Positions 1-64,000 are shown, numbered from the stretch's first letter. The stretch: 64,000 nt of DNA from Verrucomicrobiota bacterium (GCA_050874585.1 JBNMKZ010000001.1:49257-113256), one strand, 5' to 3'. A program made the numbers and translations. The notes: generated from the sequence alone by a model not told the origin.

Positions 1-356
1 ACCGCACTCTCGCGGCCGGCGCCAGCGCCCTGCATCCGAACCTCACACTCGTGCATGCCCTTGGCAACCGCCGTGCGGGCCGCATCCTGGGCGACCATCG
101 TCGCGGCAAACGCCGTCGACTTGCGCGAACCCTTGAAACCAGCCTTGCCAGCCGAGCTCCACGAAATCACGCCACCACGCGCATCGGCAATCGAGACCTG
201 CGTGTTGTTGAACGTGCTGCGGATGAACGCAATGCCAGCCGGAATCGACTTGCCCGAACGCTTCTTGGCAGCGGCTTCACCTTCCGCCGCAGGAGCCGCA
301 GCCGCTTCAGCGGCAGGCGTCACCGGGGCTTCCTCTTTCTTCACTTCTTCGCTCAT
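1..356 (-). CDS. rpsK: 30S ribosomal protein S11, N-terminal ~118 aa (gene continues beyond window start)
   Basis: Hand translation of minus strand from ATG (354-356): MSEEVKKEEAP...KKRSGKSIPAGIAFIRSTFNNTQVSIADARGGVISWSSAGKAGFKGSRKSTAFAATMVAQDAA. Textbook S11 core, downstream of rpsM as in the conserved rpmJ-rpsM-rpsK order. Confidence 0.93.
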   Translation of the reverse strand, partial: MSEEVKKEEAPVTPAAEAAAAPAAEGEAAAKKRSGKSIPAGIAFIRSTFNNTQVSIADARGGVISWSSAGKAGFKGSRKSTAFAATMVAQDAARTAVAKGMHECEVRMQGAGAGRESA

Positions 357-369
357 TGGTTAAATCTCC

Positions 370-750
370 TTAGCGAGCCGCCTGCTTGGGCATCGCGATC
401 GACACGCGCTTGCCGCCCTTGCGTGTGCGCGCATTCGTCTTCGTACGCTGTCCGCGAACCGGAAGGCCCTTCTTGTGGCGCGTGCCACGGTAGGACCCGA
501 TCTGGATCAGACGGCGGATGTTCTGCGCGACTTCACGGCGCAGGTCGCCCTCAACGCGGTAGTGATCCTGAATATAGGTCGTAATCGCGTGAATCTCATC
601 CTGAGTGACGTCGTCCGCCTTCTTCATCGGATCGACTTTGCAAGCCGCCAAAACATCGTCAGCGAGTTTCGGCCCGATACCATGGATATAACGGAGGGCG
701 AAGCGAATGTGCTTCTTGCCCGGAATATCCACACCCATCATTCTCGGCAT
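370..750 (-). CDS. rpsM: 30S ribosomal protein S13
   Basis: ORF-track protein MPRMMGVDIPGKKHIRFALRYIHGIGPKLA...GSYRGTRHKKGLPVRGQRTKTNARTRKG is a typical full-length S13. Confidence 0.97.
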   Translation of the reverse strand: MPRMMGVDIPGKKHIRFALRYIHGIGPKLADDVLAACKVDPMKKADDVTQDEIHAITTYIQDHYRVEGDLRREVAQNIRRLIQIGSYRGTRHKKGLPVRGQRTKTNARTRKGGKRVSIAMPKQAAR

Positions 751-773
751 AGTTGTTTTACCTCTTTACTTTC

Positions 774-887
774 TCAGCCCTGACGCTGCTTATGGCGGGG
801 GTTGGTGCAGATCACGCGCACCACGCCTTTGCGGCGAATGATGCGGCAGTTCTCGCAAATGCGACGAACGGAACTACGTACTTTCAT
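774..887 (-). CDS. rpmJ: 50S ribosomal protein L36
   Basis: Below the ORF-track size cut-off. Hand translation gives [37 protein letters not shown] (37 aa, zinc-ribbon Cys/His pattern), immediately upstream of rpsM. Confidence 0.93.
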
Positions 888-924
888 TGTTATTTTACTC
901 TTTTGAGTGGTCGAATGAGCGCAT

Positions 925-953
925 ATTATACCAAAAAGTGCGCCGTTTGTGCA
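925..953 (-). promoter_or_regulatory. Candidate sigma-70 promoter for rpmJ-rpsM-rpsK (extended -10)
   Basis: Minus strand reads TGGTATAAT (revcomp of 925-933), with a weak -35 TGCACA (948-953) after a 17-nt spacer. It lies 37 nt upstream of the rpmJ ATG. Confidence 0.5.
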
Positions 954-1042
954 AGGGGTCGGCGAATTTTCCCTATTTTCGTCATGCGGGCACCCAAATG
1001 GCGCGGCAGAAATGGGCGAAGATTCCGCCCGCGCGCGAAAAT

Positions 1043-1073
1043 GCGGGGGCTTGCCGTGACAAGCAAGCCCCGC
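1043..1073 (-). terminator. GC-rich hairpin after the ATPase stop (weak intrinsic terminator candidate)
   Basis: Stem GCGGGGGCTTGC (1043-1054) / GCAAGCCCCGC (1063-1073). On the minus strand it is followed by ATTTTCG. It begins 14 nt past the stop at 1087. Confidence 0.4.
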
Positions 1074-1086
1074 AAATCGGCAACCG

Positions 1087-2739
1087 TCAGCGCAGGCGAC
1101 GATCGTAGAGAAGTGCCGCGTTCAGCACGACCAGAATCGACCCGCCGTTATGGACAAGCGCACCGACAACGGGCGTCATGATGCCCAGCACGCCGAGCAG
1201 GACCGCGACGAAGTTGATGCTCATCGACAGCGTGATGTTGAAGCGAATCGTCCGCAGGCAAGCAAGCGCCAGCCGCTTCACATAGGCGACGGACGCAATG
1301 TCATCGTTCATGATGGCAATGTCACTCGCCTCCGCCGCGACATCAGTGCCAGCACCCGCCATGGCGATTCCAACATCGGCGTATTTCATCGCCGCCGCGT
1401 CGTTCACCCCGTCACCGACCATGGCAACGCGACGCCCGGCCGCCGTCAGCGACCGCACGGCCTCAACCTTCTCCTCGGGCAGGAGATCCGCACGAACCTC
1501 GCCAATTCCACAAGCAAAGGCGTACTTCTCAGCAATCTCGCGGTGATCGCCCGTCAAAAGGATGGACTTGACACCCAGTTCGGACAGCCGCCTGACCGTT
1601 GCGGGGGCCGTCTCGCGGAGCTCGTCCGCCACATCCATCTTCTCACCCGCCAGAATGCGTCCGTCCGCATCGCGGGCCAGTGCGTTGGCCCACGTGCCCT
1701 TCGTAATCGTCCCCGTCTTGTCAAAGGTGACGGTGTTGACCGCGCCCATCCGCTCAAGTGCCTCGCCCGTCTTAATCAGAACACCGCGCTTCGTCGCCTG
1801 CCCAATCGCCGCCATGATTGAGGTCGGCGTCGCCAGGGCCAATGCGCACGGGCAGAACGTCACGAGCACCGTCACGGCACGCGTCAGGCTGTTGTGGAGC
1901 TCCACGCCCAGCGCCCAGTAACAGACGGCGAACGTAACGACGGCAACACCAAGAGCCGAGGGGACGAGAATGGCCGCCCAACGGTCCGCCAGCCGCTGCA
2001 TGGGAGCCTTGTGGTTGTTCGCCTCATTGACAAGTCGGACAATCTTCGCAAGGCTGGTGTCCGCACCAACCGCCGTCGCCCGAATCTCAATCTGGCCGTA
2101 GCGGTTCAGCGTTCCCGTGAACACGCGGTCACCCACCACCTTCCGGACAGGAAGCGATTCGCCCGTCACAATCGACTGGTCGACCGTCGTCTCGCCCTTC
2201 GTCACGATGCCATCGCAAGGGAAGGACTCCCCGGGGCGCACCGAAACGACCGTCCCGACGGAAATGTCCTTGCGGACGGCGTCCTTCAGCCGAATCAGTG
2301 CCTTGACACCCTTTGAGGCCCGTCCAACCGTGAAATCCTCCAGTTTCTCGCCAATCGCCATGATGAACGCCACTTCGCCAGCGGCAAAGAACTCGCCAAT
2401 CGCCAGCGCGGCAATCATGGCCATCGTGATGAGAAGAGCCGACGTAATCCTGTGGTTCACGAGAAGCGTCCGAATGGCCTGGTAGGCAATCGGCAATCCG
2501 CACAGAAGGACGGCAATCAGCGCCGGATCCCACCAGGGCGAGGCCTCACCACAGCCCATGCCGCCCGCCTTCACGTGGACTATCAACCCCATCAGCACAC
2601 AGGCACCGCTGATGACGATCGTTCGCCAGGACTCCAGACGCTCGCACAAGCGGGCGATCTTGGCATCCACACGCGCCCAGCCCGTCTTTTCCTCCTCAAG
2701 GTGACACGCGCCACCGCCGCCGCAACAACAGCAACCCAT
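1087..2739 (-). CDS. P1B-type heavy-metal P-type ATPase-like protein, apparently lacking the nucleotide-binding (N) domain
   Basis: CPC membrane metal motif ([11 protein letters not shown]), phosphorylation motif DKTGT (1708-1722), TGD, hinge [10 protein letters not shown]. Start set to ATG 2737-2739 ([13 protein letters not shown]...) because the longer track ORF overlaps the upstream csoR-like gene. Only ~51 aa separate DKTGT from TGD. Confidence 0.8.
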
Positions 2740-2752
2740 TGCCCGCCCCCAA

Positions 2753-3031
2753 TCACTTGATGCCGACGTACTGCTCAAGGGAATCGGTGAAGTTGTCGAT
2801 CGCCTCATCGGCGTGACCCTCCTCAATTCCCTTACGGACGCAGTGCCCGAGATGTCCCTCAAGAATCAACAGCCCGATGCGATGCAGGGCCGCATCCGCC
2901 GCGTTGATCTGAATCATGATGTCCTCGCACTTCGCCGCGTCATCCTCAACCATCCGCCGAATCGCGGCAATCTGCCCCATGACGCGATTGAGGCGGATGA
3001 CGAGTTTCTTCTGGTCATAACAGTCTTTCAT
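2753..3031 (-). CDS. CsoR/RcnR/FrmR-family (DUF156) metal-sensing transcriptional repressor
   Basis: ~92-aa helical protein. ...AAKCEDIM...EGHLGHCV... gives the x-C-H-C ligand pattern of Cu(I)-type CsoR. ATG 3029-3031 is preceded by the RBS GGAAAGGAAC (alternative ATG at 3044-3046). The stop lies 13 nt upstream of the ATPase start. Confidence 0.85.
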   Translation of the reverse strand: MKDCYDQKKLVIRLNRVMGQIAAIRRMVEDDAAKCEDIMIQINAADAALHRIGLLILEGHLGHCVRKGIEEGHADEAIDNFTDSLEQYVGIK

Positions 3032-3073
3032 GTCGTTCCTTTCCATTGTCCCTTCAAGTGGGAACGGCGCATA

Positions 3074-3102
3074 TTATACTATAGGGGGGTATAGTATGTC
3101 AA
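3074..3102 (-). promoter_or_regulatory. Consensus sigma-70 promoter with embedded CsoR/RcnR-type operator
   Basis: Minus strand reads TTGACA (3102-3097), 17 nt, TATAAT (3079-3074). The palindrome ATACTATA-GGGGGG-TATAGTAT (3076-3097) fills the spacer and overlaps both hexamers. Confidence 0.75.
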
Positions 3103-3126
3103 TAGGACGAAGTCGTGCGGTAGAGG

Positions 3127-3165
3127 GGAAAAAGAAAGGGCCGCCCCGAACCCGGGACGACCCTT
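3127..3165 (-). terminator. Intrinsic terminator candidate for rplU-rpmA
   Basis: Imperfect GC-rich hairpin AAGGGCCGCCCCG-AAC-CCGGGACGACCCTT (3136-3165). On the minus strand it is followed by TTCTTTTTC. It lies ~20 nt past the rpmA stop. Confidence 0.55.
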
Positions 3166-3186
3166 TGCCTCTTTGTCGGAGGGGAC

Positions 3187-3423
3187 TTAGCCCTCGACAA
3201 TCGTGACGACCTTGCCGTCCTTGATGAACTTCACCTTGCCGTCCTTAAGGGCGAAGAGGGTGAAATCACGGCCCTGGCCGACGTTCTTGCCGGGGTGGAT
3301 CTTCGTGCCGCGCTGGCGAACGATGATCGAACCGACGGTGAGCTTCTGCCCGTCATAGGCCTTGACACCGAGGTACTTCGGATTGGAATCGCGACCGTTA
3401 CGCGCTGATGCGGATGTTGCCAT
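3187..3423 (-). CDS. rpmA: 50S ribosomal protein L27
   Basis: [49 protein letters not shown]... is canonical L27. Confidence 0.97.
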
Positions 3424-3435
3424 TTCGATTCCTCC

Positions 3436-3750
3436 TTAGGCGATTGCCTTGACCGTTGCCACGGTGATGGACTGACGATGACCAACCAGACGACGCGAAC
3501 CTTTCCGGCGCTTCGCCTTGAAGTTGAGAACCTTCTTGCCGCGCTTGACACCATCAACGGTCAGCGTGACCTTGGCACCCTCCACATAGGGGGCTCCGAC
3601 CTTCAGGGTCGTCCCGTCGGAAACGGCGCAAACCGTATCCAGAACGGCATCCTGACCCGCCTCGACCGCGATCTTTTCAATCTCGATCTTATCACCGACG
3701 TGAACAAGCGTCTGCTTGCCGCCGGTCTCGAGAACAGCGTATGCTTCCAT
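3436..3750 (-). CDS. rplU: 50S ribosomal protein L21
   Basis: MEAYAVLETGGKQTLVHVGDKIEIEKI...RRKGSRRLVGHRQS is canonical L21, upstream of rpmA as usual. Confidence 0.96.
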   Translation of the reverse strand: MEAYAVLETGGKQTLVHVGDKIEIEKIAVEAGQDAVLDTVCAVSDGTTLKVGAPYVEGAKVTLTVDGVKRGKKVLNFKAKRRKGSRRLVGHRQSITVATVKAIA

Positions 3751-3815
3751 TTTCTAACCTTTTCTTTCCGTCTTCCTTGTGGAGACCCATTCCCCACGAA
3801 AGACTGGAAGCGTAT

Positions 3816-3845
3816 AGTATATCTGATTTCGTCCCAAACTGTCAA
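3816..3845 (-). promoter_or_regulatory. Candidate sigma-70 promoter for rplU-rpmA
   Basis: Minus strand reads TTGACA (3845-3840), 18 nt, TATACT (3821-3816). About 65 nt upstream of the rplU ATG. Confidence 0.5.
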
Positions 3846-3902
3846 TCCCCCCCCACCCACCCACGAACTGGAGGAAGGGGATTGCGCACTTAAAGTACAG
3901 AG

Positions 3903-4553
3903 TTAATTATCGCCATTAAGCTTCGCCATCTGTTGGAAGTCGCGCTCGACCTGCTCGTTGGTGACGAACCGAATGGCGCGCCAACCGGCGGCCTCCGCCC
4001 CACCGACATTCGCCTCCACATCATCGACGAAGACGAGTTCGGACGCAGGCAGGCAGATTCGCATCCTCAGCAGCTCGTAAATCTCGTGCTGGGGCTTGTA
4101 CAACCCAACTTCACCGGAAATCACCAGCGCATCGCCAAGTTCAATGAAATCCGCAAAATGCTGACGGAAAAGCGGCGCGAACTCGGGGGACATATTGGTC
4201 AGGATGCCAATGCGGTAGCCCGCAGCCTTCAGCTCCCGCATCCAGGCAAGCGTACGCTCGTTACGATAGAGCCAGCTCGAACGATCAACCTCGGCAATCC
4301 GATTGAGGTCCGTGGATGAAATCGTCAGCCCGGCATCCGCCCAAATCTTGGCGTACATCTCCGCAAGCGTGAAGAACCCCGCGTCATGTTGGCAACGATA
4401 CCGCGCAAAGCCCTTCTCTATCACATCCCATGAAATGCCGAGCGAATCGGTCAGGGGGCGCAACCGCTCCGGCATCACCGATGTCGTCATCACTCCACCA
4501 AAGTCAAAGACAACCGCGCCAATATGCGAATCTTTCTCAAGGTTCCGTTCCAT
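3903..4553 (-). CDS. HAD-superfamily hydrolase (subfamily IA-like)
   Basis: Motif I in AVVFDFGGVMTT; C-terminal FVDDVEANVGGA motif. Start moved to ATG 4551-4553 (MERNLEKD...), which has a GGAGGA RBS and avoids overlap with the upstream gene. Confidence 0.8.
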   Translation of the reverse strand: MERNLEKDSHIGAVVFDFGGVMTTSVMPERLRPLTDSLGISWDVIEKGFARYRCQHDAGFFTLAEMYAKIWADAGLTISSTDLNRIAEVDRSSWLYRNERTLAWMRELKAAGYRIGILTNMSPEFAPLFRQHFADFIELGDALVISGEVGLYKPQHEIYELLRMRICLPASELVFVDDVEANVGGAEAAGWRAIRFVTNEQVERDFQQMAKLNGDN

Positions 4554-4575
4554 CTCACCAATCCTCCTCGACTGT

Positions 4576-5889
4576 TCAGCCAATGACAAGTTCCTCACTC
4601 GGATAGCGCACCCGGCTGTGCGATTCCCTGTCGCCAATCATCATGACGACCGTCAATGCGCCCAGTCGCCCAATCAGCATCGCCACCATGATGACGCACT
4701 TCCCCGCTGTCGAAAGCCGCGCCGTCGTATCGCCCATCGACAGTCCCGTCGTCGTAATTGCCGAGACCGCCTCGAAGAAAAGCGCATCGGATGCAATGCC
4801 CGAATCGCCCTCCGTCACAAGCAGCGCACCAATCACGCAGACAGTCAGCGCAATCAGGGCCATGAAAATGACGAGCGCCTCACGAACAATGTCAGTCGGG
4901 ACGACGCGGCGATAGACCACCGTCTCCGATTCGCCGCGACACATGGCCAGCAGCGTGTAAATCAAGACCGCCAATGTCGTCACCTTGATGCCAGCAGCGG
5001 CCGAACCGGGCGCACCTCCAATGAACATCAGGTTCGCGTAGATGAGCCGCGTCAAGGGACTCAAGTCCTCCGTCGGCACCACGCAAAATCCGCAAGTCCG
5101 CGGCGTCACCGCCTGGTAGAAGCCGACCCAAAGCTTTTCGCCCAGAGCAAAGCCCTTCAAGGCCCCATTCCATTCCAAGGCAAGAAAGACCCCAAAGGCA
5201 ATCAACAGCAAGTAAAGGGACATCCGCAGGACAACCTTCGTGTGCAAGGTCAGCCGCCCCCGCCCACCGGACGTCCGCCGCAGGAACTTGAATGTGCACA
5301 GATTGTAGATAACAAGAAAGCCGATGCCACCGAGAATGGCTTCCACCGCCAGCGTCAGGATGACGAATGGATCGGACGCAAAACAGGCAATCGAATCAGT
5401 CCGCAAGCCGAACCCGGCGTTGCAGAAACTCATAATGGAATAGTAGATGCTTTGGTAGACATCATGCAGGCTAAAGTAGAGGGCCACCGCACCAGCCGTC
5501 TCAATCACGAGCATCGAGCCGACAACCCAGCAAATCAGGCCTCGAAGCCCCTGAACTTCAGCAACACCGTAGGCGTTCATCAGCGAGAACTCACGCGTCA
5601 GCGAAAGCCGCCGTCCAACGGCAATCATCAGGAACGTGCCGAAAGTCATCAGCCCAAGACATCCGACCTCAGCCAGCACCAACAGAACAATCTGCCCAAC
5701 TCGCGAATACTCAAGCGCAATGTCGACCGAGCAAAGCCCCGTCACGCAGACCGCCGAACACGAGGTAAAGAGCGCCGTCATCGGGTCGCCCCACGTGTGT
5801 GCGACACGCGCCCACGGACTGCATAGCAAAATCGCGCCGACAAGAATCAGCGCGACAAAACCGAGGGCAACCGAACAGCGGTTCCTCAC
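4576..5889 (-). CDS. TrkH/KtrB-family potassium transporter membrane subunit
   Basis: Four pore-loop-like repeats (CVTGL, CNAGFG, GGAPGSAAAGIKVTT, TTTGLS) in a polytopic protein. Track ORF runs to 5916 (TTG). GTG at 5887-5889 gives a GTGA overlap with the tatC stop and is the preferred start. Confidence 0.85.
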   Translation of the reverse strand: MRNRCSVALGFVALILVGAILLCSPWARVAHTWGDPMTALFTSCSAVCVTGLCSVDIALEYSRVGQIVLLVLAEVGCLGLMTFGTFLMIAVGRRLSLTREFSLMNAYGVAEVQGLRGLICWVVGSMLVIETAGAVALYFSLHDVYQSIYYSIMSFCNAGFGLRTDSIACFASDPFVILTLAVEAILGGIGFLVIYNLCTFKFLRRTSGGRGRLTLHTKVVLRMSLYLLLIAFGVFLALEWNGALKGFALGEKLWVGFYQAVTPRTCGFCVVPTEDLSPLTRLIYANLMFIGGAPGSAAAGIKVTTLAVLIYTLLAMCRGESETVVYRRVVPTDIVREALVIFMALIALTVCVIGALLVTEGDSGIASDALFFEAVSAITTTGLSMGDTTARLSTAGKCVIMVAMLIGRLGALTVVMMIGDRESHSRVRYPSEELVIG

Positions 5890-6632
5890 GCCTTCTCCTT
5901 CAGCCAAATCGCCCAAATCGACAGTTCATAGAGCAGGCAAAGCGGAAGGGCCATGATAATCTGGCTCATGGGGTCGGGCGGCGTCAGGAACATCGCGAGC
6001 GCAAACGCCATCACGACCGCAATGCGCCGCTTGGCACGAAGCCCCGCGCTGGTGACGATGCCGAACCAGCCAAGCACGAACAGCACGAGCGGCATCTGAA
6101 AGACCATGCCGAACGCAATGACGGTCTTCAGCACAATGGAAATGTAGCCTTCTATCCGGATTGTCGTCACGGGTAGGCCCACCCACGCGTTGATGGACTG
6201 GAAGGCCGTCACCACGAGCGGCAGGGTCTTCTCGTAGGCCAATCCCACACCCACCGTGAAAAGCGCCGTCCCCGAGACGAGAATCGACATCAGGACAAAC
6301 TTCTCCCGTCTCGTCAGGGCTGGAAAGACAAAGCGGAGGATGGAGTAGACGATAAACGGGAATGCAAGCGCTGTCCCACCCCAAACGGCAATGGACATCA
6401 TCGTCGAGAACCCGCTCGTCAGGTCAAGGCCCTGAAGCATTTCCTCACTCGTCGCCGCCGGACTCTTCAGCCACTGCAAGATCTGCGGGGAGAAGACACC
6501 TGCGACAACGACACAAATCGCCCACGAAATCGCCGCGAACACGAGCATGTCGCGCAAGGCGAGAAGATGCTCCAGCAGAGGGCGCGGCGGATCGTTGCGC
6601 TGGTCAGGATTCGCGATGTGGGGAATCTTCAT
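5886..6632 (-). CDS. tatC: Twin-arginine translocase subunit TatC
   Basis: 248-aa six-TM protein; N-terminal ...PLLEHLLALRDML... matches the TatC HLxELR signature region. Follows tatA. Confidence 0.92.
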   Translation of the reverse strand: MKIPHIANPDQRNDPPRPLLEHLLALRDMLVFAAISWAICVVVAGVFSPQILQWLKSPAATSEEMLQGLDLTSGFSTMMSIAVWGGTALAFPFIVYSILRFVFPALTRREKFVLMSILVSGTALFTVGVGLAYEKTLPLVVTAFQSINAWVGLPVTTIRIEGYISIVLKTVIAFGMVFQMPLVLFVLGWFGIVTSAGLRAKRRIAVVMAFALAMFLTPPDPMSQIIMALPLCLLYELSIWAIWLKEKA

Positions 6633-6933
6633 GGTCTATCGCCTGCGGCTCGGCCGAAGCCTCGTTGCCGTCTATCTTGAACGCATCCTGTGCAGCCTGC
6701 TCGACATCCTGCGCCGCCCGTCCGGCCTCCCGGGCCGCACGGGAGAACTCCGAATCCATGTCCAGGAGCTGCCGCTTGAAATTTTCCGCAGCGCGGCGGA
6801 ACCGCGCATAGTACTGCCCGAACTTGCGCGCCACTTCGGGCAAGCGCTTCGGCCCGACGACAATAAGAATGACGGCGAGCAGGACAAGCCACTCGCCGGC
6901 ACCCGCATCGCTGAAGATAAACGCAAGCGTCAT
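6604..6933 (-). CDS. tatA: Twin-arginine translocase TatA/TatB-family protein
   Basis: N-terminal TM plus amphipathic helix: GEWLVLLAVILIVVGPKRLPEVARKFGQYYARFRRA. Acidic C-terminal tail. Overlaps the tatC start by 29 nt. Confidence 0.88.
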   Translation of the reverse strand: MTLAFIFSDAGAGEWLVLLAVILIVVGPKRLPEVARKFGQYYARFRRAAENFKRQLLDMDSEFSRAAREAGRAAQDVEQAAQDAFKIDGNEASAEPQAIDHEDSPHRES

Positions 6934-6948
6934 CGGCAGCGACGGACT

Positions 6949-7524
6949 TTACTTCGCCTGGTAGATGACGAACTCACCGCGGCGGTTCTTCGCCCACGCC
7001 GATTCGTCATGACCCTCAACGGCCGGACGCTCCTCGCCGTTGCTCCGCGTCTGAATGCGGTCGGGCGAGATGCCGTTCTGCACCAAATAGCCGCGCAGGA
7101 TAATCGCACGGTTTTCACCAAGGGACATGTTGTACTCGTTGGAGCCGCGCTCGTCGCAGTTGCCCTCAATGACAACCACGCGGTCGGTCTTCTCGGAGAG
7201 GTGCTGCGTCACCGCGTCAATTTTCGAAATCTCGCCCGAGGGGACGACCGTCGAGTCAAAGCCGAAATAGACAGGCTCGAAGGCAACGTCCGTGCACTTT
7301 GCGTAGATGTCCTCAAAGCGGCGCTCACCCGCGTCGGAAATGGAACCGGACTGCGCCTGCGAAATCGCATCGTCGTCGCTCGTCGAAATATCCGACACCT
7401 GGGCAGAATCGTCAGCCCCCGCACCAGCGCCGCCCGCGCCCTTGCTCGCCTTGTCATACTTGCATCCCGTCGTCGCGAATGCGAGCGAAACAGCCAAAAC
7501 TGCCATAACTGTCGTGAACTTCAT
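6949..7524 (-). CDS. pal: Peptidoglycan-associated lipoprotein (Pal/OmpA-family)
   Basis: Lipobox LAFATTGC; OmpA-like C-terminal domain (FDSTVV..., NCDERGSNEYNMSLGENRA, NRRGEFVIY). AAGGAG RBS upstream. Confidence 0.9.
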   Translation of the reverse strand: MKFTTVMAVLAVSLAFATTGCKYDKASKGAGGAGAGADDSAQVSDISTSDDDAISQAQSGSISDAGERRFEDIYAKCTDVAFEPVYFGFDSTVVPSGEISKIDAVTQHLSEKTDRVVVIEGNCDERGSNEYNMSLGENRAIILRGYLVQNGISPDRIQTRSNGEERPAVEGHDESAWAKNRRGEFVIYQAK

Positions 7525-7561
7525 TGCCTGATCTCCTTATTACTGGAAATTATTTGCGTAT

Positions 7562-7590
7562 ATGATACCGAATCCCCCGTTGAAAATCAA
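7562..7590 (-). promoter_or_regulatory. Candidate sigma-70 promoter for pal-tatA-tatC
   Basis: Minus strand reads TTGATT (7590-7585), 17 nt, TATCAT (7567-7562). Confidence 0.45.
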
Positions 7591-7820
7591 GGGGGAAAAT
7601 ACCCGCAGCAACATTCGTGAACGTCCATGGGGGAAGACGATCAATCTCCGTCTTCACGCGGCAGTTTTGGACTGGGCACACCCCCCAAAAAAGCCGCGAC
7701 GATCCCCTTTTCGCCGCGCAAGGAATGGATGACATTCAAGCCGAAGAAACATTTACTCCTCATTTTCTCACATTTCGAGGCAATTTTGGCGACATTTTGA
7801 TTTTGGCCGAATTTCCACCG

Positions 7821-7850
7821 TTGACAGCGGCGACTCGGATTTGTTAAAGT
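7821..7850 (+). promoter_or_regulatory. Candidate sigma-70 promoter for the HU-like gene and its leader
   Basis: TTGACA (7821-7826), 18 nt, TAAAGT (7845-7850), preceded by an A/T-rich ATTTTG-repeat stretch (7770-7815). Confidence 0.5.
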
Positions 7851-7856
7851 ATTCTT

Positions 7857-8045
7857 GTCGACCGCGATGGATCCGTAGTGATCCGGTCGACGCCTGAGGG
7901 CTCTGCGGGTCTCCTTATATTGACTCCGCCGCGAGAGCCGCTCCCCTTCTGTGAAAGGGCGGGCAAGGGTTTCACGGGGTGTTTTCCGGCGCGTACGAGA
8001 GCCGCCTTTGGGCCTCCGCGAACCGGGTTAGATGAATCAAAATAG
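7857..8045 (+). ncRNA. Long GC-rich structured 5' leader / candidate cis-regulatory or small RNA (class unknown)
   Basis: At least three or four stable hairpins by eye. H1: GTCGACC(7857-7863)...GGATC/GATCC...GGTCGAC(7885-7891). H2: GGCTCTGCGG(7899-7908)/CCGCGAGAGCC(7929-7939). H4: CCGGCGCG...CGCGAACCGG (about 7985-8025). Lies between the predicted promoter and the A/T-rich RBS region. Confidence 0.3.
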
Positions 8046-8081
8046 TTGAAGAACAAGAAAATCATTAGAAGGAAGATTAGT

Positions 8082-8807
8082 ATGTCAGAAGTAAAAACAA
8101 CAAAGGCTGAAATAGCCTATAAAACAATCGTCCGCAAGGACCCCATAACAAATAAACCCGTTAACTGCGCACTCGTCGAAAGTGGACGCAAGGTCTCAAT
8201 CAGCCAGATTTTGGAGGAGGTGTCCGGCAACGGCCACGGAATCGGCAAAACCTCGGCGTTCCTGGGCATCTACCAGTCAATCCTGTCAGCTACCCTTGAG
8301 CACCTCATCGCTGGTGACTGTGTGACGCTGGATGGATTCGCACGCATCCACTGCACAGTCCGTGGCACCCTTGACCAGTCTGGAACAATCTCAAAGGAAA
8401 GGAACTCCCTGCACACGGTCATCCAGCCACTCGGGAAATTCAGATTCAAGATTGAAGACTTCACCTGGCGGAATGCCAACGCGGCAGAGAGGAGAATTCG
8501 CATGACCTCCGTTCTCTCCTGCGTAGCAGGCGCACAAAACGGACAAATCACAAAGGGGAAGGACATCCGCATCTATGGCGGCAATCTTGACTTGGCAACG
8601 GAAATTGTGCTGACATGGACTGCAGACGGGGAGGAGTCCTCAACGACAATACGGGTGAGCGACGCAGAGTCGGGCACCCTCCGACTCCCATGGCCAGCTG
8701 CACTAGACGAAGTCACCGCAGGAACCGCCATCACATTCACGGTCACTGTTGGAGAGGGTGCATCCACGCAGATGGTCAGCCGCACGGCTACACTCATGGA
8801 GGCGTAA
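8082..8807 (+). CDS. Hypothetical protein: HU/IHF-like DNA-binding fold fused to a beta-rich (Ig-like) C-terminal domain
   Basis: ATG 8082 follows the GAAGGAAG RBS. Residues ISQILEEVSG...LGIYQSILSATLEHLIAGDCVTLDGFARIHCTVRG resemble the HU helix-helix-beta-arm core. The C-terminal half is beta-strand-like (IRIYGGNLDLATEIVLTWT...ITFTVTV). Lower GC than neighbours. Only plus-strand gene in this neighbourhood. Confidence 0.55.
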   Translation: MSEVKTTKAEIAYKTIVRKDPITNKPVNCALVESGRKVSISQILEEVSGNGHGIGKTSAFLGIYQSILSATLEHLIAGDCVTLDGFARIHCTVRGTLDQSGTISKERNSLHTVIQPLGKFRFKIEDFTWRNANAAERRIRMTSVLSCVAGAQNGQITKGKDIRIYGGNLDLATEIVLTWTADGEESSTTIRVSDAESGTLRLPWPAALDEVTAGTAITFTVTVGEGASTQMVSRTATLMEA

Positions 8808-8845
8808 GGGCCTTCAAAGCGGACGGCTTGACGTAGCCTCCGCAG

Positions 8846-8883
8846 GGGACGGATGGGGAAATGCCCCATCCGTCCCTTTTTTT
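8846..8883 (+). terminator. Rho-independent terminator of the HU-like gene
   Basis: Perfect 13-bp stem GGGACGGATGGGG (8846-8858) / CCCCATCCGTCCC (8864-8876), 5-nt loop, then seven T (8877-8883). Confidence 0.88.
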
Positions 8884-8901
8884 GTCTCAAAACGGAATCC
8901 G

Positions 8902-9066
8902 CATCTCGTCATCAACGGCCCCAAAGCATCTCACGACACGGTCCAAAACATCTCTTGACTCTTGAAAATCAAGAGATGTCCGAAACTCGACCATGAGATC
9001 TTTTTGCCGCGAGCATCTCTTGACCGTGTTTTCGACCATCTCACGCCTTTCGAGAGTCGTGAGATG
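8902..9066. repeat. Array of eight CATCTC[AT][CT]G motifs forming nested inverted repeats
   Basis: Copies at 8902-8908, 8927-8935, 8949-8958, 8969-8978 (rc), 8992-9000 (rc), 9014-9023, 9037-9045 and 9058-9066 (rc). Lies in the convergent gap between the HU-like gene and panB. Confidence 0.8.
8945..8979 (-). terminator. Hairpin plus short T-run on minus strand (possible panB 3' terminator)
   Basis: Minus strand reads ACATCTCTTGA-ttttcaagag-TCAAGAGATGT followed by TTTGG. 11-bp perfect stem (8948-8958 / 8969-8979). About 170 nt past the panB stop. Confidence 0.3.
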
Positions 9067-9152
9067 TTCGGGATCCAAAAATCAGTCGCTCGTCTGAGGT
9101 TTCGTCCCTCCGGGAGGCGGAATCTTCAGGCGAAAGCCAAAGTAAAAACCAA

Positions 9153-9947
9153 TCAGGAGCGCGGCGGCGGCACAGGCGGGAAAATCCCGTCCCGCACCTC
9201 CGCGACATACGCCGCGAATGCCGTGCGCACGGTCTCGGAAAGATTCGCATAGCGCTTGGCGAAGGAAGGCGAACGCTCGCTCAACCCGAGGAGGTCATGC
9301 ATCACCAACCACTGCGCATCACAGACCGGACCCGCACCAATGCCAATCGTCGTAATGGAAAGCGCGGACGTAATGGCCGCCGCGAGTTCGGCCGGAATGC
9401 ACTCCAACGTGACGGCAAAGGCCCCCGCCGCCTGCACGGCATGCGCATCCGCCAAAATCCGTTCGGCCTCCTCTCGCGTCTTGCCCTGCTTGCGAAAGCC
9501 ACCGTACTCATTGACGCTTTGCGGGGTCATCCCGATGTGGGCGACAACGGGGATGCCCGCCTCGCACATCCGCCGAATCAGTCCCGTCACCCGTGCACCG
9601 CCCTCAAGCTTGACGGCATCCGCGCCAGCCTTGAGACAGGCAACGGCATTGCGCATCGCCTCATCATCACCGCACTGGTAACTGCCGAACGGCAGGTCGC
9701 CGACAACCATTGCATCCTTCACGGCCCGCGAAACCGCCGCGACAGCCGAAAGCGTCTCCTCCATCCGCACGGGTATCGTCGTCTCGTAGCCAAGCGTCGT
9801 CATTCCCATGGAATCACCAACGAGAATGATTGGCACGCCCGCCTCATCGGCCAAGCGTGCGAAGCACGCGTCATACGCCGTGCAGCACCCCAGCTTCTCA
9901 TGCCCTTTTGCCGCCCGAACAGTCGCCACATTCCACTTCTTCATCAC
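9153..9947 (-). CDS. panB: 3-methyl-2-oxobutanoate hydroxymethyltransferase (ketopantoate hydroxymethyltransferase)
   Basis: LGCCTAYDACFARLADEAGVPIILVGDSMGMTTLGYETT...GADAVKLEGG is canonical PanB. ATG at 9942-9944 is the likely true start (track start 9947 is GTG). Confidence 0.94.
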   Translation of the reverse strand: MMKKWNVATVRAAKGHEKLGCCTAYDACFARLADEAGVPIILVGDSMGMTTLGYETTIPVRMEETLSAVAAVSRAVKDAMVVGDLPFGSYQCGDDEAMRNAVACLKAGADAVKLEGGARVTGLIRRMCEAGIPVVAHIGMTPQSVNEYGGFRKQGKTREEAERILADAHAVQAAGAFAVTLECIPAELAAAITSALSITTIGIGAGPVCDAQWLVMHDLLGLSERSPSFAKRYANLSETVRTAFAAYVAEVRDGIFPPVPPPRS

Positions 9948-9977
9948 GTTGTCGTATCCCTTTTCTAAACTTACAGA

Positions 9978-10520
9978 CTACAGGGTTGGATTGTCAAATT
10001 CGCGAATCACGTCCAGGAGCTGCTCGGCAAGATCCGGATCCACCTCAAAGATATTCTCCTGCTTGGAGTAGGTTCGGTTGCTGATGTTCGCCTTGACGGC
10101 AATGAACCGGTCAAAACTCTCTTCCTTCGATGCCTTGCCGTATTTCTCGTGGTCCAGCACGCCATAGTTGACGAGGTTCTGGAAGATGTCATGAAGCCGC
10201 CCCGTGTCGACGGTAATGCGCTGCGTCTTGATTCGATCCCATGTCTCCTGCTGGTAGCGGTTTGCAAAATCGTTTGAAATGAGTTCGCTCGTCCCCTTCT
10301 TGAGAACCGCATACCCGGCACCGCTCAAGTAGAGGCCAATGCGCCGCGTCGGGCGGCGATTGAGATTGTAGTAGTGAATCTCAACCCAGTTCAGGGGGCT
10401 ATCCTTCACGGCAATGTAGGGGTCGACCCAAAACGGCCCGCACCCAGAAAGCGTCAGCAAGAAGACGGCGAGGGCGGCACACCATCCCCTCAGACGAAAG
10501 AAAGCGCGTCCATCACTCAT
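9978..10520 (-). CDS. Hypothetical lipoprotein
   Basis: Start moved to ATG 10518-10520 (MSDGRAFF...). Lipobox LLTLSGC. No recognisable family. Confidence 0.6.
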   Translation of the reverse strand: MSDGRAFFRLRGWCAALAVFLLTLSGCGPFWVDPYIAVKDSPLNWVEIHYYNLNRRPTRRIGLYLSGAGYAVLKKGTSELISNDFANRYQQETWDRIKTQRITVDTGRLHDIFQNLVNYGVLDHEKYGKASKEESFDRFIAVKANISNRTYSKQENIFEVDPDLAEQLLDVIREFDNPTL

Positions 10521-11328
10521 GTAAAGCCATCCTTTCTGCGGCAACCAGTCCCGCACCAAACAGTGTCAGCGTCGGGTCAATGATAAAATCAAGGTCAAGG
10601 TCCTTCAGCACCCAACGGGCAAATCCGCCCGTTGCGACGAGTTTGAAATCCTCGCCAAAATTCCGTCGAAGCTGCGCCACGATCTCGCGCACCATGCCCC
10701 GATACCCGACGAGCGCACCGAAGCGCATGGCCTCCTCGGTCGAGCGGCCAATCTTCGGGACGCGTCCGCTGCCAAGCTTCATGCGCGGCAATTTGGCCGT
10801 CCGCTCAAAGAGGTAGTCGCGCATCAGGGGGAAGCCCGGCGCAATCACGCCGCCGCGCCAAATGCGGTCGTGCGTCACCACGGCCGCCGTCAAGGCCGTG
10901 CCGAAGTCCATCACCAGCACGGGGGCACCGTAGCGCGAAACGGCTCCGGCGGCATCCGCCAGCCGATCCGCGCCAATCGTCTCCGGGTGCGGATAGTCCA
11001 GTACCAGCCGTTCGTTCTTCCTCGCCCGCCGAACGGCAAAATCCTCATAGGTAACCGAGTGAAAGCGCAGACCGAACCGCCGCGCCAGCGCCTGCCACTT
11101 CGCATCCATCCGGGGAACGACCGAAATGTAGGCAAAGCCATCCACACGCCGCGCTTCGGCCAAACTGCGGACGCAAGCCGCCGCCTCGTCAAATCCACCG
11201 TCGCAATGCGAAACGCGGCTCACGCGGCCATTGGACCACAGTCCCACGGCAACGCTCGTATTCCCGACATCAACGACAATCAGGTTCACGGCACACGAAT
11301 CCACCGACCGCGTCAGACGGCCCGCCAT
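10513..11328 (-). CDS. coaX: Type III pantothenate kinase
   Basis: NLIVVDVGNTSVAVGLW N-terminal ASKHA motif; ...VMDFGTALT...; ATGGFARW. Start set to internal ATG (MAGRLTRS...). Confidence 0.9.
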   Translation of the reverse strand: MAGRLTRSVDSCAVNLIVVDVGNTSVAVGLWSNGRVSRVSHCDGGFDEAAACVRSLAEARRVDGFAYISVVPRMDAKWQALARRFGLRFHSVTYEDFAVRRARKNERLVLDYPHPETIGADRLADAAGAVSRYGAPVLVMDFGTALTAAVVTHDRIWRGGVIAPGFPLMRDYLFERTAKLPRMKLGSGRVPKIGRSTEEAMRFGALVGYRGMVREIVAQLRRNFGEDFKLVATGGFARWVLKDLDLDFIIDPTLTLFGAGLVAAERMALHE

Positions 11329-12209
11329 TCGAGCGACAAATCGACGGAACCGGCACTGTGCGTCAGGCACCCAAGCGAAATCGCCGTGACCCCCGTTGCG
11401 GCCACCTCACGCGCCCGGTCGAGCGTAATGCCGCCCGATGCCTCCGTCTTCGAAATGCCCTTGCACATCTTGACGCACTTCTTCATGTCCGCAACGGACA
11501 TATTGTCGAGCATAATCCACTCGGGCTTCGCCTTCAGCGCACTCGCGCATTCGCGCAGGCTCTCGACCTCGACCTCGACATCCAGCTTCGGGAACGCCTT
11601 CCGCGCCGCCACGACGGCCTGGTCGAGTTCGTCCGGATTTCCGCCGCGCCAAAGCCGACGATGGTTGTCCTTCATCAGGATGCGGTCATACATTCCCATG
11701 CGGTGGTTCGTACCGCCACCACACGTCACCGCATACTTTTCAAAGACGCGCAGTCCGGGCGTCGTCTTGCGTGTATCAAGAATCAGCGTGCCATACCGCT
11801 TCGTCGCCTCCACAAACTTGTGGGCCAGCGTCGCCGTCGCACACATCCGCTGCATAAAATTAAGAGCCGTGCGCTCCGCCGCGAGAATCGAGCGCGCCTT
11901 GCCGCGAAAGATGAGAATCGGTTCGCCCGGCTTCACGACCGAGCCATCCTTCTTCAGAATCTTGACGGAAATCTTCGGGTCGACGGCCTTCATGACCGCA
12001 CGAGCCACCGTTGCCCCGGAGACGACGCACCCCGTCCCCTTCGCATAAATCTCACCCGTCGCAACCGCCTTCGGGTCGACAAGCGCAATGGACGTCGCGT
12101 CCACGCGCGGCGACGACTTGACGGACGACACCGAAACCAAGTCCTCGTCCAGCGCAAGCTGAACGGCTGCCCGTGCACGGGGCGAGAGCATCACGTCTTT
12201 CATGCGCAC
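11313..12209 (-). CDS. nadC: Nicotinate-nucleotide pyrophosphorylase (carboxylating) / quinolinate phosphoribosyltransferase
   Basis: LDTRKTTPGLRVFEKYAVTCGGGTNHRMGMYDRILMKDNH and C-terminal EASGGITL are classic NadC motifs. Confidence 0.94.
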   Translation of the reverse strand: MRMKDVMLSPRARAAVQLALDEDLVSVSSVKSSPRVDATSIALVDPKAVATGEIYAKGTGCVVSGATVARAVMKAVDPKISVKILKKDGSVVKPGEPILIFRGKARSILAAERTALNFMQRMCATATLAHKFVEATKRYGTLILDTRKTTPGLRVFEKYAVTCGGGTNHRMGMYDRILMKDNHRRLWRGGNPDELDQAVVAARKAFPKLDVEVEVESLRECASALKAKPEWIMLDNMSVADMKKCVKMCKGISKTEASGGITLDRAREVAATGVTAISLGCLTHSAGSVDLSLEWRAV

Positions 12210-12213
12210 CCCC

Positions 12214-12447
12214 TTAGGCCGGCATCAGCGACACCCAGTGCTGATAGAGGATGTAAGTCAGGAGACCAGCCACGGCAAGCGCGAGAAGCCCCGCGGCAAA
12301 CGCAAAGGTCGTCCCCTTCTTGCCGACGGTTGGGCCTTTCACTTCAGCCGGATTCGTCAAATCAAGCTTAAAGCGATCGGCGATGGTCGCACCGCCCGTC
12401 GTTGCCACGACGGGACCTCCAGCAGGAATTGGCTTCTTGATTTTCAT
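12214..12447 (-). CDS. Small hypothetical protein with C-terminal membrane anchor (77 aa)
   Basis: MKIKKPIPAGGP...TTFAFAAGLLALAVAGLLTYILY. Stop lies 4 nt before the nadC start. The ATG sits 6 nt downstream of an extended -10 element. Confidence 0.5.
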   Translation of the reverse strand: MKIKKPIPAGGPVVATTGGATIADRFKLDLTNPAEVKGPTVGKKGTTFAFAAGLLALAVAGLLTYILYQHWVSLMPA

Positions 12448-12453
12448 GCCGAT

Positions 12454-12462
12454 ATTATACCA
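12454..12462 (-). promoter_or_regulatory. Extended -10 element TGGTATAAT (leaderless configuration)
   Basis: Revcomp of ATTATACCA; 6 nt (ATCGGC) separate it from ATG 12447. Confidence 0.55.
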
Positions 12463-12574
12463 CGAGTGAGACGATTTCAGCAAGTCCACCGCCATTCTCA
12501 AAAGTTGGAGATTTCACAAAAAGAAAATCAATCGCCGCGTACGCGAGGGGGACGCGGCGGGCCGGACCGCCCCT

Positions 12575-13190
12575 GGCTTTCGTGTCCCACGGTTGTTTAC
12601 CACTGAATGCACTGAAACTGCCTTCGTCAGACACTGAAGGACACCGAAGCCTTGCGTTCTCCCTGCGGGGCTGACACGAAAGGCCACCAAAACCGGCGAA
12701 GCCGGACACGAAAAACCTTCAGTGAATTTCAGTGTCGGCCGATAGGCCGATTCAGTGCATTCAGTGGCAAAAAACAAGCACCACCCTCCCCCGTGGTTGT
12801 TTACCACTGAAAGCGAAACTGCCTTCGGCAGACACTGAAGGTCACCGAAGCCTTGCGTTCTCCCTGCGGGGCTGACACGAAAGGCCACCAAAACCGGCGA
12901 AGCCGGACACGAAAAACCTTCCGTCTGTTCCGTGGTTGACCGACCTCACCTTCAGTGAATTTCAGTGTCGGTCGCCAGTCCGGTTCAGTGTGTTCAGTGG
13001 CAGAAAAGAGCACCACCCTCCCCAGCTTTCGTGTCCCGAAGGGTTTTCGCGGCATTTCGTGTTCGGCCGCAGGCCATTCAACCCTCCCCGCGGGACACAC
13101 GAGAAGGCACGAAAGCTGCCTGACGACGGACACAAAACCGCCGCGCGCCCTTCCGTGAATTTCAGTGTCGGTCGCCAGGCTTGCATGGTA
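12575..13190. repeat. Three degenerate tandem units (~200-230 bp) of a GC-rich interspersed repeat family (modules X and Y)
   Basis: Module X is 70/70 identical at 12650-12719 and 12851-12920 (CCTTGCGTTCTCCCTGCGGGGCTGACACGAAAGGCCACCAAAACCGGCGAAGCCGGACACGAAAAACCTT). Module Y (GAATTTCAGTGTCGG...TTCAGTG..TTCAGTGGCA) lies at 12723-12777, 12957-13008 and 13157-13179. A further X-Y copy lies at 29631-29766. Confidence 0.9.
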
Positions 13191-13250
13191 AACGCCAGCA
13201 ATCTAATGGTCTGGCAGAAAGAAAGAAGCGTCGAAAGAGGACGGACCAAA

Positions 13251-13307
13251 GTCCTAACTGCAACTCAAACGAGTCCTAACTGCAACTCGTGCGAGTTCCA
13301 GTTAGCC
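13251..13307. repeat. Short repeat cluster GTCCTAACTGCAACTC x2 plus inverted partial copy
   Basis: Direct copies at 13251-13266 and 13273-13288; GAGTTCCAGTTAGCC at 13293-13307. Related motifs recur at 43071-43154. Confidence 0.8.
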
Positions 13308-13506
13308 AAACTTCGGCAGATATGGGTCAGCGCGGCGGTTTGATTGCGCGGCAATCGTCCCGCCCGGCAGGTCAAGGCCGTCCGAAAGGATTCCCATCAC
13401 CGCATCGCGGCACTTGTCATCGGACTGAACAAGAACGATTTCGGACCGTCACTTGCAGGCATAGCATGGACATAGGCCTCGGGAAAGCGCAAAATGCCTC
13501 AACTTT

Positions 13507-13515
13507 TGATATACT
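13507..13515 (+). promoter_or_regulatory. Extended -10 element TGATATACT for ldh
   Basis: 41 nt upstream of ATG 13557. AAAGGAGG RBS at 13543-13550. Confidence 0.55.
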
Positions 13516-13556
13516 ATGTGTCGTCCATTGGACAATTCAAATAAAGGAGGTCTACG

Positions 13557-14528
13557 ATGAACAAGACTCGGAAGGTGACAATCGTCGGAGCGGGGAATGT
13601 CGGTGCAAGTTTCGCCTATGCGCTGATGCAGGCGGGCGATGCCGAGGAAATCGCCCTCATGGATGCCTCGGAGAAGTTTGCGCACGGGCAGGTTCTCGAC
13701 CTGGCACAGGGCAAGGCCTTTGTCCCCGAAGTGGATATCCATGTCGGGACTGACGCGGACTTTACCGACTCCGACCTCATCGTCATCACGGCCGGTGCCA
13801 AGCAGGCCCCCGGCGAAACGCGCATCGACCTCCTGCGAAGAAACGCCGGCATCATTGCCGACCTGGCCCGAAAAATTGCCGCGTCCGGCTCCACCGGCGT
13901 CATGATGCTCGTCTCCAATCCCGTCGACATCCTCACGAAAATTGCCGCGGATGTCTCCGGTTGGCCCCGCGAGCGCGTCATCGGTTCGGGAACCGTGCTG
14001 GACACGGCCCGCTTCCGCCACGCCCTTGCCGCGTGCGCGGGTATTGATGCACGGAACGTGCACGGCTACATTCTTGGGGAGCACGGCGACAGCGAATTCG
14101 CCGCCTGGTCGCTGACGACGATTGCCGGACAGTCGCCGCTCGCCTTCTGCTCATCCTGCCCCAATTGTGAAAAACTCACCTCTCACGCTGACATTCAGAA
14201 CTCCATCCTGCAACGCGTGCGCGACTCGGCCTATGAAATCATTACGGACAAGGGCTCGACCTACTACGCCATCGGTCTTGCCATGTGCCGCATCGCCAAG
14301 GCCATCCTGCGCGACGAACACGCCGTCCTGCCCGTCTCCGTCACCCTCAACGGCGAATACGGTCTTTCGGGGGTCGCCCTTTCCGTCCCCTGCGTCGTCG
14401 GACGCACGGGCGTCCAGCGCATTCTCAACGCCAAACTCTCCGAAGAAGAACAAAAGGCGCTCACCGTTTCCGGGGAGCGCCTCCGTTCGGCCCTTGACGA
14501 AATCAAGGGTTCGTCTTCTAACCTTTAG
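13557..14528 (+). CDS. ldh: L-lactate dehydrogenase
   Basis: VTIVGAGNVGASFAYAL Rossmann motif; GAKQAPGETRIDLL (Gln in the substrate-specificity loop favours LDH over MDH); DTARFR; GEHGDS catalytic His. Confidence 0.9.
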   Translation: MNKTRKVTIVGAGNVGASFAYALMQAGDAEEIALMDASEKFAHGQVLDLAQGKAFVPEVDIHVGTDADFTDSDLIVITAGAKQAPGETRIDLLRRNAGIIADLARKIAASGSTGVMMLVSNPVDILTKIAADVSGWPRERVIGSGTVLDTARFRHALAACAGIDARNVHGYILGEHGDSEFAAWSLTTIAGQSPLAFCSSCPNCEKLTSHADIQNSILQRVRDSAYEIITDKGSTYYAIGLAMCRIAKAILRDEHAVLPVSVTLNGEYGLSGVALSVPCVVGRTGVQRILNAKLSEEEQKALTVSGERLRSALDEIKGSSSNL

Positions 14529-15565
14529 GCCTTGTAAGTGACAACGCCCTTGCCCTTGCGAATCACGCCAATCACATTGTAGGGCTGGTGCATGGCCTTG
14601 AGAATCCGCGTCGCCTTGTCGAGCTGGTTCTTCGGGAGGATGACGACGAAACCGATACCCATGTTGAACACGCGGTACATCTCGTCGTGATCCACCTTGC
14701 CCTGACGCTCGATGAACTTGAAGATGGTCGGGACTTCCCAAGACTCACGGTCAATCTCGGCGTTCACGGACTTCGGCAGCACACGCGGAATGTTATCCGG
14801 GAAGCCACCACCCGTGATGTGCGCCATACCCGTAATCTTGATCTTGCGCTCCATCAACTTGGCGACGGGCTTGAGGAAGCTCCTGTGGACGGCGAGCAAC
14901 GCATCGCCGAACGTCTGGTTCGTCCCCGGCAACTTGTCCTGGGGCGAATACTGGCAGAGGTCGAAAATGACGCGCCGCGCCAGCGAAAAACCGTTCGTCT
15001 GAAGTCCGCCCGAGGGGAAACCGATAATCACATCCCCTGCGCGGATGGACTTGCCCGTAATCAAATCCTTCTTCGCCACGTGGCCGACAATCGTGCCGAC
15101 GAGGTCGTACTCACCAACCGGGTAGAGACCCGGCATCTCGGCCGTCTCACCGCCGAGAAGCGTCATCTTGTTCTCCTTGCAGGCCTTGCACAGTCCGCTC
15201 ACGACAGACTTGAACTGCGCGGCGTCAAACTTCGCCGTACCGACATAGTCCATGAAAAAGAGCGGCTTCGCGCCCTGGACGAGAATGTCGTTCACGCAGT
15301 GGTTGACGATGTCCTGCCCGACGGTGTCGTGCCGGTTCATCATTGCCGCGACCTTCAGCTTCGTACCCACGCCATCCGTCGAGGCAACGAGAATCTCATC
15401 ACGCCCGGACGGGACCTTGTGAAGGCCGCCAAAGGAACCAATGCCCCCCAACGTCAGGGGCGTCTTCGTATCTGCAACCATCGCCTTAATCGAATTGAGC
15501 GCGGTCATCTTGTTGTCGATGTTCACGCCGGCCTTGGCGTAGGCTGAAACTTTCTTGTCGGACAT
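14525..15565 (-). CDS. purM: Phosphoribosylformylglycinamidine cyclo-ligase (AIR synthetase)
   Basis: MSDKKVSAYAKAGVNIDN...STDGVGTKLKVA...DYVGT... is canonical PurM. Start moved to ATG 15563-15565 because the longer track ORF runs into the fba terminator hairpin. Confidence 0.93.
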   Translation of the reverse strand: MSDKKVSAYAKAGVNIDNKMTALNSIKAMVADTKTPLTLGGIGSFGGLHKVPSGRDEILVASTDGVGTKLKVAAMMNRHDTVGQDIVNHCVNDILVQGAKPLFFMDYVGTAKFDAAQFKSVVSGLCKACKENKMTLLGGETAEMPGLYPVGEYDLVGTIVGHVAKKDLITGKSIRAGDVIIGFPSGGLQTNGFSLARRVIFDLCQYSPQDKLPGTNQTFGDALLAVHRSFLKPVAKLMERKIKITGMAHITGGGFPDNIPRVLPKSVNAEIDRESWEVPTIFKFIERQGKVDHDEMYRVFNMGIGFVVILPKNQLDKATRILKAMHQPYNVIGVIRKGKGVVTYKA

Positions 15566-15633
15566 TTTCTGAAAACCTTTCTTGCTCACACGAACGCCCC
15601 ACACCTGCGGGGACGCCTGTTCATAGACACGAA

Positions 15634-15659
15634 GGGCGCGTGACTTCATTCACGCGCCC
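15634..15659 (-). terminator. Hairpin after fba (intrinsic terminator candidate)
   Basis: Perfect 10-bp stem GGGCGCGTGA (15634-15643) / TCACGCGCCC (15650-15659), 6-nt loop. On the minus strand it is followed by TTCGTGTCT (weak U-tract). Confidence 0.45.
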
Positions 15660-15674
15660 CCCGGTCTGCTCGAC

Positions 15675-16679
15675 TTAGAGCTTGTCGTTCGAACCAAGAA
15701 CGTTGACGATCTTGTGAATGTAGAGCTTCTTCATCTCCTCACGCGCCGGCGTGAGATACTGACGCGGATCGAAGTGATCGGGATGCTCCGCGAAGTGCTG
15801 GCGAATCGCCGCCGTCATCGCGAGGCGCGAGTCGCTGTCGATGTTGATCTTGCACACCGCGCTCTTCGCCGCCTGACGGAGCTGCTCCTCAGGAATGCCG
15901 ACCGCATCCGGAAGCTTGCCGCCGAACTTGTTGATGATGTCGACGTATTCCTGCGGGACGCTGGACGACCCGTGAAGGACGATCGGGAAGCCCGGGAGCT
16001 TCTCCTCAACGGCCTTGAGCACGTCGAACGCGAGCGGCGGCGGGATCAGCTTGCCCGTCTTGGGGTCACGCGTGCACTGCTCGGGTTTGAACTTGTAGGC
16101 ACCGTGGCTCGTGCCAATCGAAATCGCGAGCGAATCGCAGCCCGTGCGCTTCGCGAACTCAATCACCTCTTCAGGCTTCGTGTAGTGCGACTCTTCCGCC
16201 GCGACCTCGTCCTCAACGCCCGCGAGAACGCCGAGCTCGGCCTCGACCGTGACGTCGAACTGGTGGGCGTACTCAACGACCTTCTTCGTGAGGGCGATGT
16301 TCTCCTCGAACGGAAGCGACGAACCGTCAATCATGACGGACGAGAAGCCGCTGTCAATGCAGCTCTTGCACGTCTCGAAGCTGTCACCGTGGTCGAGGTG
16401 AAGAACAATCTGCGGATGCTCGCAGCCGAGCTCCTTCGCGTATTCAACGGCTCCCTGCGCCATGTAGCGGAGAATCGTCGGGTTCGCATACTTGCGGGCA
16501 CCCTTCGAGACCTGCATAATCACCGGGGACTTGGTCTCGACGGCGGCCTGAACAATGGCCTGCATCTGCTCCATCGTGTTGAAGTTGAACGCCGGAATCG
16601 CGTATCCGCCCTTAACAGCCTTGGCAAACATCTCCTTGGTGTTGACGAGCCCGAGATCCTTATAACTGGTCTGCTTCAT
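15675..16679 (-). CDS. fba: Class II fructose-1,6-bisphosphate aldolase
   Basis: GGYAIPAFNFNTMEQMQAIVQAAVETKSPVIMQVS...HLDHG...LHGSS are class II FBA signatures. Confidence 0.94.
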   Translation of the reverse strand: MKQTSYKDLGLVNTKEMFAKAVKGGYAIPAFNFNTMEQMQAIVQAAVETKSPVIMQVSKGARKYANPTILRYMAQGAVEYAKELGCEHPQIVLHLDHGDSFETCKSCIDSGFSSVMIDGSSLPFEENIALTKKVVEYAHQFDVTVEAELGVLAGVEDEVAAEESHYTKPEEVIEFAKRTGCDSLAISIGTSHGAYKFKPEQCTRDPKTGKLIPPPLAFDVLKAVEEKLPGFPIVLHGSSSVPQEYVDIINKFGGKLPDAVGIPEEQLRQAAKSAVCKINIDSDSRLAMTAAIRQHFAEHPDHFDPRQYLTPAREEMKKLYIHKIVNVLGSNDKL

Positions 16680-16783
16680 TACTGCTTACTCCATGTTTTG
16701 CAACTGATGGACATCCGTCCCCACGACCCCCGCACGCCTCGCGCAGGAAGATGAGTGGGCATTTCAGTCCGAAAAGTGGTGCT

Positions 16784-16813
16784 ATTGTACCACATTCACG
16801 CGCTTAGGGTCAA
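16784..16813 (-). promoter_or_regulatory. Candidate promoter for fba
   Basis: Minus strand reads TTGACC (16813-16808), 18 nt, TACAAT with TG extension (TGGTACAAT, 16792-16784). Gives a ~100-nt leader ending in a GGAG RBS. Confidence 0.5.
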
Positions 16814-16898
16814 GTGCCACACACCTATTTTTCCCCGCTTTTTAACAAGAACGCGTCAAAATATCCGCATTCGCCGCGATTTCAGACGCTTTCGAACC

Positions 16899-17882
16899 TC
16901 ATTTCGTCCGCGAAGCATCCGCCCCGACCTGAAAGGCATAGGTCATGTTCGCCCCAAGAAGCACAATCTCCCAACTCATGTACATCCAGGCGAGGACAAT
17001 TGGAAGGAAGGCGAACGACCCGTAAAGCGCCGACGACTTCGCAATGCCGACCTGTGCAACCGCACAGAGTTTCATCCAGCCGCCGAAGAGGACGGCCGTG
17101 ACAAATCCGCCGCAGAGCGCCGGACGAATCCTCACGCGGCAGTTCGGCATCATCTGGAAGAAGAACCCAAAGGCCACCGCGGCAAAGGTCAGCGTAAACG
17201 CCGTGCGGAAAAACCACGAGTCCAAGAACCAAATCAGCCCATCCGAGACCCATTTCGTCAGCCAAAGTGTCCCCATGGTCGCCACGATGACGTCCTTGAC
17301 GACCCGCAGGGCAGGCAAAGACGCGGCAATTGCAATCAAAACGGGCAAAATGATTGAAATAAAGAGATAAAGGTAGGCCCGCTTCCAAATCGGCCTCGGC
17401 TTCGTCACGCCCCAAATCTGGTTGAAGCTCACCTCCACCATGCCAAGGGACGAGATGACCGTCCACAGCAGAAAGCCGAAGCCAATCCATCCGAGCGTCC
17501 CGATGTCGAACTTCTCCACACGATCGAAGAGTCCGTTTGAAATCTGCCGCGCCTGCCGTCCGAATTCCAGCGCGGCGATTCGCTTGCGTTCCCGCTCCTC
17601 CTCATTCGGAGCAGCCAGAAGCGCAACATCGTCGTCCTGTCCATGCTCGATGACGGTAATCATCGCGTCAATCCGCGCATTGATTTCCTGCCGCGCATAA
17701 TGGTCAACATTGCACGTTTTTGCGACAAAAAGTAGCAGACAGAGAATCGGCATCAGTGCCAGCATGGCGAAATAGGTCAATCCCGCCGCGTGCATCGAGC
17801 AGTTGTTGCGCAAAAAACCGCCGATGACGGTCTTTCCCCACGATAGGACGCGCCGCATCATAGCAGATGTCCCGTCAGCCAT
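16899..17882 (-). CDS. YihY/BrkB-family inner-membrane protein
   Basis: N-terminal ...NNCSMHAAGLTYFAMLALMPILCLLLF... and six predicted TM segments are typical of the YihY family. Confidence 0.8.
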   Translation of the reverse strand: MADGTSAMMRRVLSWGKTVIGGFLRNNCSMHAAGLTYFAMLALMPILCLLLFVAKTCNVDHYARQEINARIDAMITVIEHGQDDDVALLAAPNEEERERKRIAALEFGRQARQISNGLFDRVEKFDIGTLGWIGFGFLLWTVISSLGMVEVSFNQIWGVTKPRPIWKRAYLYLFISIILPVLIAIAASLPALRVVKDVIVATMGTLWLTKWVSDGLIWFLDSWFFRTAFTLTFAAVAFGFFFQMMPNCRVRIRPALCGGFVTAVLFGGWMKLCAVAQVGIAKSSALYGSFAFLPIVLAWMYMSWEIVLLGANMTYAFQVGADASRTK

Positions 17883-18694
17883 CCAAGCACGACGCCCAGG
17901 ATATAAACCGACAGGAGAATGGCCAGGTTCTCCTTCAGGTTCCGATTCGTACGGAAGAGAACCAGAAGCCCCAACCCGGACCCAGTGAAAGAACTCGCCA
18001 TCAGTGCCCCGGGACTCATTGCACCCGCAAGGTAGAGTTTCGCCCCGGCGACCGAGACGGCGCAGTTCGGAATCAGGCCCAGGGCCCCGGCCGCCAGCTC
18101 ACCGACAAACGGCGCGTTAAGTCGCAACTTATCAAGGCAATCCTCACCAAAATAGTGCATACAGAGTTCAACCGCGCCAGAAACAAGGACGATGAAAAAG
18201 AAAATCTCAGCCGTATGAATCAGAGCAGGGACAAGAATTCCATGATGCTCATGGCAACCGCAATGGCTGTGCTCACACAGTTCCCCCACCGAAACCTTGC
18301 GCCGCAGGTGATGCACGGTACGCAGAACACCGTTCACCGTAAAACCGACGGCAATTGCAAAACCGACCTTCAATCCGACGATTTTCGCCAACAAACCGAA
18401 TGGCGCACGCGCCGAAATGAGGACGGGGACCAGTTCATCCGAGGTGGAGAGAAAAACGGCAATCAGCGTCCCGACCGTAATCACACCACCGGCATAAAAC
18501 GAGGAGGCTGCCGCCGAGACCCCGCACTGCGGAATCGCCCCGGCCAAGGCCCCAGCCAATGGGCCAACAGAGCGAGTGCGCTCAAGAGACCTCTCAAGCG
18601 CACCGCCCGCCTTCGCCTCTATCGCCTCCAGGACGAGATACGTCACGAAGAGGAACGGCAGAAGCAGTAGCGTTTCCTGGATGAACTCAATCAC
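17858..18694 (-). CDS. Putative 10-TM metal permease (ArsP_2/DUF-type putative heavy-metal exporter)
   Basis: Duplicated IPQCGVSAAA / IPNCAVSVAG motifs and a Cys/His-rich loop CEHSHCGCHEHHG (18239-18277). Family name recalled from memory, not searched. Confidence 0.6.
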   Translation of the reverse strand: MIEFIQETLLLLPFLFVTYLVLEAIEAKAGGALERSLERTRSVGPLAGALAGAIPQCGVSAAASSFYAGGVITVGTLIAVFLSTSDELVPVLISARAPFGLLAKIVGLKVGFAIAVGFTVNGVLRTVHHLRRKVSVGELCEHSHCGCHEHHGILVPALIHTAEIFFFIVLVSGAVELCMHYFGEDCLDKLRLNAPFVGELAAGALGLIPNCAVSVAGAKLYLAGAMSPGALMASSFTGSGLGLLVLFRTNRNLKENLAILLSVYILGVVLGWLTGHLL

Positions 18695-18861
18695 GCGGCA
18701 GAAATCGCCTCATTCGGGCACTGCGCCGCGCACGCACCGCAATCAACGCACATGTCGGGATTGATCGTGTAGGGCTGTCCCTCCGTGATCGCATCCGCCG
18801 GGCACGCATCCTTGCAGCAACCGCAACCAACGCACTTGTCAGCTTCAATCTTGTGAGCCAT
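18691..18861 (-). CDS. 2x[4Fe-4S] ferredoxin (56 aa)
   Basis: MAHKIEADKCVGCGCCKDACPADAI...CVDCGACAAQCPNEAI contains two CxxCxxCxxxCP clusters. Start at ATG 18859-18861 with a GAAGGAG RBS; the longer track ORF is an artefact. Confidence 0.9.
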   Translation of the reverse strand: MAHKIEADKCVGCGCCKDACPADAITEGQPYTINPDMCVDCGACAAQCPNEAISAA

Positions 18862-18901
18862 GTCTGTTTCTCCTTCTTCTTGTTGTTTGAAAGATGTCCG
18901 T

Positions 18902-18910
18902 ATTATAGCA
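18902..18910 (-). promoter_or_regulatory. Extended -10 element TGCTATAAT for the ferredoxin-permease-yihY operon
   Basis: Revcomp of ATTATAGCA; 40 nt upstream of the ferredoxin ATG. Confidence 0.55.
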
Positions 18911-18970
18911 TAACTGCCCTCGAACCTCAAACGGGACCGTCCCGCCTGCGAAACGCGGCACTTCGTCGCC

Positions 18971-20188
18971 TTAACCATGATGTCCGCGGCGCCACTCGTC
19001 CGGCGTCTGCCCCGTCTCGCGCTTGAAATACCTGACAAGGGACGATGCGCTGGGGAAGCCACAGGTCCGTGCCACGGTGACGATTGTCTCATGGGACGAC
19101 ATCAGCCGCCGCTTGACGGCCCCGATGCGGGCACCCGCAATCGTCTCGCCAATCGTCCGCCCCGACAACTCGCGGAAACGCAAGTCGGCCAGCGAGCGCG
19201 AGATACCCAAGTGGGCGGCTACATCGGACGGCGTGAGACGGCGCATGTCATTCTCGGCGATGAAGCGCCGCGCCTGGCGGATCAGGTGTTCGGCGGGCTG
19301 GGGCGTACGCGTGGAATCGCGTGTCAGGACTTCACGGACGGCCGACTTCACGACAATCAGACGCGGTCGCCCGCCATTCATCCGCCGCTCCAATTCCTGC
19401 GCCGCACAGAACCCAAGACCGTCGTGATTGGGGAGAATGCTTGAAAGCGACGGTGTCACACCTCGACAAATGACCTCGTCATTGTCCACGCCGAGAATGG
19501 ACACGCGGGAGGGAACGCCGATGCCCGACTCGACGCAGATTTCGAGTGTGCGAAAAGATGCATCGTCCCAATCGGCAAAAACGGCAACCGGCCCCGGAAG
19601 CCTCTGCAGTTTCTTCGCGAGGGCCTCATTTTCCCGCGCATTGACATCCGGCGGCAGTTCAATCGTATGACAGGCGATTCGCCGCGCTGCAAGCACCGCT
19701 CGAAAGCCCCGTTCGCGGCGGATGGACCATTCCTCACGGCCAGGCGCACCCGCCACAAAGACAAACGACCCGAACTTGCCCAACTTCAGAAAGTAGTCCG
19801 CCGCCGCCCGTCCGACGCTTTCATCGTCCAAGCGAACAAACGAGGCCGAGGGGACGACATCGCGACTTGTGCTCTCGAAGTGCGTGAAGACGACGGGAAG
19901 CCCGCTTGCCGACAGCTGCCGAATAGCCTCTGGGTCGGACGGATAGTCCATGAGGATTCCGTCATAGCCCGCAAACGATTCTCCGAGGAGAACCTCGCGG
20001 AGTCGGGCCGTGCTGTCCAGAAGACGCAACCGCCAAAGCTTCCCCGTGTTGACAAACCGCAAGAACCCAGCCAGCGCATCCCGTCCGGACGCACCGCCGA
20101 TGTTGATTGCGACCAGAACACGACGCATCGGACGCTTGTGGAAAATGCAAGTTCCCGTCGTGGGTCGATTCCCAGATTGGTGGCTCAT
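18971..20188 (-). CDS. XylR-like regulator: periplasmic-binding-protein-like sugar sensor domain fused to an AraC-type HTH
   Basis: C-terminal AraC HTH (...LTPSDVAAHLGISRSLADLRFRE...TIVTVARTCGFPSASSLVRYFKRETGQTPDEWR). N-terminal LacI/PBP-like domain (VLVAINIGG...). Divergent from the LamG/GH cluster. Confidence 0.8.
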   Translation of the reverse strand: MSHQSGNRPTTGTCIFHKRPMRRVLVAINIGGASGRDALAGFLRFVNTGKLWRLRLLDSTARLREVLLGESFAGYDGILMDYPSDPEAIRQLSASGLPVVFTHFESTSRDVVPSASFVRLDDESVGRAAADYFLKLGKFGSFVFVAGAPGREEWSIRRERGFRAVLAARRIACHTIELPPDVNARENEALAKKLQRLPGPVAVFADWDDASFRTLEICVESGIGVPSRVSILGVDNDEVICRGVTPSLSSILPNHDGLGFCAAQELERRMNGGRPRLIVVKSAVREVLTRDSTRTPQPAEHLIRQARRFIAENDMRRLTPSDVAAHLGISRSLADLRFRELSGRTIGETIAGARIGAVKRRLMSSHETIVTVARTCGFPSASSLVRYFKRETGQTPDEWRRGHHG

Positions 20189-20194
20189 GGGCAC

Positions 20195-20203
20195 ATTATA
20201 CCA
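20195..20203 (-). promoter_or_regulatory. Extended -10 element TGGTATAAT (leaderless configuration) for the XylR-like gene
   Basis: 6 nt (GTGCCC) separate it from ATG 20186-20188. Confidence 0.5.
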
Positions 20204-20272
20204 CAGAATCCGCCTCTCAGGAGATTAGGCCATCTGATAACAAACTTTTGTGCCATTTGAAGACAATCAGAC

Positions 20273-20301
20273 TTGCCATCCAAGGGGCGATTTGCTAAAA
20301 T
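20273..20301 (+). promoter_or_regulatory. Candidate promoter for the LamG/GH operon
   Basis: TTGCCA (20273-20278), 17 nt, TAAAAT (20296-20301) with TG extension (TGCTAAAAT). GAAAGGAA RBS at 20329-20336. Confidence 0.6.
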
Positions 20302-20345
20302 CCCTGCCGTAGTCTCAAATGACTGCGTGAAAGGAATCCGACAAG

Positions 20346-22562
20346 ATGAATAGCACAGGAGTGGGGTGTGCCATCCTAACCATGGCCGTCATGACGGCCG
20401 AACTGGCCTCGGCCAACACAGTCGCCTGGTGGCGATTCGAGGACTCTGACGCGGGAAGCCCTGCAACGACCCTCGTGAACGCCGTCGACTCGGCGAACTT
20501 GCCTGGCATTGCCACGGTTCTCTCCGGACAGGGGCTTCCACTGTTCTCGGACGGATTCGAGAGCGCCGTCCTCTGGAATCCATCGGCGAGTCAGGCCTCC
20601 GCCAATGCCCAGTCGCTCCGCTTCGCCGATTCCAACGGCAACGCCGGGCGCGTCGAAATTGCATCGGATGAGACGCTGCATCCAAAGACATTCACAATCG
20701 AGTTCTTCTTCAAGTACGAGGCGACGGGGGACCTGCCGAACTGGAAACCGCTCGTCGGCATGATGAACAACTCCAACAAGGAAGCCTTCTACCTGCGCCT
20801 GCACAAAACTTCGGGCACGAATCCCAAGCCCTCAATCTCCGTTCGCTTCCACAATGCCGACGGCACCTCCCGATCGTCCGACTTCGCACAGGCCGACCTT
20901 GCGGACGGAAAGTGGCATCATGTGGCCATGTGCGTCTATCAGGAGGGCGAGAACTGGAAGGCCCGGTGCTTTGCGGACTACCAGTCCATCGGCCTGTGCA
21001 CATTGTCCGAACCCGTGCACTATGTGGACGGATACCCGCTCCTGATTGGCGGCAACTTCCCCGGGCTGATTGACGAGGTGCGGCTCTCGGACACCGTCCT
21101 TGATCCGAAGGACTTCCTTCGCCTGCACGAGGTTTCACCCATTGCCGACACCTCAACCGCCGTCTACCTCGACTTCTCCACGCGTCCAGCCGTCAACAAG
21201 GCCCCGAGCGAGTCGCCCTTCTCAGTCTCCGATGAACTGAACGCCAAGAGCGCAAGCACCCTGACGGACGAGACGCCCGGCTCCATCGTGCGGGCGGACA
21301 GTTGGGCGAAGACGTCCTTCGCCAACGCAACCGCCCTGACCATCGCGACAAGCGATGCCTGCCCTACCAGCCCCGGACGGTTGACCTACGACGACACCGC
21401 CAACCGCCTCTCCACCGGAAGTTTTACCGCCGAACTCTTCTTCCGGGTCGACGACTTCGGTGACGCGACCAGTTCAAGCACGGGCGACTGCATCTACCTC
21501 TTCTGCTCCCCGACATGGTTCCTGCGCATCATGCGTGCCGACCATTCGCTTTCATCCTACTTCAAGATTGGCGGCAAGGACATTTCGCTTCCCTTGAACA
21601 CCAAACTGGAGGCAGGCGAATGGCATCACGCAGCGATTGTCTACAACAAGGAGGCGCAGACGCTCGCCGTCTACCTCGACTACCAGCGCAAGAACAGCCA
21701 GTCGAACGTCACGCTGGACAACAAGGAATCGTCCTACCCGACGGCCATTGCCGGTGGCATGTGGTCCGGTGGACAGTACCAGTTCACACGCGGCGCAATT
21801 GACGAGGTGCGCATCACCCGCCGCGCACTGAAGCCGGCCGAGTTCCTGTCCGTCGTTCCATCCGAGGGCGGCAAACTCATTCACCTAACCTACGAAACGG
21901 ACACAACCACCTCCAGTGTCAACGGCAAGTTGCTTGGCGGCAGCTGGATAAACAACACGGAGAATCCGCCGACGCTCTCCGATCGTGTCCCGGGCGACTC
22001 CCTCCGCGATGCAAGAGGACAGGTCGTGCGCGACACGAATACGCATGCCCTCTACTACGACAACCGCTACATCGCCTACGACGCTGCCAGCATCCTCGAC
22101 CGTCGCGACCTGACGGTCGAGTTCTTTATGCGGGCGAGCGAGACAAAGGCCTCCGCAGGCGTGATGCGGCTGGTGGACAACCTGAACGTCAACGACTTCG
22201 TCTGGGGCTTGCGCACGGACGCGACGGGACGGACAATGGAAGTCGTCGCATCCACCGAGTCCGAACCGAACAAGGTTGTTGCAACCTATCCGGCGGATAG
22301 TTTCGACGGTCGTTGGCATCATTACGCCCTCTCATTCAGAACCGAAGCCGACCATTCGATCGTCACGCTTTACCGCGACTACGAGAAGACGTGCGAACAG
22401 GCTCTCGGCGGACTCCTTGATGTGGCCTCGGGCACTTCGCGCTTCTATGTGGGCGGCGGCTCAACGGCCTGGATTGACGAAATCGTCGTCCACGACGGCG
22501 CACGGGAACCCGAGAGTTTCCTGTATCTGCCGAAAAAGGGATTTGTCGTTGTCATTCGGTGA
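20346..22562 (+). CDS. Secreted protein with three LamG-like (concanavalin-A-like lectin/glucanase) domains
   Basis: Three repeats of the pattern G[KER]WHH...Y.D......IDE[VI] (GKWHHVAM...IDEVRLSD; GEWHHAAIVY...IDEVRITRRAL; GRWHHYALSF...IDEIVVHD). N-terminal signal-like segment. Confidence 0.8.
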   Translation: MNSTGVGCAILTMAVMTAELASANTVAWWRFEDSDAGSPATTLVNAVDSANLPGIATVLSGQGLPLFSDGFESAVLWNPSASQASANAQSLRFADSNGNAGRVEIASDETLHPKTFTIEFFFKYEATGDLPNWKPLVGMMNNSNKEAFYLRLHKTSGTNPKPSISVRFHNADGTSRSSDFAQADLADGKWHHVAMCVYQEGENWKARCFADYQSIGLCTLSEPVHYVDGYPLLIGGNFPGLIDEVRLSDTVLDPKDFLRLHEVSPIADTSTAVYLDFSTRPAVNKAPSESPFSVSDELNAKSASTLTDETPGSIVRADSWAKTSFANATALTIATSDACPTSPGRLTYDDTANRLSTGSFTAELFFRVDDFGDATSSSTGDCIYLFCSPTWFLRIMRADHSLSSYFKIGGKDISLPLNTKLEAGEWHHAAIVYNKEAQTLAVYLDYQRKNSQSNVTLDNKESSYPTAIAGGMWSGGQYQFTRGAIDEVRITRRALKPAEFLSVVPSEGGKLIHLTYETDTTTSSVNGKLLGGSWINNTENPPTLSDRVPGDSLRDARGQVVRDTNTHALYYDNRYIAYDAASILDRRDLTVEFFMRASETKASAGVMRLVDNLNVNDFVWGLRTDATGRTMEVVASTESEPNKVVATYPADSFDGRWHHYALSFRTEADHSIVTLYRDYEKTCEQALGGLLDVASGTSRFYVGGGSTAWIDEIVVHDGAREPESFLYLPKKGFVVVIR

Positions 22563-22582
22563 AAGATGAAGAGGAAAGCGAG

Positions 22583-24025
22583 ATGAACAGACGGGAATTT
22601 ATCGCTGGGGCAACGAGCCTCGGTCTACTTGGGGCAGGACGCATTCTGGCCGAGAACGAACATCCGCCACGCCTTCGATTCGGCGTCATTTCGGACATTC
22701 ACCTGAAGGATGCGCCCAGTCGGGCGAAATACGCACGCGCCCTGCGTTGGTTTGATGCACACAAGGCGGATGCCGTCCTTTGCTGCGGCGATCTGACGGA
22801 TTGGGGAATTGCCCACCAGCTGAAGATGGTTGCGGAGGGCTGGCGCACGGTCTTCCCCGACAATCGGCGGAGTGATGGACAGCCCATTGAACGGCTCTTT
22901 CTCTACGGCGACCACGACACGGGAGGCTACGCCCATCACCACTTTGGCAGCTTTGAGGCCGCCCAACAAATGTACGACTTCACAGCCGAGGAAGTCGAGG
23001 CAATGGCCATCCGTCAGTCCGGTGCGGCCCGCCGATGGGAGGAAGCCTTCGGCGAACCCTACGAACCGATTTTCGTGAAAGACGTCAAGGACTACCGCTT
23101 CGTTTTGGCCAATTTCACGATGGACGGCGGCGCGGCAAATCCGCACGGCAACAATACGCCCGGTGCAGAAGAGCGCCTGGCATCCCTGACCCTCGACCCG
23201 ACCAAGCCGTTCTTCTACGCCCAGCACCGCGTCTACCGCAACACGATGGGCGGACCCGAAATGTCCGGTCTTGACGACGGTCGCTCGACAGCCCTCCTCA
23301 GCCAGTTCCCAAACTGCATCGCCTTCTGCGGACACGCCCATCGCACCCTGACGGACGAGAAGATGATTTGGCAGGGTTCGTTCGCGGCAGTTGAAGCCCC
23401 CTCCCTCGCCTACGTCACACAGGCCAATGGACGCGAGAACGCCCGCGCAATTGATTATGTCCGCGCCCGTCAGGGTGTCACGCCCCTGCTGCCAACCTAT
23501 CCGATGACCGTCCCTGAACAGGGCCTGCTCGTCTCGGTCTGGGACGACCACATTGTCTTCGAGCGCATGGACTTCCGCCGCGAAGCGAGGCTCGGCCCGG
23601 CGTGGGAGATGCCCCTCGGCAAAAACGCCGCGAAGCCCTACGATGACAAGTGCCGCGCAGACGAGACACCCGCACCACGCTTCCCCGCCGATGCACAGGC
23701 AACCGTGACGCGCCTCTCGGCCGAGAACCGTGCACGGGAACCAATCGACCAGTACCGCGTGACCTTCCCGGCGGCCCGTTCGACGACCGAAACGCCGCGC
23801 GCCTTCGACTACGAGGTCCTGGCCTTCGTCAACGGTGGCACCTCGCCCTTCCTGAGACGACTCGTCTATTCCGACCGATGCGCCTGCCCGGAGGATGCGG
23901 AGACGATTCCCGTCGCCTGCCCATTTGCCGTCGACGAATTCCCCGCCCATGCCCGGCTAAGATTCGAGGTGCGCGCCCGCAACGCCTTCGGGACGCGCAG
24001 CACGCCCCTGGAGGCAACCCCATGA
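22583..24025 (+). CDS. Calcineurin-like metallophosphoesterase with twin-arginine signal peptide
   Basis: MNRREFIAGATSLGLLGAGRILA (RR motif). Phosphoesterase motifs GVISDIHL, CCGDLTDWG, YGDHD, FCGHAH. Confidence 0.82.
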   Translation: MNRREFIAGATSLGLLGAGRILAENEHPPRLRFGVISDIHLKDAPSRAKYARALRWFDAHKADAVLCCGDLTDWGIAHQLKMVAEGWRTVFPDNRRSDGQPIERLFLYGDHDTGGYAHHHFGSFEAAQQMYDFTAEEVEAMAIRQSGAARRWEEAFGEPYEPIFVKDVKDYRFVLANFTMDGGAANPHGNNTPGAEERLASLTLDPTKPFFYAQHRVYRNTMGGPEMSGLDDGRSTALLSQFPNCIAFCGHAHRTLTDEKMIWQGSFAAVEAPSLAYVTQANGRENARAIDYVRARQGVTPLLPTYPMTVPEQGLLVSVWDDHIVFERMDFRREARLGPAWEMPLGKNAAKPYDDKCRADETPAPRFPADAQATVTRLSAENRAREPIDQYRVTFPAARSTTETPRAFDYEVLAFVNGGTSPFLRRLVYSDRCACPEDAETIPVACPFAVDEFPAHARLRFEVRARNAFGTRSTPLEATP

Positions 24026-25581
24026 ATCGGACAATCGCAGCCTTCCTTTTTGCCGCGCTCGGACTGATGACGGGCTGTACGCAAGTTTCGAACGACCGCA
24101 CCTGCACGGTAAACGAACAGCCTGCCACACGATGGCGGGGCTTCAATCTGCTCGAAATGTTCGTCTGGCCGACGAACGATCCAACGCCAGCCTACCGCGA
24201 ATGGGACTTCCAGAAGATTCGCGAATGGGGGTTCAACTTCGTCCGACTGCCGATCGACTACCGGTACTTCACCCACGGAAAGGACTGGAACATCCTCGAC
24301 GAAGAACGACTGAAGGTCGTGGACCGCGCCATTGAACTGGGCGAAAAGTACGATATCCACGTCCAAATCTGCCTTCACCGTGCACCCGGCTACTGCGTCA
24401 ATCCGACGGGAACGGAACCGGCCGACCTCTTCAGCGACGCGGAAGCCCAGAAGGTCTTCGCCCGCTACTGGGGAACATTCGCCCGCCGGTGGAAGAAATG
24501 GCCCAACCGCCGCGTCTCCTTCGATCTTGTCAACGAACCTCCCAAGATTTCCGAGGAAAAATATGTCGCGGCAATCCGCCCGGCGATCGCGGCAATTCGA
24601 GAGGTGGATCCCGACCGACTCATCTTCTCCGATGGGCGCGACGGAGGGAACCTGCCGACCTTCTCCCTCGCAGGTGAGCGCGGCATTGCACAGGCCATGC
24701 GCGGCTACAAGCCCATGTCCGTCTCGCATTTCGGCGCACCCTGGTGCGCGGGACTGACGACATCCCTGCCCCCCATTTGGCCACTGGACCCGTTTGCGCC
24801 CGAAGGCATTCTTGCAGGTGTCGGCAAGGCCAAGTTGCGTAGCCCACTCGTCATCGAGGATGTCCCCCCCTGCACCCTTTCGCTTCACTTCGGCGGTGTC
24901 AGCGAAAAAGTGACCGTCCGCGTCACGGGCGACGGGACGAAACTGGCGGACTTCACCTTTCGTCCGAAGAAGGGCGATCCGCTTTGGCGCTCCGTCGCAG
25001 TGCATCCAAAATGGAAGATTCTGCAGGGCGATTACATGGGCGTTGAGACCACACGGGTTGAGCGCGCCGTCAAGCGTCTTGAGATCTGTCTCACCAACGG
25101 TGACTGGTGTCACCTCACGGGCGTGCGGTTCACGACAGACGACGGTCGAACGGCCCTGCTGCGCATTTCGCCGCGCTTCGCCCCGGCGCGGCACTTCACC
25201 CAACGCTTCGCCGGATTCGACGCGCCTTATCCCTTCGTCCCCACAGAGACCAACGCGACTTCCGCACGCGCCCTTCCACAGAAAGAAGGCCTCCGCTGGC
25301 TTGAGGAGAACAACTTCAAGACCTGGGACCAGTTCGCCGAGCGGGGCGGATTCGTGATGATGGGCGAATTCGGGGCGTTTCGCAACTGCCCGCACGACAT
25401 CGCCCTCGCCTGGATGGAGGATAACCTGCGCCTCCTGAAGAAACGCAACTGGGGCTGGGCACTCTGGAACTTGCGCGGCACATTCGGCATTCTCGACTCC
25501 AACCGAAAGGATGTCGACTACGAAGCCTGCGAAGGACACCTGCTGGACCGCCAGATGCTCAACCTTCTCCAGGCATACTAA
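24022..25581 (+). CDS. Glycoside hydrolase family 5 (cellulase/mannanase-like) lipoprotein
   Basis: ATGA overlap with the upstream stop. Lipobox LGLMTGC. RGFNLLEM..., GFNFVRLPIDY, acid/base FDLVNEP, nucleophile MMGEFGA. Confidence 0.82.
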   Translation: MNRTIAAFLFAALGLMTGCTQVSNDRTCTVNEQPATRWRGFNLLEMFVWPTNDPTPAYREWDFQKIREWGFNFVRLPIDYRYFTHGKDWNILDEERLKVVDRAIELGEKYDIHVQICLHRAPGYCVNPTGTEPADLFSDAEAQKVFARYWGTFARRWKKWPNRRVSFDLVNEPPKISEEKYVAAIRPAIAAIREVDPDRLIFSDGRDGGNLPTFSLAGERGIAQAMRGYKPMSVSHFGAPWCAGLTTSLPPIWPLDPFAPEGILAGVGKAKLRSPLVIEDVPPCTLSLHFGGVSEKVTVRVTGDGTKLADFTFRPKKGDPLWRSVAVHPKWKILQGDYMGVETTRVERAVKRLEICLTNGDWCHLTGVRFTTDDGRTALLRISPRFAPARHFTQRFAGFDAPYPFVPTETNATSARALPQKEGLRWLEENNFKTWDQFAERGGFVMMGEFGAFRNCPHDIALAWMEDNLRLLKKRNWGWALWNLRGTFGILDSNRKDVDYEACEGHLLDRQMLNLLQAY

Positions 25582-25583
25582 GC

Positions 25584-27179
25584 ATGAAACGACTCCCCTT
25601 CCTTCTCACTTTGCTCTGCGCCGGACTCGTCCAGGCGATGGACTTCATTCCCCTCGACCGCCCAAAATCCGTTCTGGTCGATGGCCGCCCCGGAAAAGAC
25701 CGCCTGGAATACCAGTCAGATGGAACACTCATTTTGAAAGGCGGCACGGCGTCCTGCGTCCAGCTCGCCTGGGAATGCGAATTCAAAACGCGGACAAGCG
25801 TCCTTGGCGGAATGTGGGAACGAACCTACGGTGACAGTGCCTGGCGGAGGATAGAATCGACAAATGTGCCGCGAGATGGGTTTATGGCATGGTATGTCCT
25901 CGTATCCGATGGCAGTCGCACGGACGGCTACGGCATCAAGGTTCAGCCCAATGCCTTCGCCAGTTGGCGGGTTTATCCGAACCGCCTCGAACTCTTCCTC
26001 GATGTCAGGGCGGGAACGCATCCCGTTGAACTCGGCACCCGCTCACTCGCCCTTTGCACACTTGTCTCGCGGCAGGGGCACGATAAGGAGTCCGCCTTTG
26101 CCGCCGGACGCGCATTCTGCCGCCTCATGTGCCCAACGCCGCGCCTGCCCGCCGCACCCGTCTATGGCTACAACGACTGGTACTGCGCCTACGGCAATAA
26201 CACGGCAACCAACTTTCTCGCCGACGTCAAGTTCCTCGTCGAGACCATGGACGCACAGCCCGGCGACCCCGTCACAAACCGCCCGTTCGCCATCGTGGAC
26301 GACGGCTGGCAGAATGCGATTCGCCATGGCGGCGACCCGCTGAAGCGCGGCGGGCAGTGGGGTTCGGTCAATCCACGATGGGGACTGCCAATGGCAGAGG
26401 TCGCACACCGCATCAAGACGATGAAGGCGCGGCCCGGTCTCTGGTACCGTCCGTTCGAGCCGGACGAAGGAGAGGTCAAACTGCCGATTGACCCGACCGA
26501 CCCAAAGTGGAAACGGCGGATCCGCGAGGACCTTGCACGGTTTGCCGACTGGGGCATGGAACTCGTCAAGATTGACTTCATCACCTATGACTGGAACGTC
26601 ACCTGGGGCTATGAGCTGACCGCCACGCCTTTCGGAAAGCCCCTCGCCCCCTGGCGTGATCGGACACGAACAAGTGCCGAGGTGATTCGCGACCTTTACC
26701 AGACCATGCGGGATGCGGCTGGCGATCGACTGCTCATTATCGGCTGCAATGCCATTGACCATTTTGCCGCAGGACTCTTCGAACTCCAGCGCACGGGTGA
26801 CGATACGAGCGGACGCGAATGGGCGCGAACACGCAAGATGGGACCGAACACGCTTGGTATGCGCGCCATCCACAACGGCATCTTCTATCTCAATGACGGC
26901 GATTGCGTCGGACTTGTGAACGAGGGTGACATTCCCTGGCAGAAGAACCGCCAGTGGCTTGACCTCGTCTCCCACAGTGGGACGGCACTGTTCACAAGTT
27001 GGAAACGCAGTCTTGTGACACCCGACATTGCCCGTGAACTTGGCCGCGCCTGGCGAACCGCCGCGCACTGTACGACGACTGGCGAACCGCTGGACTGGCG
27101 CTCAACGCCGCGTCCACGGCGCTGGCTTTTTGGCGAAAACTGCCGCGCCACCTACGATTGGGACAGTTCAAACGACTGA
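25584..27179 (+). CDS. Clan GH-D (GH27/GH36-like, alpha-galactosidase-type) glycoside hydrolase
   Basis: Signal peptide MKRLPFLLTLLCAGLVQA. YGYNDWY, IVDDGWQ, LVKIDFITYDW (candidate nucleophile region), LQRTGDDTSG (candidate acid/base region). Confidence 0.6.
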   Translation: MKRLPFLLTLLCAGLVQAMDFIPLDRPKSVLVDGRPGKDRLEYQSDGTLILKGGTASCVQLAWECEFKTRTSVLGGMWERTYGDSAWRRIESTNVPRDGFMAWYVLVSDGSRTDGYGIKVQPNAFASWRVYPNRLELFLDVRAGTHPVELGTRSLALCTLVSRQGHDKESAFAAGRAFCRLMCPTPRLPAAPVYGYNDWYCAYGNNTATNFLADVKFLVETMDAQPGDPVTNRPFAIVDDGWQNAIRHGGDPLKRGGQWGSVNPRWGLPMAEVAHRIKTMKARPGLWYRPFEPDEGEVKLPIDPTDPKWKRRIREDLARFADWGMELVKIDFITYDWNVTWGYELTATPFGKPLAPWRDRTRTSAEVIRDLYQTMRDAAGDRLLIIGCNAIDHFAAGLFELQRTGDDTSGREWARTRKMGPNTLGMRAIHNGIFYLNDGDCVGLVNEGDIPWQKNRQWLDLVSHSGTALFTSWKRSLVTPDIARELGRAWRTAAHCTTTGEPLDWRSTPRPRRWLFGENCRATYDWDSSND

Positions 27180-27197
27180 GGTTGAGAATCGGGCGCG

Positions 27198-27291
27198 GCA
27201 AAACCGCCTGCTCGTGGGCTTGCGCGGCCTGCCGTTGCCCGTCGGCTCGCGGTGCCCACGGGTCTTGCCGGTCTGCCGTCCGGCAGGCCAT
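27198..27291. repeat. Left-flank composite repeat of the 27.2-29.8 kb island
   Basis: GCAAAACCGCCTGCTCGTGGGCTTGCGCGGC (27198-27228) matches 29217-29247 at 30/31. CTGCCGTCCGGCAGGCCAT (27273-27291, contains palindrome CTGCCG-TC-CGGCAG) is identical to 29477-29495. Confidence 0.85.
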
Positions 27292-27364
27292 TCAGTCCCC
27301 TTCCTACCACCCTTACCTTCAGCCTCTCCCCCGCTCTGCAACCTCTGCGGCTGAAAACCACCCT

Positions 27365-27736
27365 CCCCTTTCCGCGCTTTCCGCGTGTTCCGCGCCCCTC
27401 CCCAAACTCGGCGGACAAACTTTCGATCTCGACGGAAAAACTTATCAACATTTCCCGCGAGTTTCCCCTTCTCCCTTCCACTAACCGACCGAAAGCCGCC
27501 ATCCGCCTCCCCTTTCCCGCGCTTTCCGCGTGTTCCGCCCCGTCCCCAAAACTCGGCGGACAAACTTTCAATCTCGGCGGAAGAACTTATCAACATCTCC
27601 CGCGAGTTTCCCCTTCTCCCTTCCGCTAACCGACCGAACGCCGCAATCCGCCGCCCCTTTCCCGCGCTTTCCGCGTATTCCGCGCCCCTCCCAAAACTCG
27701 GCGGACAAACTTTCAATCTCGGCGGAAGAACTTATC
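27365..27736. repeat. Tandem repeat, 2.6 copies of a ~145-bp unit
   Basis: Units at 27365-27508, 27509-27653 and 27654-27736 (truncated), about 90% identical by eye. Each begins CCCCTTTCC(C)GCGCTTTCCGCGTGTTCCGC and contains ACTCGGCGGACAAACTTTC.ATCTCG.CGGAA.AACTTATC. Confidence 0.9.
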
Positions 27737-27909
27737 TCGCCGGACGGAACGGCCCGTCAATCCCGCGAGTTGCCGCGAGGCCCAGTTCCGCAAGGCCCCC
27801 GCGCACCCCGCGAAATCCCCTCCCCCGTAAATCCCGCGAGGGGGGCGATACTGTCCGCCGCGCCGACGGGGGCGGTCCCCGCACGGCGGAAACGAAAGGA
27901 ACGACGAAC

Positions 27910-28122
27910 ATGAAGACGAAAGCCATGAGACGCGCGAAGGGCGGGAGCGGGATCGCCCGCATCCTGCGGCCCTCGAACTACACGCACGGCGCCCCGCGCC
28001 AGTGGACGCCCGCCCGCCGCGAGGCCTGGCGCACGGGACTCGCGCTCCTCCGCGCCGGCGAGCCGCTCGACCGCGTCCTCGCACGGGCCCGCGCCATCCT
28101 CCGCGAGGGGGGTGCGCGATGA
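27910..28122 (+). CDS. Hypothetical small basic protein (70 aa), island ORF1
   Basis: ATG preceded by the GAAAGGAAC RBS. Near-saturated G/C at third codon positions in this frame. ATGA overlap with ORF2. Confidence 0.6.
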   Translation: MKTKAMRRAKGGSGIARILRPSNYTHGAPRQWTPARREAWRTGLALLRAGEPLDRVLARARAILREGGAR

Positions 28123-28523
28123 GCGGCCCCACCCCGCAGCCGACCTCCCCCTCGCGTGTGCGCACGTGCGCCCGCGTTCTGAAGGGTGAAGGGTTAAGTA
28201 ATAATAATACTGGGGAGCCTCTCAGAACGCGCGTGCGCGTACGCGAGGGATTCTACGGCCCGGCCATCGCCCGCGACACCGACGCCGCGGTCGACTACGC
28301 CCTGCAGGCGACGCGCAACGACCCGCGCTATCGCGCCGCCTGGTGCTTCTACTGCCTGCACCTCGGCGTGAACACCTTCCTCGACCAGCTCGACGCGGTC
28401 CTCTCCTGCCACGCGCAGGGCGAGATCCTCGACCCCGCCCGCGCCTTCCACGCGCGGCTCCGCCAGATGGCCGACAGGACGCTCGGGCGCATCCGCACGG
28501 ACGGGAAGGGAGGTGCGCGATGA
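28119..28523 (+). CDS. Hypothetical protein (134 aa), island ORF2
   Basis: Very high GC3 in frame (GAC ACC GAC GCC GCG GTC GAC TAC GCC CTG...). ATGA overlaps at both ends. Contains an anomalous A/T run at 28194-28211. Confidence 0.6.
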   Translation: MSGPTPQPTSPSRVRTCARVLKGEGLSNNNTGEPLRTRVRVREGFYGPAIARDTDAAVDYALQATRNDPRYRAAWCFYCLHLGVNTFLDQLDAVLSCHAQGEILDPARAFHARLRQMADRTLGRIRTDGKGGAR

Positions 28524-28900
28524 GCAGCCGAAACGACCGGCTCAACGACGCGATGCTGCCGCTCGGGGCCGCCGGCGACCCGGATCGGTCCGCCGCCTTC
28601 TCCGACCGGGGCGCGGGCGCCGCGCACATCCGCCGCGCCCCCGACGGCGACGCGCACGACCGCCGCGAAAGCGCGGACCGGCGCCGCGCACGGCTCACCG
28701 GCCAGGCCATGCTCCTGCTGCTGCTCACCGGCAGGGGCTGGCTCTGCACCACCCTCGGCCTCGTCGCCGAGAACGGGCGCGACAGACGCTCGTCCATCCG
28801 CGAACTCGCCGGGAACGGCGGGGACGTGCGGACGGCCCGCCGCCGCTATGAGAGGCAGCGAGACTCCCTCCTCGCATTCTTCTCGGGCGGCGCAGATTAG
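28520..28900 (+). CDS. Hypothetical protein (126 aa), island ORF3
   Basis: Very high GC3 in frame; starts within the repeated junction GGTGCGCGATGAGC. Has a hydrophobic/HTH-like core LTGQAMLLLLLTGRGWLCTTLGLVAENGRDRRSSIRELA. Confidence 0.55.
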   Translation: MSSRNDRLNDAMLPLGAAGDPDRSAAFSDRGAGAAHIRRAPDGDAHDRRESADRRRARLTGQAMLLLLLTGRGWLCTTLGLVAENGRDRRSSIRELAGNGGDVRTARRRYERQRDSLLAFFSGGAD

Positions 28901-29003
28901 GCCAACCACGGACCACACGGAAGGCACGGAATGGGCTTTCGCGATTTCTCCTGGCCGCAAAGTGCGCAAAGAGACCAAAGACATTTGAGACTCCGAACTC
29001 TAT

Positions 29004-29075
29004 CTCTGCGACCTCTGCGGCCTCTGCGGCCAAGAACCACCCTCCACATTTCCGTGTGCTCCGCGTGTTCCGTGG
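29004..29075. repeat. Right-flank copy of island repeat modules
   Basis: CTCTGCGACCTCTGCGGCCTCTGCGGCCAAGAACCACCCTCC plus TTTCCGTGTGCTCCGCGTGTTCCGTGG parallels 27334-27392 (CTCTGCAACCTCTGCGGCTGAAAACCACCCTCC plus TTTCCGCGCTTTCCGCGTGTTCCGCG). Confidence 0.75.
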
Positions 29076-29216
29076 TTCAAATCAAAAACCGATGTCGCAT
29101 CTGTGTGCCTATATATATGGGGGGCATCGATGCGAGGCCCCCGACGAACTCAAACCCAACAACCCAGAACGACAGACAAGAGAAAGGAACAACGAACATG
29201 AAGAACCCGAAACTCA

Positions 29217-29495
29217 GCAAAACCGCCTGCTCGGGGGCTTGCGCGGCGGCTCGCCCGACCCGGATGCGGCGACGGTCTCGCAACGCCTCTCGCGCCTCGA
29301 CAAGCAGCTTCGCTGAGCCTGCCCTGCCTCGGCGACTATCACTGGCTGCGGACAAAGCAACTCCTACGGCTGCGAGCCGCACCGCACCTCTCGTGCGACC
29401 GCCGCGCTCACCCCCTCGCCCGAGAGGAAAGCCAGGCCGGCCACAGGCGGGACGCGGCAGAATGGTTTTGCCGCGCCTGCCGTCCGGCAGGCCAT
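29217..29495. repeat. Right-flank copies of the 31-nt and 19-nt island-bracketing repeats
   Basis: 29217-29247 and 29477-29495 match 27198-27228 and 27273-27291. They are 230 nt apart here versus 44 nt on the left. Confidence 0.85.
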
Positions 29496-29630
29496 CCAAA
29501 GTGCCGCGACAGGGCCTTTCACAACACTCGCGCAGCGAGTCCCACCTGCAACCCGGGCGGGCGCAAGTTGCGTCCCGCCCGCGTCCAAGTTAGGCCGCGG
29601 CACCCGGGAAGTTGAAACAACCACGGACAG

Positions 29631-29766
29631 CCTTGCGCCCTCCCTGCGGGGCCGGACACGAAAGGCCACCAAAACCGGCGAAGCCGGATACGAAACCGCC
29701 GCGCCCTTCCGTCGATTTCAGTGTCGGCCGATAGGCCGGTTCTGTGCATTCAGTGGCAAAAAACAA
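29631..29766. repeat. Dispersed copy of repeat modules X and Y (same family as 12.6-13.2 kb)
   Basis: X at 29631-29695 (about 88% match by eye to 12650-12714). Y at 29714-29766 (GATTTCAGTGTCGGCCGATAGGCCGGTTCTGTGCATTCAGTGGCAAAAAACAA). Confidence 0.88.
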
Positions 29767-29830
29767 ACCGAAACACCAACGAAAGGAAACACAACACATG
29801 AAACTCAGCAAGACCGAATCCGCCGCGACC

Positions 29831-29935
29831 TCAGTCCTCGCTATCGTCACCCTTGTCCACAACCCTGCCAAAAATGAACATTCCCAGCACAATTGCGACC
29901 GATACAACAAGAATCCAAACTACCTTCGCCGTCAT
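29831..29935 (-). CDS. Candidate 34-aa single-TM peptide coupled to the anti-sigma gene
   Basis: Below the ORF-track cut-off. The ATG directly abuts the anti-sigma stop (TAAATG). Hand translation: MTAKVVWILVVSVAIVLGMFIFGRVVDKGDDSED. Confidence 0.35.
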   Translation of the reverse strand: MTAKVVWILVVSVAIVLGMFIFGRVVDKGDDSED

Positions 29936-30280
29936 TTAGTCACGCTCCTTCCGCCGATTCACACGAAAACACTCCCGAAAGAACCCCAGCAACATCCACC
30001 CGGAGACGCTGTCCCGATCACCATTCGCCGCGTCCTGCGCGGCAATCAGCGACGTCTCGCCCAAGCCACTCACGCGTTCCGACCGGCCCGAGAGGCCGAC
30101 GGCGAGGATGCATCCAACCGAAAGAAGGGCCAGAACCGCCATGACCTTCGCACGGAAGACTCGCCGTGCGCGGCGAATCGAACCGACAAGCCGTTCTTCC
30201 ATTCCCGAAGGCAACTGGGTCGCCCCAACGCTCCTTCGTACCTTATTCGTAAGAATCGAATCGATTTCACTCTCGTTCAT
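29936..30280 (-). CDS. Putative anti-sigma factor (single-pass membrane protein)
   Basis: ATGA overlap with the ECF sigma stop. Short cytoplasmic N-terminus, one TM (VMAVLALLSVGCILAVGL), short C-terminal part. Confidence 0.6.
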   Translation of the reverse strand: MNESEIDSILTNKVRRSVGATQLPSGMEERLVGSIRRARRVFRAKVMAVLALLSVGCILAVGLSGRSERVSGLGETSLIAAQDAANGDRDSVSGWMLLGFFRECFRVNRRKERD

Positions 30281-30816
30281 GCACTCACCATCTCCTCTTT
30301 CTTTGACAGCCGCGCATAAAGCGCCGCTCGGGCATTGTAAAGGCGTGATTTGACCGTCCCCTCCGAGAGGTTCAGGATGCGGGCGATTTCTCCGATGGAC
30401 AGGTCCTCAAAATAGCGCAAGACCACCACCTCCCGCAACGGTTCCGAAATGCCGCGAACGGCCGCCCGAACGGCATCCGAATCGCACGACTCCAGAACCG
30501 CCATGACGCTCGGTGAGCACATCTCGGGCAGGTCGCACGGAGCACCAACTGGGATGACCTCGGCCTTCCGCTTGCGAAGGTCCATCCGCCGAAAGTTCAG
30601 CATAATCACATAGAGCCAACTGAAGAAATCGGACTTCGGCTGATAAAGCCCAATCTTCTTGATGGCCTGGTCAAATGACTTGTAGACAAGCTCCTCCGCA
30701 TCCGAGTCGTTCGGGCAAAGCAAAACCGCCGCGGCGAAAAGGCGGTTCCCGTACTCGGAAACGAGCCTCTTCGCCCCGCGTTCCCTGTCTTCTCTAATCG
30801 CCTGCCAGACTTCCAT
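30277..30816 (-). CDS. ECF-type RNA polymerase sigma-70 family factor
   Basis: Region 2 (DAEELVYKSFDQAIKKI...FFSWLYVIMLNFRRMDLRK) and region 4 HTH (LREVVVLRYFEDLSIGEIARILNLSEGTVKSRLYNARAAL). Confidence 0.9.
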   Translation of the reverse strand: MEVWQAIREDRERGAKRLVSEYGNRLFAAAVLLCPNDSDAEELVYKSFDQAIKKIGLYQPKSDFFSWLYVIMLNFRRMDLRKRKAEVIPVGAPCDLPEMCSPSVMAVLESCDSDAVRAAVRGISEPLREVVVLRYFEDLSIGEIARILNLSEGTVKSRLYNARAALYARLSKKEEMVSA

Positions 30817-30896
30817 CGAGGGTACGAATCATCTACTCTTCTTTCTAAAGGGGTAAATGCCGACCCGATGAAAAAGGTTCACTCGAATTGGTAGCG

Positions 30897-32579
30897 TCAG
30901 TACGACCGTCCCTCACTTCGGGCAAGATAGTTGTCAATGGCGTGCTGGAGAACCCGCTCCCCACCCGGTGTCGGGTAGTTTCCGGTGAAATACCAGTCGC
31001 CCGTCGTCATCGGACACGCCTTGCGCAAGTTCGGCATCGACTGGAAGATGACGTCCACCTTGGCCTTCATCTCCGGGGGTGTCAGCAGCGCGGCAATGGC
31101 TTTCGAAAGTTCCGACAGCGGAATCGCCGCGTAGGCTGCACGGAGGGCATCGGGGTTGCGCGGCACATCGTCCCCGCGCAACTTCAGGAGCGCCTTGAAG
31201 GCAACAAGTTCGCCAAGGGACGACATATCAATGCCATAGCAGTCGGGATAGGCGATAGGCGGTGCCGACGAGACGACGACGATGCGCTTCGGGCCGAGGC
31301 GATCCAGCATCGGAAGAATCGCATTGCGCATCGTATTGCCACGGACGATTGAATCGTCCAGGACGACGAGCGTATCCACACCCGGCTTCACCAGCCCATA
31401 GGTGACATCGTAGACGTGCTTGTAGAACTCACGCCGTGCGGCGGCATCCGCAATGAACGTGCGGAACTTCGCGTCCTTGACGGCAATCTGCCCAAAGCGG
31501 ACCGGTTGGCCCTCGGCAAGACCTTCCGTCCAAAGGGCCTCCAGAAGGCCGTGGAAGGCAACCTGAGCCGAATTCGGGATGTAGCTGAAGAACGTGTGCG
31601 CAAAGTCGTAGTTGACGGACTCCAGGATGGGCTTGGCAAGTGCCGCGCCGAGAGCCTTGCGCTCACGGTGAATATCCGCATCATTGGCCCGCGAAAAGTA
31701 GATGCGCTCGAAGACACAACTGCGCTTCTCGGCCGGTTCAAGAATCTTCTCGAACCGGACATCCCCTGCCGGCGAAACAATCATCGCCTCGCCCGGGACG
31801 AGTTCGCGGACATCATCCGTCCCACAATTGAACGCCGCCTGGATGGCCGGGCGTTCCGAGGCGGCGACGGCAACCTCGTCATCCACATAGCAATAGCCCG
31901 GGCGGATTCCATGTGCATCGCGAATCGCAAAGCTCCATCCGTCCGCCGTCATGCCACACAGGGTAAAGGCTCCGTCCAGGCGCGGCAAAAGTGAACGAAG
32001 TGCCGCGACCAGAACCTTCTCGCGGTCCTCCTCGCCCTTCATCTCGGCTTCCAGCATGCACGAGGCGAGCCACTCGCAGATGAGATAGCCGTCCGCCTGC
32101 GACTCGGGGAACTTGCCGATGTCGATATAGGCCTGGAACATCTCGTGCGTGTTCGTTAGGTTGAAGTTGCCCGCGAGGAAGAGCGTCCGCTTCAGGCGCG
32201 GCGACTTGTGGACGAACGGATGGCAGAAGCTGACGTCCCCCTTGCCGTACGTCGCATACCGAAGGTGTCCGAGGAACAAGGTCTCACCAAGAAATCGCCG
32301 ACGGGCAATCTGAGACAAAAGATCCGCCAGCGGATTCTCCACGGCGGACTTCAGAATATGATAAGCGCTCGAACCTGGTTCGGGTTCGAGCGTGAGGGCG
32401 GCCGCACCGGCCCCATCCTGTCCGCGATTGTGCTGCTTCTCCAGCAGGAGCGAGAGCTTCGTCCCGCCAAAATCGGCAACCCCGTACTTCTCGCGGTAAA
32501 AGGCGACGCCCTTGCGCAAGCGCAAGAGCGTCACCGCACATTCGTGTTTGATTTGATCCGACATTCGGAACTCCAACAC
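30897..32579 (-). CDS. purF: Amidophosphoribosyltransferase (long-form class II glutamine amidotransferase + PRTase)
   Basis: N-terminal ...KHECAV... (catalytic Cys after propeptide), QHNRGQDGAG, PRPP-binding loop TLVVLDDSIVRGNT. ATG at 32564 (MSDQIKHEC) is an alternative start. Confidence 0.85.
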   Translation of the reverse strand: MLEFRMSDQIKHECAVTLLRLRKGVAFYREKYGVADFGGTKLSLLLEKQHNRGQDGAGAAALTLEPEPGSSAYHILKSAVENPLADLLSQIARRRFLGETLFLGHLRYATYGKGDVSFCHPFVHKSPRLKRTLFLAGNFNLTNTHEMFQAYIDIGKFPESQADGYLICEWLASCMLEAEMKGEEDREKVLVAALRSLLPRLDGAFTLCGMTADGWSFAIRDAHGIRPGYCYVDDEVAVAASERPAIQAAFNCGTDDVRELVPGEAMIVSPAGDVRFEKILEPAEKRSCVFERIYFSRANDADIHRERKALGAALAKPILESVNYDFAHTFFSYIPNSAQVAFHGLLEALWTEGLAEGQPVRFGQIAVKDAKFRTFIADAAARREFYKHVYDVTYGLVKPGVDTLVVLDDSIVRGNTMRNAILPMLDRLGPKRIVVVSSAPPIAYPDCYGIDMSSLGELVAFKALLKLRGDDVPRNPDALRAAYAAIPLSELSKAIAALLTPPEMKAKVDVIFQSMPNLRKACPMTTGDWYFTGNYPTPGGERVLQHAIDNYLARSEGRSY

Positions 32580-32582
32580 GCA

Positions 32583-34754
32583 TTAGTACAGGAAGAGCAT
32601 CTCCCGATACTTCGGCAGGGGCCACTTCTCGTCCGCGACAATCTTCTCCAGGTTGTCCACGGTCGTGCGCAGAGCCGTCATCGCCGAGAGAATCTCAGCA
32701 GGCTCGACCTTCGAAATCGCGGCCTCAAGTTCCGCGCACTGCGTCTTGATGGCATCCAGCCCCGCGCCCAGCTTCACGAGATCGTCGTGAACCGAAGCCG
32801 TGCCGGACGCGATGCCACTCGCATTCGCCTCGGCGAGTGCCGCGAGCGCCTCGCGATACTCGGCCTTGACGGCGGGCGTGACCAGCGTCCGTGCAATGTC
32901 GAGCGCACAGTTGCCCTCGATGACGACCTTGGTCGTGTAGTCCTCAAGCGCAATCTCGTAGCGCGACGCAAGCTCACGCGCACTGAACACGCCCGCCTTC
33001 TCGAAGACCGCGACATTCTCCTTCACGGCGAACGCCTTGAGCGCCTCCGGGGTCGTCGCCGCATTCGGCAGACCGCGCTTGGCGGCCTCAGCAAGCCAGT
33101 CGGCCTTGTAACCGTCACCGTTGAAGAGGATGCGCTTGTGGGTCTTGATGATGTCCTGCAGAATCTTCTGGAGGGTGGAGTGGAACGCGGCGGAATGCTT
33201 GCCAGGTTCGACCTTGCCGACGACACCCGCCTTCTCAAGTTCGCCCGCAATGCGATTGAACGCCTCGCCAACGATGGTGTTCAGGACGACATTCGGAGCC
33301 GAGCAGGAGGCCGATGAACCAGGCGCACGGAACTCGAACTTGTTTCCGGTGAAGGCGAACGGCGACGTACGGTTGCGATCGGTCGCGTCCTTCGGCAAGG
33401 CCGGGAGCGTGTCGACGCCGATCTTCATCATGCCGGCGTGTTTCGAGCGCTTCGGCTCACCCTTCTCCAACTGCGAGATGACATCCGCGAGCTGGTCGCC
33501 GAGGTAGATCGAGATGACGGCCGGCGGTGCCTCGTTCGCACCCAGTCGGTGGTCGTTACCAGCGCTCGCCACAGATGCACGCACGAGGTCGGCGTGCTTG
33601 TCGACCGCCTCGATGACAGCGCACAGGGTCGTCAGGAAGATGGCGTTCTGGTGCGGATCGTTGCCCGGATTGAGCAGGTTCACGCTGCCGTAGGCGACCG
33701 ACCAGTTGTTGTGCTTGCCCGAACCGTTGATGCCGGCAAACGGCTTCTCGTGGAGGAGGCAGACGAGTCCGTTGCGGTCGGCGACCTGACGGAGAACTTC
33801 CATCACGAGCATGTTGTGGTCGCAGGAAAGGTTCAGCTCCTCAAACATCGGGGCCAGTTCGAACTGGGCCGGTGCGACCTCGTTGTGACGCGTCTTGGCC
33901 GGAATGCCGAGCCGCCAAAGCTCCTTCTCAACCTCGTTCATGAAGTTGAGGATGCGGGCCTTGATCGTTCCGAAGTAGTGGTCCTCAAGCTGCTGGTGCT
34001 TCGCCGAGGGCGCACCGAACAGCGTCCGCCCCGTCATCACGAGGTCGGGACGCGCCAGGTAGAACGCCTTGTCGATGAGGAAGTACTCCTGCTCCGGTCC
34101 GAGCGTAATCGTGACAGGCGCATCGTCCTTGCCGAAGCACTTCATCAGACGCTTCGTCGCCGTCGAGAGGTACTGCATCGAGCGAAGGAGCGGCGTCTTC
34201 TTGTCGAGAGCCTCGCCCGTATAGGCACAGAAGGCCGTCGGAATACAGAGCGTTGCACCGTTGCCATGGCGCTTGATGAACGCCGGCGAAGTCGGATCCC
34301 ACGCCGTGTAGCCACGCGCCTCAAAGGTCGAACGGATGCCGCCCGAAGGGAAACTTGACGCATCCGGCTCGCCAACGATGAGGTTCTTGCCCGAAAAGGC
34401 CTGCACGGGCTGGCCGTCCTTAATTTCAAGGAAGGCATCGTGCTTCTCGGCCGTCGAACCCGTCAGCGGCAGGAACCAGTGGGTGTAGTGGGTCGCGCCG
34501 CGATCCATCGCCCAGTGGCGCATCGCATGGGCAACTTCGCCCGCAATCGAAGGGTCGAGCGGCTGGCCGCCGTCAATCGTCGCAAGGAGCTTCTTGCAGG
34601 TATCCTTTGAGAGGTACTTCTTCATCGTCTCACGCGTGAAGACATCCTCGGCGTAGGCGATGTCCTTGTCTTCAACCGCCGTCGCCGCGCAGGGTTCCGG
34701 GGCCTTGAGCGCCGCAACGCTCTTCGTCGCGGCCAATCTGGCGCAGTTGCTCAT
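32583..34754 (-). CDS. glnN: Type III glutamine synthetase
   Basis: 723 aa. N-terminal ...[27 protein letters not shown]...[20 protein letters not shown]... and catalytic core ...[14 protein letters not shown]...[19 protein letters not shown] are typical of GSIII. Confidence 0.92.
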
Positions 34755-34934
34755 CTTCGTTATCCTTTCGATTCACCGTCCGAACCAATCGAACGGCTCA
34801 CGCCAAAGCAAAAGCAGAAGCCGTGCCAACGGCACGTTTAAGGCTGCCACCCACATGAGGAAACGCCGAACTGAACCAAAAATGTAAACCCCTTCCGCGT
34901 CCTTTACACAGGACGCACAACATACGCACGCCGC

Positions 34935-35810
34935 CTATCGCCGCATGGAAAAGGCTGCCAAAAGGATGGCCACAAAGCCACAAACGGCCCACAGGTCGGG
35001 AACCTGTGCAAAGAAGACAAACCCGAGAAACGAGGTGAAGATGACATTTGAATAGTCGAAGACGGCGATTGACCGTGGCTCCGCCCAGCGGTAGGCCGCC
35101 GTCACGCCGAACTGCCCAATCGCCGCGCCGCAGCCCGCCCCCAGTAAAATTAGTAGCTGCGCGACCGTCATCGGGGTGTAGTCAAAGAAGACGAACGGCA
35201 ACGCGGCAAGGCATGAGAATGCACTGAAAAAGAGGACAATGACGGAACCTTCCGTTCCCAATCGTCCGAGCTTGTGCACACAGGCGTAGGCAAAACCGGC
35301 ACCGATTCCGCCTATCAGTGCCCAAACGGAAGGCCCGTGCAGGTCGGTCGGCTTCATGACGAGAACCGCCCCAAGAAAGGCCACCACGAGGCAGATCGCC
35401 TGCCGCCGGGAGACGCGCTCCCCCATCACAAGCCAGGCGAAGAGGACCGTAAAGAATGGAGCTGTCTTGTTGAGCGTCATTGCCTCCCCGAGAGGAATGC
35501 GCGACAGCGCGTAGAAATTCGCAAAGATGCCGACCGTTCCGGCAAGACTCCGAAGGATGAGGTAGAACCACTGCCGCCCCGAAAGGCGACCGATTGTCGA
35601 AACGATCGTTCCCGACGGCTCGTGCTGACGCACAAAGACAAACCCGGCGATGAGAAGCGCAATGGCATTGCGGAAGAAACTCTTCTGAAAACTCGAAAGC
35701 CCCGCCCCGTAGTCATCACACAGGCGCACGAAGAACGCCATCAGTGCGAAGCCGAAGGAACTGACCAGAATGCAGGCAATTCCCCGCAGACGATTGCCCG
35801 ATCCGCTCAT
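34935..35810 (-). CDS. DMT-superfamily (EamA-like) transporter
   Basis: Ten predicted TM helices in two EamA-type halves. Confidence 0.8.
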   Translation of the reverse strand: MSGSGNRLRGIACILVSSFGFALMAFFVRLCDDYGAGLSSFQKSFFRNAIALLIAGFVFVRQHEPSGTIVSTIGRLSGRQWFYLILRSLAGTVGIFANFYALSRIPLGEAMTLNKTAPFFTVLFAWLVMGERVSRRQAICLVVAFLGAVLVMKPTDLHGPSVWALIGGIGAGFAYACVHKLGRLGTEGSVIVLFFSAFSCLAALPFVFFDYTPMTVAQLLILLGAGCGAAIGQFGVTAAYRWAEPRSIAVFDYSNVIFTSFLGFVFFAQVPDLWAVCGFVAILLAAFSMRR

Positions 35811-36889
35811 TCCTCGAAATCGAGCGAAGGAGCGACATCCAGCGCAAACGCCGCTGCACCCGTCTTGTTCCGCCGATAGTAGGCAAGCCCGGCAATCATT
35901 GCACCATTGTCTCCGCAGTACTTTGGCTTGGCCATCAGGAGCCGCACACCGGCACGTTCCGCCACCTGTGCAAGGACCGTCCGAAGTCGGGAGTTCAGCG
36001 ACACGCCACCGCCGACAATCAGCGCCCGGTAGTTGCGACGACGCAGGGCATGCGCCGTACGGTCGGCCACGACCTGCACAATCGCCTCCTGATACGAGGC
36101 GACGATGTGCGGAATCTCACCCTCCACCGCGAGTTTCTCGGCACCCCCGTGCTGCTGGACATAGCGCAAAAGCGCCGTCTTCAGCCCGGAGAAGGAGACG
36201 CAGAGATCGGCATCGAGTCCAGCCAGGGCCGTCACACCCTCACGCGGCCGTCCCTTCGGAAACGGCAGCAGGTTGGCAAGCCCGTACTCCTTTGAGATTC
36301 TGTCCACCTTCGGCCCGCCCGGATAGCCCAGTCCCAAGAGCTTAGCCGCCTTGTCGAACGCTTCACCGGCGGCATCGTCAAGCGTCTGCCCCACAATTGC
36401 ATACTTGCCGTAGGCTGGCAGGTCGAGCCAGGTAGTGTGCCCACCCGAAATGGCCAGTCCAAGCGCCGGCATGAAGTCATGCGGATCCAGAGCGGGAACC
36501 GTTGCCTCATCGGTGGCATCCACGAGAAACGGTGTGTGCAGGTGGGCCTCGATGTGGTTGATGCCAATCAGGGGAATCCCCATCGAAAGCGCCAGCCCTT
36601 TCGCCGCGTTCAGTCCAACCGTCAGCGCCGGGGAAAGGCCTGGGCCATATGTGACGGCCACAGCATCAATCTTCTCATCCGAAACGCCGCGGAACTGCTC
36701 AATCGCCGTACGGATGACCTCGCTAATCTTCTCCACGTGCGCACGGGACGCAATCTCAGGAACAACACCCCCGTACGGCACATGCAGGGGAATCTGCGTG
36801 TAGACCACGTTGGAAAGAACCGTCCGCCCATCCTTCACGACGGCCGCCGCCGTCTCGTCACAACTCGTCTCGATGCCAATGATGTTCAT
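35807..36889 (-). CDS. tsaD: tRNA N6-adenosine threonylcarbamoyltransferase
   Basis: MNIIGIETSCDETAAAVV...VPEIASRAH...GGHT...GGGVSLN is canonical TsaD/Kae1. Confidence 0.95.
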   Translation of the reverse strand: MNIIGIETSCDETAAAVVKDGRTVLSNVVYTQIPLHVPYGGVVPEIASRAHVEKISEVIRTAIEQFRGVSDEKIDAVAVTYGPGLSPALTVGLNAAKGLALSMGIPLIGINHIEAHLHTPFLVDATDEATVPALDPHDFMPALGLAISGGHTTWLDLPAYGKYAIVGQTLDDAAGEAFDKAAKLLGLGYPGGPKVDRISKEYGLANLLPFPKGRPREGVTALAGLDADLCVSFSGLKTALLRYVQQHGGAEKLAVEGEIPHIVASYQEAIVQVVADRTAHALRRRNYRALIVGGGVSLNSRLRTVLAQVAERAGVRLLMAKPKYCGDNGAMIAGLAYYRRNKTGAAAFALDVAPSLDFEE

Positions 36890-36909
36890 CTCTTACTCTT
36901 CTGCTACGC

Positions 36910-37761
36910 TTAATCCCAGAACTTCCACCACGAGCGTTCCTTCGGCTTCACGCCGCCCGAGTCCCGGTACAGTTCCCGAATTCGATTCGTTCCGGCCGTC
37001 TCGGGATCCTGCACCAGTTCGCGGCGATTGAAGTCGATTCCCGCCGGCACGGACCAGAATTCGCTGCGGATGAAATTGTCGGGATCCACCCGGTGCAGGA
37101 CGACGACTTCGCCCGTCGGCATGATGGAAATCACGGGCTTCGTAATCTTCATCATCTCGCCGAGATCGACCGTCATCCACTTCCGGTCGCTCGTGCCCGA
37201 ATCCCGCGCCGTCAAGAAGAGGTGCTCGCGTCCACCACGACTCCAGGTCAACAAGTCAAACTCACGCCGAAGCCCCATGTGGTTCGAGAACATCTGCAAG
37301 GCACCACCGATGCGCATTCCCGGGACAATGTCAAACGCCCGCATCTGCCCCTCGAAGCGCGTCCCGGCATGGACGAGTACGGGGCGGGCCAAGTAGCGAC
37401 CCGGTGTGCGCAGCCCGTAGTAATCCGCAAGGAAAGTCTCCAGTTTCTGTCCCTCGTTCGGCTTCAGGTAAAAGGGCGAGACATGGGCCGTATCCGAAAT
37501 CCGCTGCAACTGGCTGCGATCAGAGGAACGGAAAACCTCGATAAACAGGCGATCCGGCGAATCCTTGCGTCCGACGCTGACGGTCACCGGCGAGACATTG
37601 ACAACGTCAACAACGCCGCGAACGCGCTCCCCGACGACACTGTCACCAAAATCCAATCGAAGGTCGACGGTAATCTCACTCGCCGGCTCTGCCGATGCTG
37701 TCGTCGTCAACAAGGCAACGGCCAATCCACAAAGTCCCGACCTGGCAATTCGTGCAAACAT
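36910..37761 (-). CDS. Hypothetical exported protein
   Basis: Signal peptide MFARIARSGLCGLAVALLTTTASA. No recognisable motifs. Overlaps the upstream stop by 1 nt. Confidence 0.6.
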   Translation of the reverse strand: MFARIARSGLCGLAVALLTTTASAEPASEITVDLRLDFGDSVVGERVRGVVDVVNVSPVTVSVGRKDSPDRLFIEVFRSSDRSQLQRISDTAHVSPFYLKPNEGQKLETFLADYYGLRTPGRYLARPVLVHAGTRFEGQMRAFDIVPGMRIGGALQMFSNHMGLRREFDLLTWSRGGREHLFLTARDSGTSDRKWMTVDLGEMMKITKPVISIMPTGEVVVLHRVDPDNFIRSEFWSVPAGIDFNRRELVQDPETAGTNRIRELYRDSGGVKPKERSWWKFWD

Positions 37762-38597
37762 CAGTCTCCAACCTCCAACTTGAGTCCGTCATAGGCCGGC
37801 TCGACACCGGGCGGAAGTTTCCTCAGCCACTCCTCATGACTGAAATCGTGGCACATGTGCGTCAGATAGGCCCGCTTCGGGCCAATACGCTTAATGTAAC
37901 CAAGCGCATCAGCAAGGCTGAGATGCGTCGGATGAAACCTCTCGCGCAGGCAGTTGAGCACGAGCACATCCACACCCTTCATTTTGGCAATCGTCTCGTC
38001 CGGAATCGTGTGGCAGTCGCTGATGTACGCCAACTTGCCGTCAATCAGATATCCACAACAAGGAAAGCCATGCTCGACAACAAGGCGTTCGACCGTCAGC
38101 CCGCCAATCGAAAATGGTTCGGCATTGTCCACAAAATGAATCATCGGGCGAAAGAGACCAAGCGCATTCGCCGTCTCCCCGATGTACGGAAAGATGCGGT
38201 GCATCTGCGCAATCGTCTCCTGCATCGCAAAGCAACGCATCGTCGCCCCCACAATCCGGAAGTTCCGACCATTCGCCCCCGGCTCATCCGGCGCGCAGGG
38301 GACAGTTCGCCCGTTGATGGTATTGAAACGGCGGACATCGTCAAAGCCCGCCACATGATCCATGTGCGCATGGGTCAGCACAACGGCATCCACCTTGTCA
38401 ATTCCGTACTCAATTGCCGCGAGGCGCATTTCAGGTGGCGTATCAATTAAAAAACCGACACGATCCGTCCGTACATAGGCCCCGCACCGCCGACGCATGT
38501 CCCTCGGGTCGGACGACGTGCAGACCGGGCACGAGCACCCGATCTGCGGCACGCCGACGCTCGTTCCCGTCCCCAGGAATCTGAAGGAGAACTTCAC
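37761..38597 (-). CDS. MBL-fold metallo-hydrolase (PhnP-like)
   Basis: FLGTGTSVGVPQIGCSCPVCTSSDPRD...; HxHxDH motif LTHAHMDHVAG. Confidence 0.82.
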   Translation of the reverse strand: MKFSFRFLGTGTSVGVPQIGCSCPVCTSSDPRDMRRRCGAYVRTDRVGFLIDTPPEMRLAAIEYGIDKVDAVVLTHAHMDHVAGFDDVRRFNTINGRTVPCAPDEPGANGRNFRIVGATMRCFAMQETIAQMHRIFPYIGETANALGLFRPMIHFVDNAEPFSIGGLTVERLVVEHGFPCCGYLIDGKLAYISDCHTIPDETIAKMKGVDVLVLNCLRERFHPTHLSLADALGYIKRIGPKRAYLTHMCHDFSHEEWLRKLPPGVEPAYDGLKLEVGD

Positions 38598-40249
38598 GCC
38601 TTCTTTTCCGGCATCTTGCCCGTGGTGAAGTACTGCTCGACTTCCTCAAGCGTCCGACCCTTCGTCTCGGGCAGGAAGAACGCCGCCGTGATGAAGTAGA
38701 TGACCGTGAAGCCGGCAAGGACAAAAAAGACCGTGCCGTTATCGTTCGTCGCCGCGCACCACTTCGGGAAGACCGTGGCAATGCCAGCCGAAACACCCTG
38801 GTTGATGATCATCGCAATTGCCATGCCATTGGCGCGGATGCGCGTCGGCATCAGTTCGGTGAGTGCCAGCCAGACGCAAACGCCCGGTCCAACCGCATAG
38901 AAGCCAATGAACATGAAGAAGAAGACTGTCGCGAGAACGCCCGTCGTCAACGACGCGGCAACCCATCCCTTCGAAATGGCGAGGAAGATGGCACCCACAC
39001 CACAAAGCCCGATGATAATGCCGCTCGTACCCAGTTTCAGGAGGAACTTGCGTCCCTTCTTGTCCACGAGCGCACAGGCGACGACCGTCATCACACAGTT
39101 CACGATCTTGATGGCAACATCCGAAATGTTTGCGAATGCACCATGCATGCCCGTCTTCTGGAAAATCGTCACCGTGTAGTTCAGCACGGAGTTGATGCCC
39201 GTCGTCTGGTTGCAGGCGAGAATCACCACTGCGAGGATGAACGGAATGACATACTTCTTCTGAAGGAGCGTATCCGTTGCAGCCGCGTTCTTTGCCTTCT
39301 CGGCAGCGGCGGCCTCGTCGGCAGCAATCATCTCGTCAAGAATCTCCTTTGCCTTCGCCTCACCGTTATTCGCCGCGAGAGAGGCAAGCGCCTCATCCTT
39401 GCGTCCCTTGCGATAGAGCCAACGCGACGACTCCTTCAGTTTGAATGCACCGACGAAGAGGATGAATCCGGGAATGCACGACAGGAGGAAAATCAACTGC
39501 CACGCATGCTCCCATGACCGCACAACTTCCGCCGGGAACCAGCTTTTAATCTGTGCAAAAGTCACCCGCTTCATATCGGCAATCTTCTTGCCGTCCTTAT
39601 CCAACTTCGGCTTTGGCTGACCTGCTTCATCAAGAATGTAAACGGGCGTTTCATCCTCATTCCAGACCAATTCGCCCTTCTCATCCTTCTGCTGCTCGTA
39701 AACGATGATGTTGTTAGCTATCGCCTTGGCATCGACAGCCCCCTTTGCATCACCGAACAGGCAGGTAATCGCAAAGCCGATTACCGCCACAAACACGAGA
39801 CCAATCGTGAGCAGGAGCTGGAACATACCCGTCCCCTTGCCACGCGAATTGGCATCCAAGCACTCGGCAAGATACATCGGAACGATGACGCCGAAAAGAC
39901 CCGCCGCCGCGCCCTGCAAGGCACGGCCACAGACCATCATCCAGAAGTTCCCGCCTTCGAAGAAACCCGAAGCACAGATGACGGGAATCGAAATCAGGAA
40001 GAGAAGTGCCGAGGCGATAATCATGCGCTTGCGCCCAAACCACTCGGCAAACAGCCCCGCAACGAGCGAGGACGGAAGCGACCCCCACAACGCCATGCCG
40101 ACGATCCAGCCAATCTGGTTCTGATTGAATGTTGAAGTTCTCTCAATGTATGGCAAGGCTGCGGCAATTACGCCGACATCCACGCCGTAGAGGAGGCCGC
40201 CCAGCCCCGCCATAATGAGCAAAAACTTCGCATACCCTTTGACCGTCAT
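38594..40249 (-). CDS. MFS sugar-porter-family transporter with a large loop insertion
   Basis: GLLYGVDVGVIAAAL, GRKRMII and PETKGRTLEEVE signatures of sugar porters. About 85 extra Lys/Glu-rich residues lie between TM5 and TM6. Confidence 0.85.
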   Translation of the reverse strand: MTVKGYAKFLLIMAGLGGLLYGVDVGVIAAALPYIERTSTFNQNQIGWIVGMALWGSLPSSLVAGLFAEWFGRKRMIIASALLFLISIPVICASGFFEGGNFWMMVCGRALQGAAAGLFGVIVPMYLAECLDANSRGKGTGMFQLLLTIGLVFVAVIGFAITCLFGDAKGAVDAKAIANNIIVYEQQKDEKGELVWNEDETPVYILDEAGQPKPKLDKDGKKIADMKRVTFAQIKSWFPAEVVRSWEHAWQLIFLLSCIPGFILFVGAFKLKESSRWLYRKGRKDEALASLAANNGEAKAKEILDEMIAADEAAAAEKAKNAAATDTLLQKKYVIPFILAVVILACNQTTGINSVLNYTVTIFQKTGMHGAFANISDVAIKIVNCVMTVVACALVDKKGRKFLLKLGTSGIIIGLCGVGAIFLAISKGWVAASLTTGVLATVFFFMFIGFYAVGPGVCVWLALTELMPTRIRANGMAIAMIINQGVSAGIATVFPKWCAATNDNGTVFFVLAGFTVIYFITAAFFLPETKGRTLEEVEQYFTTGKMPEKKA

Positions 40250-41295
40250 TATTTTGTCCTCCGAATTGCCTGTTTGAAATCGCCGCTACCGCCCGAAACG
40301 GGCGCAGAAATATCCGCGTCAAGAACCTCGACCTGCTCGGAATCAATCCAAAACTTGATCTTACGGCCCCGAACAACCTGATCCTCGACCTTTGACTCGT
40401 CACGAATCTCCGCCGGACGCTCCGTCCAACCGTACAGGACGACCATTCCCCCCTCCTTGTAGTAAGAGACTTTCGATCCGTAGGCGCGGCGCGTCTCATT
40501 TGTCATCGCGACATTCCCGATGGCAACAATGCGCCGAAGGTCATTCGTTCCAGATGTAAACACATAGGCCTTGTCCGCATGAAGCTGATACTGCTCGTCA
40601 TCCACATAGACATTCTTGTCAAAGAAAATGACACCCTCCTTGCGGTCGTAGTAGGTCGTGGCGGATGTAATCCGCGCCGGACGCCCCGTGAGGGCCTTCG
40701 CCTCCTCTTTCGGCACAACGCGTTCAAGCCGTTCGCGGCGTTCACGCTCCTCCGCCAACTTGCGCGTCAATTCCTCGTTCTGCTCTGCCAAGTCGGTGTT
40801 CTTCGCTTCAAGAATTCCGCCGCGTGTCTCCAACCGCTGGTTTTCTTCTTTCAGCTTCTCAACCGCCGCGACATCCTGAACCACCTTCTCAACGATGCTT
40901 GTCACGGGACGCTCAACCTCAACCAGTCGCTCGACCGTATTGGTCATGACGTGCTCGACGACAACCTCAACTGGTTTCTCCACGATTCGCTCGACAACAT
41001 TGGTCACCGGCCGCTCCACTTCGCGCACCTTTTCGACCAAGTTGGTGACGACCTTCTCAACAGTCACTTCAACGGGGCGTTCCACGACATTGGTCACGAC
41101 GACGGGCGGCACAACTACCGCTGCACGCCGCTCAACGGTCACCTTCGGGGCCGAATAGCCCCGTTCGAGTACGGACGGTTGCCGCGCCGGCTTGGGCTCT
41201 TCGGGCGGCAGAAGGTCAAAGAGGTCAAGCCCCTCAGCAAAGACAGGCGTTGCCAGACCAATTGCAAGAAAACAACAGAATACATTCAGGCCCAT
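40249..41295 (-). CDS. LptA/OstA-like domain protein with N-terminal V-x-N-x-V-E repeats and a coiled coil
   Basis: Signal peptide. Degenerate ~11-aa repeats (VTNVVERPVEV, VTNLVEKVREV, VTNVVERIVEK, MTNTVERLVEV, VTSIVEKVVQD). Coiled coil (EKLKEENQRLE...LAEERERRERLE). C-terminal OstA-like beta-jellyroll pattern (ITSATTYYDRKEGVIFFDKNVYVDD...LHADKAYVF...AIGNVAM). Confidence 0.6.
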   Translation of the reverse strand: MGLNVFCCFLAIGLATPVFAEGLDLFDLLPPEEPKPARQPSVLERGYSAPKVTVERRAAVVVPPVVVTNVVERPVEVTVEKVVTNLVEKVREVERPVTNVVERIVEKPVEVVVEHVMTNTVERLVEVERPVTSIVEKVVQDVAAVEKLKEENQRLETRGGILEAKNTDLAEQNEELTRKLAEERERRERLERVVPKEEAKALTGRPARITSATTYYDRKEGVIFFDKNVYVDDEQYQLHADKAYVFTSGTNDLRRIVAIGNVAMTNETRRAYGSKVSYYKEGGMVVLYGWTERPAEIRDESKVEDQVVRGRKIKFWIDSEQVEVLDADISAPVSGGSGDFKQAIRRTK

Positions 41296-41834
41296 GGTTC
41301 AATATCCTTTAGGAGCGGATGCTTCAGGTCCTTCTCGCTCAGGAGAAAGGGCCTGCCCGGATTCGGATACTCAATTCCCAACGCCGGGTCGTCAAACTTC
41401 AGCCCCCGTTCCGAGGCCGGATTGTAGAAATTGTCACACTTATAGGAAAAAATCGTCTCGTCCTCCAAGACAACAAATCCATGGGCAAACCCACGCGGAA
41501 TGAAGAACTGCCGCCCATTCTCGGATGTCAGCTCGCAGGCAACGTGCCGACCGAATGTCGGACTTCCCTTGCGAATGTCAACGGCGACATCCCAGACCGC
41601 CCCGCGAATCACCCGCACAAGCTTCGCCTGGGCGAATTCTCCCGCCTGCCAGTGAAGTCCACGCAAAACGCCGCGCGAACTCATAGACTCGTTGTCCTGA
41701 ATAAAGTCAGCACAAATCCCTGCCTCGCGATAACGCCGAACACTGTACGTCTCTTGAAAGCTTCCCCGCGCATCACGGAAGATTTGCGGTTCGACAATCT
41801 TGACGTCCGGAATTTCAGTTGGTCTGACTTGCAT
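41286..41834 (-). CDS. rfbC: dTDP-4-dehydrorhamnose 3,5-epimerase
   Basis: IPDVKIVEPQIFRDARGSFQETY...RGLHWQ...QAKLVRVIRGAVWDVAVDIR...IPRGFAHGF is canonical RmlC. Confidence 0.93.
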   Translation of the reverse strand: MQVRPTEIPDVKIVEPQIFRDARGSFQETYSVRRYREAGICADFIQDNESMSSRGVLRGLHWQAGEFAQAKLVRVIRGAVWDVAVDIRKGSPTFGRHVACELTSENGRQFFIPRGFAHGFVVLEDETIFSYKCDNFYNPASERGLKFDDPALGIEYPNPGRPFLLSEKDLKHPLLKDIEPWA

Positions 41835-41841
41835 GGCAGGG

Positions 41842-41850
41842 ATTATACCA
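41842..41850 (-). promoter_or_regulatory. Extended -10 element TGGTATAAT (leaderless configuration) for rfbC
   Basis: 7 nt (CCCTGCC) separate it from ATG 41832-41834. Confidence 0.55.
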
Positions 41851-41854
41851 TATA

Positions 41855-43009
41855 TTACTTGCTGATGCCGAAGCGGTACTCCGTGCGACTACGGAAGGTC
41901 TCGCCAGGGCGGAGAACCGTCGACGGGAACTCGGGATGGTTCGGTGAATCAGGGTAGTGCTGGGTCTCAAGTGCCACGCCCGCAAACGGACAGAGCGTCT
42001 TCCCGGCCGCCTTGGCCGCCAAATTCGTCGTCATGTTCTGCGCCCCATACATCTGGAGACACGGCTCGGTCGTCCAGATTTCGAGTGCCCGACCCGAAAG
42101 TGGATCGCGCATACGAGCCGCCGGACGCAGGTCGCCCATCTTCCCGCGAAGGACAAAATTGTGGTCATACCAGTTGTCCATGGGGGCAAAGGCCTTCTCG
42201 GCGACCATCAACCGAGCCTTCGCACCAATCTTGCGCATCACGGTGAAGTCAAGCCCCGTCCCCTTGACAGGCGCATTTTGAGTGGGAATCAGCCCCGCAT
42301 CCGTCTGCGTATACTCGTCCGCAAAAATCTGCAGCTCCTGATCCAGCACATCACCACTCGACTCTCCGGCAAGATTCCAATAGGAATGGTGCGTCAGGTT
42401 GAGGACGGTCGGCTTATCCGTCGTTGCCTCATAGTCGATTGTCCAGCGGTTGTCCGCGCTCACGCGATAGGTCACCGTCGCCGTCACCGTTCCTGGCAAC
42501 CCCATCTCACCATCCTTCGAGACGTAGGCGAAAGCGATGCCCGTCTCCTTTTCCGTCGAGAAGGGTTCCGCCTTCCAAATCTTCGTATCCCAACCTTCCG
42601 GGCCACTGTGCAGGTTGCAGTGCCGCGCCGCCTTGTCCTCATTGATCGGCATCTGGTACTTGACACCGTCCAGGGTAAAAGTCCCGTTGGCGATGCGGTT
42701 GCCAAAACGTCCGATGATTGTACCCGCGGAGAAACCGTTCCGCTCGTATTCGCCCGCCGTATTCCATCCAAGCGTCACATCTGCCAAATTGCCGAACCGA
42801 TCTGGGGCATAGGCACGCACGAGACGTCCGCCATAGTCCGAGACATCCAAGATGAGACCATTTCCACTTTCAAGACGCCAGATATGCGTCTCGCGGCCAT
42901 CTGAAAGCGCACCAAACGGTAAAGGGCCCGAAACGGAAACCGCCGCCTGAGCCGACGATCCGACCAACAAGCCCGTCAAAACGGAAAAAGCAAGCATCAA
43001 TCGTTTCAT
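41855..43009 (-). CDS. galM: Aldose 1-epimerase (galactose mutarotase), exported
   Basis: Start moved to ATG 43007-43009 (MKRLMLAFSVLTGLLVGSSAQA signal). ...GRFGNRIANGTFTLDGVKYQ...NLHSG...LNLTHHSYWNL... mutarotase motifs. Confidence 0.88.
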   Translation of the reverse strand: MKRLMLAFSVLTGLLVGSSAQAAVSVSGPLPFGALSDGRETHIWRLESGNGLILDVSDYGGRLVRAYAPDRFGNLADVTLGWNTAGEYERNGFSAGTIIGRFGNRIANGTFTLDGVKYQMPINEDKAARHCNLHSGPEGWDTKIWKAEPFSTEKETGIAFAYVSKDGEMGLPGTVTATVTYRVSADNRWTIDYEATTDKPTVLNLTHHSYWNLAGESSGDVLDQELQIFADEYTQTDAGLIPTQNAPVKGTGLDFTVMRKIGAKARLMVAEKAFAPMDNWYDHNFVLRGKMGDLRPAARMRDPLSGRALEIWTTEPCLQMYGAQNMTTNLAAKAAGKTLCPFAGVALETQHYPDSPNHPEFPSTVLRPGETFRSRTEYRFGISK

Positions 43010-43016
43010 AACGCTT

Positions 43017-43025
43017 ATTTTAGCA
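43017..43025 (-). promoter_or_regulatory. Extended -10 element TGCTAAAAT (leaderless configuration) for galM
   Basis: 7 nt (AAGCGTT) separate it from ATG 43007-43009. Confidence 0.5.
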
Positions 43026-43070
43026 TTTCCGTGGAAGGGCTGCAACCGACCAAGGCATCCCGCACATGTG

Positions 43071-43154
43071 CCTAACATTCCTACCTGCAATTCAGACGCG
43101 CCCTAACTGGAACTTTTCTGAGTTCTACCTGCAACTCGAAAATGTTCCAGTTGG
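43071..43154. repeat. Short repeat cluster related to 13251-13307
   Basis: CTACCTGCAATTC (43081-43093) and CTACCTGCAACTC (43125-43137). CCCTAACTGGAAC (43101-43113) is inverted relative to GTTCCAGTTGG (43144-43154). Confidence 0.75.
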
Positions 43155-43233
43155 CAGGCACAGCGTTCAAAACGCCGCGTCAGGAGGCGACCTCCGAAGA
43201 GCACGAACTTCTGCCGCGCACCTGCATCCCTTC

Positions 43234-44463
43234 CTATGGAATCGACTCCCACGAACTCGACTTCCAGCCCCAAGTGAAAGGTGTCGTACGCGTCGGGCCA
43301 GACGACAACTGGACGTTGGTAAGAACGAGATTTGTCACGGACTGCACCTCCAATGGATTTGGCGCGGCAATTTTACCAGTTACATTCTCAAGACGCATAT
43401 TCACAAGCGGCGTTTCCGCCGTCCCCTTGAGGACAATTGGCTTGGCGGCCTCAATGCGTAGATTCTTCAATGTGACATTCCCGAATTCGCCAAGCGTAAT
43501 CGAAGGCTCAACATTGAAGAAGATTGGCGATCCCCGAACGACAATGTCACAATCCTCAACCACCAGATTGGACATTCGGCAACTTCCCCGCGTCCCTTCC
43601 TGCAGATAATGCAGCGGATGTTGAGAAAGAATGCCATTATTCCCAGAAATGCGCAACTTGTGAAAGTAACCATTTCGAATCGTTCCATCCGATGGACACC
43701 CCAAGCGAATGGCCTGACAGGAACTATCAAGTGAGCAATTCACGACCTCAAGGTCTTCGCACAGATCCGAATCCCCATCGGGACTGCGATTGGCGCGCAT
43801 CACGATGCAGTCATCCCCCGTCACAATCGTGGAATCGGCAACCCGCATCCGCTTGCACCCGTCGAAATGGATTCCATCGTTGTTAATCATCCGCTGGTCT
43901 CCAACGATTGTGATGCCGCGAACATCGATATCCTCACACATCCGAAGCCAGAATGTCCACCCGGGGCTGTCCTTAAATGTCACGCCTGAAAAGCGGATTT
44001 TTCGGCATCCCCAGAACTGCACCATGCGTGTACGGGGATGCGCAGGCTTGCGGAAGTGTTCCCCCGGCGGAACATTCCGATCATAGAACAAGGGACCCTG
44101 TCCATCAATCGTTCCTTCACCCGTAATGGAGACATTTTCACCTCCCAAGCAGACAAGGAAGGCCTTTTTCGAGCGCTCAGGTGCCTTTTTGATGCGTGGA
44201 TCATCAATGTCATCGTAGTCATCGGGCAAGGCAGACCCCCGAAGCACCGCGTTCTTGGCCAAGTGAAGATCGACACCACTGCGCAAGTAGATTGTGGCGC
44301 TCTCATAGAGTCCGTTCGTCAGCGTGACGCGTCCGCCCCCCTCCTTCGAAACAGCATCAATTGCCCGCTGAATTGCCGCGCCCGTCTTTTCAAGAACCAC
44401 CAACTCGCGCGCCTGACAGAAGAGCCCAGCAATTCCAACTACAATCAAAAATAACAATCGCAT
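43234..44463 (-). CDS. Glycoside hydrolase family 28 (polygalacturonase-like right-handed beta-helix)
   Basis: Signal peptide. NNDGIHFDGC and TGDDCIVMRA match the GH28 NTDG / G-DD catalytic motifs. Repetitive beta-helix pattern. Confidence 0.8.
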   Translation of the reverse strand: MRLLFLIVVGIAGLFCQARELVVLEKTGAAIQRAIDAVSKEGGGRVTLTNGLYESATIYLRSGVDLHLAKNAVLRGSALPDDYDDIDDPRIKKAPERSKKAFLVCLGGENVSITGEGTIDGQGPLFYDRNVPPGEHFRKPAHPRTRMVQFWGCRKIRFSGVTFKDSPGWTFWLRMCEDIDVRGITIVGDQRMINNDGIHFDGCKRMRVADSTIVTGDDCIVMRANRSPDGDSDLCEDLEVVNCSLDSSCQAIRLGCPSDGTIRNGYFHKLRISGNNGILSQHPLHYLQEGTRGSCRMSNLVVEDCDIVVRGSPIFFNVEPSITLGEFGNVTLKNLRIEAAKPIVLKGTAETPLVNMRLENVTGKIAAPNPLEVQSVTNLVLTNVQLSSGPTRTTPFTWGWKSSSWESIP

Positions 44464-44482
44464 CGCATCATCTCACTTTCGC

Positions 44483-45355
44483 TCATTTCACAGACTCAAG
44501 TCGTTCAAGCAAAGGACGAATGAACGACTCGTCAACTTCCATTCCCAAGTGGATGGTCGGTTTATTACCACCATGAAAATCGCTACCCGCTGATGTCAAG
44601 TAGCCGAGCCTCAGCGCGATTCGCGTGAATTCAATGTTCTCCTGCGTGGTATTCGCCTGATAAACCGACTCCACACCATCCAAGCCAACCTCCCGAAGAC
44701 GCGCCAATTCTCGCGCCGCCTTCTCATAGTCCGGGCCAACACATTTCCAGTCCTTCTCCCAGTACTTGGGATGCGCCATGATGGTCAGCCCCCCCGCCTC
44801 GTGAATCACCCGAAAAGAGTCCTCCTGGGAGGGATGCCAGCGGTCTTCATAGCAACGCGTTGCCGGTGGCGAAAGCGGTGTCAAATAGTTTTCAAACGCC
44901 GTTTTGACATCGGACGCATACTGGTGGTCGACCAACCATCGGGCGAAATGCGGACGGGCAAGAACATCCCCATGCGCATAAGAGGCGATATCATCCGCCT
45001 CAATTTCAATGCCAATCCGAGCAAAATTCTCCCGAATGCGCTCGTTTCTTGCATTGCGTCCCTCAAGGACGCGCTGAAGAAAGTTTCGAAGCCCCGGATG
45101 GCGCGGATTCACGCCAATTCCAAGAAGATGGAACTTGTCAAATCCAGCCCCAGGTTCAATTGACAATTCGATCCCAGCAAACCGCCGCACGGGTTCTTCT
45201 TCAGCCAATGGTTCGTCCAAGAACTCTTCAACGCCATCGCAGTTGTCATGGTCCGTCAGGGCCATTGCCCTGAAGCCCCGTCCTCTACGGGCGAGGTCGC
45301 CCGGCGAAAATGTGCCATCACTCGCCGTTGAATGGACGTGAAAGTCAACCAGCAT
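44483..45355 (-). CDS. PHP-domain phosphoesterase (TrpH/YciV-like)
   Basis: MLVDFHVHSTASDGTFSP...ALTDHDN...; C-terminal SAGSDFHG. Confidence 0.88.
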   Translation of the reverse strand: MLVDFHVHSTASDGTFSPGDLARRGRGFRAMALTDHDNCDGVEEFLDEPLAEEEPVRRFAGIELSIEPGAGFDKFHLLGIGVNPRHPGLRNFLQRVLEGRNARNERIRENFARIGIEIEADDIASYAHGDVLARPHFARWLVDHQYASDVKTAFENYLTPLSPPATRCYEDRWHPSQEDSFRVIHEAGGLTIMAHPKYWEKDWKCVGPDYEKAARELARLREVGLDGVESVYQANTTQENIEFTRIALRLGYLTSAGSDFHGGNKPTIHLGMEVDESFIRPLLERLESVK

Positions 45356-46718
45356 GAATCGCCTCGGACAGAAGATTGACCCAAGCCACCAGCCTCTCGC
45401 GCGTGTCGCATTCGACGATCAGCCTCAGATACGGCTCCGTATTCGACTTCCGCACATTAATCCACCCTTCGGCGTACTCAATGCGAATACCATCCATCTC
45501 ACTGCGCGAAAGTTCCGTCGGCAGGTTGCGACGAGCCGCCGCGAGGACACGTCCAATGGCAGCCTCCTTATCCTCAACCTTAAAATTCAGCTCACCCGAA
45601 TTGGCATAACGACCACAAATCGACGCCATCATCTGGGAGAATGACACTCCCTTCGATTTCGCCTTCGCAATCTCACCAAGAATGCGCAAGGCCGCCAGCA
45701 CGCCCGAATCGCACCCGAAGAATTCCTTGAAGTAGTAATGCCCCGCCAATTCGCCACCACAAATCGCGTCAATCTGACGCAAAATCGGCTTGGCAAACGC
45801 ATGGCCGACCGGGACCATAACAGGTTCGCACCCAAGTTCGCGAATCGCCTCAATCGATCCGCGCGAAGTCCGAACGTCGTGTATGACTTTCGGATGTTCC
45901 CGCCGTGCATCCAAACCCATGACATTCAAGGTCGCCTTGGCAACCACAGGAACCAAATAGTCAGGCTGGACAAATTCGCCGCGCTCATCAACGAACATAC
46001 AGCGATCCGCATCCCCATCAAAAATGACGCCGCAATCAAGCCCCCGCTCCCGCACGAGTGAGGCAATTTGCTCCCGCGCCTCGGCCTTCAGCGGATTCGG
46101 CGCATGGCAGGGAAAGCGTCCATCCAATGCATCGTTGATTATCACCGCACCTGGGAAAAGCTGCCGCGCCAGGATGGAAGACATCCCATTCGAGCAATCC
46201 ACCGCGTACTTAAGACCAGCCGATTCTGCCAAGACTGGCCCATGCTCCCGTTGCCAGGCAAGATACCGCGAAAGGCCATCCAATTGGCGGACTTCGGACG
46301 GTTTTCCAAGGACAGGCCCGTCTGCCGCGCCGCCACTGACAATTCGCTCCACCTCATTCAGCCCATCCGCATAGCCAACCGGAAGTGCCGTTCGCTTTGA
46401 GACCTTGAGACCATTGTCCGTTGGCGGATTATGGGAGGCCGTAATCATCACCGAGCCATCAAAGCCATCCTCCGCCGTAAAGAAATAGACCATTGGCGTG
46501 GTACAGAGTCCAAGATCCGTTACCTCTGCACCCGAATCCATCAAGCCTCGCAGAAGAGCCTCATGGACAACTGGCGAACTTTCGCGGCAGTCACGCCCAA
46601 TCAACCAACGCCCACCCCCAACAACACGCGGCAATGCACGGCCGACGCCATAAACAGTTTCGGGGCCAAAATCGGCCCCGAACGTCCCGCGCATGTCATA
46701 GGCCTTGAAAAATCCCAT
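45345..46718 (-). CDS. Phosphomannomutase/phosphoglucomutase
   Basis: FKAYDMRG; active-site loop ITASHNPPTDNGLKV; GVIFDGDADR metal loop. Confidence 0.93.
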   Translation of the reverse strand: MGFFKAYDMRGTFGADFGPETVYGVGRALPRVVGGGRWLIGRDCRESSPVVHEALLRGLMDSGAEVTDLGLCTTPMVYFFTAEDGFDGSVMITASHNPPTDNGLKVSKRTALPVGYADGLNEVERIVSGGAADGPVLGKPSEVRQLDGLSRYLAWQREHGPVLAESAGLKYAVDCSNGMSSILARQLFPGAVIINDALDGRFPCHAPNPLKAEAREQIASLVRERGLDCGVIFDGDADRCMFVDERGEFVQPDYLVPVVAKATLNVMGLDARREHPKVIHDVRTSRGSIEAIRELGCEPVMVPVGHAFAKPILRQIDAICGGELAGHYYFKEFFGCDSGVLAALRILGEIAKAKSKGVSFSQMMASICGRYANSGELNFKVEDKEAAIGRVLAAARRNLPTELSRSEMDGIRIEYAEGWINVRKSNTEPYLRLIVECDTRERLVAWVNLLSEAIHAG

Positions 46719-46738
46719 GGCAAACCGTTCCTTTCCGC

Positions 46739-47437
46739 TTACTTGAGCAAATCGCCCGCATCCTTCTCAAGTTCGGCCTTCGCTTCTGGGTCGGTATTCT
46801 TCTCCGCCTCATCAATCGCCGCCAGATAGTGAGCCTTCGCTTCGGCACGAAGCGAGGCCGAAAGATTCGTGTTTCCAAGGTCTGCGGCAAGTTCGGACAT
46901 GCGCTTCTTATTGCGGGCAAGAAGACCGTTCTTCGTCCATGTAATGCCCGTGCAGGGATCGGCCTCGCCTTTCGCATTCTCATCATTGACAAGGGTCTCG
47001 ACAAAGATGCCAAACTGCTCAAGAGCCGTCGCCTTATCCCCATTCTTCAGTGCGGCATGGGCACGAATCTTCGCCTTCGCGCCCGACTTCCACGTCTCGC
47101 TGTAGTCAGGCAACTCGTCAATCAGGTTCGCGGCCTTCTCATACTCGCCAATGAGAAAGGCACCATCAAGACGACGCTCGAAAAGCATGCGCGCCATGTC
47201 AGGGCTACATTTCTTGGAGACTTCCTCCATCTCGGCCAGGACACGCCGGAGCTCCTCGCAGGCCGCCACATCGGGCGAACCATCCCCAGCCTCCTTGTAA
47301 TACGTGCGCAGACACTGCGCACCCGCCTTGTCCGCCTCCGCACGAACACGATCCGTATACCGACGATAGCCGAAGATCGCCGCGACGGCAACAAGGATGA
47401 CAACGAGAACAATGCCAACGAGTGTATTTTTTTTCAT
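46739..47437 (-). CDS. Hypothetical membrane-anchored helical (TPR-like) protein
   Basis: MKKNTLVGIVLVVILVAVAAIFGY anchor followed by an all-helical region. The ATG lies 6 nt from an extended -10 located inside the 3' end of ribF. Confidence 0.55.
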   Translation of the reverse strand: MKKNTLVGIVLVVILVAVAAIFGYRRYTDRVRAEADKAGAQCLRTYYKEAGDGSPDVAACEELRRVLAEMEEVSKKCSPDMARMLFERRLDGAFLIGEYEKAANLIDELPDYSETWKSGAKAKIRAHAALKNGDKATALEQFGIFVETLVNDENAKGEADPCTGITWTKNGLLARNKKRMSELAADLGNTNLSASLRAEAKAHYLAAIDEAEKNTDPEAKAELEKDAGDLLK

Positions 47438-48270
47438 GGCGATATTGTACCACAATCTTTGGCAATTTGTCTTCGCAAATCTTCAATCTTCTCAAATTTT
47501 CTTTCGCCGCGTATGAACCGAACCATCTCCACAGATGCCGAATCACCCAACTGCGGCCATTCACCTTCGACCTTTTCGAGGATATGCACCTCAAGCATTG
47601 GCTCGGACCAGGCCATTTGCCCCATCGTTGGCGCAAGCCCAAAATTGGCAATTGCCCGCCGTTCCAGAAGCCGAACCTCGTATACACCATGCGGCGGATG
47701 TTGCAACCCGTCCCCGATTCGGACATTGACTGTCGGAAAGCCAATCTGCCGCCCCATGCCCTTGCCGCGCACAACCGTACCGCGCATCTTCCAGGAATGG
47801 CCCAGCATCGCATTCACCGCCTCAATCCGTCCCTCTGCAATTGCAGCTCGGATACGCGTCGACGAAATGGGCAAGCCCTCGTAGTCCGCATACGAAACAA
47901 CTTCTGCGTCAATTCCGTGCGCCCTTAGGTACGCGGCATTTCCAACGCCCCCTCGGCCGAAATTCCAGTTTCCGCCGCAATAGACCTTACGTTCCCGCAC
48001 ATACTGCCTGATGAAGTCATCCGGGGAAAGTGCGGCGAGTACCGGCGTAAACTCAAGTGCGCGTACATCCTTGACACCACAGGCCGCAATAGCCGCAAGG
48101 CGCTCCTCGGTGGACATAATGAGCCGCGGAGCACGGTTTGGCGCCAGAACTGAAAGCGGATGGTTCCGAAAGGTCAGAACAGCCGAGGCCCGGGCAAGGA
48201 TCGCCTGATGCCCCCGGTGCACACCATCAAAGAAACCTACCGCAAGGCCGTCGCGAGAGGTTTCACACAT
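47434..48270 (-). CDS. ribF: Bifunctional riboflavin kinase / FMN adenylyltransferase
   Basis: GFFDGVHRGHQAIL nucleotidyltransferase motif; C-terminal kinase part GRQIGFPTVN...GVY. Confidence 0.92.
   Translation of the reverse strand: MCETSRDGLAVGFFDGVHRGHQAILARASAVLTFRNHPLSVLAPNRAPRLIMSTEERLAAIAACGVKDVRALEFTPVLAALSPDDFIRQYVRERKVYCGGNWNFGRGGVGNAAYLRAHGIDAEVVSYADYEGLPISSTRIRAAIAEGRIEAVNAMLGHSWKMRGTVVRGKGMGRQIGFPTVNVRIGDGLQHPPHGVYEVRLLERRAIANFGLAPTMGQMAWSEPMLEVHILEKVEGEWPQLGDSASVEMVRFIRGERKFEKIEDLRRQIAKDCGTISP
47444..47452 (-). promoter_or_regulatory. Extended -10 element TGGTACAAT (leaderless configuration)
   Basis: 6 nt (ATCGCC) separate it from ATG 47435-47437. Confidence 0.45.
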
Positions 48271-48959
48271 GTCGCAAAATCCTTGATGTCCGTCTCAAGC
48301 AGACGATCAAATGCAATTGAATCGGCAACATCAAAACGTCCGACTTTCGTACGGCGCAAAGTCTCAAGACAAGCCCCGCATCCGAGTGAATCGCCAAGAT
48401 CGTTGACCAATGTCTTCACAAGAAGACCCTTCGTGGACACAACCTCAAATCCAACGGTTGGCGGATTGAACGATGTCACATCGAAGCGATAAACGTGCGC
48501 CATAAACGGCTTGTGAGCCCCCGTGTTGGCAATCTCATAGAGGGCCGAACCTTCACGCCGCACACTGCAGAAGGAACTCTCCGTCTGAAAGACATCCCCC
48601 CGGAACTCCGGAAGCACCGCCTTCAGTGCCGTCTCATCGGGAAGCGCGGCAGTTCCCTCACAGGAAACCTTTTCTCCCTGAATGTCATGCGTATTCGTCT
48701 TGAGGCCAAGACGGAGCGTCCCGACATAGGCCCGATCGGCCCCCATGACATCGCCCACATACCGGTTTGCCCCATTAATTAGAAGAACAAGCAACCCCGT
48801 CGCAGCCGCATCAAGCGAGCCGCCATGCCCGACCTTGACGAGATTGAACTTGCGCTTGACGGACTTCACCACGGTTGAAAAGGCTATACCGGCCGGCTTG
48901 TCGACGAGCAAGAACCCGTCCAAATCCTCCAACATTCGCAATTGCGTCAGATTGGCCAT
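48237..48959 (-). CDS. truB: tRNA pseudouridine(55) synthase
   Basis: GFLLVDKPAGIAFSTVVKSVKRKFNLVKVGHGGSLDAAATGLLVLLI contains the catalytic Asp motif. Confidence 0.93.
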   Translation of the reverse strand: MANLTQLRMLEDLDGFLLVDKPAGIAFSTVVKSVKRKFNLVKVGHGGSLDAAATGLLVLLINGANRYVGDVMGADRAYVGTLRLGLKTNTHDIQGEKVSCEGTAALPDETALKAVLPEFRGDVFQTESSFCSVRREGSALYEIANTGAHKPFMAHVYRFDVTSFNPPTVGFEVVSTKGLLVKTLVNDLGDSLGCGACLETLRRTKVGRFDVADSIAFDRLLETDIKDFATCVKPLATALR

Positions 48960-48975
48960 CGTTTAGTTCTCCCCA

Positions 48976-50133
48976 TCAGTGGATATTCCCTCGGCTCGGA
49001 TGGCTCTTCGCCTTCGGCTTCTCAAGCTTGAGAAATGTCGCGAACTTGAGGGCTTCGGCCGGGATTTCATCTCCCGTCGTATCGGGCATATCCTTCAGGT
49101 CTGGGGCCTCGGCGTGCGTATGGTGAAACTTTGTCTTCGGATTGACAATCGTGCGAAGAGCCGTCTTGAATTCATCGAGGCCGTCCCTCGTTGCGCACGA
49201 AACGGCGATGGGGCGAACCCCCGTCTCACGGACGAACCGTTCAAGGTTTTCCTTCGAGACTTCCGCATCCATCTTATTGGCAACAACCAGTGTCGGACGC
49301 TCCGCGAGTTCAGACGAATACTCGTCGATTTCCTTCTTCAGGACCTCATAATCCGTCCACGGCTCACGCGCATCCGTCCCCGCCATATCAATGACGTAGA
49401 CAAGGACTTTCGATCGTTCAAGGTGCTTCAGAAAGGCCAGGCCAAGCCCGACGCCTTTTGCCGCGCCTTCAATAATGCCTGGCACATCCGCCATACGAAC
49501 CTTCGCCCAGTCGTCGTAGATAATCGTCCCGACTACTGGATTCAATGTCGTGAACGGATAGCTCGCAATCTTTGGCGTTGCGGCAGACAGGACGGAAAGG
49601 AGCGAACTCTTGCCCGCATTTGGGAAGCCAAGAAGTCCCGCGTCGGCAATTGTCTTCAGCTCAAGGCGCAGGCGCTTTTCCTCAGGCTCGCCACCGGGCG
49701 TATGCTCCGTCGGCGCCTGATTGACGGACGACTTGAAGTGGACATTTCCGAACCCACCAGCCCCACCTTTCGCCACAATCACGCTCTGCCCCGGCTCTGT
49801 AATGTCGGCGATGAGCTGATCCGTCTCTACATCGTAGACTTCAGTCCCCAGCGGCACAGGGACAATCAAGTCCTTTCCGCGTTTGCCATACATCTTCTGC
49901 CCCTGGCCAGGAGCTCCATCCTGCGCAAAGCAACGCGGTTCATAATAGAGGGAGAGAAGCGAATTGATGTGCTCCGAAGCCTTGAAAATCACATCGCCGC
50001 CCCGACCGCCGTCGCCACCATCCGGCCCGCCGAACTCAACGAGCGCTTCACGCCGCATGGACATCGCACCATCCCCACCGCGCCCTGACCGAACCTGAAC
50101 TTCCACCTGGTCAATGAATGTCTTCGCCTTCAT
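48976..50133 (-). CDS. obg: GTPase Obg/CgtA
   Basis: FIDQVEVQVRSGRGGDGAMSMRRE...GGPDGGDGGRGGDV Obg fold; G1 GFPNAGKSSLL. Start set to ATG 50131-50133 with an AAAGGGGA RBS. Confidence 0.94.
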   Translation of the reverse strand: MKAKTFIDQVEVQVRSGRGGDGAMSMRREALVEFGGPDGGDGGRGGDVIFKASEHINSLLSLYYEPRCFAQDGAPGQGQKMYGKRGKDLIVPVPLGTEVYDVETDQLIADITEPGQSVIVAKGGAGGFGNVHFKSSVNQAPTEHTPGGEPEEKRLRLELKTIADAGLLGFPNAGKSSLLSVLSAATPKIASYPFTTLNPVVGTIIYDDWAKVRMADVPGIIEGAAKGVGLGLAFLKHLERSKVLVYVIDMAGTDAREPWTDYEVLKKEIDEYSSELAERPTLVVANKMDAEVSKENLERFVRETGVRPIAVSCATRDGLDEFKTALRTIVNPKTKFHHTHAEAPDLKDMPDTTGDEIPAEALKFATFLKLEKPKAKSHPSRGNIH

Positions 50134-50149
50134 CGTATCCCCTTTCACA

Positions 50150-50746
50150 TCATTGGGCCACGCGATTTGCGATTGCCCGCCTGAGCGTCAGGGGATCGGA
50201 ATAGGCGATTCCCGAATCGACCGGCAGGCCAAACGCCAGCCGAGTAATCGAAACGCCAGTCCCCTTCAGCAATTCTGCCACATACCCAGCGGTGGCATCA
50301 CCGTCCATATCGGTCGACAGTGCCAGAAGCACCTCCCGGATACCTTCCGTTCGCACCCGCTCGACAAGCTCATGAAGACGGAGTTTCTCCGGTCCCATTC
50401 GCCGCGCCGGGGACAACTTGCCGCCGAGCGCATGGTATCGCCCATGAAACGCGCCCGAAGCCTCAATGGGCAACACGTCAGCCGGTTCCTCAACCACGCA
50501 AATGACCTGCCCTTCCCGCGTCGCGTCCGTACACAGCACACACGGATTGCAATCGTCCGTGGTGAACGCCCCGCAGCGTGAGCAACACCGCACATGATTC
50601 CGCGCCTCCGTCAACGCGGCAACCAAAGGATCCGAAAGCCGACCTGGCTCACGAACAAGCGCAAGTGCCGCCCGCGCGGCAGAGCGGCGTCCGAACCCCG
50701 GCAACCGCGCCAGGCACTTCTCCAGCTCGTCAATCGGCTTCAGCAT
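50150..50746 (-). CDS. recR: Recombination protein RecR
   Basis: HhH N-terminus, C4 zinc finger CSRCGAFTTDDCNPCVLC, Toprim VICVVEEPADV. Confidence 0.95.
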   Translation of the reverse strand: MLKPIDELEKCLARLPGFGRRSAARAALALVREPGRLSDPLVAALTEARNHVRCCSRCGAFTTDDCNPCVLCTDATREGQVICVVEEPADVLPIEASGAFHGRYHALGGKLSPARRMGPEKLRLHELVERVRTEGIREVLLALSTDMDGDATAGYVAELLKGTGVSITRLAFGLPVDSGIAYSDPLTLRRAIANRVAQ

Positions 50747-50767
50747 CGCCCATTACGGCTCCTCGGC

Positions 50768-51088
50768 TCACTTACCGAAGAGTCCGCCCATTCCGCCGCT
50801 GGCCTGCATCATCTTGGCCATCTCGCGCTGAGTCGTCTCACGCGCCTTCTTGATGGCTCCGTTCACCACATTGAAGAGCATCGTCTCAAACCGCGCCGGC
50901 TTACCAGCCTTCACCTCATCGTAGGCAGACGGCTCGATGACGATCTTGTCAATCGACATATCGCCCTTCGCCACGACCGTAATGCCGCCGTTCGAATACT
51001 CGGCGGTAATCTTCTTGATTTCGGCCTCAATGCGCTTCGCTTCCGACCGCATCCTCATCGCCTCACGAATCTGATCCATCATTCCCAT
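50768..51088 (-). CDS. ybaB: YbaB/EbfC-family nucleoid-associated protein
   Basis: 106 aa; ...AEIKKITAEYSNGGITVVAKGDMSIDKIVIEPS...; conserved pairing upstream of recR. Confidence 0.9.
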   Translation of the reverse strand: MGMMDQIREAMRMRSEAKRIEAEIKKITAEYSNGGITVVAKGDMSIDKIVIEPSAYDEVKAGKPARFETMLFNVVNGAIKKARETTQREMAKMMQASGGMGGLFGK

Positions 51089-51138
51089 GACAACAAACCT
51101 CTATCTTTCCTTTGATTGGTTTACGACCCAACGGACAC

Positions 51139-52038
51139 TTAGGCAAACGCCTCGCCCGAAAGTTCCTCAAATGCCTTGATGTAAATCTCCCGCGTCCTTG
51201 CAATGACGTCATCCGGCAAGACCGGGCCCGGCGGCTGGTGGTTGAACTGAATTGAATCAAGCCAATCGCGCACGAACTGCTTGTCGAGCGAGGGCGGGTT
51301 CGACCCAACCTTGTAGCTGGCCTCGGGCCAAAAACGCGACGAGTCAGGCGTCAGAACCTCATCTGCAAGGATGAGCGAGCCATCCGCATCTCGGCCAAAC
51401 TCAAATTTCGTATCGGCAATGATAATCCCATGCTTGCGAGCGTGGTCGGCCGCCTTCGTATACAGGCCAATTGTCGCATTCTTCAAGGCCTTCGCGAGAT
51501 CGCTTCCGACGAGTTTTTCCGTCTCGGCATAGTTTATCGCCTCATCATGGTCGCCAATCGCCGCCTTTGTCGTCGGCGTAAAGAGAACCTCATCAAGACG
51601 CGAGGCATTTTCATAGCCATCGCGGAGCTTCTCGCCATTCACCGTGCGAGACTTCTGGTACTCCTTCCATCCCGAACCGGTCAAATAACCACGGGCAATG
51701 CACTCAATCTCAACCATGTTCACCTTGCGAACCAGCATCGAACGCCCGCGCAGGTCCTCCGCATAGGGACGCAGCTCAGCCGGGTACTCATCGACATTGG
51801 CCGTGATGAGATGATTCTTCATTCCCAGGAAATTCATCCAGAAAAGGGAAAGCCTGTTCAAGACCTTGCCCTTATCCGGCACTCCGCACGGCAGAATGAC
51901 GTCAAACGCGCTGATTCGGTCGGTTACGACCATCAGCAGCTTATCCCCAAGGTCAAAGACATCGCGTACCTTGCCGCTTTTCCGTTTCAGCCCTGGAATA
52001 TCGCACTCAAGAAGTGCATGATTCTTATCGTATTTCAT
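51139..52038 (-). CDS. purC: Phosphoribosylaminoimidazole-succinocarboxamide synthase
   Basis: GKVRDVFDLGDKLLMVVTDRISAFD...IIADTKFEFG... is canonical PurC (long form). Confidence 0.94.
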   Translation of the reverse strand: MKYDKNHALLECDIPGLKRKSGKVRDVFDLGDKLLMVVTDRISAFDVILPCGVPDKGKVLNRLSLFWMNFLGMKNHLITANVDEYPAELRPYAEDLRGRSMLVRKVNMVEIECIARGYLTGSGWKEYQKSRTVNGEKLRDGYENASRLDEVLFTPTTKAAIGDHDEAINYAETEKLVGSDLAKALKNATIGLYTKAADHARKHGIIIADTKFEFGRDADGSLILADEVLTPDSSRFWPEASYKVGSNPPSLDKQFVRDWLDSIQFNHQPPGPVLPDDVIARTREIYIKAFEELSGEAFA

Positions 52039-52065
52039 GGCAACCTTTCGTAAATTGAGGAGTAT

Positions 52066-52074
52066 ATTATACCA
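52066..52074 (-). promoter_or_regulatory. Extended -10 element TGGTATAAT for purC
   Basis: 27 nt upstream of the purC ATG, with a GAAAGG RBS in between. Confidence 0.55.
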
Positions 52075-52086
52075 TAATCGTCCCCG

Positions 52087-52488
52087 TCATTCGGGGTCGA
52101 CCCGCCGTCTCATCGCCTTAATCTCGGCGTGCGCCCGTTTGTCAGCCAGCATCTTCTGCTTCTGCCGACGCGAGCGGCGGCGTTTTTGCCGCCGAATCTT
52201 CTCCCGAGCCTGCCGCGCCGCCGACTTGCGCTTGTGCTCCCGCTCAAGGATAAGTTCCGCCAGCATCCGCCGCGCCAACCAACGATTCGTCTCGCGACTC
52301 CGTGTTTCACCACAGCGGACCATCAGTCCACTTGGTTCATGCGAGAGCCTCACAACATTCGACGTCTTGTTCGTCTTCTGCCCGCCAGGACCACTCCCGA
52401 GGATGAAACTCTCCTCCAAGTCCTCCTCATAGACATCCGCCTCCTCCATCAGGGCGGAGATTTTCGCAATGGTCTCGGGAGAAATCAT
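52087..52488 (-). CDS. arfB: Alternative ribosome-rescue factor ArfB (peptidyl-tRNA hydrolase, RF-1 domain)
   Basis: 133 aa; GGQ motif (GSGPGGQKTNKTSN); highly basic C-terminal tail (RRQKRRRSRRQKQK). Confidence 0.85.
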   Translation of the reverse strand: MISPETIAKISALMEEADVYEEDLEESFILGSGPGGQKTNKTSNVVRLSHEPSGLMVRCGETRSRETNRWLARRMLAELILEREHKRKSAARQAREKIRRQKRRRSRRQKQKMLADKRAHAEIKAMRRRVDPE

Positions 52489-52943
52489 TTGCGCCGCGCA
52501 CGAACCCGCGCCCGATGGGCAATGACAAGATGCTTAACGACCCAATAGGTCAATGGGGACAGAACCAGTGCAAGCATCAGCCCACCCAAAAAGAAACTAA
52601 ACATCACGGAACCAGACAGGGCCTTCACAGCCTCCCAGGTCCATTCATCCGGCAAATGGTAGCCCTTGCACCCGAAGAACAGACGGTAGGCGACCCATGT
52701 CTGGGCCGGGTAGATGAAGAGAATCGTCACAGGGTTGGTAATCAGCGTCCCGAGTGTCGCTCCAATCTTGCTGACCTTCATCAAAAAGGAAAGCGGAACC
52801 GAAATGACCAACTGGACGCCAAACGGCACCGCACAGCCAATGAACATTCCAAGTGCCCATCCGCCGGCAATATATTCAGGCGAAGCCTTCTCGGTCAGGA
52901 TCTTGCGCCGAATCCAGTGGATGTATTCACGAGGACTTTTCAT
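52485..52943 (-). CDS. DUF2062-family membrane protein
   Basis: ...ASPEYIAGGWALGMFIGCAVPFGVQLVISVPLSFLMKVSKIGATLGTLITNP... matches the DUF2062 pattern as I recall it. Confidence 0.65.
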   Translation of the reverse strand: MKSPREYIHWIRRKILTEKASPEYIAGGWALGMFIGCAVPFGVQLVISVPLSFLMKVSKIGATLGTLITNPVTILFIYPAQTWVAYRLFFGCKGYHLPDEWTWEAVKALSGSVMFSFFLGGLMLALVLSPLTYWVVKHLVIAHRARVRARRK

Positions 52944-54133
52944 ACGGGATGAACAAACAGCCCACTCCTCAACTTCGGTTCGAACCAGGTGGACTTCGGC
53001 GGCATAATCGCCCCGGCATCCGCAATGGCCATCATTTCATCAACCGTCACCGGCTCCATGGCGAAGGCAACAGTCGCCGCGCCCGAATCAACCTGGGCCG
53101 CCAGCGCAGCATCGCCGCGAATTCCGCCCATAAAGGAGATACGTGCGTCCGTACGCGGGTCGTCGATGCCAAGAATCGGTGCCAAGAGGCGATCCTGCAA
53201 ATAAGAAACATCCAGCGCCGACACAACATCAGCGTTCGCCGGGATTGTCCACGAAAGATCCGTCCACTGTCCACGGAAGTACATCCGGCAATTTCGTGCT
53301 CCCTTTTGCCCAATCGTGAAGTTTTGCGAAACGGCGGACAGGAATTCGTAGTCGGATAGTCCGTTCAAATCCCTCACGAGGCGATTGTAGGGGAGAACAT
53401 TCAACTGGCTTGCTGGGAAGATAACCCCCAAAAACCAGCGGCTCTCACCTTCAAAGTTGTGCGCCTTCGCGTACCGCGCCGCCGCCGCCGAACGATGATG
53501 CCCATCGGCGATGTAGGCGACCGGAATCCGGGCGAAGAGTTCCTGCAACTCATCCGCCATGCAATTTCCACCCGATGCAATTTCCCACACCGTGTGGCCA
53601 ACGCCATCTGACGCGACAAAATCATAGAGCGGCGCATTCAGGCAGGCCACCCTGACGATTTCGTCAATCGCACGATCGTCCCGGTAAGTGAGGAACGCCG
53701 GCCCCGTGTGTGCACCGAGAACCTCAATGTGCCGCGTCCGATCGTCTTCCTTATCCGTCCGCGTCTTCTCGTGCTGTTTCAGGAGACCAGACAGGTAGTC
53801 CTTCGTGTCAAATGTCGCGACGATTCCCGTCTGCGCATGCTTCCCCATCGTCTGCCGATAGGCATAGAAACGGGGAGCCGCATCTCGAACCAGCGTCCCA
53901 TTGGCAACAAGGGCATCAAGTGCCTTGCGCGCCTGGGCATAGGCGGCCGGCGACGAACCGTCCGAGCCATCCGCAAGGTCAATCTCAGGCCGCGAAACAT
54001 GAAGAAAGCTCTTCGGATTCCCCTGGACGAGGGCTTTTGCCTCCGCCGTGGACACGACATCATAGGGAACGGCCGCAACCGCAGCCGCATCCTTCTCGTT
54101 AGGCCGAACGGCCGCGAACGGGCGAATGTTCAT
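52940..54133 (-). CDS. DUF1015-family protein
   Basis: MNIRPFAAVRPNEKDAAAVAAVPYDVVSTAEAKALVQGNPKSFLHVSRPEIDL... matches the characteristic DUF1015 N-terminus. Confidence 0.7.
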   Translation of the reverse strand: MNIRPFAAVRPNEKDAAAVAAVPYDVVSTAEAKALVQGNPKSFLHVSRPEIDLADGSDGSSPAAYAQARKALDALVANGTLVRDAAPRFYAYRQTMGKHAQTGIVATFDTKDYLSGLLKQHEKTRTDKEDDRTRHIEVLGAHTGPAFLTYRDDRAIDEIVRVACLNAPLYDFVASDGVGHTVWEIASGGNCMADELQELFARIPVAYIADGHHRSAAAARYAKAHNFEGESRWFLGVIFPASQLNVLPYNRLVRDLNGLSDYEFLSAVSQNFTIGQKGARNCRMYFRGQWTDLSWTIPANADVVSALDVSYLQDRLLAPILGIDDPRTDARISFMGGIRGDAALAAQVDSGAATVAFAMEPVTVDEMMAIADAGAIMPPKSTWFEPKLRSGLFVHPV

Positions 54134-54138
54134 TCGAA

Positions 54139-54702
54139 TCAGAAACCGATATTGAGACCGAGGAAGACGGGGAGTTCCGCATCGCGAATCACGTTGACCA
54201 AGCCAATCTGAAAGCCGTAAAGCGTCTCAGCGCGGTTGATGAGGCCGACCTGGAAGCCCTGCCCCGATCCCGACACATTGACAAGCCCAACCTGCGCGCC
54301 CCGGAAGCTCTCCGACTCATTCCAAAGACCGGCCTGCACGCAGAAGAGATCGCCGCGGCCAACCGAGTTGTAAAGGCCGACCTGCACGCCCCCGAAGATG
54401 TCCTTCACATCATTTCGGATGATGCTCAGCCCGATACCCTCGAAATTCTGGCTCCGCCCCCAAAGGCCGAGGTCAATGCCCGTCACGTTCTCCTGCTTCG
54501 AGGAAAAGGGAATCGTCAGGCGAAGACCGACAAGGTCTGGTGTCTCAGGCCACTCGGCCACGGCAAAGCAAGCCGGCCAAATCGCATAGTTTTCGGAAGC
54601 AGACGATTCCGAAGCCGTCTTCTTGCTGGACGTCTCGTCCGCACGGACCTGAAACTGTGCCACAACCGAAGCAACAAGCGCAAGCAACACCAACTTCTTC
54701 AT
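54139..54702 (-). CDS. Exported protein with G-x-Q-[VI]-G-L-x-N surface repeats
   Basis: Start moved to MKKLVLLALVASVVAQFQVRA. Repeats GVQVGLYN, CVQAGLWN, GAQVGLVN, GFQVGLIN, GFQIGLVN. Confidence 0.65.
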   Translation of the reverse strand: MKKLVLLALVASVVAQFQVRADETSSKKTASESSASENYAIWPACFAVAEWPETPDLVGLRLTIPFSSKQENVTGIDLGLWGRSQNFEGIGLSIIRNDVKDIFGGVQVGLYNSVGRGDLFCVQAGLWNESESFRGAQVGLVNVSGSGQGFQVGLINRAETLYGFQIGLVNVIRDAELPVFLGLNIGF

Positions 54703-54763
54703 GTTTCTTTCTCCTATTTGGATTTGTGTAAAGTATATGCTATTTTGGCTGATTTTGCAAGTG

Positions 54764-55270
54764 TCAACCGAGAATCGTGACCTTGCGGATGACAATCGCC
54801 TCCTCCGGCACATTCTGGTGCGGGCCGGCGAATCCCGTCTTCACCTTGGCAATTGAATCGACGACCTCCATGCCATCCGTCACTTCTCCGAAGACCGCAT
54901 ACCCATAGCCCTGTGCGGTTGGCGCGGTGAAGTCGAGGAAGTCGTTATCCACAAGATTGATGAAGAACTGGCTGGTCGCCGAATCAGGGACCATCGTACG
55001 GGCCATGGCAATTGTGCCGCGGCGGTTGCGCAGGCCGTTCATCGCCTCATTGCGAATGGGCTCACGCGTCGCCTTCTGGTTCATGTCACGCGTAAAGCCA
55101 CCACCCTGAATCATGAAGCCGTCAATGACGCGGTGAAAAATCGTCCCGTCATAGAAGCCGTCCTTCGCATACTTGACGAAGTTCTTGACTGTCTCAGGGG
55201 CCTTCTCCCCATCCAGTTCAAGGGTAATCGTCCCCACGCTGGTTTCCATCGTCACCTTTGTCTTTGCCAT
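54764..55270 (-). CDS. ppiB: Peptidyl-prolyl cis-trans isomerase (cyclophilin type)
   Basis: Start moved to [58 protein letters not shown]. Confidence 0.93.
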
Positions 55271-55292
55271 TTTCAATCTCCTTGTGAAAATA

Positions 55293-56699
55293 TCAGGCGA
55301 TTTCCTCGAACGCCTTGCAGACGCGAAGAAGTTTCGACTCCTCAAAGCCACCGCAGATGAATTGCACACCCACCGGCAAATGCGTCCCCTCCGTGAAGCC
55401 CGCTGGAACGGATGCCGCGCACACGCCCGCCAACGCGGATGGGATTGTGTAGAGGTCATTCAGGTACATAGTGAGCGGATCCTGCAACTCGCCAAACTTG
55501 AAGGCCGGCGTCGGGGCGCACGGCGTCAGGAGCGCATCCACCTTTTCAAACGCGGCATCGAAGTCGCGCTTGATGAGCGTACGCACCTTCTGCGCCCGCC
55601 CGTAATAGGCGTCATAATAACCGCTCGACAAGACGTAAGTTCCCATGATGATGCGGCGCTTCACCTCAGGGCCGAACCCTTCGGCACGGCTCTTCGTGTA
55701 AAGCGACAGAACATCCGTCGCCTTCTCGGAACGATGCCCGTACCGCACACCATCAAAACGAGCCAAGTTCGCACTCGCCTCAGCCGGTGCAATGATGTAG
55801 TAGACGGCCATTGCGTACTCGGTGTGGGGAAGCGAGACTTCCACGAGCTCGGCCCCCGCCGCCTCACATTTTGCAATGGCCGCATCCGTCAGGCGCTTGA
55901 CTTCGGCATCCATGCCCGCCACATCGAGATACTCTTTCGCGAGGCCAATCTTCACGCCCTTGAGCGTTGCGCCCTCCAGGTCCGCCAAGTAATCCGGCAC
56001 GGGATCCCGCGGCGTCGTTCCGTCCATCTCATCGTGTCCAGCGAGCGCCTTCAGCAGAATCGCCGCGTCCTCGACCGACTTCGTCATCGGCCCGACCTGG
56101 TCGAGCGAACTGGCGAACGCCGTGACACCAAAGCGACTGACGCGACCGTAACTCGGCTTGATGCCGACGCAATTGCAAAAACTCGCCGGCTGGCGAATCG
56201 ACCCACCCGTATCCGTGCCAAGCGCGGCAATGCACATGTTCGCGCCCACCGCCGCCGCGCTACCGCCCGACGAGCCACCGGGCACACGCGTCAGATCGTA
56301 GGGATTGCGCGTCACACCCAATGCGGAGTTCTCGGTCGACGATCCCATCGCAAACTCGTCCATGTTGACGCGTCCCGCCGGGATGAACCCATTGGCCTTC
56401 AGGTTCTTGATGACCGTTGCGTCATACGGCGAAACATAGCCCTTCAGAATCTTCGACCCACACGTACAGGGCTGCCCCTTGACGTTAATCAAATCCTTGA
56501 TGGCAATCGGCACGGCAGTCGGGTTCTCTTTCGCAAGTGCCAGGGCCTGCTCCTCATCAAATGTCAGGTAAGCCCCAACCTCGCCGTTCTTTTCATGGAC
56601 ACGGCCGATAATCGACTGCACGAGATCCGTACTCGTGAAATCCCCTTTCGCAAGCCCAGCCTGCGCCTCTCGAATGCCAAGTTCGTAAAGCTCACTCAT
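55293..56699 (-). CDS. gatA: Glutamyl/aspartyl-tRNA amidotransferase subunit A
   Basis: Amidase signature ...[11 protein letters not shown]...[12 protein letters not shown]... Confidence 0.95.
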
Positions 56700-56995
56700 G
56701 ACTCGGCTCCTTCCACAATCTTCGGCAAAAGGAATTCATCCCCAACCTTCGCCGGTGCATTCGACAGGGCGATTTCGCGATCGAGCGAAGGACGCACAAC
56801 ATCCTCTCGAAAGGCATTGACCAGTGGGCGCCCGTGCATCATCGGCTCAACGCCCGTCACATCAACGGCCGCAATCTTCTCGACGTACTTGACGATGGTC
56901 TCAAGTTGCGGCTGAAATGTCGCCTTTTCCTCGTCCGTCAACTCCAGCCGCGCCAAATTCGCGACGTAGGCGACGTCAATCTTGCCTTCTGCCAT
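56696..56995 (-). CDS. gatC: Glutamyl/aspartyl-tRNA amidotransferase subunit C
   Basis: Start moved to MAEGKIDVAYVANLARLELTDEEKATFQPQLETIVKYVEKI. ATGA overlap with gatA. Confidence 0.9.
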   Translation of the reverse strand: MAEGKIDVAYVANLARLELTDEEKATFQPQLETIVKYVEKIAAVDVTGVEPMMHGRPLVNAFREDVVRPSLDREIALSNAPAKVGDEFLLPKIVEGAES

Positions 56996-56996
56996 C

Positions 56997-58133
56997 TTAC
57001 TTGCTCCAGGTCGGGGTAATCCAGTTTCCGTTCGCAACAAACATCTGCCGCGGTTCGTCACCGCCCTCCAGCGTGTCGACAATGAACAGGGCCTTGTCGC
57101 GTCCGGCGACGACATGACGATTGTCCCGCGCCCACGACGGATGCTCCCAGGTGCCCGGCTTTGTCACAAGCCGCGCCGCACCCTCGCCTTCAGCCGGGTC
57201 CAGGACTGCAATCTGCGCACCACCGCCGCGCTTCGTAATGTAGGTAATCCGTCCATCGCGCCCCCAATCGGGGTCGACGTTCTGCGACCCCTTGGAAGTC
57301 AGCCGCCGACGCGCTTTCGTCGCCACGTCGATGATGTAGAGCTGCGGATGCCGCGTCTCGTCCGAGACATAGACAATCTTCTTCCCGTCCGGGCTCCACG
57401 CCGGCTGCCCTTCGCTCGCATTCGGCGTATTCGTCAGGCGCTCGTAGCGATCGCCCTCAATCACGTAAAGTTCGGGATTGCCCTGGAAGGAGAGGATGAT
57501 GGCCACACGCTTGCCGTCCGGCGAAACCGCCGCGCCCGTGGTCAGGCCCCTGAAACTCCAGCGAAGCCTGCGCTTCTGGCTCGCCAGGTTGTATTCATAG
57601 ATTTGCGGACCCGACTTCAAGAACGTGTAGAAAAGCGTATTGTCATCCTTCCAACGCGGCCCGACGATTCCACGCGAATCGGACGTCAACTGGCGGATGT
57701 CGTACCCATCCGGATAACTCACGCACAGTTCCGAATTATCCTTGCCCTTCCTGTTCACAAAGGCGATTGGGCTGCAGGCAAAGCCCTTCTGCTGACCGAA
57801 GGCCTCGCACATGGCATCCGACAGCTTGCGCGCCGCCATGCGTGCGGACTTCTCGTCCGAAACCGTCGCCGTTGATGTAATGACCTTGCCACGGCCTTCG
57901 GCCTTCACGGCCGAACCAGGAGTCCCCGAGACCGAAATCGAGCCATTGTCCTGGACAACGAAAAGCCCGGACCGTTCAAGATTCCGCCGCAGGCACTTCG
58001 CGTAGTTCGCATCGTTGACCTTGATGGCGACGGTGAACTTCTCGGCACCGACACCCGTCACGTCAACCACCGTCTCGGCGAAGGCAAGACCCGCCATCGC
58101 CCATACGGAACAAAAAATCAGTTTCTTCAGCAT
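56997..58133 (-). CDS. tolB: TolB-like beta-propeller periplasmic protein
   Basis: Start moved to MLKKLIFCSVWAMAGLAFA (signal). TolB N-domain followed by repeated P.WSPDG..I.Y propeller blades. Confidence 0.82.
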   Translation of the reverse strand: MLKKLIFCSVWAMAGLAFAETVVDVTGVGAEKFTVAIKVNDANYAKCLRRNLERSGLFVVQDNGSISVSGTPGSAVKAEGRGKVITSTATVSDEKSARMAARKLSDAMCEAFGQQKGFACSPIAFVNRKGKDNSELCVSYPDGYDIRQLTSDSRGIVGPRWKDDNTLFYTFLKSGPQIYEYNLASQKRRLRWSFRGLTTGAAVSPDGKRVAIILSFQGNPELYVIEGDRYERLTNTPNASEGQPAWSPDGKKIVYVSDETRHPQLYIIDVATKARRRLTSKGSQNVDPDWGRDGRITYITKRGGGAQIAVLDPAEGEGAARLVTKPGTWEHPSWARDNRHVVAGRDKALFIVDTLEGGDEPRQMFVANGNWITPTWSK

Positions 58134-58176
58134 TTTCAGACAATCTCCTTTCTGTTCGTCCATCCAATCAGCCGCC

Positions 58177-59397
58177 TCAGGTCGTGTAGTCCGCATTGAT
58201 GTGGACGTAGTCCAATGAGAAATCGCAGGTATAGACCGAACTCTCGCCCGTGCCAAGGTGGAGGTCAACGACGACCTCGAAGGCGTCCTTTTTCATGACC
58301 TTCGCCAGTTTTTCAAGTTGGGCGGCATCCGCAATCTTGCCGAACCGATAGGCCCAGACCTTGTCGTAGAAGACCTCCGCCTTCGTATCGACGACGTCGG
58401 CACCCGAATAGCCAACTGCCGCGAGAACCCGTCCCCAGTTCGGATCGCGCCCGAACCAGCTCGTCTTCGCCAAGGGCGACTTCGCCACGGCCCGCGCCGC
58501 ACGCGCCGCATCCTTCTCGGACTTTGCGCCGCGCACCGTCACCGTCACAAACTTCGTCGCGCCCTCGCCATCCGTCGCCATCTGCTTCGCCAGCGAGATG
58601 CACACGGCCTCAAGGGCCGACCGAAACGCCTCAAAATCTTCCCCGCCGCGCACAATCGGCGCGTTCCCGGCACAACCGGAAGCCAACAGGAAGACGGAGT
58701 CATTCGTCGACTCATCGCCGTCCACCACCAACCGGTTGAAACTCTTCGCAATTGCAAGCGACAGCGCCCGCTTCAGCATCGCCGGGCTAATTGCCGCGTC
58801 CGTCGTGATGAAACCGAGCATCGTCGCCATGTTCGGCTCAATCATCCCCGACCCCTTGCTCATGCCACCGACCGTCACCTTGCGCCCGTCAATGGTCACC
58901 GTCGCACACGCCTGCTTCGGCTTCGTGTCGGTTGTCATCACGGCCTTTTCCGCCGCGAGCCCATGCTCAGCCGTCCGCCCGAGCTGGCCCGCCGCCTGCC
59001 GCATACCGCCCAGCAACCGATCCATGGGCAACCGCCGCCCGATGACACCCGTCGAGGCAACGAGCACGTGCTGGGGGTCAATGCCGAGCTCACCCGCCGT
59101 CACCAGCGCGGACAGCTTCGCATCCTTCAGGCCCGCCTCACCCGTGCAGGCATTCGCACAGCCGGAATTCGCCAGAATCGCCTGCACACGCCCGCCCTTC
59201 ACAATCTCACGATCGTAGAGCACGGGTGCCGCCGCGACACGGTTGGTCGTAAAGACCGCCGCCGCCGCGCAGGGCGCATCGGCCACAATCAGGGCAACGT
59301 CATTTCGCCCCTCGTACTTGATGGCGGCCCCCACGCCCGCGGCGCGGAAACCCTTGGCGGAACAGACACCGCCCTTAACGATCCTGCAGTTTGACAT
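58177..59397 (-). CDS. argJ: Bifunctional glutamate N-acetyltransferase / amino-acid acetyltransferase
   Basis: ...AKGFRAAGV...; autoproteolysis site PNMATMLGFITTDA; C-terminal INADYTT. Confidence 0.94.
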   Translation of the reverse strand: MSNCRIVKGGVCSAKGFRAAGVGAAIKYEGRNDVALIVADAPCAAAAVFTTNRVAAAPVLYDREIVKGGRVQAILANSGCANACTGEAGLKDAKLSALVTAGELGIDPQHVLVASTGVIGRRLPMDRLLGGMRQAAGQLGRTAEHGLAAEKAVMTTDTKPKQACATVTIDGRKVTVGGMSKGSGMIEPNMATMLGFITTDAAISPAMLKRALSLAIAKSFNRLVVDGDESTNDSVFLLASGCAGNAPIVRGGEDFEAFRSALEAVCISLAKQMATDGEGATKFVTVTVRGAKSEKDAARAARAVAKSPLAKTSWFGRDPNWGRVLAAVGYSGADVVDTKAEVFYDKVWAYRFGKIADAAQLEKLAKVMKKDAFEVVVDLHLGTGESSVYTCDFSLDYVHINADYTT

Positions 59398-60727
59398 ATT
59401 CCCTCGGGTGGAAAATTGGCTTGTAGGCGGGACGAATGATGGGTCCCTCGTTGATGAGTTCCTCCATGCGATGCGAGCACCAGCTCACGCACCGTGCCAC
59501 GGCAAAAAGCGGCGTATAGAGGTCGCGTGGAATGCCCAGCATATCGTAGACGAAGCCAGAGTACAGATCCACGTTGGCGCACACGTCTTCCGCCTTCGGA
59601 TGACGGCTCTTGATGATTTCAGGGCCATAGTCCTCAATCATCTCGAAGAGGGCCATCTCGTCCTGCCGCCCTTTCGCGGTCGCCAGTTCACGCGCCTTCT
59701 TCTTCAGCATCTGCGCACGCGGATCCGAAATCGTGTAGACGGCGTGCCCGAGACCGTAAATCAGCCCCGTGCCATCGCCCGCCTTCTTGTCGGCAATCTT
59801 CTCAAGATAGGCCTTCACGTTCGCCGGCTTCGTCCAGTCCTTCACCTTGCTCTTGATTTCGTTCATCTGCCGCATGACGCGCAGGTTCGCACCACCATGC
59901 CGCGACCCCTTCAGGGCCAGCACGGATGCCGCGAGCGACGAGTAGATGTCGGTGAAGGAACTCGTCACCACATGGGTCACGAACGACGAATTGTTGCCGC
60001 CGCCGTGCTCCGCATGGAGAATGAGGGCGAGGTCAAGCGTCGAGGCCTCAAGCTTCGTGTACTTGCCGTCCTCCCGAATCAGCAGGAGGAAGTTCTCAGC
60101 CGTCGACCGCTTCGGATCGGGGTTGCGAATCAGCAGCGACCCGCCGTCGTGATAGTGCCGCTTGGCCTGATAGGCGTACGCGGCAATCGTCGGAAAGGCC
60201 CCGATCATCTCAATGGACTGCGCCAGGCACTTCTCAATCGAGAGGTCGTCCGGCGTGCCATCCTCGTCAAATGCGTACGAGAACAGGACGGCACGCGCAA
60301 TCGCATTCATGATGTCTCGCGGCGGATTGCGCATGATGGCGTTCTCCTTGAAGCCATCCGAAAGCCGCCGGTACTGACCGAGCTTGTTCTTCCAGTCAAT
60401 CAGCTGCCGCACGGTCGGCAGTTCCCCGAAGAGCAGCAAATAGGCCGTCTCTTCATAACCGAAGCGGTGCTCGCGGCGATCCGCCGCCACAATGTCCTTG
60501 ACGTTGATGCCGCGATAGTAGAGTTCACCGGGAATCGCCTGCTTTTCGCCCTCGCTAATGACGTAGCCATGAACATTACCAATCGTCGTCAGCCCGACGA
60601 GAACACCAGACCCATCCGCATTGCGAAGCCCACGCTTCACGCCATACTTGACGTAAAGCGAGGGGTCAATCCAGTCGGCCTTGCGGACCATGTCCGCCTG
60701 CTGCTTGAGCCAATCTTTTTCTATCAT
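59375..60727 (-). CDS. gltA: Citrate synthase
   Basis: LILHAEHGGGNNSSF and IYGLGHAVYT catalytic His motifs. Start set to ATG 60725-60727 (MIEKDWLKQ...). Confidence 0.9.
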   Translation of the reverse strand: MIEKDWLKQQADMVRKADWIDPSLYVKYGVKRGLRNADGSGVLVGLTTIGNVHGYVISEGEKQAIPGELYYRGINVKDIVAADRREHRFGYEETAYLLLFGELPTVRQLIDWKNKLGQYRRLSDGFKENAIMRNPPRDIMNAIARAVLFSYAFDEDGTPDDLSIEKCLAQSIEMIGAFPTIAAYAYQAKRHYHDGGSLLIRNPDPKRSTAENFLLLIREDGKYTKLEASTLDLALILHAEHGGGNNSSFVTHVVTSSFTDIYSSLAASVLALKGSRHGGANLRVMRQMNEIKSKVKDWTKPANVKAYLEKIADKKAGDGTGLIYGLGHAVYTISDPRAQMLKKKARELATAKGRQDEMALFEMIEDYGPEIIKSRHPKAEDVCANVDLYSGFVYDMLGIPRDLYTPLFAVARCVSWCSHRMEELINEGPIIRPAYKPIFHPREYVKLQDR

Positions 60728-60778
60728 CAGCCTATCACACTTCTTTCGTCTGTGCACACCATCGCTTTAAACCAGTGA

Positions 60779-60784
60779 ATTATA
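60779..60784 (-). promoter_or_regulatory. Candidate -10 hexamer TATAAT for citrate synthase
   Basis: Revcomp of ATTATA; ~50 nt upstream of the ATG. Confidence 0.4.
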
Positions 60785-61072
60785 CCGAATCTGGCGGATT
60801 TCCGCAAGGGCACCCGAGCGCCAGGAGAGAAAAAGGACACCCACCACAAGGCCCCGGGTACGGGCTGACCGACCGGGACGCAAAATCGCGGCGGCGGCGT
60901 GGAACGGGTCCGTCCGACGGGGCCTGCGCACCTCCCTGCGCCCGTTCGCGCAGACGCCCACCCTCGCGGCGGCACAAATCCGTGCAGAAATGCCCAACAC
61001 AAACGGAAATTCTGCCAATTACAGAGGGTGGGGAGGCCCGTCGCCACGGGTTGAGACGGGCATCAGGACGGG

Positions 61073-61156
61073 AAACCACCTTAGTCCTTTACACAAACCA
61101 CTAAGGTGGTTTGGTGAAAGCACCTTAGTGGTTTGATCAAACCTCCTTAGTCCTTT
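61073..61156. repeat. Palindrome array built on ACC(A/T)CCTTAGT motifs with mutually exclusive 13-bp pairings
   Basis: AAACCACCTTAGT (61073-61085) pairs with ACTAAGGTGGTTT (61100-61112). AAACCACTAAGGTG (61096-61108 core) pairs with CACCTTAGTGGTT (61121-61133). Palindrome GGTTTGATCAAACC at 61130-61143. Fourth motif CTCCTTAGTCCTTT at 61143-61156. Confidence 0.85.
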
Positions 61157-61319
61157 CCCGAAGTGATGCGCATCTCGACCCTTTGGGATGCCCATCTCAG
61201 CCCCTTCCCTTGCTCCTGCCAGCCCGCTCCCTTCAGCAGGACGCGCGCCCCAGGTGGGCATCTCCCTGCGCGGCGCGGCGGTTTGCGGGGGTGCGGGGTC
61301 GCAGCCCCCGTCCCCCGCC

Positions 61320-63866
61320 TTAGTCATGGCCCGATTGATGTGCAAGCTCCTGATACGACGCGCGCGGCAGAACGGTGTCAAAGAGACCGACCGGCTCGTC
61401 CTCCGGCCGTGCCTCCAGTCCCGTGTAGACGAGCGAGGCATCCTCGTAGCGCTTGAACTTGTAGACGGCATCGTTCATGAGCGAGGCGTTGAAGACATTG
61501 AGCGAGCAGAGAAGACTGAAGTCCGCGACCTCAAGCCCCGTCACCTTCCGAAACAGCCGGGGCTCAAGTTGCGTGATGACGTCCTCAAGGCAGTATTCGC
61601 GATAGTCCGTGAGGTACATGAACACGGGGATGCGCGTCGCGAACTTGATGAGCTTCTCCTGAATCTCCTTGCGCTTCGACTTGAACTCCTTTTCCTCAGC
61701 CGTGAGCGCGGCCTTCTCCTTCTTCGTCAGCGTCTCCTCCTCGCGCTTCGCCTTCTTGACGCGCTCGGACTTGTTGATGATTGTCTCGATATCCGTATTG
61801 AGTGCGCGGAAGCCCTCGATGCGCATGAGCGCCGCCATCGCACGCTCGTTCGCCATAAGCCGCCGCAGGGTGTCGTTGTCGACATTGACGAGCAGGGCCG
61901 ATTCCCACCGCCGCGCCAGGAGCGTCGCGGACGTTCCCGCAAGCGCGATGTCGAGAATTTCCGCCGCGTCAATGCGCTTCATCGAACTGCCGTCGTAGGC
62001 AATGACGGGCAGGAAGCGGATGAATTCCGCGACCTTCCGCTCCGGGTTCTTCTCCTCGACATCGAGACGACAGGAGTAGTCCGAAATCTGCCGAAGGGCG
62101 CGGTCGAGCGCAAAATCGAGCACATAGCATGTCCGCTTCACGATTTCGCGCCCCTTCTCGCCCTCGACCGTCCACGGACTCTGCGCACGAAACGCCGTCT
62201 GGAAGTACGTCTCGGGGCTTTTCAGGTTGCGGAGCATGAAGACACCCGTCCACGGCCGCACCGTCACGCCCGTGGTGAGCTTGCCGCACGAGAGCGTAAT
62301 CGTCTTCGTCTCAAGCGGATCGCCCATCGACCGCAGGACGGGTTCAAGCGCGGCGGAACCGATGCCGGCCGCCGCCCCCGCGCAGACGTTCACCGTGTAG
62401 GCATGGTAAAATGTGTTCTGCCGCGCTTTCAGGAGGTTCGCCATCGCCTGGCAGGCCGCGACATCGGGCAGGAACCAGAGCGTGTGCGTGAGAAGGCCGA
62501 GGAGCCGCGCATCGGCGAATGGCATCGCCGGTCGGCCGCGCCCGAGCTTCAGCTCGTCCATCGTCGTCTCCAGATACGCGCCGCGAATGAGGTCGAGCCA
62601 CTTCTGCACGTCATCCTCGTGGACGAACCGCGCCATCTTGCCCGTCCCCTTCGCCTCGAAGAAGGCATTGAGGTCGAATTCGTCGAACTCGCCCTGCCGC
62701 GCAATGCGCTGAATCGACTCGGGTATCTTGTAGGTGAGCATCACCATCTGCGGCAGGGCGGCGTAGGGGTTCTCGCCCGGACCCGCCCAGGCGGCCTTGG
62801 CGCGTTGCTCGTCACCGTAGGTCCAGTTGTAGATTTGGTCTTCGATGAACTCGCCGGAGCCGATTGCGCGAAACGGCGTGCCGGACAGGTAGAGGTAGCG
62901 CGAAGCCGTGATGGGCAGCCACGTCTCGTCAATCCGTTCGCCACCAGCGGGGACCGTCTCGTCGACATCCTCCTCGTCCGCCTCGAAGAGCCGTTTCGCA
63001 CTCTCCTTCCACGCGCCGAAGTGGTATTCGTCGAAAATGACGAGATCCCAGTTGATTGTGTGAACCCACTCGTTCGTCGGCTTGATGCCACCCGTCTCAC
63101 GGTTGTAGCCGAGGAAGTCCTGAAACGAGCCGAAGCAGACGATTGGCCGCGCCTTGTCCGCCTGCGCATACTGCGCATCCGCCGTCGGTTCGCCGACACG
63201 CGCCGGACGGCAGATGAACTGCCAGCCCTCGAAGTCGACGTGCGTCATGAGGTCTTCGCGCCACGCCGACTGAACGGCCGGCTTGAACGTGAGGACGAGG
63301 ACGCGCCGTGCGCCGAGCCGTTTCGCAAGCTGGTAGGCGGCGAACGTCTTGCCGAAGCGCATCTTCGCGTTCCAGAGGAACTTCGGCGTGCGCCGTACAC
63401 GCACCTCCCGATCCGCACGGGCGAAGTAGGTAAGCGTCTTCTCGACGGCCTCCGCCTGCTCGGGACGCATCGCAAAATCGCGCGTGCGCCGCTCACTGTT
63501 GTCGGTGCGGTTGCGGACGGCCAGATACGCCGCACGGACGGCATCCGCCGTGCAGCGGAACCACTCGGTCTTCTTCCCCTGGTGGTATTGCTGATCGTAG
63601 CCCATTGCGGCAAGCTTCTCATGGACGCGCTTGTCGGTGAACGAGCCTCCGTCCGCATACATCGCACTTGCGGAGAAGACGATGCGGTAGGGCTTGCGGT
63701 CGCCCGGCTTCAGCACGGGGAACTGCTCGGCCACTCGCCGCTCGACACCAGCCGAGGCAAAGCCGACCTTGAGGAGACCCGCAAACTTCGGGTTGTCCTC
63801 CTCGTAGGCGTAGATCATCGGCCGTGCGGAGGGCCGGGGCGGAAAGAGTGTTTCGTCAGGTGTCAT
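61320..63866 (-). CDS. Fusion protein: N-terminal GIY-YIG-superfamily (T5orf172/MUG113-like) domain + SF2 DExH helicase (restriction Res-subunit-like) + long helical C-terminal region
   Basis: Start moved to ATG 63864-63866 (MTPDETLF..., GGAG RBS). N-terminus MIYAYEE...LLKVGFA...RRVAEQ...VHEKL...KTEWFRC. Walker A RFGKTFAAY; motif II FDEYH; motif III LSGTPF; motif VI-like QTAFRAQS. Confidence 0.8.
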   Translation of the reverse strand: MTPDETLFPPRPSARPMIYAYEEDNPKFAGLLKVGFASAGVERRVAEQFPVLKPGDRKPYRIVFSASAMYADGGSFTDKRVHEKLAAMGYDQQYHQGKKTEWFRCTADAVRAAYLAVRNRTDNSERRTRDFAMRPEQAEAVEKTLTYFARADREVRVRRTPKFLWNAKMRFGKTFAAYQLAKRLGARRVLVLTFKPAVQSAWREDLMTHVDFEGWQFICRPARVGEPTADAQYAQADKARPIVCFGSFQDFLGYNRETGGIKPTNEWVHTINWDLVIFDEYHFGAWKESAKRLFEADEEDVDETVPAGGERIDETWLPITASRYLYLSGTPFRAIGSGEFIEDQIYNWTYGDEQRAKAAWAGPGENPYAALPQMVMLTYKIPESIQRIARQGEFDEFDLNAFFEAKGTGKMARFVHEDDVQKWLDLIRGAYLETTMDELKLGRGRPAMPFADARLLGLLTHTLWFLPDVAACQAMANLLKARQNTFYHAYTVNVCAGAAAGIGSAALEPVLRSMGDPLETKTITLSCGKLTTGVTVRPWTGVFMLRNLKSPETYFQTAFRAQSPWTVEGEKGREIVKRTCYVLDFALDRALRQISDYSCRLDVEEKNPERKVAEFIRFLPVIAYDGSSMKRIDAAEILDIALAGTSATLLARRWESALLVNVDNDTLRRLMANERAMAALMRIEGFRALNTDIETIINKSERVKKAKREEETLTKKEKAALTAEEKEFKSKRKEIQEKLIKFATRIPVFMYLTDYREYCLEDVITQLEPRLFRKVTGLEVADFSLLCSLNVFNASLMNDAVYKFKRYEDASLVYTGLEARPEDEPVGLFDTVLPRASYQELAHQSGHD

Positions 63867-63886
63867 CGGTTGTCTCCAATGGTAAA

Positions 63887-63895
63887 TGGTATAAT
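63887..63895 (+). promoter_or_regulatory. Extended -10 element TGGTATAAT for the RAYT-like gene
   Basis: 26 nt upstream of ATG 63922, with an AGGAAGG RBS in between. Confidence 0.5.
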
Positions 63896-63921
63896 GTTCC
63901 AAGAAACAGGAAGGATTCGTC

Positions 63922-64000
63922 ATGGGCCGATTGCCGGGCTTCGACTACAAGTCGCCATTTTTCTACATGGTCACCTTGAAACGCCTCAAGGGATTCGCGG
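63922..64000 (+). CDS. N-terminal fragment (26 aa) of a possible IS200/IS605-type Y1 (REP-associated, RAYT-like) transposase; continues beyond window
   Basis: MGRLPGFDYKSPFFYMVTLKRLKGFA resembles the ...R..FDY..PG.YFVT... N-termini of orphan Y1 transposase-like proteins. Recalled pattern only, and a very short fragment. Confidence 0.3.
   Translation, partial: MGRLPGFDYKSPFFYMVTLKRLKGFA

Follow-up and report, generated by a model that had tools for sequence, protein, structure and literature searches.

A relocated and truncated copy of an orphan operon with a conserved hairpin inside the coding sequence of its core gene

Phage lambda N and its nut sites (boxA, spacer, boxB) offer an analogy to the cassette described here: a linear box followed by a hairpin likewise stands at the 5' end of the operon, and the small product of the first gene appears to carry an Arg-rich, disordered N-terminal segment. 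However, boxB measures 15 nt, whereas the cassette hairpin spans ~100 nt with a stem of 19-28 bp, lies in coding sequence, and is translated. Further, the two systems share no sequence or fold similarity, and no internal terminators were detected in the cassette. Translational operators, such as those of MS2 coat protein/replicase, T4 gene 32, and the ribosomal-protein operons, have in common with the cassette a stable hairpin near a start codon, small proteins encoded by the same operon, and genes tightly coupled in translation. In contrast to these operators, the cassette stem is far longer and is located 10-45 codons into the gene, and no recognisable RNA-binding domain is present.

Replication origins can be embedded in initiator genes, as in the case of lambda ori in gene O, the pT181 origin in repC, and the phiX174 origin in gene A. 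The cassette resembles such origins in that the first gene of a small accessory unit contains an inverted repeat with an A/T-rich centre as well as repeated boxes, and its box is one mismatch away from the textbook DnaA-box consensus. Unlike these origins, the cassette lacks an initiator, nickase, or helicase domain, a conserved catalytic Tyr, and an HUH motif; box and 5' arm of the hairpin are dispensable in some lineages, and no phage, plasmid, or viral-contig relatives were found. Models of rolling-circle (HUH) or IS200/IS605 proteins (Y1_Tnp, Rep) matched no cassette protein, and Y1_Tnp occurs only in a neighbouring gene of one locus (L001), a divergently oriented IS200-like Y1 transposase gene. 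At the protein level, the nearest systems are PF14848, an HU-like DNA-binding domain described from Bacteroidetes, and the helix-turn-helix (HTH) of sigma-70 region 4 and TetR.

The cassette lies in a 64,000-nt stretch from a Verrucomicrobiota bacterium (GCA_050874585.1 JBNMKZ010000001.1:49257-113256), hereafter the window, and contains three overlapping ORFs:

27910-28122, plus strand: ORF1, 70 aa, Arg-rich
28119-28523, plus strand: ORF2, 134 aa, conserved core gene of the cassette
28520-28900, plus strand: ORF3, 126 aa
28106-28128, plus strand: ORF1/ORF2 junction GGGGGTGCGCGATGAGC, a 91%-identical copy of the ORF2/ORF3 junction
28507-28529, plus strand: ORF2/ORF3 junction with GGAGG Shine-Dalgarno, spacer, and ATGA overlap, kept in 11 of 13 loci

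Coordinates and lengths of the three ORFs and the ATGA overlap at both junctions agree with the initial annotation of this DNA. The 14-nt string GGTGCGCGATGAGC, which it had described at both junctions, is indeed found at 28111-28124 and 28512-28525 and belongs to a longer repeat of 23 nt. This 14-mer comprises the Shine-Dalgarno sequence of the downstream gene, the spacer, and ATGA, and it is family-wide at the ORF2/ORF3 junction, where the Shine-Dalgarno of ORF3 sits within the final codons of ORF2. Since the junction is encoded in the end of the upstream gene, ORF1 and ORF2 both terminate in ...GGAR. ORF1 is also preceded, as previously described, by the local consensus ribosome-binding string GAAAGGAAC (27894-27902), which occurs five times in the window against 0.9 expected.

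The composition of the three frames deviates from that of their surroundings. GC at codon positions 1/2/3 amounts to 0.72/0.66/0.90 in ORF1, 0.67/0.56/0.86 in ORF2, and 0.74/0.59/0.91 in ORF3, so that the third position is mostly G or C, as had been noted by eye; four neighbouring genes have a GC3 of 0.70-0.75. Local GC reaches 0.73-0.77, compared to 0.59 over the entire window. The same pattern is seen in L007, where all cassette genes have a GC3 of 0.85-0.94 and their neighbours 0.73-0.85. The foreign origin that had been proposed from this composition is supported by a 95%-identical copy in another genomic context.

A longer orphan operon begins with ORF2 and ORF3, which are conserved as a pair and coupled in translation. 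Homologues of ORF2 number 21 at 47-67% identity, and a set of 1.84 billion proteins contains 63 cluster representatives, in line with the earlier view that the frames are real. Nine further distinct loci provide enough downstream sequence to follow the gene order: an ORF3-type gene succeeds ORF2 in eight and the ATGA overlap is retained in seven, with BLASTP E values of 1e-4 to 1e-27 among the ORF3 copies of six of the further loci. In fuller copies, these two are followed by genes for ~50 aa and ~70 aa, by a small lipoprotein-like gene, and by a terminal HU-like gene of 125-240 aa, whose likeness to HU DNA-binding proteins is weak. The ~50-aa, ~70-aa, and terminal genes are BLAST families across L004, L007, L013, and L018, and in L004 terminator-like sites at 3364-3391 and 6171-6188 enclose the series of genes that begins with ORF2 and ends with the terminal gene. 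In L001, L020, and L021, ORF2-ORF3 are present and any additional cassette genes either differ or are missing. Of the three-ORF module proposed initially, co-occurrence thus holds for ORF2 and ORF3, whereas ORF1 is restricted to near-identical copies and the operon is longer.

Nearly all occurrences of the family are in metagenome contigs. Its single named genome match is a Kiritimatiellota metagenome-assembled genome, a GTDB scan yielded one locus only, and scans of IMG/VR and the JGI metagenomes revealed no relatives. Likewise, tblastn of ORF2 against 50,697 phage and 72,556 plasmid records gave no match. The island in which L006 is situated also encodes a restriction-modification system, RadC, Fic, and AbiEi; L006 and L001 are the loci with defence genes, in both cases next to the cassette and not in it, and none of the loci contains an integrase. 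A literature search on the box described below and on mobile elements of Kiritimatiellota returned nothing relevant.

None of the three proteins could be assigned to a family, in agreement with the earlier inspection by eye. Profile searches of ORF1-3 against Pfam-A, NCBIfam, PHROGs, and PADLOC gave only noise (Cas9-BH, E=1.2), family searches with the remaining cassette genes gave no match, and PADLOC detected no toxin-antitoxin or anti-phage defence system among 10 cassette proteins. Rep, HUH, primase, helicase, relaxase, or integrase domains were found in none of the cassette genes. In the AlphaFold model of ORF2, residues 1-44 are predicted to be disordered and contain seven Arg, all within residues 13-42 and encoded by the hairpin stem, and residues 48-127 form four helices (pLDDT 84-90):

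28260-28499, plus strand: four-helix domain of ORF2, with CFYCL, G.NTF.DQL, and PA.AFHARL invariant in close homologues

ORF2 Tyr78 is replaced in distant homologues. ORF3 is also modelled with four helices (residues 42-121, 28643-28882; pLDDT ~90), and its relatives share the N-terminal motif MS.RN(D/E)RFN. With a match defined as Foldseek E<=0.001 to the confident part of a model, the structure searches of both proteins against PDB and BFVD remained negative (ORF2: best PDB E=2.2, best BFVD E=0.44; ORF3: best PDB E=3.6), and a profile search of ORF2 against PDB sequences found none. By eye, the C-terminus of ORF3, S.xEL....(K/R)xTYFxxRxxLLxFF, resembles an HTH recognition region. However, no Pfam HTH or sigma model matches any of nine ORF3 members, 10 residues at the very position expected for the turn are missing from half of the family, and the best PDB sequence in the profile search of ORF3, 3o60_A ('Lin0861 protein', which we take to be a putative TetR-type HTH), reaches only E=0.86. 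ORF3, or ORF2 and ORF3 together, as a (split) sigma factor was rejected, as no Sigma70 model appeared at E<=10 and no sigma structure was retrieved by Foldseek; a search of this type gives 5e-16 for the true ECF sigma factor nearby (30277-30816).

Shortly after its start codon, ORF2 contains a hairpin that is absent from the initial annotation:

28149-28249, plus strand: hairpin, ORF2 codons 11-44, with 5' arm 28149-28182, loop region 28183-28221, and 3' arm 28222-28249

The arms of ~30 nt each are mutually complementary and build a ~100-nt structure whose long stem is rich in G+C, whose internal loop is rich in purines, and whose apex is an A/T-rich stem-loop. The A/T run TTAAGTAATAATAATACT in ORF2 is present at 28194-28211, but its earlier interpretation as a secondary insertion or a -10-like element does not hold: it forms the small apical stem-loop inside the loop region and is in frame. 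The hairpin itself is found in 12 of the 13 loci with DNA, and a covariance model detects it a single time per cassette and nowhere else in the window. Pairing in the inner 10-bp helix amounts to 93%, and three of its pairs have changed on both sides; one pair is A-U in six loci, G-C in three, and U-A in another three. The covariation score is unmatched by any of 500 shuffles, and RNAalifold finds a 19-bp consensus helix with five compensated pairs. Template switching is documented to homogenise the arms of inverted repeats within coding sequence, and the compensatory changes could have arisen from this process instead of selection (PMC8604942). The sequence of the apical stem varies between loci.

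Compared to 300 synonymous recodings, the native hairpin is the more stable form throughout the 12 loci, with a clear difference in 10 of them (z -1.8 to -3.9). The recodings still fold at -30 to -53 kcal/mol, and much of the stem stability simply stems from Arg/Ala codons. In 9 of 12 loci, folding favours the sense over the antisense strand by 5-14 kcal/mol, with 20 G.U vs 8 A.C pairing cells, an asymmetry that could reflect codon choice instead of RNA function. In all 12 loci, a Shine-Dalgarno sequence and an ATG precede the hairpin and the frame is open throughout. The L022 subfamily has lost the 5' arm and kept the encoded peptide, which may therefore matter on its own.

Several known types of hairpin were compared with this structure. 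An Rfam covariance scan of window positions 27000-30300 gave only a chance match outside the hairpin (Giardia RNase MRP, E=4.4). An intrinsic terminator or attenuator was excluded on the basis of the U-tract, which is not conserved (the tail UUUCU of close relatives is absent in L020, L021, and L023). An integron attC site was excluded by the ends CCCTCGCG ... CGCGAGGG, which deviate from RYYYAAC ... GTTRRRY, by the missing integrase, and by the location inside a gene. Likewise, a retron was rejected for lack of a reverse transcriptase, and an invertible segment because the loop of 35-45 nt is too short to invert. As a candidate nick-site motif of the rolling-circle (HUH) or IS200/IS605 type, the loops of the window, L004, L016, and L018 share (T)AGTAATAC, which is one mismatch away from the circovirus/nanovirus motif TAGTATTAC and is not universal in the family.

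In many relatives, the 12-nt box AAGTTATCAACA is located 0-3 nt 5' of the hairpin. Its nucleotides read as KLST in 14 proteins, as KVIN in six, and as SYQQ in one, as checked on DNA in L019, L020, L023, and L016, corresponding to three frames, so that 'KLST' as a conserved N-terminal peptide was dismissed. In L022, the box is non-coding and duplicated at a distance of 19 nt; P0037 and P0020 carry two boxes each. Being kept across three reading frames and in a non-coding position, the site is under selection at the nucleotide level. About half of the loci lack the box. The window has none near the hairpin, only in tandem repeats ~560 nt upstream.

In the window, the orphan operon is represented by a copy that was acquired recently and is truncated and rearranged. 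Positions 27227-28783 are 95-96% identical to L007 and L009, where the cassette is flanked by a thioredoxin-domain gene and PdxS/PdxT; none of these is found in the window. Here, the flanks are a GH5 cellulase gene (24025-25578) and the gene of the ECF sigma factor on the minus strand. The gap between them is filled with repeats, and the sigma factor is confirmed; the supposed glycoside-hydrolase cluster on the other side comes down to the single GH5 gene, since the adjacent 531-aa ORF (25584-27179) has no Pfam match. Downstream of ORF3, pieces of the operon are shuffled relative to L007 and include coding remnants (29198-29218 and 29799-29827) that the initial annotation does not list:

29108-29218, plus strand: remnant of the ~50-aa gene, upstream region and first seven codons (ATG 29198, MKNPKLS), 100% identical to L007
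29766-29827, plus strand: remnant of the ~70-aa gene, ribosome-binding site and first 10 codons (ATG 29799, MKLSKTESAA), 97% identical to L007 and then divergent

The ~50-aa gene is cut off by repeat 'A', and the lipoprotein-like and HU-like genes are missing from the cassette here. Within ORF3, identity with L007 ends at 28783, beyond which the window has the C-terminal variant of L013. L012, from an independent sample, carries the identical sequence (100% over 1541 nt). Despite the lost downstream genes, the ORF2-ORF3 core may still be functional here.

The sequence around ORF1 includes a copied initiation signal and several repeats:

27894-27916, plus strand: ribosome-binding site and start codon of ORF1, a copy, at 96% identity, of the region where the truncated ~50-aa gene is initiated (29182-29204)
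27192-27294, plus strand: short copy of repeat 'A', MITE-like, with complementary ends and an internal CTGCCGTCCGGCAGG hairpin
29217-29498, plus strand: long copy of repeat 'A', in direct orientation relative to the copy at 27192-27294
27358-27792, plus strand: three tandem 145-nt repeats, the third degenerate (63% identity)
28904-29077, no strand assigned: inverted repeat 3' of ORF3, with arms of 28 nt (28904-28931 and 29050-29077), 82% complementary

ORF1 is a lineage-specific addition that was partly built from copied cassette signals, namely the initiation string and the ORF2 junction. It does not align with the 67-aa gene following ORF2 in L020. The short copy of repeat 'A' marks the left edge of the segment common to the window and L007. 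Tandem units 1 and 2 contain AACTTATCAACA (27439-27450 and 27584-27595), an 11/12 match to the box, and within the 64 kb TTATCAACA occurs only at these two places (0.1 expected).

We tentatively favour the reading that box and hairpin constitute a cis-regulatory site at the start of the operon, through which the operon controls its own expression. For the mechanism, we infer that the transcript would fold into the hairpin just 3' of the ORF2 start codon and that one of the small helical proteins would bind the hairpin, or the box on DNA, thereby setting translation or stability of the coupled ORF2-ORF3 message. ORF2 would be the obvious candidate, as its Arg-rich disordered N-terminal tail is encoded by the stem itself; against such binding stands the lack of a recognisable nucleic-acid-binding fold in ORF2 or ORF3 in the Foldseek searches. 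A wider proposal, which we consider doubtful, holds that the box and the three-tier ~100-nt hairpin in the first 45 codons of ORF2 represent an undescribed class of dual-coding cis-element, that the Arg-rich peptide or ORF3 recognises it as RNA or single-stranded DNA, and that ORF2-ORF3 act as a self-contained switch for expression or propagation of accessory cassettes that have as yet been linked to no group other than Kiritimatiellota. The main rival to autogenous control, unlikely in our estimation, is an origin-like element: a replication, single-strand-initiation, or transfer origin inside its own initiator or accessory gene, in which case the cassette would be a small unit capable of integration or mobilisation, with a hairpin that acts as single-stranded or cruciform DNA. 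TTATCAACA matches the textbook DnaA box TTATCCACA at 8 of 9 positions, a consensus that may not be that of the host lineage, and boxes are iterated in L022, P0037, P0020, and units 1 and 2 of the window repeats. In the arms, pyrimidines and purines alternate over long tracts on both sides of an A/T-rich centre, and a single-stranded form of the DNA would be compatible with the strand asymmetry, too. Moreover, the cassette resides at two unrelated loci with 95% identity and no integrase nearby, and the Y1 transposase of L001 and the island of L006 are among its neighbours. However, the cassette genes encode none of the replication or mobility domains searched for, Tyr78 is not conserved, and phage and plasmid records as well as IMG/VR are devoid of relatives; about half of the loci do without the box, L022 does without the 5' arm, and recombination between the flanking 'A' repeats can explain the relocation.

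A role of the proteins alone is rather unlikely. Here, the palindrome would be a structure without function, a by-product of two Arg/Ala-rich segments (CGN/GCG codons) made symmetric by template switching or gene conversion, and ORF2 and ORF3 would be small regulatory or structural proteins of an accessory operon. The stability of the synonymous recodings, the peptide retained in L022 without the 5' arm, the frame that is always open across the hairpin, and the known homogenisation of arms by template switching fit this explanation. They are opposed by the advantage of the native hairpins over recodings in 10 of 12 loci, by a covarying pair that alters residues jointly (D/V/G with S/T/P), which a disordered peptide would not predict, by the conservation of the adjacent box as nucleotides, and by the loop, which forms an apical stem of differing sequence between loci. 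That the window copy is a dead relic, a decaying and functionless fragment left after repeat-mediated deletion of the remaining operon, appears improbable, even though the next two genes are cut to seven and 10 codons, the flanks are scrambled, and ORF1 has no relatives beyond near-identical copies. Relative to L007, ORF3 shows six non-synonymous changes to one synonymous and ORF1 two to one; the ORF3 ratio would be compatible with relaxed constraint, on numbers too small to interpret. ORF2, in contrast, has three non-synonymous and four synonymous changes (per-site pN/pS ~0.3), again few substitutions, and dN/dS between window and L007 was dropped as a measure of constraint because they are too few to be informative. 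Further, all three frames are intact and recur identically in L012, the C-terminus of ORF3 is an intact alternative variant common to L013 and not debris, and ORF2-ORF3 persist with different or no further cassette genes at three other loci. Least probable is processive antitermination of the lambda N/nut type, in which a nascent-RNA box and hairpin together with the Arg-rich tail of ORF2 would modify RNA polymerase for read-through into distal genes. The layout, in which box, 0-3-nt spacer, and hairpin lie at the beginning of the first gene in an operon that runs in one direction, is reminiscent of boxA-spacer-boxB, and so are the seven Arg of the disordered segment, which is stem-encoded and thus not independent of the hairpin. 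Yet plus-strand terminator-like sites between the cassette genes of L007, L013, and L004 do not exceed the shuffled expectation, and size and translation of the hairpin as well as the lack of similarity to N-type proteins separate the two systems.

Cassette proteins and nucleic-acid element match nothing curated, and they recur in more than 12 independent metagenomic loci with conserved gene order and coupling signals. The cis-element shows nucleotide-level constraint within coding sequence; to our knowledge, overlapping protein and structure codes of such length are rare in bacteria, which makes them useful test cases for evolution under dual constraints. If the element is a regulatory operator, it would offer initial access to gene regulation in the lineage of the source organism, which is probably Kiritimatiellota, a group from gut and rumen whose genetics are almost undeveloped; as an origin-like site, it would mark out small mobile units of a new kind. 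Functional work is better served by full copies such as L007, L013, or L004, the window cassette being a truncated remnant, and ORF1 should not be counted in the conserved module.

Some weaker similarities remain. Window gene 8046-8807, which scores below threshold for PF14848 (E 6.8e-5, 23.3 bits vs a cut-off of 30), shares 24.7% identity with the gene that ends the full cassette (L007 7925-8650); the cassette gene itself, however, has no Pfam or NCBIfam match. A second cassette near 8046-8807 was rejected, as this gene stands alone between ORFs 6949-7524 and 9153-9947. By eye, the former of these ORFs is Pal/OmpA-like and the latter panB-like. ORF1 shows weak leads to ORF2 (E=0.027 over 25 residues) and to ORF3 (E ~0.06 in a tiny database). 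The inverted repeat after ORF3 overlaps repeat 'B' (29013-29072), a second copy of which is located at 27334-27392.

The three small genes ORF1, ORF2 and ORF3 lie as the initial annotation placed them, with an ATGA overlap at both junctions. Together with the repeats and gene remnants around them, they form the following arrangement (forward-strand coordinates of the window except where L007, another locus with cassette relatives, is named).

27192-27294 and 29217-29498 (window); 3399-3864, 5023-5135 and 7412-7541 (L007): repeat "A", dispersed, palindromic and MITE-like
27358-27792: three tandem 145-nt repeats upstream of ORF1 (100%, 88% and 63% identity)
27910-28122, plus strand: ORF1
28119-28523, plus strand: ORF2
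28520-28900, plus strand: ORF3
29108-29218: remnant of a ~50-aa gene, 111 nt identical to L007, stopping after codon 7
29799-29827: remnant of a ~70-aa gene, first 10 codons kept

The 14-mer GGTGCGCGATGAGC described at both junctions is present and lies in a longer 23-nt repeat (28106-28128 versus 28507-28529, 91% identity). The high third-position GC claimed for these frames also holds, with 0.90 for ORF1, 0.86 for ORF2 and 0.91 for ORF3; four neighbouring genes range from 0.70 to 0.75. Codon positions follow the usual GC1>GC2 pattern, and local GC is 0.73-0.77 compared to 0.59 for the window. In L007, all cassette genes have a GC3 of 0.85-0.94 versus 0.73-0.85 in their neighbours, and cassette GC is closer to local GC in other genomes than in L007. 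These values fit a recent acquisition from a higher-GC relative, in line with the donor originally proposed. Of the proposed flanks, the GH5 cellulase and the ECF sigma factor were found, whereas the 531-aa ORF at 25584-27179, counted as a partner in a glycoside-hydrolase cluster, has no Pfam match at E ≤ 0.001.

As judged from sequence searches, the ORF2 family is real but rare, with 21 homologues (47-67% identity) in a collection of 5.8 billion proteins and, in a set of 1.84 billion proteins, 63 matching cluster representatives at E ≤ 0.001. Of 185,579 species-representative genomes, a single one matches, a Kiritimatiellota MAG (locus L006), and IMG/VR, JGI metagenomes, phage records and plasmid records yielded no ORF2 relatives. 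For ORF3, a word-index search returned one homologue. Where the downstream sequence is long enough, most loci carry an ORF3-type gene after ORF2 that shares the N-terminus MS.RN(D/E)RFN and the C-terminal pattern and overlaps ORF2 by ATGA everywhere except in L004; these copies match one another with BLASTP E-values of 1e-4 to 1e-27. The 3′ end of ORF2 reads ...GGAGG(T)GCGnnA-TGA in 11 of 13 loci, which places a GGAGG Shine-Dalgarno inside the ORF2 end, 7-8 nt ahead of the ORF3 ATG. This signal accounts for the family-wide GGAR/GGAK C-terminus of ORF2, and the junction supports translational coupling of the two genes.

ORF1, previously counted in a three-gene module, falls outside the conserved one. 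It is known solely from near-identical copies of the window-type cassette, its ribosome-binding site and start codon (27894-27916) are a copy of those of another cassette gene (29182-29204), and the ORF1/ORF2 junction is a copy of the ORF2/ORF3 junction. We read ORF1 as a probable lineage-specific add-on. Its residues 12-47 (27943-28050) align weakly with ORF3 residues 31-65 (28610-28714; 40-43% identity, E ~0.06-0.17 in a very small database), and a partial duplication of ORF3 may have given rise to it.

The conserved ORF2-ORF3 pair heads a one-directional operon. In L007, L013, L018 and L004, the genes that come after it, all on its strand, are a ~50-aa gene, a ~70-aa (or 166-aa) gene, a small lipoprotein-like gene and one of 125-241 aa. 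By BLASTP, the lipoprotein-like gene finds no match from locus to locus; each of the other downstream genes forms a BLAST family across loci. In L004, terminator-like sites flank exactly the cassette gene run. At 8046-8807, the window contains a paralogue of the gene that ends the full cassette (253 aa, 24.7% identity); it stands alone, with no other cassette gene nearby, and gives a sub-threshold Pfam match to HU-DNA_bdg (PF14848, E 6.8e-5).

The window cassette is a remnant of this longer operon. Window 27227-28783 is 95-96% identical to L007 and L009, where a thioredoxin-domain gene and PdxS/PdxT flank the cassette; the window has none of these flanking genes. The ~50-aa gene is truncated by a copy of repeat "A", which takes over where the remnant ends, and other intergenic pieces are shuffled. 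From 28784 on, the ORF3 C-terminus is the L013 variant, whereas L007 has the L001/L018 variant; window ORF3 is therefore a recombinant, yet intact. Repeat "A", with ends GGCGCGGCAAAACC / GGTTTTGCCGCGCC and an internal hairpin CTGCCGTCCGGCAGG, brackets the cassette as two direct copies in both window and L007, and may mediate its rearrangements and relocation. A second intergenic repeat family (29629-29766 and 12592-13180; 73-86% identity, several copies at ~12.6-13.2 kb) has no relation to the cassette genes.

In predicted models, ORF2 residues 48-127 (pLDDT 84-90) and ORF3 residues 42-121 (pLDDT ~90) each form four helices. Foldseek searches of both models against PDB and BFVD gave no match, no cassette protein matches a curated protein family, and no recognisable enzyme is found among the cassette genes. 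A helix-turn-helix seen by eye in the ORF3 C-terminus is not claimed, the best support being a putative TetR-type protein at E = 0.86. Three distant homologues of 206-218 aa (P0026, P0031, P0033) carry the ORF2 helical domain twice in tandem, which suggests that it acts as a dimer.

The 5′ part of ORF2 harbours a hairpin whose arms (28149-28182 and 28222-28249) pair around an A/T run, with a fold energy of -56 to -67 kcal/mol that varies with the flanking sequence folded. The run lies at 28194-28211 as first described; rather than an insertion or a -10-like element, it is the apex of a conserved hairpin. Hairpins of 84-121 nt occupy the equivalent place in 12 of the 13 loci with DNA obtained, the 5′ arm being missing in L022. 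A covariance model finds one match per cassette and none in the rest of the window or of the loci. The inner helix aligns in register; 93% of its cells are paired and 3/10 pairs show both-sided changes; one pair is A-U in 6 loci, G-C in 3, and U-A in 3. The observed covariation score is reached by none of 500 shuffles, pairing falls to 18-52% in slid controls, and the RNAalifold consensus is a 19-bp helix with 5 compensated pairs.

In all 12 loci, a Shine-Dalgarno and ATG precede the hairpin and the ORF2 frame is open throughout. Thus, the hairpin is translated (codons 11-44 in the window), and the encoded part is disordered in the AlphaFold model. Because Arg/Ala codons are inherently self-complementary, the hairpins were recoded with synonymous codons (300 recodings per hairpin, 12 loci). 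Recodings retain folding (-30 to -53 kcal/mol), and the native hairpin is stabler in 12/12 loci, clearly in 10 (z -1.8 to -3.9). The antisense strand folds 5-14 kcal/mol worse than the sense strand in 9/12 loci, and the alignment contains 20 G.U versus 8 A.C cells; this asymmetry is more in keeping with RNA or with a single-stranded form of the sense strand. Codon bias could contribute to the stability, covariation and strand patterns, as could template switching between inverted repeats (PMC8604942). In natural in-frame deletion products, the hairpin-encoded N-terminus of ORF2 is fused to the ORF3 C-terminus, as in P0054 and P0078, or, as in P0075, to later cassette genes. About 19 nt of each arm form a perfectly alternating pyrimidine-purine tract of CG/TG/CA steps, a type of sequence able to adopt a left-handed (Z) helix.

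In many relatives, a conserved 12-nt box lies just before the hairpin. Many ORF2 homologues start with ...KLST..., others with ...KVIN... and one with ...SYQQ..., all encoded by the same DNA, (A)AAGTTATCAACA, 0-3 nt ahead of the hairpin (L016, L019, L020, L023); L022 has the box twice, 19 nt apart, in non-coding position. As the box is kept across three reading frames, selection acts at the nucleotide level rather than on the peptide. The window has only two copies of TTATCAACA in its 64 kb, versus 0.1 expected, and both fall within the 145-nt tandem repeat, in its units 1 and 2. The same units contain the related motifs GGCGGACAAACTTTCAATCTC and GGCGGAAGAACTTATCAACATCTC, and the tandem repeats are common to the window, L007 and L009 only. 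The box 9-mer differs by one mismatch from the textbook DnaA box.

Box and hairpin in the 5′ coding part of ORF2 are under nucleotide-level constraint. Tentatively, and at somewhat below an even chance, we favour autogenous control, in which they would be the site through which one of the small proteins of the operon regulates that operon, with the Arg-rich ORF2 tail as candidate RNA-binding part. The main rival, an origin-like site embedded within its own accessory gene, would draw on the iterated box resembling a DnaA box, the A/T-rich centre and the presence of the cassette at two loci; we consider it unlikely, as the cassette encodes neither a replication nor a recombination enzyme, and searches of phage and plasmid collections found no relative. 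The protein-only reading is unlikely as well, if anything a little more so, and that the cassette is a dead relic appears improbable. Least credible is an N/nut-like antiterminator, against which the lack of internal terminators speaks.

We class the cassette as a small accessory operon that is made up of unclassified families and carries a putative control element of the leader type; that box and hairpin represent a new class of cis-element is doubtful. The finding is real; it is richer than first described in its dual-coding hairpin and box, and poorer in that the window copy is a remnant and the conserved module excludes ORF1.

The cassette neighbourhoods are diverse. In L006, the genes after the cassette (11888-17725) are an AbiEi-type gene, a Dcm methylase with an NgoFVII-type endonuclease, RadC and Fic, in an island whose GC drops to 45-50% from ~13.3 kb on. 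L001 (5258-7929) encodes an IS200-like Y1 transposase (338 aa) divergent from ORF2, a zeta toxin and DUF3990. In L018, ORF3 is separated from the next cassette gene by an inserted gene (877-1665) that combines 23S_rRNA_IVP with a Top1-type zinc ribbon, and in L004 a NERD and zinc-ribbon gene (1323-2153) lies upstream.
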